A stretch of DNA of 26,844 nucleotides from Candidatus Omnitrophota bacterium (GTDB taxonomy: Bacteria; Omnitrophota; Gorgyraeia; Gygaellales; Profunditerraquicolaceae): positions 1-26,844 of the forward strand of contig JAQUMS010000001.1 of assembly GCA_028717985.1 (NCBI GenBank), written 5' to 3'. How positions within the stretch are numbered: position 1 is the stretch's first letter; each line of letters begins with the position of its first letter. Below, piece by piece: positions 1-26,844 of the stretch. A model generated the notes under the pieces. That model ran no database searches, was not told where the DNA came from, and worked only from the letters and a program-made list of their open reading frames with translations. A program made the translations under genes and the position numbers.

Positions 1-1
1 A

Positions 2-307
2 AGCCATCAAGAGAGAAACAGCGGCGCCGAAATAAATACTCGACTGAAACATGGATTTAAATTTCACCGCGAACTTTTTATCAAAAGCTTCTTCAAGCAG
101 GAACTGAACAACGGCAGTAAAGAATACAACTTTATACGCATATTCTCCGAATGCAAAGCCGTTTAGCACAACTGACTGATAAAAATAAGCCGTGTTAAAC
201 ACAATATCCCGGTTCATAGCTACCATACCTATGATAAACGTAAGTATATTAAATATCCTCAGATTGGTCTTAGTATACAATTTTAAGACTGCATTATCCG
301 TGGCTGA
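2..307 (-). other. Start of a hydrophobic, probably multi-pass membrane module (truncated by the window edge)
   Basis: After DGG at 308-316: LRIFNILTFIIGMVAM, VVFFTAVVQFLL, SIYFGAAVSLLMA, which are hydrophobic stretches of TM-like character. Family not assignable. Confidence 0.55.
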
Positions 308-3300
308 ACCTCCATCCTGCTCGAAAACTGATTTACCGGATGCCCCGTTAAATGTCATCGCGTCCCAATACATAAGAATATATTTTATGGCGCTGTTATT
401 CCAGGAGAAATCAACTTTGCGTAAATTTTCCAGTATTCGCAGCCAATGGTCTTCCTGAGAATACGTTTCCAGCGCCCTCTGGATCGCTTCCTGCAACGCT
501 TCAGGCGTCGGATCAAAAAACACAAAGCCGTATCCGGTCTTGCGCAAAGGATCATAATTTTCAATCGTATCCGCCAACCCTCCTACATACCGCACCACCG
601 CGGGCGTTCCGTAACGGGCAGCGATCATCTGAGTCAACCCGCACGGTTCATCAAGAGAGGGAACAAGGAAAATATCCGCGGAGGCGTATACGAGATGAAC
701 AATACTTTCATCAAGGAACTTAGGAAGGATGTACGCCCGGCCGCGGAAATCCCACTTCCCTTCAGGGTCGTATTCAAACGGCAGCCAACGAATCTGGTCA
801 ACAGACTGTTTGTCATATTCCCTGCCGGCAACAATGATCTGAGCGTTACGGTTTGCCTTCAAAATGTCGCGAATTTTAGCCGCAAGCAAACCTACTCCTT
901 TTTGGTCATCCAACCGGGCGATCAAAGCGATAACCGGCGCGGTCCGGTCAACTTTTAACCCTAATAATTTTTGGAGCACTTCCTTATTATTGCGTTTTTG
1001 CTCAAAACTTTCCCTGACATTGCCGTGCGCGAAGTCATACCGGAACGGTAAAATAGGATCAGTTGCCGGATTATAGAAATTATAATCAATACCGTTAATA
1101 ATACCGGAAAACCGGAATTCACGTGCTTTCTGTGATAACAACCAATCAAGATCCCTTCCGCCTTCGGCAGTAGTTAATTCGTACGCGTGGCGTTCGCTTA
1201 CGGTATTGGCTCTGTTGGATTTAACGATCCCGCCTTTCAATAAATTCATTGACCCGAAATTATCAAATACACCGCCATATTCATAGGGAAGATTCAACAG
1301 AGAGAACCGATCAAAAGAATGAACACCTTGATGCCGGATATTATTTATTGTCAGTATCGGCTGCATTCTGGAGAAATAATGCCTGAATTCGGGAAGCCCG
1401 TCTTTATAAACCAGAGATAACGCGCTGTCTTTATCATGCGCGTGAATAATATCGTAACTATTTTTATGTAATTCAGGGATATCTTTCATTGCCTGCAATG
1501 ATCCCCGTGATATAAGAATCGCCTGCTCAAGGCTTAGTTGATCCGAGTAAGGATATTCTGCCAATACACTGCCGCTTCCCACAGGTTCCAGCACATATCC
1601 GCGCAGGCGGCCTTTAAGATCGTGAATTCCCGGAAGAGTATGCAGGTTTGTCCTGTACACCTTCACTTCCACGGTCCAGGTACTGCCGATTGGAACCCAT
1701 ACGCTGCCGATATATTCGTAACGTAAATTTTGATCAGCGGGAGAATTAGTCGGCTTACTATATTTAAGGGTAAAGATATCAACATTATGCCCTATTTTAG
1801 CCAATTCCTTGGATAGACCATACCCGACATCGGCCAAACCTCCTACTTTATAGGTAAGACGGGTAACTTCAAGAGCAATTTCCGCGATCTGTAAACTCCG
1901 GAACGGCCTTTCCGGCCAGTCAGGGCGCAATAAAGTGATTACTTTCTTGAAATTAGCCGGCTGTAAATAATTACGTATATTTTTCCATGAACTTTCGTCG
2001 GCGGCGGGGATACGCAGACGGGAAACAGCCCGTAAAACAGTACTCATTAATTTAAGCGCTAATTCTTCGCTCGAAAAATCGTCTAATTTTTCAAAAATGT
2101 AGAGCGTCCGGCTGATAATATCAAAATACATTTCGGGAACCGGACGCGACGCTTCTTTAATAAGAATAATATTGCTTTCCCGTACCGCGCGGTACACATC
2201 TATTTTCCCAACTCCATACGGCAATTCCAATTCAATGCCGGCAATAAGAACCAAGGCATGCAGATACAGATCCACATCACGCTTCGCGGGATCCTTCCAT
2301 TGCGACATAATAACCGGATTCACTCCCTGGATACGGTATCCGCGTTCTTCCAGACGCGCTTTTTCTATCTCTGCATATGCGACATTAATTTCTTTTGTCT
2401 GACCGCGGGCTGATTTTTTCCGGCTGGTTCCGCCATCTTCAAGCACGCGCACTGAAATAGATTTAGCTTCTGCTCCAACTTTACGGATGGTAAACGCGAG
2501 CGGTTCAGCTATGGAAGCCAATAAATAATGGATATCATTCTCGGTTATATTCTCAAACATTTCCTTGGTCGGGACTACGATCTCTCCGCTTATCTCCTGC
2601 CAGCCGAAATCAAGGTATGTTTCATTGATAATAGGGAAAATCGATTTTCTCGGCAATATCACGATCTTTTTCTCCGGGCCGCTCCTCGCGAAGATCAGAT
2701 TATGCGGAATATTATTTCTTAAGAACTGAGCAATAATCATACTTGTCAGACGGGCGACTCCTAACGCGTTCTCCGAACGGACCACGTAACTTTCAGCCGG
2801 ATAATCGACTGTTTTTTCAAACAATACGCCGGAAATATCTTCAACCGTTTCGGTAGCGAATTTCTCCACCGGTATCACACCCCAATAATAGAATCCCTGG
2901 ATATGAAGATGAAACACCCTCGTTCCGCCGCCAAGGCTGTTAAAACCAAGCCTGAAATTGGAAGCCTTGCTCATATCAAGCAGTGCGAGCGCAACACGGA
3001 TCTCGCGTTCACTGATCACCTGAGGAAGGTTAGCTTTACGTTCCGGCACCATAAAGAAATTATAAGCGACTCGGGGCTGAATATTGATAAACAAATCCGT
3101 ATTAACTCCTCCCACGTTCAGCGACATCAGAAGCTCTTGCGGATTGGCTTTATGGAAATTAAATTTAGAAGGATTATAACCCTGGATAGGCGGCATCAAT
3201 TGTTTCATAAGATTTATCGTCATGGGCCGGTCCGGATGGAAAAGAACCTTGAATTTTCCTTCATCCCGTAAGGAAACGCGGGAAATGTCAAAACCAAATA

Positions 3301-6300
3301 AACCCTGTTTGAATTTCCTGTCCCATTCTCTTTTAAGATTCCTGTCAAACTCACTTTCATCTCCTCCGTCATTTTCCCTGTTTTGAGCAATAATGCCTCC
3401 TTGAGGCATGAAACCAGAAGCAGAAAATGCGGCGCCTTTTTCCGGCGCTAAAGGATACTGTATGCCCACGGCAGAAATACCGGCAATTTCTTCCAGCCGG
3501 GCCAACACGGAAGGCACCGAGTAAAGTTCATCAGTATTGAAAATTTTCCCTTCCGCTTTACGATAATTACGGGTATACCCGATAAGCAATTCAACGGTTT
3601 TCGGCGTCACCACCCATTCTTCATCAAAAACATATCCCCTTTTCGCTAACGCGCGGTGTATCGCGCCGAGCATATGGCTGCCAAAACCCGTCACGGTTTT
3701 TAATTGCGGCTGTTTAAGCTGATCTTTAATAATCCGTGCCAACACGTCGCTGTTGACTTCGCCTATCATAAAAAGCTGAAGCACCCGCTTCAATACATCA
3801 TCATTTTCCCGAAGATATTCAAAAATATCGGCATATTCCTGATCTCTCACGCTTAACGACTGTTTCCACTTTTCAGAAACATCCCCTGATTGGATTTCCA
3901 GGAATACCGCCATAATGGGATTATGCGTAATTTCATTGATGTTAAAATTTGATTTTTGCACTTTGATGATGGAAACGGCATTTCTAATCATAACGGCAAA
4001 CAAATAATCCTCTTTCATCAGATCTTGCAGCACGGCATATTGTTTTTCGGATACCACAGCCCTGGTTTCAGCATACACAGAATGGTACGGAAGATTTTCA
4101 TCAAGAGCTCTCAGCACATACCGATACGGGCCTACAATGCCGCTCGCCTGTGCAAGAGTTAATGATGATTTGTGAGCAATAATATCCTTGGCTTTATTAA
4201 GGATAATGAGCCTCTTATCCCAGAAGCCTATACCAAGAGCGGAATCAGCCTGAACGATCAATTCTTTAAGCTCGTCATTCTTTTTAACTTCGATCAATAG
4301 AGCTTCATACTCGGCGCTTGTCATTAAATTTTGCGCTTCGATATCCAAACCGCGATACGATACGTTATCAGCTAAACCTTCGAATATATATATATACCTG
4401 CCAAACAATTTTCGTGCAGACCAAAAATCTATTCTTTTGTCGAGCGCTAAAACTAAAGATGCTTTTTTGATTAACGATCCCGTGATATCGCGTTGATGAA
4501 TATAAATATTTCGCATAGCGTTGTTCACGATCTTGGTAAACTCAATATCCCGCTTTTTGTTCCCCAGAATATTTTCATATTCATCCTGGCTGATATTATC
4601 CCAGGCACAATGGTCTAATTCCTGATACGCCAGGGACCGGGAAAGTCCGCGTAAAACAAAATACGTATTCCCGATCAATTTGACGGCATCTTCCGGAGAC
4701 ATATTCGCGTTCTTTTTCGCGGCCAATACCTGGGCCCTCCCCATTAATATCTTTCTCCAGCCGTTCTTGGCAATAACCATCTGGTCGGCATGTATAATAT
4801 AATCAGCAAACATTTCATCCCGTTTCATTTCACCGAGCAAAAATTCATATGACGCTTTTACAAGGATTTTCTGCCTGCCCACAGGAGATATTTCAAACTG
4901 CTGGGCATGCGCCAGAGAATGAATAATAAGATAATTGTGGTTAATTTTAGCCTTAGCCTGAGTTATGCCCACTATTTCTTCGTCATTCACAATTTTGCGG
5001 GCACTGGCTAAAATTTTATTTTTGATGCCTTCCATCCTTATATTTATAGCCTTGCCGGAGGCGCGGACTATTTTTCTTCCGAAACCGGCGTCATCTACTA
5101 TCTCCCGGGCAAGATAATAATATATCCCTGCGGACAGTTGGCGCCGCGCGTAATCGCTTAGGGAAGAATACGGCATGCCTTCCGCTAAAATCCTCATTAC
5201 CTCAAAATGATACCCGATCAAACCTTCAGCCAACGCCCTGCTGATCTTACCTTCCTGTAAAAGCAGTAAATCCGCCTTGTCCTCCAAAACCTGTTTGTAA
5301 TATTCCGGAGTCACATCGATACCGGAGATACTTCCAGTTACCGCGCTCCTGAAAACAGGATTTCCAGTTAATGTTTCAACTATTTCATTATACGTATGGA
5401 ATGAAACCATTTCTAAACCGTTGCTGTGTAATTCCACGTATTTCAAGCCGCGGGCCAAGCCGAGTAAAACATAGGCATAATTGCCGATAAGTTTAAGACT
5501 ATCTTTAAGAATCAACTTCCCGTTTTCCGAGTCCGCCAATATCTTTGCTCTTTCCCAAACAGACTCGTGTTTAACCTTATCAGCCAAAACCATAGTGTCA
5601 GCTTCTGTTATAACCATTCCGAAAAGTTTATCGTTTACCATCTCGTCCTGCAAATACTCATAGGAATCCTCAGCTATGGTATTACGAAAATCTTCGCGCA
5701 AAGAAGAATACGGAAGGGAAACCGCAAGGGCATGTATAATATAATAGTATCTGCCGACGATATCCCGGGCCTCAAGAATATTCATCACCTCGCCTTTTGC
5801 CTTGATAGCGAGAGCTTTATCCGAAAAGGTTTTCTTTATTTGTAAAATCTTTATATTAACAATCTTGTGGGAGGCGGTTCTAATTGTTTTCTTAAAATGC
5901 GCATCAACGCCCATCAGGCTCAAAAGATATTCATAATTCTCCATTGCGATTTTTCTCTGGGCGCCTTTCTGAAGGCTGTCATACGCTGTACCGTTAGCCA
6001 GCGCCATAATAATATTCAACTGGTATCTGGAAATTAACTTCACGGCTTCCACTTCGCTCACCGGCGCGCGTAAAGCCCCAAGAATATCCGCTTTTTTGAG
6101 CAAAGTATCTTTAATATTCATCACCATTTTCTTGCGTGTTACAAGTATTTCATTCCCGGATTGGTTTTTGATACCGGAAGTAATAACGGTATTTTTATCA
6201 GCTATTCCACCGTCAAAAAACCGTTCGGGGCTTTCAAGGTCAACTTCGCATTTAAATCCGGATTGGGCAGGTTCACAGCTAAACATCCTGTAATATTGGA

Positions 6301-9300
6301 TCCGGGAAATAAGGCGGACTTCAAGCTTTTCAAGCAAAGCGACAAATTTCTTATATTCAGGAATTTCATGTGAACCGACGTATTCAAGATAATCCATCAT
6401 ATATTTTGAATCGGGCATATCTTCAAAAAGCTTGCGCAGGTAATTCATATAATCATGAAAAGAAACACCGCCCTTGCCGTTTACCTGTTTCATGGTAAAG
6501 AGAAAATCCTGTAATCCCGCGCTGTCCGCCATCCATCTGCCGCGAAGCGTATAAAATTCAAACGGTTTCATGTCGAATTTCCCTGAATTAAGCACGGTTT
6601 CCGCATTATCCAAGGTTGCTTTATTGATAAATGCTTCAACCAGGTTTTCTTCCATTTTCTCGTTTAATTTCTCAACAAATCTGAACAGAAAATAAGCTTT
6701 CAGGAAAGACGGCACGGGCTCCTGGGCAATTGTCTGTAAATACGCCATGATCTCTTCCCATCCCTTAACCCCTTTGAACATTGCGTCCATATATTTAATA
6801 AAATCCATAAAATCATTTTCAATAACAGGTTCGGCATGACGGTTAGCTATAAGATTTTTTAATACGGTTTCAAAACTCTTCAACCCGCTCGTCTCCGCGG
6901 TTACCGGACCGGAAACCGTTCTAAACGAAAAACTGTTGACGTTTTTATTCCCGATCATAAGAGTAGCCATCTGTTCTATCGTTAAACCGTTGACCCATGA
7001 TTCCACCAATCGATATTCGGAGCGCCGGGTAAACTGTTTCAGGAGCTCAAGCAGTTCTTTCATTTTTTCCTCGTCACTGATCTGCTTTGACCCGATGAAA
7101 CGCATATGTTTCACGAGTATATCTTTCGTGACGCATCCTTCGCATAAACCCGCGATATACCGGATAAAATGATAAAACGGCGTCCGGATCGTTGTCCCAT
7201 TTTTAAGAAGCATATTCGCCTTATTCATAAAACCGATTATACCCGCGGAATTAGCATACTGCATGCCTTCCGAAGTTTCGAAACCAAAGGGGAACATGCC
7301 GAATTTACCGAATAAAATATTCCGGGCATCGTTTACCTTGAAATCAACGGGGCACAAAGTTTCTATCAATTCATCTCCTTCAAGAGGATCATATTCTTCG
7401 GGAACAATCTCGAAAGACCTTACCTGCTGCCATAGGCCTGACGTCGCGCGGACCGTTCCTTTGAACGGCAAAGGAAAATCTTCCGGGATTGTGAGAGAAT
7501 ATTCAATCACGTTGTCATAAATCTTCCTCACGGGAGAGAACTTCAATCTGATCCCATGATCATTCACCAGTTCAACAAAAATGCTGTCTTCAGGTACCCT
7601 CGAACTGCCGAATGGCGCAAACTCAGGATCAACGCTGATACTAAGCGTTAAAATCAGATTCTTTGCCAGGTTTCCGACCTCTTTCTTTTTACCCATCAGA
7701 TAAAATTCATTTTCATCTTTGAAAATTGAGATCTCTCCCCGGGATGTTGTTGAAGTTAATGTGAGATATTTACTATCTATGCCGATTTCTCCTACCACAC
7801 GGGGATTTACAACCGCCCGTTTTCCTCTGAAACCGTTGTGCCAGAAACGTAAATACGCGGCCGCGGTATAACGAGCGTCAACAAAGCCGCTAATTTTATA
7901 GGCGTATGATTGTAATTGAGAAAGTTCGCCTGACTGATACTGTTCGTTCGCCCATAAGACTACTTTCAAATAAGATTCGGCGCTATCTTTTTCCGGCATT
8001 AAAACATTCCCGGTCATCTTTTCGCGGTTGACCAAATCACCCATAAAAGGAATCATACCTTCCCAATATGGAGTAGCCAACTGTAACCCGCCATTAGCCC
8101 CTATATCAGATTCAGTTGACCCGGCGGCCTCAGTTTCCCTGTCTGAATCCTGGATCTGAACATCGGTAGCGGCTAACGCCTTTCTTTGATCGTCAATGCT
8201 AAACTGGCTCTTAAAAATAAACCGCCCGGAATACACGTCCGGTTCTTTTTCTTTTTTAGATTTTAGATCAGCCTCCAGAGCTTCCAATTCCCCTCTCATT
8301 ACCGGATTCCAACGGGCAACTCCATAAATCACTACCTGTATCCCGGCTTTTACCATAGCTTCGATATTTACGTTGGTAAAAGCACGCTTTCGGCCGGCTT
8401 TTTCCGGAACAAGCCTGCCGAAATAACCGACAACCATCTGATACTGATTTAAACCCATTTCTTTTTTAACATATGATTTTGCCGCTAAAATTTCCAGCGG
8501 CGTAGGATGCAGATAATCACGTGAACCGGTTTTGATCAACGCATCCCTGAAAAATTCCGAAGAATACACGTAATTATCACCGTTAGTAACGCCGAAAAGA
8601 TCAACTGCCGGATCATATTTGTTTACTTCAAACGCGTGAACCGCCGCCACAGCTTTTGAGACATCGGAAGCCCGGACGCCGCCGCTGGTCAAATCCCAGA
8701 CAACTTTCCAGGTGCCGTAATCGTCTACAAAAATGTGCAGGAACAACCACAACCATTCATCCGGAATACCCGCCTTGCGTAAGAAGTTCTTTCCAAATTC
8801 AAAATCATCCGCCCACGCACGGTTATAATACGTGTGAGTAGTCCCGGAGAACAGCGCCGAGTTCATTATTTCAAATGCCTCATCCTTATCCGGCGCGGGA
8901 GCAATACTTTCTTTCTTACTATAAAAAGCCTTTCTAAAGGCGGCAACAGGCAATGTCTGCGCGTCGTTAGAATCTACAACACATGATTTATATTCCTCAT
9001 GAAGCAGTTCTTTTTCATGTTTTTTCTCAACTTCGCGTTTTCTGATCAATTCCAAAGCCGCTTTGTTGAAAAATTCGGTAAACTCCCAAATCGACGCGGG
9101 GCAATCGCACGTGCTGTATTCATAAAGGATGTTAATAATACGGCAGTGATAATTCTCGGGAATATCCCTTATTAAATAAATCGGAATCAGATTAACAGTA
9201 TCACCTCTCTTTACATTCAGGTATCCCTGGGCAACTTCAAACCGGACTTTACATCCCTGAATGAATGTTTCCATTGTTGCGTACGGTTTGATATCGGTTA

Positions 9301-12300
9301 TCGGATTGGGAAGTGATCCGTAATCAACCGTGTACAAATTGCCAAAACTATCCCTTGAATGCAAATACCAGGGAGCAACATAAATGCTATCCGCTCCTAA
9401 TTCAAACATAGCGTTTCCATGATACAATTCAACCCGGCCCAGGCCGCCGGCCATAGGGGAAATTTCCGCTGTTAAATGGTAAATACTTCTCCCTGTCAGT
9501 TCATACGCCTGCATTTTCAACCAATCCTGCACAGCACGTTCATAATCAAGATTTAAAGCAATTGCATCTTCTAACGCGGAGTTTCTCGGACCGCTTAAAA
9601 TCCAATCAGCCATAGTTTTACGGGATGATTCATCAAAAAACATTATTGCCCGGAGAATCACGTGATTTACCTCAACCGGATATCTGCCCCACAAAGCGGT
9701 AACTTTAGCGTATTCCGCGATCACATTAAGAAATTCTTCTTTGCCATGAATAAACCCTTCAGCAAGATCAACATTGATATCTTCCACGTTTCTGGACCAT
9801 ACCGCGTATAACCGGGCATTAAGATCAACGGTAACTTTATCTTCTTCAACGCTAAAATCTTTCCGGTTGCCGCTTTTTGCATTAACAATCAAACCTCTGC
9901 GGCGCAGGCCGTTCAACAAAGAAATCACGTGATCTCTATCCCAGGTAAAACCATGTGCTTCAAAAACATCTTTGGTTTTCTTTAAAATCCTATTTACGGT
10001 AATCTGGCGTGACGATCTTTCATTTAATTCCGAGATTGCCCATACCACCATAAAAGATTTAACCCATTCCGGATCATGAATACCGCGAATAGATTGTTTA
10101 TCCGGGAATGGCCAGGGGATTTCATAACTTCTCTGTCCCGCTTCCGTTCCCGTTGAATAGGCATTCGCAGGAGATATTACATTCCCATTAAGATATCCCG
10201 GATACGTTTCAATACCTCCATCAGACTGCTTCCTCTGCATGATATCTTTGATACGTTCCAAAAATTCATCGTAATCAGCTAAACCCAAATATTGTTTCCC
10301 ATCTATATGAACAACAGAAACGCCCGCTATCTTTAATATTACAGAAATATCGGGAAGAATAACTTCTTCATCCCCCAACGCAACGCGTGTTTGATATTCC
10401 TTAGCTTCTTTTTGAGTAAAATAGAACAAGGTTAATTTTTTATGGTCATATTTAATAAAGAATGTTTTAGGCCTCATCCCGGCTTCTATTTCCATTTCTT
10501 TTAAGACTTTCTGATCAGGTTGAACTGCCGTTATAATGATCCCGCCTTTGCCTTTTCCATTATAAATTTCTTCAAGAGAAGACCCTTCCAGTTGAGATCT
10601 GGAATCTTCGGCCGTTATACCGTTAGCCATCTGGTGGTTAAATCTTTTAAGATTTTCAATTCTTTTCCAGGTAGCAGGAGTGGAAGGAATACGCATTGTC
10701 CTCACAACTGGCTTTTCCCCCCCGTCTCTATAATTTATATCTTTTACTATCTTACTATTAACAAAATTGTCCTTCCCCATTCTGTCCTCAAAAAATTCAG
10801 GGCTATTTTTGTCTCCTAGTTGTAAAAAATCATTTAAATTATTTTCAATATCCAACAAAATCTTATTAATTAATAACAGCTTTTCAGTTTCTAAATTTAA
10901 TTTTGAAATACTCTTTAGAGTAATATATTTATTTATTAAAAAATTTATTTTCAATAGCCTTTCAATATCGTTTTTATTGAATTTTGCTTCGGGGAATCTT
11001 TTTTTATACATATATCGAATCCATTCTGATTTAGCTCGTGCGATAAAAGACAAAGTTGATTCACGTATAATACCAAGTTTACGATCTTCATAAATTAAAC
11101 TTATAGATTTCAATTCTGTAGTAAATATTTTCTTAAAATATGCATCTGAATTATTAATTTGCTGCTGTATACCCGCAGCAATACTTCCGTCAAATATTCC
11201 ATCCCATTCATCTAATTCTTTTTCTTCTCTCTGAGAAAGAGTATAATATCTTTCCACTTCAGCAGGCATCTGTCCGTACACTAATTCCCCTATTTCTGCA
11301 CCCCTTATAAAGGTACGAGCAATAATCTCCCTCCCAAACTCGTGTCCTGGGACAAAAGAGCGGAACCAACAAGAATGAAGACTTATAATATCTTTTTCGA
11401 TTTCGACATCAGCTTTGCCCAAAATTACATTTTTTGAAAAATAATATACTTGGGCTGAAGATAATTTTTCATCATAAAATTTCCACGCTTCAAATATCTG
11501 ATGACTTTCAGGAAACTCCCCATAATTACTAAACATTGGCAATAAACCTGTTTCCTCCAGAAAACCATACAAGATTCCTCGTGTTTCTTTAATGTCCTCT
11601 TTTCCTTCCCCACCGTCTTCTCCAGAGAAATCTTTTACTATTTCATGCAAGATACGAATCATACTTTCTTCTTTATACGCATATTTTCCGTTTATCTCGG
11701 AAAGCTTCACATCGGATACTTTGACAAAATACGATTTAATTCCTTTTCGTGCTAATTCCTCCTTAAGAGTATCCTTATTAAATTCCGCGGGATCTTCGGG
11801 AACAATTTTACTGTATTTTAATTCTCCAATCGCGATCCGTTTTTGGATTTCCGGTTGCTCCAAAATTTTCCTCTGTTCTTCTTTCAGCGCTTGAAACTTC
11901 CAATACGTTGCGGCATCAATCTCCTGAGGATCAAACAGAACTATATAATCACAGATATCCTTAAATTTAAAACTTTTGAAGGAAGTATTCATCCGAATGG
12001 AGCGTTCAATCAACTCTATCTGTTGTATTACAGAAAGACCTTTACTTTCCGTATCCTGCATTATTTTAAACATAAAAATTCTGGGGATATCTTTTCTGGC
12101 TGCCATTTCTTGAGGGATGCCTTCCGTCATCAAATTCGGCAGTAAAGATGTCACAAAACTACAATCGCCAAAAATAATCGCCTGTTTCGTTGAACGTATA
12201 CCTTCAATAGCTTCGAGATTCGCATATGAATATTCACCGGATTTCCGAAACGCATATGTCCTTATTTTTCCCTGTTGTACTCCTACTGCTTTCATTTCAA

Positions 12301-15300
12301 CATTCCTAAAAATAACTTTTTCTATTGGAGTCAAATGATAATCTTTAGCGTCGGATATATTGGTTTGTTCTTCTACCATACGGCTTTTAAATTCAATAAA
12401 AGAATGATTAATTTTAAGAAAAAACCAAGAGGTATTTGTTGGTAAAACATAATCCTGGTTCCGATATCGTATAAAAGTTTTACCTTCGTCTCCTTTATCC
12501 TCACTAATTGTAAATTTTTCACCGTTACATCTTAAAATAACACTGCCATTCTTATTAACGGTTAATTTTATTTTCTTTCCGCCAAGGGTAAAAGAAACTC
12601 CTTTTCTGCTAATCAAATGAAATTTATCTGTTTTTAATGGTGTGGTCCTAAAGAAAATTTTTCGTTCTTTCACATTTTTGCCATCTTCTATTCTCTCCAC
12701 ATTTATTACAATCCCCTCTACTTTCGTGTAATAAAAATTCCCGTTCGCCTTGCCGATAACCATAACTTCATCATTAATTTTAACTCCCATTCCCTGCAAA
12801 ATAGCCGCCATGGAAGACTGGTCAAAAGAACATGGCACGGCCAAACCATTGATAGCGCCTACCATTTCATAGACGCCCGGATATACTCTTCGTTCATTAC
12901 TAATATGTTGATTGCCCTTTTTCAATTCTCCGGTCAAATATCTGCTCATGACGTAAAAAAGATTTTGCCAGCTTGCTCTATTAACCCCAAAACTCGCCCC
13001 ATTCAAACTCTCGGTTATAATACCGGGAGCAACCCATTCCCGATCGATTCTCCGGGCAACAGAAAACATATTAGCGCAAAAGAAGTTCCAGTCTACAGGA
13101 AGATTATCACGAAAACGGAATGTAATATCTTTGATGTTTTCAAAAATCTGTTCCTCAACCGACTTTCCTGTAATCCTTTTCAATGTCAACAATTCTATTT
13201 TAGAATCACTCAAAGTAAATATGCTCGGGAAAACGCCAATATCTCCGGTCGCTAACGGATATTTATCCCATCCTGGAACATTCAATAATGAATCTTCCAG
13301 CTTTCGTATGTGGCCACCGTCATCAGAAACCCCATCTATCGCAAGAACAATTAATCTTTTATAATTCCTGTATTTATCGCCTGCTTTTTTCATAAAATAA
13401 TTAACTAACGATTTTAAAAAAGAAGTGGTTCTAATCCCTGCGCCTCCAATCCAAATGTACTCGATTGGAGGGGCACGCGCAAGTTTTGTAAAATTAAGGT
13501 TTGAATAAAGAGATTTTGAGTCTTTAATTTCAAGGATACCAACAATTCCCGCTACAATTTCATCTAAGAATCTTCCGGTGTGATCGGCTTCCACTTTAAG
13601 TATTTGCAGTACTTCATCGGCATCTTTCTGATATAATCTTTCAAATAAAACAAGATTCTGTTTATAATCTTCCTTACGGCTCATACCTAAGCCGCCGTCG
13701 TTTTGACTGGGGGCGGTTATTTCAGATTCAGATATTCTTATCAATGCTTCCAGTTCTTTAATCCCGAATAATCTCTCTCCTCTATGTTCTCTGGCGTATT
13801 CAACCGCACCTTTAAGCACCAATCCTGTCCCCACTTCATTCCCACCTACATAATTTTTATGCACAATATCCATGACATCTTTCTTTCCCTTAGACGTCAC
13901 ACTCACGCTTCTCTCAAATCCCATCTCCTCATACGCCGGCCAATCGTTCCCACCCTTCTTTTCGTCATCTCCCAGGTATATCGCATCCAGTTCTTCTTGT
14001 TCTTCTGCTTCCTCATTTAACGCGTTCAAACGGTATCCTGTATATTCCTTAATATTCCCCTCTTTATCAAACACATTCAAACTCGCCGCTCCATTGGCTA
14101 CAACTATAAACCGGTTCCGAATCTCTACCGGCAATGCATCTTCTGCTAATATCCTTTGTAATGTCAATCCTAAATCATTTCCCGAGATCAACATATATAC
14201 CCCGCCTGCATTCAAGTATTCTATTAACGCCCTGTATGCCGCGCTTTTCTTCAATATCGGGTTCTCTGTTGCAGTCGGTTTTCCATATAACGTTCCATCT
14301 CCATCTGACATCACGATTGTCATAGTCTTCCTTGCGTCTATTACGATTCCCGCTTCATATCCTGCCACTTCAAGGATTTCTACCAGATGGCTTCGTACGT
14401 ATCTGATCGGTAATGCTTTATCTACTCCGGCGATATTTGCTTCCACTGTCATGAATCCGCCCATCTTCAACGACATCTTCTCCGCCCCAGGCAATCTCCT
14501 AAATTCTTTCATTGTATCTTCTCGATAATTCAACGGTATCCCGATTATCGCTACCTGCGCTGCTTCTCCACTTGATTCATTCCTGCCTCTTACTTCTATA
14601 CGCGGAATACTACTACTATCGCGCTTTAATAAGGTTTCTGTGCTGTATTTTGCCGGTTCTTTTCCATATTCTTCTACTGCTTCCCACAACCCCTGCACTT
14701 TCGATAGGTCAGCATACGCGGATTTTCCGCCAGTACTCAGTTTCTCTAAGAATTTACGAATCTGCCTCCCTCCTTCTTCTACAAGCATCTCGGTCAATTC
14801 TTGACTTAATAAAGTACTGATTATATTATATTTTTGTTTAAGATTGAAAAATGTTCCTATAATATCATGATCATAAACATTAACACTAGCACAAAAATGT
14901 TCTAAATAAAGGTTGTCAACCAACAATAAAACCGACTGCTTTAAGGGCCTAAATTCTTCTATTTTTTCATATAATATTTTATGTTCCTCTTCTGTTAAAA
15001 GTTCTTTAACATAGAATAAAGTCATATGGTAAAGTACGGGATTAAATTGATTAAATTCCAAAAAAGACTCTTTCACACCCTTATTTATTGAATCGAATAT
15101 TTTATAGTCAGAAACGCCATCTGGATAAAATTCCAAGATAATAATGCCCCCTTTAAATGCTCCGATTTTTATCCCTGACAATCTTAAAGAACCAGGAAAT
15201 GAATCTTCTACTTTGTTTCTTAATAATAAAATAACATCATGATTATTAGGTGTTGCATTATTAATTACTCCGAGTGTAATATGTAAATCATGCTCTTTAA

Positions 15301-18300
15301 CAAAAATCATCTTTTTCTGTAATGATTCCGGCAATACCCCATATAATCCTTGCTGTATACTTAATATCTTTTTGGCATTTTCATCGTCAGGCCTTATAAT
15401 TGTTGATAAACCTTCTAATGGCAACGGATTATTATCTTTATCAATACAAACTGCAATCCCCAAATCTTTTCTCGTCTTTGCTACTGCTGCTCTACTAACT
15501 TTATAAACTTGCTTATACGCATCCTTATATTTTTGTTCAAGAGATGACTTATCATCTTTATTCTTTATTGTATTATTTTTTCTTTCTCCGCCGTCATTTT
15601 CAATTTTAGAGGGTTCATGTTCAACCCTGATCTTCTCAATAACCCCAACCAGATTCTCATTCTCATACAATGGACTCTGCGTCTCAATTCCTGTAACCTT
15701 GCTCTCATCTATCCTGACTATCTCTATTCCTCTCGCCTGAAGATCCGCCTCTTCTCCCTCTCCAAATAACGGCTGTCCTCCCTTTACATGCTTGCTAACC
15801 TGCGCGCTTCCCTGCAATACCAGCTTCGCGTCTTTCCCTTTAATCTTTACTTCCCCTAATTTTACTTTCGCGTCTTCTGATAATTCAGGCGCTATCACAT
15901 GCGAAATTATCTCTTCTATCTTTACTTCCCTTCCCAATACTTTGCTTATATGCCACGTTATCGCCTCAAGCTGTTTATTCAACGTCAATTGCTCGCTTAT
16001 ATTCAACTCATATTCTTCTTCTTCCTTTATATCCTTACTTTCAACTACCTTACCTTCTTTCTCTATCCTTACATCCTTTGATGTTTCCAAATCTGCTTTC
16101 ATCTTAGCTATATATACTACAGGCACTCCTAATCTTCTCCTGTTTACCAATTCTTCCGCTACTTCCTTATATAACAATACAGGCATCAATGATGTCCATA
16201 AGGACCCGTTCCCCATCACGATTGCTTTCGCCCTGCTCAACGCTTCAACCGCTTGCCTGCTCGCTTTTGGATAATTCTCCGAATTTATATCCAGTTCTAT
16301 AAAATTATTCGCTTCTTTACCTATATCTACCCGGTGCGTAAAGTATTCTTCCCTTATAAATTCTTTATGCGCCTTATCCGTCATGATCGTCTGCGCAGCT
16401 ACTAATCCACCATTCTCATATTTTCCTACCAGCGCACTATGTTCATAATCGTAACTTACGGGGATAAACTGCGTTTCTCCCAATGCCATCAGTTTATCAA
16501 GATTCGGGAATCCTACCGCTTGGCTGTCTTTTCCTCCACTCAGTAATCCCATGTCGTACGCCGCTCCCATCAACAACAAATTCGCGCTCGACATCTTCTT
16601 TAACGGTATGATACCTTGTCCTACTAATTCACGGTCTACCAACTCTCCCAGATTTAATACGCTGGATAAAAATATAAGATAATCTGTTGATTTTTCAAAT
16701 TCTTCGGATGGATTCTTTAATATCTTCCTGATGAGGCTCTTGATCTCTTCTTTTTGGGTGGGTTCTTCTATTGCAGTCAATACTTCACTTAATCTCTTTT
16801 CCCACACAGGATACAACTTCTCTCCCGTTATTCGCCCTTTAGTCGTTACGTATTCCGGCATTTTATCCGCGTCTGATTCACTCCAGAATAACGTGAATAT
16901 TTTGAAGTTATCGTTGCTTAAAAATATCGCCAGCCCTGACGCGTCTCCCGGAGGGATAAAATACATCCCCAGATTCTTGAACAGGCTCGCCATGATTTCC
17001 CAGCTCGCTCCTCCGTCATCTGATGATGATATTATACATGCTATCTTCCTCAATCCTTTGGCTATCAGCCTCTGTAAAAACGTTGTGGTCGCTTTCCCGC
17101 CGCCACCAAGGTATACTAAGTCTAATAACCCTTTCTTTTCCGGCGGACCTCTCCCTTCATACTGCTCTAAGATTGATTCCTTATATTTCTGGTAATACCC
17201 ATCCTGAAAATATCCTGCCAATATTCTCCCAACGCTTAATCCCGTGTTCTTCTTCACATCCCATACCGCTTCTTCCAACTGCCGGTTATTCCTCTTCAAA
17301 TTGTCTTTATACACCGATTCCAGAAAACCCAATGTCCTCGCCGCACGCGCATCTATCCCTGCATAGAATTTCATGAATTCTATTCCCTCTCTGCCTCCGT
17401 ATATTTTATCTGCTCCTGCAAAATACTCTTCCGCTGTCTTTGATACCTCATAAATATTTTTCATCTCTTCCAACGCTTCGTATAACTCTTCACCTCTCTT
17501 CATCCCTATCCCAAGCTGGTATAAATCTATCCAACTGGCACGGTTTAGATAATTTAAATTGAACTGCCGGTATACTTCCGACAATACTTCCATCCGTTCC
17601 GCAAACGTCAATGACCTGTTTACTCTCTTTACGTTCTGCCTCTTCAGATATGTCTCTGCCGCGTTTAAACAATAGTCTCCTGCTTCCCTCAACTCTACAA
17701 ACGTCTTCCCTTTGGACATACCATCCAGAAAATAATACACCACTCCCAATCCAAACCCGATATGCTTAAATCCTTCTACCTCATAATTTTCATCCGTCTT
17801 CTCTACGATATCATTTATATATCTTCTTACCCCTTCAACATTCTTAAACGGCAAATCTTCTGAATACACCTGCAGATTCCCGAATAATAACGCATCTTTC
17901 CCTTCTATCTCTCTGCTTAATAAGTAATCCCTTAACGCATGGTCTTTCCCTGTATGTCTCTTACGGATATCTATTGATGTAATGCCCGACTCCCTCACTG
18001 TGTATTCTTCCCAGAACAATGAATGGTATTTCTTCAACAATTCTATCGTCCCTCTGCAACATTCTTCTCGCGGCGACATCTCTCCTTCTTCTATATTAAC
18101 TATCTCCAGCTTCTTCGACGGCAGATGGATTATACTCACGCTATACACTCTTCCTTTGGCATCACGATGCAGGATCACTTCCGGCTTCTTGAACGGATAG
18201 TTCGGGTATTTGTTCCTCATCAAGCTCTTGTTCCCTTCATACTCCGCCCAGAATCGATTCGCCTGTTCCTTTAATACGCTTTCTATTACTTCTACCTGTT

Positions 18301-21300
18301 TCTCCGGAATATAATTCGAATTGTTGTAATCGTTCTCTGTCAACGGTATTCCGTATTCATTGTATTCTACCTTAAATGTCCCAGCCGACGCGTATACTGC
18401 CAGGTTCTTTCTTACGTCATACGGCAGGTATTTTACTATTCTCGTCGCTAATCCTTTTTCTCCCGTATGATCATCATCGTAATACCGTAAGTTACTGATC
18501 AACACGATCTTCTGCCCTTTCCTCAGCAGTTCCACCAACGGCTCCCGCACAAAGCTTTCTTTTAATGTCCCTTTACGGAATTTGTCATACGGCAAAATTA
18601 CTCCATCCGGACCTCCCAATACTATTACTTCCGGATTCCCGCTCCTTTCGTAGCCGCCGTCGCTAGTCATCCACGCTTTCAGCATATCCAGCGCAGGTTC
18701 AAGGATCGCTTTCACCTCGTCCAAATCCTTTGCGTCCCTTACTTCGAATATAATTGTCGGCGATCCGCCCAACGCCATCCTGATCACGTTGGCTATCCCA
18801 TACACATACGTCGCATCATCTACCGTGATATTCTCTTCTACCATCTGTGTCCCTAATCCTTTACCGTATGTATTGGTATATACTATCGCTATATTGAACA
18901 CATTCTCAGGATGCGACATGATCGCTTCTATACCCGTATGCGCCACTCCAGGCAACCCTAATAACGGACATGTGATCCCTTTCCCTGCGAACCGCTCTAC
19001 TATTCCTCGTGCAATCGCTTTGATCTTCGGGTTCTCCGCGTCCACTTCCATGAACGTCAACGGCATATACATCATTTTCTCTTTTCTGCCTGTGAACATC
19101 TTGATCAGATACATCCCCAACGCTTCTGCCGCGCTGTAGCCTTCTGTCTCTATCTCTTCTCCCTTTTCTACCGCGACTGATATCTTCATCTTATCCTGAT
19201 CTTGAGTCTCTATCACTACCTGCTGATTCAATGTTACAGGTTTATTATCTGTCTTTCTCATCGCATCCATAAACGATTTCCCAAACGCAGCTTCCATATC
19301 CGATATCTTGCTTCCGCCCGCTTCTGCAAAATCGCTCTTGAACACTTCTTCTGCTATCGCGCTCGTTAATACTCTCACCACTCTCGATTCTGCAATCATT
19401 AATTTTGTTCCCACCTCAACTATCGCTTCCATGAATGTCCTGAAATCTTCACCTTCCGCCTCTTCATATCCACGCCGTATAATTCGTTTTGTTTTATCTT
19501 TCTTATCCACATCTATGCTCTTTTCAGATTTTATACGGTTCTCGGTTTCTTTCGCCTGTATTTTGGATATAACGTCTTCAAAGGTTACACGGATATCTTT
19601 ATCTCCGCGCGCTTTCTTGGCTTTCTCTATCTCAAACATCGCCGCAGTGATCTCTCTGACGAATTTTACCGCGGGATTCGAATTCGCGTCCTGTTTCGTC
19701 AAATAGGTAAAGTACACTACCATATCCTGTAATAACGAGCTTGTCCTTCCGATGACTTCCAAATTATTCCTTAAATCTTCCTTTATATCTAATGATACTA
19801 TGATTACCGGGATCCCTCTTCTTTCAAGGCTTTCCGCATATTCGTATGCTTGTCTGTAATTACCATTGTTCCGGTTCAATAAGAAGATCGGCAACTGGGT
19901 ATTCCCTGCCTGCTCAAACACTGTTTCATATAAGGTACGGTCTGATTCCAAGCCATATCCTACCAACACGTTGTTATTCGTTCCGCCGGCAATGTTCTTG
20001 TTTGCCCCTTCGTTATTTAACTGCAGGAATTCTTTGGCTATGAATCTTAAATCATTGTCGTAGATTATCGCGAACCGGTTATGCCCATTCATTCTCTGCC
20101 TGAACAGCATTTCCGCAAGTTTGATTCCACCACTTTTTAAACCATTGCTATACGCTAATTCCTCATTGGCTCCTGCCATGGTCGAAACGTAGTATTCCAA
20201 ATATTTTCTCGCTTCTTCCACGTCTTTTAATCCGGCTACTAACCCTAAGTACAACGGGATATACACCATCAGGGTTTTCCTGTTCATCTGTCTGCCGCCG
20301 ATATCCCCGGGTATATCGTCTATAACCAATATTCTCGCGTCTGCATCTTTCATTAATTCTTTGCCTGCTTCATTTAATTTTCCGCTGTTGGCTGCTACAA
20401 TTCTCTGTTTAAACCGGTCTTTGGTCGCGTTGAAGAAATCCACTGTTTCTTTCGTGCTCCCGCTTCGGGACATTTCGAATATTAATGTGTTCTTGTTATT
20501 CGCTCCAGCAGGAATGATCTTCAAATGCGCCGGGTTATTCACTACCACCCATTTCACATGGATACCTCTCATCTCAAAGTATTTGTTCAATGCCCACGCC
20601 AGCTGATGTGTGTACATTTCATTCGCGCCAATCCCTGATGTGAACACGTATTCGATTCTTCCTAAGTCTACTGTCGCAAAATACGCGTCTAACCGCTCAA
20701 TTAATTCTTTCAGATCAGGATATTTACTTGCTCCTTTGATTGCGGTTAATCCAAGGAACCTGCCTGTGAAATCGTTCATGTTATCTCTGAACACAAACGA
20801 TACCATACCTGCTGTTTCTCTCATGAATCTCAAATACTCTGTTATTGCCCCGCCTTCTACACTGCTTTCGCCGCCTTCTATTCCATATCCTTCCGCTTGT
20901 ATATCCACGCTGATCTTTTTATCCGCGAATTCGCCTTTTCCGTATTCTTTTACCTGTCTTAGTTTGTAATCTTCTACCACTGGCCGGAAGAACTTCACTC
21001 CCTCTAATATCTCTGCCGCTTCGTCTGTTCCCAATCCTGCCGCTTCTGCCATTCCTTTTACAAACGCCACGCTGTCTATGGATGTCCTTAAGATCTGTAC
21101 CACTCTCTTGTAATCGCTGATTCCAAGCATCCTCATTACATAATCCAGTTCCACTAAGAATCTTCTCGCGTCTAAGCTAAAGGTACCTTGTCCTTCATTC
21201 GCTAAGACTTCCCCGCCGTCTCTATAGCTCTTAGAGTTTGCGTCCTTCGTCCTTCGTCCTTCGTCCTTCGGAGAAAATTCTCCGCCGTCGTTAGTGTTAA

Positions 21301-24300
21301 ACAATTCCATCATTTCAGCAGCTTTCTCCGCGTTCATCTTCACCACTTCTGCAATATGCGCCGCCGGTAATTCTGCCATCGCCTCTTCCATGGAAACCTG
21401 GCCTAAGCCCATGATAAACGGCCGTGAGTTAAACAGATAATCGGTTGTAAACGTGTGGATTAATCCATCCCGGGTCCTGCCCAGGGATTTCAATAACGCT
21501 TTTCCGGTCTGCTGAAGCGGTTTTCTGGTTTCGCGGTTCAACCAAGCCTTCAGACAAGGTTCCATTTCCGTCAAGATTGATATGGACATCGCGTCGCCCA
21601 TCTGAGCGATTCGTATAAATCTGCCTATCATCGCGTTGCTCACAGCACGGGTAAGTTTAACCGGTTTTATTTCCGCCCCATATTGATCTGCGGCTTCCTT
21701 CCCGAACAAATACGCCTTAAGCTCAATCAAAATACGATTAACCAGGTATGTTTCTTCAACAGGAATTGTTCCCAATGTCTTGATCTTGGCTATTTTAACC
21801 AGCATTGTTTTTTCCGCGTAGGCTGATTGCAATAATTCCATCACGATGTTTTCATCCGTAAATTTATGGTTTTTCTGCAAACCAATATCGTTAAGATATT
21901 CCGTCAAGAAGTTCACCGCGCGATACCGAACAAGCATATCTTCCGCGTCAATGCTTAATTCCACTAAAGCCTTTGGCAAATCAAAATTTTCGGCATTAAG
22001 TTTAATTAACGCGCGGTAAGCCTGGATCATTGTGTCGCGATTCGCAAGCGCTTCACTCAACGCGCTAATAACGGCTTCATCGTTTACGCCTAATTCTCCA
22101 AGCGCTTCCGCCATACGAACACCGGCCAATGGATCTTCGTTTTCCAATCTATTGATCAATACATGCTTTGTTTCTTCCGCGAAAACGGTATTCTGAAGCT
22201 GTTTCACTAATTCAAGAATACGCGTCCGGGAAATCTCAGTTCTTAAAAGTTCAACACCATCAGCAGTTACATCTGTTCTTCCGTCCACCATCCATTGTCC
22301 TTCGCCTCCCTGCTCAACATCCCCGCCGTCTCTATAGCTCATAGAGTTTGCGTCCTTCGTCCTTCGTCCTTCGTCCTTCGGATTAACATTTTCTTCCTGT
22401 CTATTTTTAATGTTATTTTCAATTAATTCTCTATCACTTTCAGATGGAGTATAGAATCGCGCGATTTCAGATAATTCCCTAGTTATCAATAACCGCTGTA
22501 GCCTGCTTAACGCAGGATTAACTTCCATGTTGCGTAATACTCCGACTTCATGCCTGAATAACTTCCGGGTAATAGGATGTATTTGCCTATTATCTCCACC
22601 GTCACGATAGCTCATAGATGATAGCAGATAGCTCGTAGTTCTTTGCTCTTTGCTCTTTCTCTTTGCAAAACCGTTATTGCCTTTACTCTGTGCGCTATAC
22701 TCTGTACTCGGTCCTTGAACTACTTGGTCTCTTGATCCCTTGAGCACTTGGGCACTTGTTTCTCCACCATCGTTGGTGTTCTTAGCTTCTTGGTCGCTTG
22801 GGTTCTTGGTCTCTTGGACACTTACATTTAGTGATTTCTTAAGAAATTCTGCCGCTTCCAATACATTCGCAGAAATTGATTCTAAACTGATCCAACCCTT
22901 AACTGAATACTCCTGAATTTTGTTGATTTCTGCTAAAGCATCAATAATTTCCTGATCTGTCCCTGTAACTGTGTATGGAGCGTAGGTATAAACATGAACC
23001 CTTAAAGGAGCTACCTGTTGCACGAAATGCTGTATAAAATCAAGATAGGATATTCTCATCTGTAAAGGCTTGGACATAAGAATCACGGTATAATCGCCGA
23101 AAGATAATAAACCGCTTGATAAAAGCATTTCCTTTGCATTTTTTATATTCTCATTTGTATTGGTCGATTTAGTTTCCAGGATAATCTTCTCTTCCGGAAC
23201 AACATGAAGCGTCAATAACTTCGCGATAATTTCAGCTTCGCTTAAAACTTCAATATTTTCAAATACATTGCCGAAACCGGCCTTCCTGACGTTTTCAATT
23301 AACGGAGCAGTTAACCTGCCTTGAGCGCCTGAAACCAAAATCTTATCAGTCTTTCCTTCAGTATACAACCCGGACGCATGCCTCATGGTTGATAGATCAT
23401 CATTACCTAATAAAATGGTCATATCAGCTTTATACACTGGCAGAACGCTGATCTTATCATGAGCCATAGTCAAATAATCGGCAATTGTCTGCAATGCTTT
23501 TGCCTGCTGTTCTCTGGGATCTGCTTTCTTTCCGGCTAACCATTCATTCAGCTTCCCGGTCTTATGGGCATACCACAAACCTGCTGCGAGGCCAATTCCA
23601 ACACCTGCCACAATACCGAAGAATTGAGTCTCAGCCATGAATTTCAAAAGCGAGCCATTGTCAACAAAGAAACCTCCATCGTTATGTTTTGCTTCTGTAA
23701 TTTCAATCAGGATATCTGCAAGATAATTATTTTCATAAAGCGGTTTCTGCTTTTTTATACCTGTTATATGATCTTCAGGCACATCAATGATTTTTATTCC
23801 TACCGCCTCCAAAGATTCCCGCTCAGTCCCCAGAAATAATGGCTGTTTACCTTGCACTTTTTTGCTTACCTGCGCCTTTCCTTCTTTAATCGCAAGGGCA
23901 TCTGTTCCCGTAATAATTATTGTGCTCAAATATTCCGAAGTTTCCGGTTTTAAATCAGGAACCACTACATGCGAAATAATATCTTCAATCTTGACTTCTT
24001 GATTAAGTGTCCTGCTTACATGCCGCCGTACAGCCTCAAGCTGCCATCCTAAAGATACCTGATCTTTAATATTTAATGTATACTTATCATCTTTACTCAA
24101 TGCCGCCTTATCAACCGGTTCACCTTTATTATCAAGAATCTTAATCGATTTTGCAGTCTCTAAATCCGCCTTTATCTTGGCTATGAATACTACCGGAACT
24201 CCAGCTTTTCTTCTTGATACCAATTCTTTGGCGATTTCAGGATATAACAACACTGGCATCAAAGATGTCCATAAAGAACCATTACCCATAATTATTGCTT

Positions 24301-26842
24301 CGGATTCATTTAACGCTTTGACCGCCTGACTGCTTGCCTTAGGATAATGTAACGACGTCTGGTCGAGTCTTACAAAATCACGGCTTGCCTTTTCTTCATC
24401 CGCACCTACACGATGATGAAAAAATATCTCCCAGACAAAATCATCGTGGATACTATCTGTCATTCTTGTCTGCGTCCTAATAGAATCCCCATTCATATAT
24501 ACACCTACAAGCGAGCTGTGTTCATAATCATAACTAACGGGTATAAACTGTGTTCCCTTCAACGCCAACAACTGCTCTACTGTGAAAAATTCTCCCGCCT
24601 GAACGCCTTTCTCGCCGATTAATCCGTTATCATATGCCGCTCCCATCAACAATAAATTAGCACTCGACATTTTCTTTAACGGAATTATACCTTTGCTGAT
24701 TAATTCACGGTCAAGCATCTTTCCTAGATTTAATATACTAGAGGTAAATACAAAAGAATCTTCAGGAATTTCAAAATTAACTCCTTCTTGGTTCAAGATT
24801 TCCCCGCTTTCTATTGCTGATCTTAATTGCGCTTTCCTGACAGGATTTGACATCGCGGAAAGCATTTCGGCAAGCCTTCTTTCCCATACGGGATAAACTT
24901 CTTCAGCGGTAATACGCCCTTTAGTTGTCACAAATACAGGCATTTCTTTAGGATTAGACTCGCACCAGAATAATGTTAGTATCTTAAAATTGTCATCGCT
25001 TAAGAATATTGCCAATCCCGACGTATCGCCCGGCGGGATAAAATAAATACCTAATTTATTGAATAAACTCGCCATAATTTCCCAGCTTGCTCCTCCATCA
25101 TCCGATGATGAAATAATACAAGCTAAAAGTCGTAAGCCTTTGGCGATAAATTGCTGTAGCAAAGTTGTAGTAGCCTTACCACCTCCACCTAAATAGGCGA
25201 TTTTCGGTGGTGCACGTCCAGATTTCCCTTTAAGTATCTCCTGTTTATATCTTAAATAATATCCATCCTGGAAATATCCCGCTAAGGTCCGGCTGATGCT
25301 AATCTGGGTCTCTTTATGCGCCGCTTCGATATCACGAATTAAATCTTCATTTGTTTTTTTCAAATGATCTTTATATAACCACTGTAAAAATGCGAGTGTA
25401 CGAGCAGCCCGAGGATCTGTTCCCGCATAAAAATCTATTAAATTCAAGCCGTGATGTTGCAAATAAATTCTATCTATTATTTTAAAATAATCATCTATAC
25501 AGGAAACAGTGTTATATGCTTGCATTACGTCCTGTAATGCCCTGTTTAATTCTTGGCCCTGAGCAACTTTCATTCCTTTCAAATAAAGCCTGGTCCATGT
25601 AGAACTTTTTAAATAAGTAAGATTAAATGAATCATAGGTTTCGCTTAAAAAATCAATTTTCTCTTTAAAAGTTAGATTGTTATATCGTCGGGAATTTAAT
25701 TGTTCCTCCAGATATAATAATGACGCTATCGAACAATAATCATGCGATTTATCTTTCAAATCTCTAAAGTTTCCGCCTTTGGATATTCCATCAAGGAAAT
25801 AATATATTGCTCCCAATCCAAAACCTATATGTTTAAAGGCACTCCCCGATATCAGCTGTTTATTTCTCCCGTTTACATCATTTATATAACGATGTATCCC
25901 AGGAACAAGTTTAAACGGTTCATCTTCCGAATAAACCTCAAGATTACCAAATAGTATTGCATCTTCCCCTTTAATCCCTCGCTCTTTTAGATAATCCTGC
26001 AACGCATGATCTTTACCCGTTTTAATATTCCTGATATCTATTGAAGTTACGCCGGATTCCCGGACTATTATTGTTTCTTTCAAATCAGGATTTTGTTCAA
26101 TTGCCGCCTTAATGTCTTTAAAATATGATTCTCGTAAAGATTGTTCTTTTGCCTCTAAATTAAAAACTTCCAATTTCCTTGAAGGAAGATATATCATACT
26201 TATACTGTATACTCTTCCGGAAATATCTTTGTGGAAAATTATCTCCAGATCTTTAAATGTAAAATTAGGATATTTATTTCTCCATACACTCTTGTTTTGT
26301 TGATATTCATCCCAATATTTTTTCTTTAAATCTTGCAGAATATTATTTATGGCAGATACGGACTTTTCGGTAATATATGTTTTTTCGTTATATGTGTTTT
26401 TAGTCAGAGGTATTCCGTATTCATTGAATTCCACCTTGAATGTTCCAGCTGACGCATATATTACCAAATTCTTTCTCACATCATACGGTATCAGCTCCAC
26501 GACTCTTGAATAAATACCCTTTTCTTTCGTATGATCGTCATCGTAATACCGTAAGTTACTAATCAGCACGATCTTCTGCCCTTTCCTCAGCAGTTCCACC
26601 AACGGCTCCCGTACAAAGCTTTCTTTTAATGTCCCTTTACGGAATTTGTCATACGGCAAAATTACTCCATCCGGACCTCCCAATACTATTACTTCCGGAT
26701 TCCCGCTCCTTTCGTAGCCGCCGTCATTTTCAATTTTAGAGGGTTCATGTTCAACCCTGATCTTCTCAATAACCCCAACCAGATTCTCATTCTCATACAA
26801 TGGACTCTGCGTCTCAATTCCTGTAACCTTGCTCTCATCTAT
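2..26842 (-). CDS. Giant multidomain protein, internal fragment (>=8,947 aa; start and stop both outside the window); DGG-delimited carbohydrate-metabolism and cell-envelope modules
   Basis: Manual translation of the minus-strand frame whose codons begin at + positions 2,5,8,... shows no TAA/TAG/TGA across the window. Recognisable enzyme motifs occur in this one frame from end to end (EPCGLTQ at 629-649, HLHIQ at 2897-2911, SDDGG three times, DGDGT at 14291-14305, STNTNEN near 23150). Confidence 0.96.
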   Translation of the reverse strand, partial: MDESKVTGIETQSPLYENENLVGVIEKIRVEHEPSKIENDGGYERSGNPEVIVLGGPDGVILPYDKFRKGTLKESFVREPLVELLRKGQKIVLISNLRYYDDDHTKEKGIYSRVVELIPYDVRKNLVIYASAGTFKVEFNEYGIPLTKNTYNEKTYITEKSVSAINNILQDLKKKYWDEYQQNKSVWRNKYPNFTFKDLEIIFHKDISGRVYSISMIYLPSRKLEVFNLEAKEQSLRESYFKDIKAAIEQNPDLKETIIVRESGVTSIDIRNIKTGKDHALQDYLKERGIKGEDAILFGNLEVYSEDEPFKLVPGIHRYINDVNGRNKQLISGSAFKHIGFGLGAIYYFLDGISKGGNFRDLKDKSHDYCSIASLLYLEEQLNSRRYNNLTFKEKIDFLSETYDSFNLTYLKSSTWTRLYLKGMKVAQGQELNRALQDVMQAYNTVSCIDDYFKIIDRIYLQHHGLNLIDFYAGTDPRAARTLAFLQWLYKDHLKKTNEDLIRDIEAAHKETQISISRTLAGYFQDGYYLRYKQEILKGKSGRAPPKIAYLGGGGKATTTLLQQFIAKGLRLLACIISSSDDGGASWEIMASLFNKLGIYFIPPGDTSGLAIFLSDDNFKILTLFWCESNPKEMPVFVTTKGRITAEEVYPVWERRLAEMLSAMSNPVRKAQLRSAIESGEILNQEGVNFEIPEDSFVFTSSILNLGKMLDRELISKGIIPLKKMSSANLLLMGAAYDNGLIGEKGVQAGEFFTVEQLLALKGTQFIPVSYDYEHSSLVGVYMNGDSIRTQTRMTDSIHDDFVWEIFFHHRVGADEEKASRDFVRLDQTSLHYPKASSQAVKALNESEAIIMGNGSLWTSLMPVLLYPEIAKELVSRRKAGVPVVFIAKIKADLETAKSIKILDNKGEPVDKAALSKDDKYTLNIKDQVSLGWQLEAVRRHVSRTLNQEVKIEDIISHVVVPDLKPETSEYLSTIIITGTDALAIKEGKAQVSKKVQGKQPLFLGTERESLEAVGIKIIDVPEDHITGIKKQKPLYENNYLADILIEITEAKHNDGGFFVDNGSLLKFMAETQFFGIVAGVGIGLAAGLWYAHKTGKLNEWLAGKKADPREQQAKALQTIADYLTMAHDKISVLPVYKADMTILLGNDDLSTMRHASGLYTEGKTDKILVSGAQGRLTAPLIENVRKAGFGNVFENIEVLSEAEIIAKLLTLHVVPEEKIILETKSTNTNENIKNAKEMLLSSGLLSFGDYTVILMSKPLQMRISYLDFIQHFVQQVAPLRVHVYTYAPYTVTGTDQEIIDALAEINKIQEYSVKGWISLESISANVLEAAEFLKKSLNVSVQETKNPSDQEAKNTNDGGETSAQVLKGSRDQVVQGPSTEYSAQSKGNNGFAKRKSKEQRTTSYLLSSMSYRDGGDNRQIHPITRKLFRHEVGVLRNMEVNPALSRLQRLLITRELSEIARFYTPSESDRELIENNIKNRQEENVNPKDEGRRTKDANSMSYRDGGDVEQGGEGQWMVDGRTDVTADGVELLRTEISRTRILELVKQLQNTVFAEETKHVLINRLENEDPLAGVRMAEALGELGVNDEAVISALSEALANRDTMIQAYRALIKLNAENFDLPKALVELSIDAEDMLVRYRAVNFLTEYLNDIGLQKNHKFTDENIVMELLQSAYAEKTMLVKIAKIKTLGTIPVEETYLVNRILIELKAYLFGKEAADQYGAEIKPVKLTRAVSNAMIGRFIRIAQMGDAMSISILTEMEPCLKAWLNRETRKPLQQTGKALLKSLGRTRDGLIHTFTTDYLFNSRPFIMGLGQVSMEEAMAELPAAHIAEVVKMNAEKAAEMMELFNTNDGGEFSPKDEGRRTKDANSKSYRDGGEVLANEGQGTFSLDARRFLVELDYVMRMLGISDYKRVVQILRTSIDSVAFVKGMAEAAGLGTDEAAEILEGVKFFRPVVEDYKLRQVKEYGKGEFADKKISVDIQAEGYGIEGGESSVEGGAITEYLRFMRETAGMVSFVFRDNMNDFTGRFLGLTAIKGASKYPDLKELIERLDAYFATVDLGRIEYVFTSGIGANEMYTHQLAWALNKYFEMRGIHVKWVVVNNPAHLKIIPAGANNKNTLIFEMSRSGSTKETVDFFNATKDRFKQRIVAANSGKLNEAGKELMKDADARILVIDDIPGDIGGRQMNRKTLMVYIPLYLGLVAGLKDVEEARKYLEYYVSTMAGANEELAYSNGLKSGGIKLAEMLFRQRMNGHNRFAIIYDNDLRFIAKEFLQLNNEGANKNIAGGTNNNVLVGYGLESDRTLYETVFEQAGNTQLPIFLLNRNNGNYRQAYEYAESLERRGIPVIIVSLDIKEDLRNNLEVIGRTSSLLQDMVVYFTYLTKQDANSNPAVKFVREITAAMFEIEKAKKARGDKDIRVTFEDVISKIQAKETENRIKSEKSIDVDKKDKTKRIIRRGYEEAEGEDFRTFMEAIVEVGTKLMIAESRVVRVLTSAIAEEVFKSDFAEAGGSKISDMEAAFGKSFMDAMRKTDNKPVTLNQQVVIETQDQDKMKISVAVEKGEEIETEGYSAAEALGMYLIKMFTGRKEKMMYMPLTFMEVDAENPKIKAIARGIVERFAGKGITCPLLGLPGVAHTGIEAIMSHPENVFNIAIVYTNTYGKGLGTQMVEENITVDDATYVYGIANVIRMALGGSPTIIFEVRDAKDLDEVKAILEPALDMLKAWMTSDGGYERSGNPEVIVLGGPDGVILPYDKFRKGTLKESFVREPLVELLRKGQKIVLISNLRYYDDDHTGEKGLATRIVKYLPYDVRKNLAVYASAGTFKVEYNEYGIPLTENDYNNSNYIPEKQVEVIESVLKEQANRFWAEYEGNKSLMRNKYPNYPFKKPEVILHRDAKGRVYSVSIIHLPSKKLEIVNIEEGEMSPREECCRGTIELLKKYHSLFWEEYTVRESGITSIDIRKRHTGKDHALRDYLLSREIEGKDALLFGNLQVYSEDLPFKNVEGVRRYINDIVEKTDENYEVEGFKHIGFGLGVVYYFLDGMSKGKTFVELREAGDYCLNAAETYLKRQNVKRVNRSLTFAERMEVLSEVYRQFNLNYLNRASWIDLYQLGIGMKRGEELYEALEEMKNIYEVSKTAEEYFAGADKIYGGREGIEFMKFYAGIDARAARTLGFLESVYKDNLKRNNRQLEEAVWDVKKNTGLSVGRILAGYFQDGYYQKYKESILEQYEGRGPPEKKGLLDLVYLGGGGKATTTFLQRLIAKGLRKIACIISSSDDGGASWEIMASLFKNLGMYFIPPGDASGLAIFLSNDNFKIFTLFWSESDADKMPEYVTTKGRITGEKLYPVWEKRLSEVLTAIEEPTQKEEIKSLIRKILKNPSEEFEKSTDYLIFLSSVLNLGELVDRELVGQGIIPLKKMSSANLLLMGAAYDMGLLSGGKDSQAVGFPNLDKLMALGETQFIPVSYDYEHSALVGKYENGGLVAAQTIMTDKAHKEFIREEYFTHRVDIGKEANNFIELDINSENYPKASRQAVEALSRAKAIVMGNGSLWTSLMPVLLYKEVAEELVNRRRLGVPVVYIAKMKADLETSKDVRIEKEGKVVESKDIKEEEEYELNISEQLTLNKQLEAITWHISKVLGREVKIEEIISHVIAPELSEDAKVKLGEVKIKGKDAKLVLQGSAQVSKHVKGGQPLFGEGEEADLQARGIEIVRIDESKVTGIETQSPLYENENLVGVIEKIRVEHEPSKIENDGGERKNNTIKNKDDKSSLEQKYKDAYKQVYKVSRAAVAKTRKDLGIAVCIDKDNNPLPLEGLSTIIRPDDENAKKILSIQQGLYGVLPESLQKKMIFVKEHDLHITLGVINNATPNNHDVILLLRNKVEDSFPGSLRLSGIKIGAFKGGIIILEFYPDGVSDYKIFDSINKGVKESFLEFNQFNPVLYHMTLFYVKELLTEEEHKILYEKIEEFRPLKQSVLLLVDNLYLEHFCASVNVYDHDIIGTFFNLKQKYNIISTLLSQELTEMLVEEGGRQIRKFLEKLSTGGKSAYADLSKVQGLWEAVEEYGKEPAKYSTETLLKRDSSSIPRIEVRGRNESSGEAAQVAIIGIPLNYREDTMKEFRRLPGAEKMSLKMGGFMTVEANIAGVDKALPIRYVRSHLVEILEVAGYEAGIVIDARKTMTIVMSDGDGTLYGKPTATENPILKKSAAYRALIEYLNAGGVYMLISGNDLGLTLQRILAEDALPVEIRNRFIVVANGAASLNVFDKEGNIKEYTGYRLNALNEEAEEQEELDAIYLGDDEKKGGNDWPAYEEMGFERSVSVTSKGKKDVMDIVHKNYVGGNEVGTGLVLKGAVEYAREHRGERLFGIKELEALIRISESEITAPSQNDGGLGMSRKEDYKQNLVLFERLYQKDADEVLQILKVEADHTGRFLDEIVAGIVGILEIKDSKSLYSNLNFTKLARAPPIEYIWIGGAGIRTTSFLKSLVNYFMKKAGDKYRNYKRLIVLAIDGVSDDGGHIRKLEDSLLNVPGWDKYPLATGDIGVFPSIFTLSDSKIELLTLKRITGKSVEEQIFENIKDITFRFRDNLPVDWNFFCANMFSVARRIDREWVAPGIITESLNGASFGVNRASWQNLFYVMSRYLTGELKKGNQHISNERRVYPGVYEMVGAINGLAVPCSFDQSSMAAILQGMGVKINDEVMVIGKANGNFYYTKVEGIVINVERIEDGKNVKERKIFFRTTPLKTDKFHLISRKGVSFTLGGKKIKLTVNKNGSVILRCNGEKFTISEDKGDEGKTFIRYRNQDYVLPTNTSWFFLKINHSFIEFKSRMVEEQTNISDAKDYHLTPIEKVIFRNVEMKAVGVQQGKIRTYAFRKSGEYSYANLEAIEGIRSTKQAIIFGDCSFVTSLLPNLMTEGIPQEMAARKDIPRIFMFKIMQDTESKGLSVIQQIELIERSIRMNTSFKSFKFKDICDYIVLFDPQEIDAATYWKFQALKEEQRKILEQPEIQKRIAIGELKYSKIVPEDPAEFNKDTLKEELARKGIKSYFVKVSDVKLSEINGKYAYKEESMIRILHEIVKDFSGEDGGEGKEDIKETRGILYGFLEETGLLPMFSNYGEFPESHQIFEAWKFYDEKLSSAQVYYFSKNVILGKADVEIEKDIISLHSCWFRSFVPGHEFGREIIARTFIRGAEIGELVYGQMPAEVERYYTLSQREEKELDEWDGIFDGSIAAGIQQQINNSDAYFKKIFTTELKSISLIYEDRKLGIIRESTLSFIARAKSEWIRYMYKKRFPEAKFNKNDIERLLKINFLINKYITLKSISKLNLETEKLLLINKILLDIENNLNDFLQLGDKNSPEFFEDRMGKDNFVNSKIVKDINYRDGGEKPVVRTMRIPSTPATWKRIENLKRFNHQMANGITAEDSRSQLEGSSLEEIYNGKGKGGIIITAVQPDQKVLKEMEIEAGMRPKTFFIKYDHKKLTLFYFTQKEAKEYQTRVALGDEEVILPDISVILKIAGVSVVHIDGKQYLGLADYDEFLERIKDIMQRKQSDGGIETYPGYLNGNVISPANAYSTGTEAGQRSYEIPWPFPDKQSIRGIHDPEWVKSFMVVWAISELNERSSRQITVNRILKKTKDVFEAHGFTWDRDHVISLLNGLRRRGLIVNAKSGNRKDFSVEEDKVTVDLNARLYAVWSRNVEDINVDLAEGFIHGKEEFLNVIAEYAKVTALWGRYPVEVNHVILRAIMFFDESSRKTMADWILSGPRNSALEDAIALNLDYERAVQDWLKMQAYELTGRSIYHLTAEISPMAGGLGRVELYHGNAMFELGADSIYVAPWYLHSRDSFGNLYTVDYGSLPNPITDIKPYATMETFIQGCKVRFEVAQGYLNVKRGDTVNLIPIYLIRDIPENYHCRIINILYEYSTCDCPASIWEFTEFFNKAALELIRKREVEKKHEKELLHEEYKSCVVDSNDAQTLPVAAFRKAFYSKKESIAPAPDKDEAFEIMNSALFSGTTHTYYNRAWADDFEFGKNFLRKAGIPDEWLWLFLHIFVDDYGTWKVVWDLTSGGVRASDVSKAVAAVHAFEVNKYDPAVDLFGVTNGDNYVYSSEFFRDALIKTGSRDYLHPTPLEILAAKSYVKKEMGLNQYQMVVGYFGRLVPEKAGRKRAFTNVNIEAMVKAGIQVVIYGVARWNPVMRGELEALEADLKSKKEKEPDVYSGRFIFKSQFSIDDQRKALAATDVQIQDSDRETEAAGSTESDIGANGGLQLATPYWEGMIPFMGDLVNREKMTGNVLMPEKDSAESYLKVVLWANEQYQSGELSQLQSYAYKISGFVDARYTAAAYLRFWHNGFRGKRAVVNPRVVGEIGIDSKYLTLTSTTSRGEISIFKDENEFYLMGKKKEVGNLAKNLILTLSISVDPEFAPFGSSRVPEDSIFVELVNDHGIRLKFSPVRKIYDNVIEYSLTIPEDFPLPFKGTVRATSGLWQQVRSFEIVPEEYDPLEGDELIETLCPVDFKVNDARNILFGKFGMFPFGFETSEGMQYANSAGIIGFMNKANMLLKNGTTIRTPFYHFIRYIAGLCEGCVTKDILVKHMRFIGSKQISDEEKMKELLELLKQFTRRSEYRLVESWVNGLTIEQMATLMIGNKNVNSFSFRTVSGPVTAETSGLKSFETVLKNLIANRHAEPVIENDFMDFIKYMDAMFKGVKGWEEIMAYLQTIAQEPVPSFLKAYFLFRFVEKLNEKMEENLVEAFINKATLDNAETVLNSGKFDMKPFEFYTLRGRWMADSAGLQDFLFTMKQVNGKGGVSFHDYMNYLRKLFEDMPDSKYMMDYLEYVGSHEIPEYKKFVALLEKLEVRLISRIQYYRMFSCEPAQSGFKCEVDLESPERFFDGGIADKNTVITSGIKNQSGNEILVTRKKMVMNIKDTLLKKADILGALRAPVSEVEAVKLISRYQLNIIMALANGTAYDSLQKGAQRKIAMENYEYLLSLMGVDAHFKKTIRTASHKIVNIKILQIKKTFSDKALAIKAKGEVMNILEARDIVGRYYYIIHALAVSLPYSSLREDFRNTIAEDSYEYLQDEMVNDKLFGMVITEADTMVLADKVKHESVWERAKILADSENGKLILKDSLKLIGNYAYVLLGLARGLKYVELHSNGLEMVSFHTYNEIVETLTGNPVFRSAVTGSISGIDVTPEYYKQVLEDKADLLLLQEGKISRALAEGLIGYHFEVMRILAEGMPYSSLSDYARRQLSAGIYYYLAREIVDDAGFGRKIVRASGKAINIRMEGIKNKILASARKIVNDEEIVGITQAKAKINHNYLIIHSLAHAQQFEISPVGRQKILVKASYEFLLGEMKRDEMFADYIIHADQMVIAKNGWRKILMGRAQVLAAKKNANMSPEDAVKLIGNTYFVLRGLSRSLAYQELDHCAWDNISQDEYENILGNKKRDIEFTKIVNNAMRNIYIHQRDITGSLIKKASLVLALDKRIDFWSARKLFGRYIYIFEGLADNVSYRGLDIEAQNLMTSAEYEALLIEVKKNDELKELIVQADSALGIGFWDKRLIILNKAKDIIAHKSSLTLAQASGIVGPYRYVLRALDENLPYHSVYAETRAVVSEKQYAVLQDLMKEDYLFAVMIRNAVSIIKVQKSNFNINEITHNPIMAVFLEIQSGDVSEKWKQSLSVRDQEYADIFEYLRENDDVLKRVLQLFMIGEVNSDVLARIIKDQLKQPQLKTVTGFGSHMLGAIHRALAKRGYVFDEEWVVTPKTVELLIGYTRNYRKAEGKIFNTDELYSVPSVLARLEEIAGISAVGIQYPLAPEKGAAFSASGFMPQGGIIAQNRENDGGDESEFDRNLKREWDRKFKQGLFGFDISRVSLRDEGKFKVLFHPDRPMTINLMKQLMPPIQGYNPSKFNFHKANPQELLMSLNVGGVNTDLFINIQPRVAYNFFMVPERKANLPQVISEREIRVALALLDMSKASNFRLGFNSLGGGTRVFHLHIQGFYYWGVIPVEKFATETVEDISGVLFEKTVDYPAESYVVRSENALGVARLTSMIIAQFLRNNIPHNLIFARSGPEKKIVILPRKSIFPIINETYLDFGWQEISGEIVVPTKEMFENITENDIHYLLASIAEPLAFTIRKVGAEAKSISVRVLEDGGTSRKKSARGQTKEINVAYAEIEKARLEERGYRIQGVNPVIMSQWKDPAKRDVDLYLHALVLIAGIELELPYGVGKIDVYRAVRESNIILIKEASRPVPEMYFDIISRTLYIFEKLDDFSSEELALKLMSTVLRAVSRLRIPAADESSWKNIRNYLQPANFKKVITLLRPDWPERPFRSLQIAEIALEVTRLTYKVGGLADVGYGLSKELAKIGHNVDIFTLKYSKPTNSPADQNLRYEYIGSVWVPIGSTWTVEVKVYRTNLHTLPGIHDLKGRLRGYVLEPVGSGSVLAEYPYSDQLSLEQAILISRGSLQAMKDIPELHKNSYDIIHAHDKDSALSLVYKDGLPEFRHYFSRMQPILTINNIRHQGVHSFDRFSLLNLPYEYGGVFDNFGSMNLLKGGIVKSNRANTVSERHAYELTTAEGGRDLDWLLSQKAREFRFSGIINGIDYNFYNPATDPILPFRYDFAHGNVRESFEQKRNNKEVLQKLLGLKVDRTAPVIALIARLDDQKGVGLLAAKIRDILKANRNAQIIVAGREYDKQSVDQIRWLPFEYDPEGKWDFRGRAYILPKFLDESIVHLVYASADIFLVPSLDEPCGLTQMIAARYGTPAVVRYVGGLADTIENYDPLRKTGYGFVFFDPTPEALQEAIQRALETYSQEDHWLRILENLRKVDFSWNNSAIKYILMYWDAMTFNGASGKSVFEQDGGSATDNAVLKLYTKTNLRIFNILTFIIGMVAMNRDIVFNTAYFYQSVVLNGFAFGEYAYKVVFFTAVVQFLLEEAFDKKFAVKFKSMFQSSIYFGAAVSLLMA
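368..1895 (-). other. glgA: GT5 glycogen/starch synthase domain
   Basis: LQIAEIALEVTRLTYKVGGLADV (KxGGL at 1835-1849), IIHAHD, LLKGGIVKSNRANTVS, GIINGIDY..NPATD, IARLDDQKG, VPSLDEPCGLTQMIAARYGT..VVRYVGGLADT, GFVF, DFSWNNSAIKYILMY. The full GlgA motif series is in the correct order. Confidence 0.95.
2438..3361 (-). other. HIT-superfamily GDP-hexose phosphorylase domain (GDP-L-galactose phosphorylase VTC2 / GDP-D-glucose phosphorylase GDPGP1-like)
   Basis: EWDRKFKQGLFGFD, YNPSKFNFHKANPQELL, LFINIQP..FFMVP..LPQVI, FRLGFNSLGGGTRVFHLHIQG (HxHxQ at 2897-2911), FGWQEISGEIVV. These parallel the VTC2 motifs EWEDR..GLFRYD, KFNFTK and FRLGYNSLGAFATINHLHFQ. DGG lies on both sides. Confidence 0.85.
3900..6040 (-). 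repeat. Eight degenerate ~90-aa helical protein repeats of unknown family
   Basis: The motif [LI][IVF]GxYxY(V/I)(L/I)x(A/G)LAxx(L/M)xY recurs with the Gly-position codon at 6029, 5753, 5483, 5213, 4940, 4670, 4400 and 4130. Spacings are 276, 270, 270, 273, 270, 270 and 270 nt. Confidence 0.8.
7442..9490 (-). other. Alpha-glucan phosphorylase (GT35)-like GT-B domain with C-terminal beta domain; PLP-lysine position is Asp
   Basis: YHLTAEISPMAGGLG, IYLIRDIPEN..ILY, DSNDAQ, FSGTTHT (8831-8842), SKAVAAVHAFEV, FGVTNG, GYFGRLVPEK, IQVVIYG, TDVQIQDSDRETEAAGSTESDIGANGGLQL (8105-8131 = EAAGSTESD), then a beta domain ending YSLTIP..GTVRA. Order and spacing match bacterial GlgP. Confidence 0.78.
10223..11608 (-). 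other. Two DGG-bounded modules of unknown function (294 aa at 10727-11608; 165 aa at 10223-10717)
   Basis: Open in the main frame and bounded by DGG at 11609, 10718 and 10214. No motif recognised. Part of the region is very AT-rich (8 G+C in the 60 nt of 10921-10980). Confidence 0.6.
11640..13470 (-). other. YvcK/GlmR (UPF0052, CofD-like) domain, divergent copy C, with a ~130-140 aa beta-rich insertion
   Basis: YIWIGGAGIRTT, LAIDGVSDDGGHIRKL, LATGDI, VEEQTNISD, ANLEAIEGIRSTKQAIIFGDCSFVTSLLPNLMTEGIPQEM, IPRIFMFKIMQDTES, AYKEESMIRIL. Confidence 0.75.
13750..14810 (-). other. HAD class IIB (Cof/PMM-like) phosphatase or mutase domain with non-canonical motif order
   Basis: EANIAGVDKA (motif III-like, 14414-14428) precedes SDGDGTL (motif I, 14291-14305), LISGN (motif II, 14177-14188), ANGA (14087-14098) and YLGDDEKKGGND (motif IV, 13943-13972). 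Confidence 0.8.
14880..15420 (-). other. 2H phosphoesterase (LigT / cyclic phosphodiesterase fold) domain
   Basis: Two Hx(T/S)-hydrophobic motifs 85 aa apart: DLHITLG (15272-15283) and LYHMTLF (15017-15028), preceded by EGLSTII. AT-rich segment. Confidence 0.75.
15588..15714. repeat. Perfect direct repeat of 26718-26844 (end of the YvcK module including the DGG codons; the match runs off the window)
   Basis: 127/127 identical, offset 11130 nt (in frame). Confidence 0.97.
15600..17130 (-). other. yvcK: YvcK/GlmR (UPF0052, CofD-like) domain, copy B
   Basis: LVYLGGGGKATT, ACIISSSDDGGASW, FIPPGD, SSANLLLMGA, QFIPVSYD, YPKASRQAVEALSRAKAIVMGNGSLWTSLMPVLLYKEVAEEL..PVVYIAK..LET. Confidence 0.85.
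17740..18652 (-). other. Degenerate (pseudo-)HAD IIB domain, copy B
   Basis: VIVLGGPDGVIL (motif I with the nucleophile Asp replaced by Gly), IVLISN, VYASAG, SGITSIDIRKRHTGKDHAL (motif III), LLFGNLQVYSEDLPF (motif IV, GD changed to GN). Confidence 0.65.
18464..18661. repeat. Near-identical direct repeat of 26528-26725 (start of the HAD-YvcK module up to the DGG codons)
   Basis: 198 nt with 4 mismatches, all synonymous; 18549-18661 is a perfect match. Offset 8064 nt. Confidence 0.95.
18670..19230 (-). other. Second, partial PGI-like C-terminal (SIS) segment
   Basis: MMYMP..ARGIVERFAGKGITCPLLGLPGVAHTGIEAIMSHPENVFNIAIV..ALGGSPTIIFEV parallels the PGI segment Y..L..QL.AESLGK.G..P....G..DQHS..Q...GP.D...A...GRP.I.I. 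It ends at DGG 18653. Confidence 0.5.
19640..20790 (-). other. pgi: Phosphoglucose isomerase (SIS)-like domain
   Basis: VFTSGIGANEM (20621-20638), LIFEMSRSGSTKET (20444-20470), IPGDIGGRQ (20291-20305), AIIYDNDLRFIAKEFLQLNNEGANK (19997-20023), YLTKQDANSNPAVKFVR (equivalent to NPFDQPGVE..K). Confidence 0.75.
21211..21272. repeat. 62-nt direct-repeat cassette copy 1, containing (CGTCCTT)4 and the RDGG codons
   Basis: Identical to 22321-22382 except one base (21231 T vs 22341 A). Encodes PKDEGRRTKDANSKSYRDGG. Confidence 0.97.
21290..22321 (-). other. Alpha-helical module with a HEAT/PBS-lyase-like repeat
   Basis: LINRLENEDPLAGVRMAEALGELGVNDEAVISALSEALANRDTMIQAYRALIKL (about 22010-22160). The module is flanked by the two 62-nt cassettes. 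Confidence 0.6.
22321..22382. repeat. 62-nt direct-repeat cassette copy 2, containing (CGTCCTT)4 and the RDGG codons
   Basis: 61/62 identical to 21211-21272, offset 1110 nt (in frame). Encodes PKDEGRRTKDANSMSYRDGG. Confidence 0.97.
22604..22830. repeat. Degenerate 7-nt-periodic tracts forming low-complexity in-frame linkers
   Basis: atagctc-atagatg-atagcag-atagctc-gtagttc-tttgctc-tttgctc; tactctg-tgcgcta-tactctg-tactcgg; tacttgg-tctcttg; tcttggt-cgcttgg-gttcttg-gtctctt. They lie between and next to DGG 22595 and DGG 22763. Confidence 0.75.
22850..23490 (-). other. YdcF / DUF218 (ElyC/SanA-like) domain
   Basis: IADYL..KADMTILLGNDDL..ASGLYTEGKTDKILVSGAQGR..SEAEIIAK..VPEEKIILETKSTNTNENIKNAKEML..VILMSKPLQMR. 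Confidence 0.85.
23563..23625 (-). other. Single predicted transmembrane helix preceding the YdcF domain
   Basis: FFGIVAGVGIGLAAGLWYA, uncharged and Gly-rich, followed by HKTGK. Confidence 0.75.
23700..25205 (-). other. yvcK: YvcK/GlmR (UPF0052, CofD-like) domain, copy A
   Basis: KIAYLGGGGKATT, ACIISSSDDGGASW, FIPPGD, SSANLLLMGA, YPKASSQAVKALNESEAIIMGNGSLWTSLMPVLLYPEIAKEL. Paralogous to 15600-17130 with many synonymous differences. Confidence 0.85.
25780..26716 (-). other. Degenerate (pseudo-)HAD IIB domain, copy A
   Basis: Same GGPDGVIL, IVLISN, SGVTSIDIRNIKTGKDHAL and ILFGNLEVYSEDEPF motifs as copy B. Confidence 0.65.
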
Positions 26843-26844
26843 CC

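Follow-up and report, generated by a model that had tools for sequence, protein, structure and literature searches.

Two nearly identical cassettes flank a HEAT-like module inside one giant open reading frame, and the question is whether they form a regulatory switch, the ends of an excisable unit, or something else. The frame was analysed in a stretch of 26,844 nt from a Candidatus Omnitrophota bacterium, which we call the window (contig C1 of the genome bin). An earlier note on this DNA had favoured an excisable unit and a possible phase-variation switch. We find it likely that the twin cassettes are instead copies of a lineage-specific inter-module spacer, recently copied one onto the other, and that the heptamer tract which they carry is not a slippage switch. 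The features concerned are listed below in the direction of the coding strand.

2 to 26842, minus strand: giant open frame of 8,947 codons without a stop, open at both ends; DGG occurs in it at 17 junctions and 3 further times inside CofD domains
22595 to 22762, minus strand: second spacer type, 56 aa (aa 1361–1416), ending in SMSYRDGG; it holds a partial third copy of the repeat and has a paralogue on C52
22322 to 22594, minus strand: 91-aa segment (aa 1417–1507) flanked by DGG at either end; its tail is the upstream cassette
22317 to 22382, minus strand: upstream cassette, ending in NPKDEGRRTKDANSMSYRDGGD, C-terminal tail of the 91-aa segment and directly preceding the HEAT-like module
22351 to 22380, minus strand: heptamer tract within the upstream cassette; its coding strand is (AAGGACG)4.3 and encodes KDEGRRTKD
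22322 to 22330, minus strand: DGG junction codons that end the upstream cassette (aa 1505–1507)
21281 to 22321, minus strand: HEAT-like module, predicted to be all-helical (aa 1508–1854), with NTNDGG at its end; C268 carries a paralogue of 66% identity
21212 to 21280, minus strand: 23-aa spacer EFSPKDEGRRTKDANSKSYRDGG (aa 1855–1877), between the DGG at 21281–21289 and the DGG at 21212–21220
21207 to 21272, minus strand: downstream cassette, ending in SPKDEGRRTKDANSKSYRDGGE, making up most of the 23-aa spacer bracketed by two DGGs
21241 to 21270, minus strand: heptamer tract within the downstream cassette; its coding strand is again (AAGGACG)4.3
18653 to 21211, minus strand: 853-aa sugar-isomerase-like module after the downstream cassette, with an end-to-end match to free-standing 823–830-aa proteins

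A repeat search of the 26.8-kb window found a single direct-repeat family, 21207–21272 against 22317–22382, identical at 64 of 66 nt (97%). By our arithmetic, about 1e-27 pairs of 66-mers matching at 64/66 positions are expected by chance in 26.8 kb. The identity of 61/62 reported earlier is recovered between 21211–21272 and 22321–22382, where the sole mismatch is T at 21231 versus A at 22341. Likewise, the reported (CGTCCTT)4 is seen by Tandem Repeats Finder as CGTCCTT × 4.3 with 100% matches at 21241–21270 and 22351–22380, and the RDGG ending is found on the minus strand of both cassettes, which reads PKDEGRRTKDANS[K/M]SYRDGG. The longest perfect run common to both is 41 nt. Both cassettes lie on the coding (minus) strand of the single frame 2–26842 and start 1110 nt apart, which equals 370 codons and keeps them in frame. 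A partial third copy at 22592–22618 encodes SMSYRDGG. The flanks of the twins are unrelated to each other on both sides.

The giant frame is tiled by at least eight Pfam families, including CofD (three times), HAD, DUF218, HEAT and a GT5+GT1 starch/glycogen synthase, and sister contigs carry PPDK, methyltransferase, radical SAM, GT2 and HTH. It probably runs on in frame into contig C52; frames of 13,000–57,000 aa are present in same-family genomes. Asp-Gly-Gly (DGG) is located at 17 module borders of this ORF, delimits modules in all the giant frames of the genome and also ends the spacer copies. Giant frames contain 119 DGGs versus 25 expected. The DGG borders agree with protein borders, as the 853-aa module aligns end to end with the free-standing proteins. 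DGG probably acts as a hinge or as a polyprotein processing site.

The name HEAT-like, given to the module by the earlier note, is justified for the N-terminal third only, where Pfam HEAT_2 is matched with an E-value of 1.5e-5 at 25.6 bits, just under the cut-off of 27.7 bits. True multi-HEAT proteins are the best outside matches to aa 1556–1650. An AlphaFold single-sequence model of aa 1470–1900 (mean pLDDT 42) gives a hint that the module may be helical and the cassettes coil. Searching for the module with its cassettes among 1.84 billion representatives returned the genome's own paralogue as the sole match, and neither a word-index search nor 40 relatives yielded a homologue.

The twins belong to a family. 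Further cassette copies, for which the earlier note had suggested a search, do exist in the genome bin: the spacer has at least seven copies (two on C1 and others on C52, C211, C243, C268 and C292), and the twins are the C1 pair. The family consensus is K[D/E]EGRRxKDxNS[K/M]SY, then optionally ELSLSADNLVAGAMSY, then RDGG. The DNA pattern for SYRDGG occurs seven times in this genome versus 0–1 times in each of 60 same-family genomes, which is the level of the reversed-pattern control, and the KDEGRR..SYRDGG family was not found outside this genome among these 60 family members. When (AAGGACG)3 was used as the query, over 240 loci spread across many phyla were hit, with n between 3 and 76. This spacer was not among them, so the tract is too generic to find it. 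In the source metagenome, depth in the cassette bins is 2–3 times that of the flanks, and these bins show several different loose ends. Paralogy with C268 extends over the module plus the downstream cassette (aa 1528–1880; 66% identity in amino acids, 71.6% in nucleotides) and leaves out the upstream cassette.

Relatives and the source run, a landfill metagenome (X1), were compared through Logan k=31 contigs of four runs; these contigs break at the 41-nt perfect stretch. Relatives of about 90% identity are present in two runs of other studies, X5 and X8, the X8 relative coming from activated sludge. In both, the HEAT-like module stands where it does here, but it is not flanked by twins. Their upstream cassette is the long form with a longer spacer, and in place of the downstream cassette there is a 10-aa linker after a single DGG. 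In record 23 of X8, the upstream heptamer array is unchanged in length, with 171 nt aligned on 171 nt. The earlier note had named an invariant arrangement across strains, together with a lack of length or deletion variants at deep coverage, as what would speak against it. The arrangement does vary, but by replacement of the spacer and between its long and short forms, not by unit count or module loss.

Over about 20 codons the twins show zero synonymous differences, while other members of the spacer family differ at many sites. The lack of synonymous differences, together with the unrelated flanks, points to a recent copying of the DNA and away from selection on the protein. Patches of high identity that abut junctions are also found elsewhere: 18453–18661 against 26517–26725 (97%), 15588–15714 against 26718–26844 (100%), and C268:2–281 against C1:18667–18946 (98.6%), the last diverging at DGG. 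Such recombination footprints at other module junctions make the cassettes plausible recombination substrates on an evolutionary timescale. We read the cassettes as copies of a highly charged inter-module spacer of the giant multi-enzyme ORF. A 48-nt deletion between two GAGCTAT repeats would have given rise to the short spacer form, after which gene conversion or unequal recombination over 1.1 kb may have copied one cassette onto its twin. The heptamer tract would have been inherited with the spacer, and the reading frame would keep it at four units. The proposed direction of copying is drawn from the sequences of just one paralogue and two relatives. Junction spacers are a small gene-internal repeat family copied between junctions, which would provide a concrete mechanism for possible in-frame shuffling of modules.

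A more ambitious reading is that the KDEGRR..SYRDGG cassettes are portable adaptors, in which the DGG-bracketed spacer peptides would serve as leader-like signals excised by a protease and the DNA would act as homology patches by which modules are moved, lost or duplicated in frame. If true, bacteria would have their own counterpart of exon shuffling, working inside a single gene. A candidate protease is encoded: the genome has four PF03412 matches (C39 domains), their best solved relatives are the peptidase domains of PCAT1 and ComA, and the catalytic Cys and His of the C39 domain on contig C170 align with those of ComA and PCAT1. Furthermore, Gly-Gly occupies P2–P1 across 113 aligned junction sites. 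In this alignment, the hydrophobic P4/P7/P12 pattern of canonical, amphipathic double-glycine leaders is absent, as is any hydrophobic periodicity; P4 is N, S, F or R, and positions beyond P5 carry at most 0.3 bit. The ORF fragment that bears the best C39 domain has no DGG of its own, and NCBIfam leader-peptide models do not match any of the four spacer peptides compared with them. We regard the adaptor reading as rather unlikely.

The twins could also be recombining at present, with the 1,110-nt HEAT-like unit being removed or duplicated in frame and the giant protein becoming heterogeneous within populations. The arithmetic behind the earlier claim of clean deletion or amplification is correct, as direct repeats spaced by 370 codons cause no frameshift. 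The 41-nt perfect run within 64/66 identical positions is above the minimal length for homologous recombination, the same gene carries further marks of intragenic recombination at its junctions, and the paralogue on C268 stands in a different module order. However, this paralogue is 28% diverged at the DNA level, which indicates that the shuffling is old, not ongoing. The X5 and X8 relatives hold the module in place without twins, and no homologue without the HEAT-like module was found in the representatives, word-index or relatives searches. No deletion or amplification joint appears in the four runs, whose k=31 contigs break at the cassette and are blind to rare or repeat-bounded joints. Live recombination between the twins thus seems quite improbable to us.

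For a phase-variation switch, slipped-strand mispairing would alter the number of heptamers by one or two and reversibly frameshift everything downstream. The premise was stated correctly before: the unit is placed within an ORF and its 7 nt are not divisible by 3, a change of ±7 or ±14 nt leads to a stop within 8–27 codons, and a change of three units (±21 nt) leaves the frame open. There is also a precedent, since in-ORF heptanucleotide tracts of Haemophilus influenzae have been linked to frameshifts (PMC2651432). Both C1 tracts are perfect, and some recent turnover by slippage within them could account for this. However, the tracts have 4.3 units only, while the 7-nt phase-variable tracts listed have about 6–38 units and vary between strains (PMC2651432). 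The number of units is exactly four, with no indel, in 7/7 paralogous spacers, five of them degenerate, and the length is also kept in the upstream copy of the X8 relative. No tract indel is listed in the k=31 contigs of the four runs, which end inside the tracts and leave rare variants invisible. In addition, the first codons of the tracts are 1488 and 1858, counted in a frame that itself starts past the contig end. At least 1,487 codons thus precede them in the gene, which puts them away from start codon and promoter, and no promoter-like site was found close to them. Nothing found indicates that the cassettes act as an on/off switch; the idea of a regulatory switch does not hold up, and we consider it very unlikely.

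Equally, one could suspect an assembly artefact, in which a short-read assembler fused unrelated pieces at a repeated linker, so that the twins never occurred on one molecule. The bin is indeed fragmented (299 contigs, many of which have repeats at their ends), and there are multiple copies of the cassette. Against this, the longest perfect run of 41 nt is shorter than the usual final k-mers and well inside a 150-nt read. The source run also has an independent Logan contig that spans 21243–22382 with zero mismatches. Both adjacencies are confirmed by contigs from other studies: in record 23 of X8 a cassette connects the start of the HEAT-like module with the upstream segment, and records 17 and 18 of X5 link its end to the following module. 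An artefact is therefore highly improbable, while the case carries a warning that short-read assemblies of giant genes break at such spacers.

Conservation of the cassette or of the GACGGCGG octamer as a DNA recombination site, an RNA structure or a ribosome-pausing element is hardly credible: the codon bias at DGG (GAC 75% versus 26% background, GGC 57% versus 26%) is a genome-wide DG/GG context effect not specific to junctions, as GAC encodes 63–64% of all Asp residues before a Gly and GGC encodes 47–56% of first glycines in any GG, in giant and ordinary frames alike, so this context control largely refutes a nucleotide-level signal; the cassettes fold no better than shuffles (z −1.5 and −0.7) and show no Rfam family and no promoter-like or terminator-like site.

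Our preferred reading, a junction spacer recently copied within one giant gene, can be compared with several known systems. West-Roberts et al. 2023 (bioRxiv 10.1101/2023.11.21.568195) have described giant multi-enzyme proteins of Candidatus Omnitrophota, and a class of "multi-enzyme metabolic clusters" appears in a more recent preprint (bioRxiv 10.64898/2026.06.07.730766). The present gene is alike in that a single frame, over 8,900 codons long, combines many unrelated enzyme families. The products of such giant Omnitrophota genes are suspected of being cleaved into many proteins. West-Roberts et al. discuss cleavage as possible and state that information on cleavage points is lacking (10.1101/2023.11.21.568195); linkers, junctions and cleavage are unmentioned in the 2026 preprint (10.64898/2026.06.07.730766), and DGG is absent from the text of both (10.1101/2023.11.21.568195; 10.64898/2026.06.07.730766).

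The heptanucleotide tracts of Haemophilus influenzae are similar in that a 7-nt tandem unit lies in an ORF and a change of one unit causes a frameshift. The tracts described here differ by having 4.3 instead of about 6–38 units, constant in seven paralogues and one relative, and by lying deep in the gene of an environmental bacterium. With the double-glycine leaders of C39 peptidases (PCAT1, ComA), the junctions share a Gly-Gly directly before module starts and C39 domains encoded in the genome, whereas the predicted sites here recur within the protein, and in them P3 is invariably Asp and P4 is polar (N/S). Modular megasynthases (PKS/NRPS) have conserved inter-module linkers that serve as recombination points. 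The likeness lies in short conserved junctions between unrelated modules and in mosaic identity that stops at these junctions. In contrast to PKS/NRPS, the modules here are unrelated stand-alone enzymes that form no assembly line, and the junction carries a fixed tripeptide.

The cassettes lie in a giant frame on the minus strand of contig C1 (2..26842; 8,947 codons, zero stops). C1 fills the window and is one of 299 contigs of the 1.63-Mb bin genome G000.

Features of the giant frame and its identity patches (forward-strand coordinates)
22317-22382, minus strand: upstream cassette, with perfect CGTCCTT x 4.3 at 22351-22380
21207-21272, minus strand: downstream cassette, with perfect CGTCCTT x 4.3 at 21241-21270
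Between the cassettes, minus strand: HEAT-like helical module
18653-21211, minus strand: sugar-isomerase-like module, 853 aa, directly after the downstream cassette
In the frame, minus strand: three CofD-like domains
In the frame, minus strand: one HAD-like domain
In the frame, minus strand: DUF218
In the frame, minus strand: GT5+GT1 glycogen synthase
18453-18661 and 26517-26725: identity patch, 97%, stops at a DGG junction
15588-15714 and 26718-26844: identity patch, 100%, stops at a DGG junction
C268:2-281 and C1:18667-18946: identity patch, 98.6%, divergence begins at the junction

A repeat search of the window shows that the cassettes are direct repeats of 66 nt with 64 identical positions, a spacing of 1110 nt (370 codons) and a longest perfect stretch of 41 nt. 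Their coding-strand translations are PKDEGRRTKDANSKSYRDGG-E and PKDEGRRTKDANSMSYRDGG-D, and the loci are unrelated directly outside the 66 nt. These results and the tracts reported by Tandem Repeats Finder show that the earlier note described the twin repeats correctly. Such a pair cannot be due to chance.

The C1 frame contains 20 DGG (~2.4 expected), of which three fall inside the CofD/YvcK motif and 17 between recognisable modules. The 853-aa module aligns over its full length with free-standing proteins of 823-901 aa from other organisms (P0018, P0028, P0007; end-to-end matches 823-830 aa); DGG borders therefore fall together with protein borders. A Pfam search of this module gave no match, and it seems to represent an enzyme family not yet characterised. 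Many further contigs of the bin also consist of one DGG-rich frame open end to end, encoding PPDK-like, methyltransferase, radical-SAM, GT2 and HTH/MarR modules; bin-wide, 119 DGG are found versus 25 expected (95,898 aa in frames of at least 800 aa). The open frames of C37 (L283) and C52 (L284), punctuated by DGG, carry winged-helix/MarR DNA-binding domains as well as radical-SAM, methyltransferase and PPDK-like modules. Fusion of DNA-binding regulators into a giant frame would be most sensible if the product is cut. With orientation and reading frame preserved, window positions 1-38 match the last 38 nt of C52 (7360-7397) at 37/38 positions, so the giant ORF probably continues into the 2,465-codon open frame of C52, to a total of at least ~11,400 aa.

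The earlier note proposed looking for other cassette copies in the genome, and the pair indeed proves not to be unique. Searching the bin with regular expressions and patterns turned up a spacer family of at least seven members: two on C1 and others on C52, C211, C243, C268 and C292. Its consensus reads K[D/E]EGRRxKDxNS[K/M]SY, optional ELSLSADNLVAGAMSY, then RDGG, with a second DGG 23-46 residues upstream in five of seven copies. Both C1 cassettes are the short form, lacking 48 nt between two GAGCTAT repeats of the long form. On C52 and at 22595-22762 lies a second spacer type, likewise ending in SYRDGG. As DNA, the SYRDGG pattern has seven occurrences in the bin genome and 0-1 in each of 60 other family genomes, where the count is no higher than that of the reversed-pattern control. 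In the source landfill metagenome, cassette bins stand at 2-3x flank depth and the tract runs on into several different sequences, which places the spacer in additional contexts in that metagenome. The neighbouring spacers at 22640-22666, 22731-22758 and 22788-22817 are likewise made up of imperfect short tandem repeats, with units of 7, 8 and 16 nt; slippage of units whose length is not divisible by three seems to be how linkers of the C1 gene lengthen.

The twins show zero synonymous differences over ~20 codons, whereas numerous differences separate them from the other five family members. Near-identity between unrelated flanks is the mark of DNA copied recently rather than of a peptide under selection. 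The HEAT-like paralogue on C268 (66% aa and 71.6% nt identity to the C1 module) shares the downstream cassette and the preceding NDGG-EFS but not the upstream cassette, which marks the downstream spacer as the presumptive old C-terminal tail of the module. In ~90%-identical activated-sludge contigs from other studies, the upstream spacer is the long form with a 37-nt insert encoding ELSLFADNVVVG, in frame, and the downstream cassette is wholly replaced, in frame, by a linker of 10 aa that follows a single DGG. In the simplest history, a deletion would have given rise to the short-form spacer, and the bin's lineage would later have copied it from one junction to the other. The twin cassettes are thus two copies of one junction spacer, from a family of such spacers in a giant polyprotein-like gene, and are best read as a gene-conversion scar.

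The paralogous modules around the three identity patches are just ~72-77% identical; therefore, copying between junction regions recurs in this gene. C268 (L006, 1-2795) is itself a mosaic, in which the first 280 nt diverge exactly at the DGG junction into the 72%-identical HEAT-like paralogue, followed by a long-form spacer, a membrane-associated module and a final ~170 aa nearly identical to the end of C52. Junction spacers emerge as recombination-prone seams of such giant genes. The cassette pair adds to this picture and is by itself of modest interest.

Excision or amplification of the HEAT-like module by recombination between the cassettes is possible by the arithmetic but improbable as a live process. 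Recombination could delete or duplicate the module in frame, since the cassettes are direct repeats 370 codons apart that share 41 perfect bases, and the mosaic patches show recombination acting at junctions of the gene. However, no sign of programmed or frequent excision is observed. No deletion or duplication joint is seen in the k=31 contigs of four runs, the only material searched for variants; these contigs end inside the 41-nt stretch, and rare variants are invisible in them. Furthermore, the ~90% relatives retain the module without the twin arrangement, its sole other copy is the old paralogue on C268, and homologue searches found no homologue lacking it.

The proposed phase-variation switch, in which slippage of heptamer units would cut off everything downstream, fares worse. 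Its frame arithmetic holds: the frame stays open after a change of +/-21 nt but runs into a stop within 8-27 codons after one of +/-7 or +/-14 nt. However, all seven family members have four heptamer units (degenerate in five) with zero indels in that block. The relative in activated-sludge run X8 aligns over 22334-22504 as 171 nt on 171 nt, giving an equally long upstream tract, and no indel at either tract is listed in the same k=31 contigs. The 4.3 units here fall below the range of about 6-38 units known for phase-variable heptanucleotide tracts, which vary from strain to strain (PMC2651432). The tracts also lie deep in the gene, at codons 1488 and 1858 with the gene start beyond the contig. 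Perfect heptamers occur only in the two C1 tracts, the remaining family tracts being imperfect, and could come from the copying event or from past intra-tract turnover. In an uncontrolled count, (AAGGACG)n with n = 3 to 76 occurs in >240 loci of many phyla (L040-L239 among them). Two Omnitrophota genomes (L173:2216, L223:1531) carry it as in-frame inserts (..KDEGRRTKD..), by eye from the flanking translation in what look like pheT and hisF genes.

Misassembly is unlikely, as a source-run Logan contig spans 21243-22382 without mismatch and contigs of other studies confirm both adjacencies. An RNA element was rejected because the cassette RNA folds no better than shuffles; searches for Rfam families and for promoter-like or terminator-like sites were also negative. 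The octamer GACGGCGG is strongly favoured at DGG sites. In G000, GAC encodes 63-64% of Asp residues that precede Gly and 26% of the others, and GGC encodes ~50% of first glycines in Gly-Gly and 26% of the others, in giant and ordinary frames alike; so this is a codon-context habit of the genome, not a junction mark.

Of the four C39 domains encoded by the genome, three lie within giant frames. In the best one, the catalytic Cys and His align with those of the ComA and PCAT1 double-glycine peptidases, which makes cleavage after Gly-Gly at DGG a reasonable guess. This domain (C170:1683-2039, L001) lies inside a 1,422-codon frame which by eye has a TPR-like start and YD/Rhs-like repeats at its end, and may be part of a different giant protein. 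Its contig contains zero DGG, which counts against a canonical double-glycine site. So does the distribution of DGG, which is enriched only in the bin genome and G052 and not in five further giant genes sampled from the family; outside the bin genome, a close match to the GT5 module (69% identical) is found in G052 alone. In giant frames of the same-family genomes G018, G010 and G019 (L017, L019, L022, L025; no DGG enrichment), Ser-Ser-Pro / Ser-Ser-Ser is 7-14 fold enriched and may be the junction mark of another lineage. West-Roberts et al. (bioRxiv 10.1101/2023.11.21.568195) discussed possible cleavage and stated that cleavage-point information is lacking. DGG is absent from the text of that preprint and of a 2026 one (bioRxiv 10.64898/2026.06.07.730766), which mentions no linker, junction or cleavage point. 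Canonical double-glycine leaders have hydrophobic P4/P7/P12, whereas the DGG junctions follow [N/S/F/R/Y]-D-G-G-[D/E/N/T] without that pattern. The open frames of 13,000 to 57,000 aa in same-family genomes fit the giant multi-enzyme genes described for Omnitrophota.
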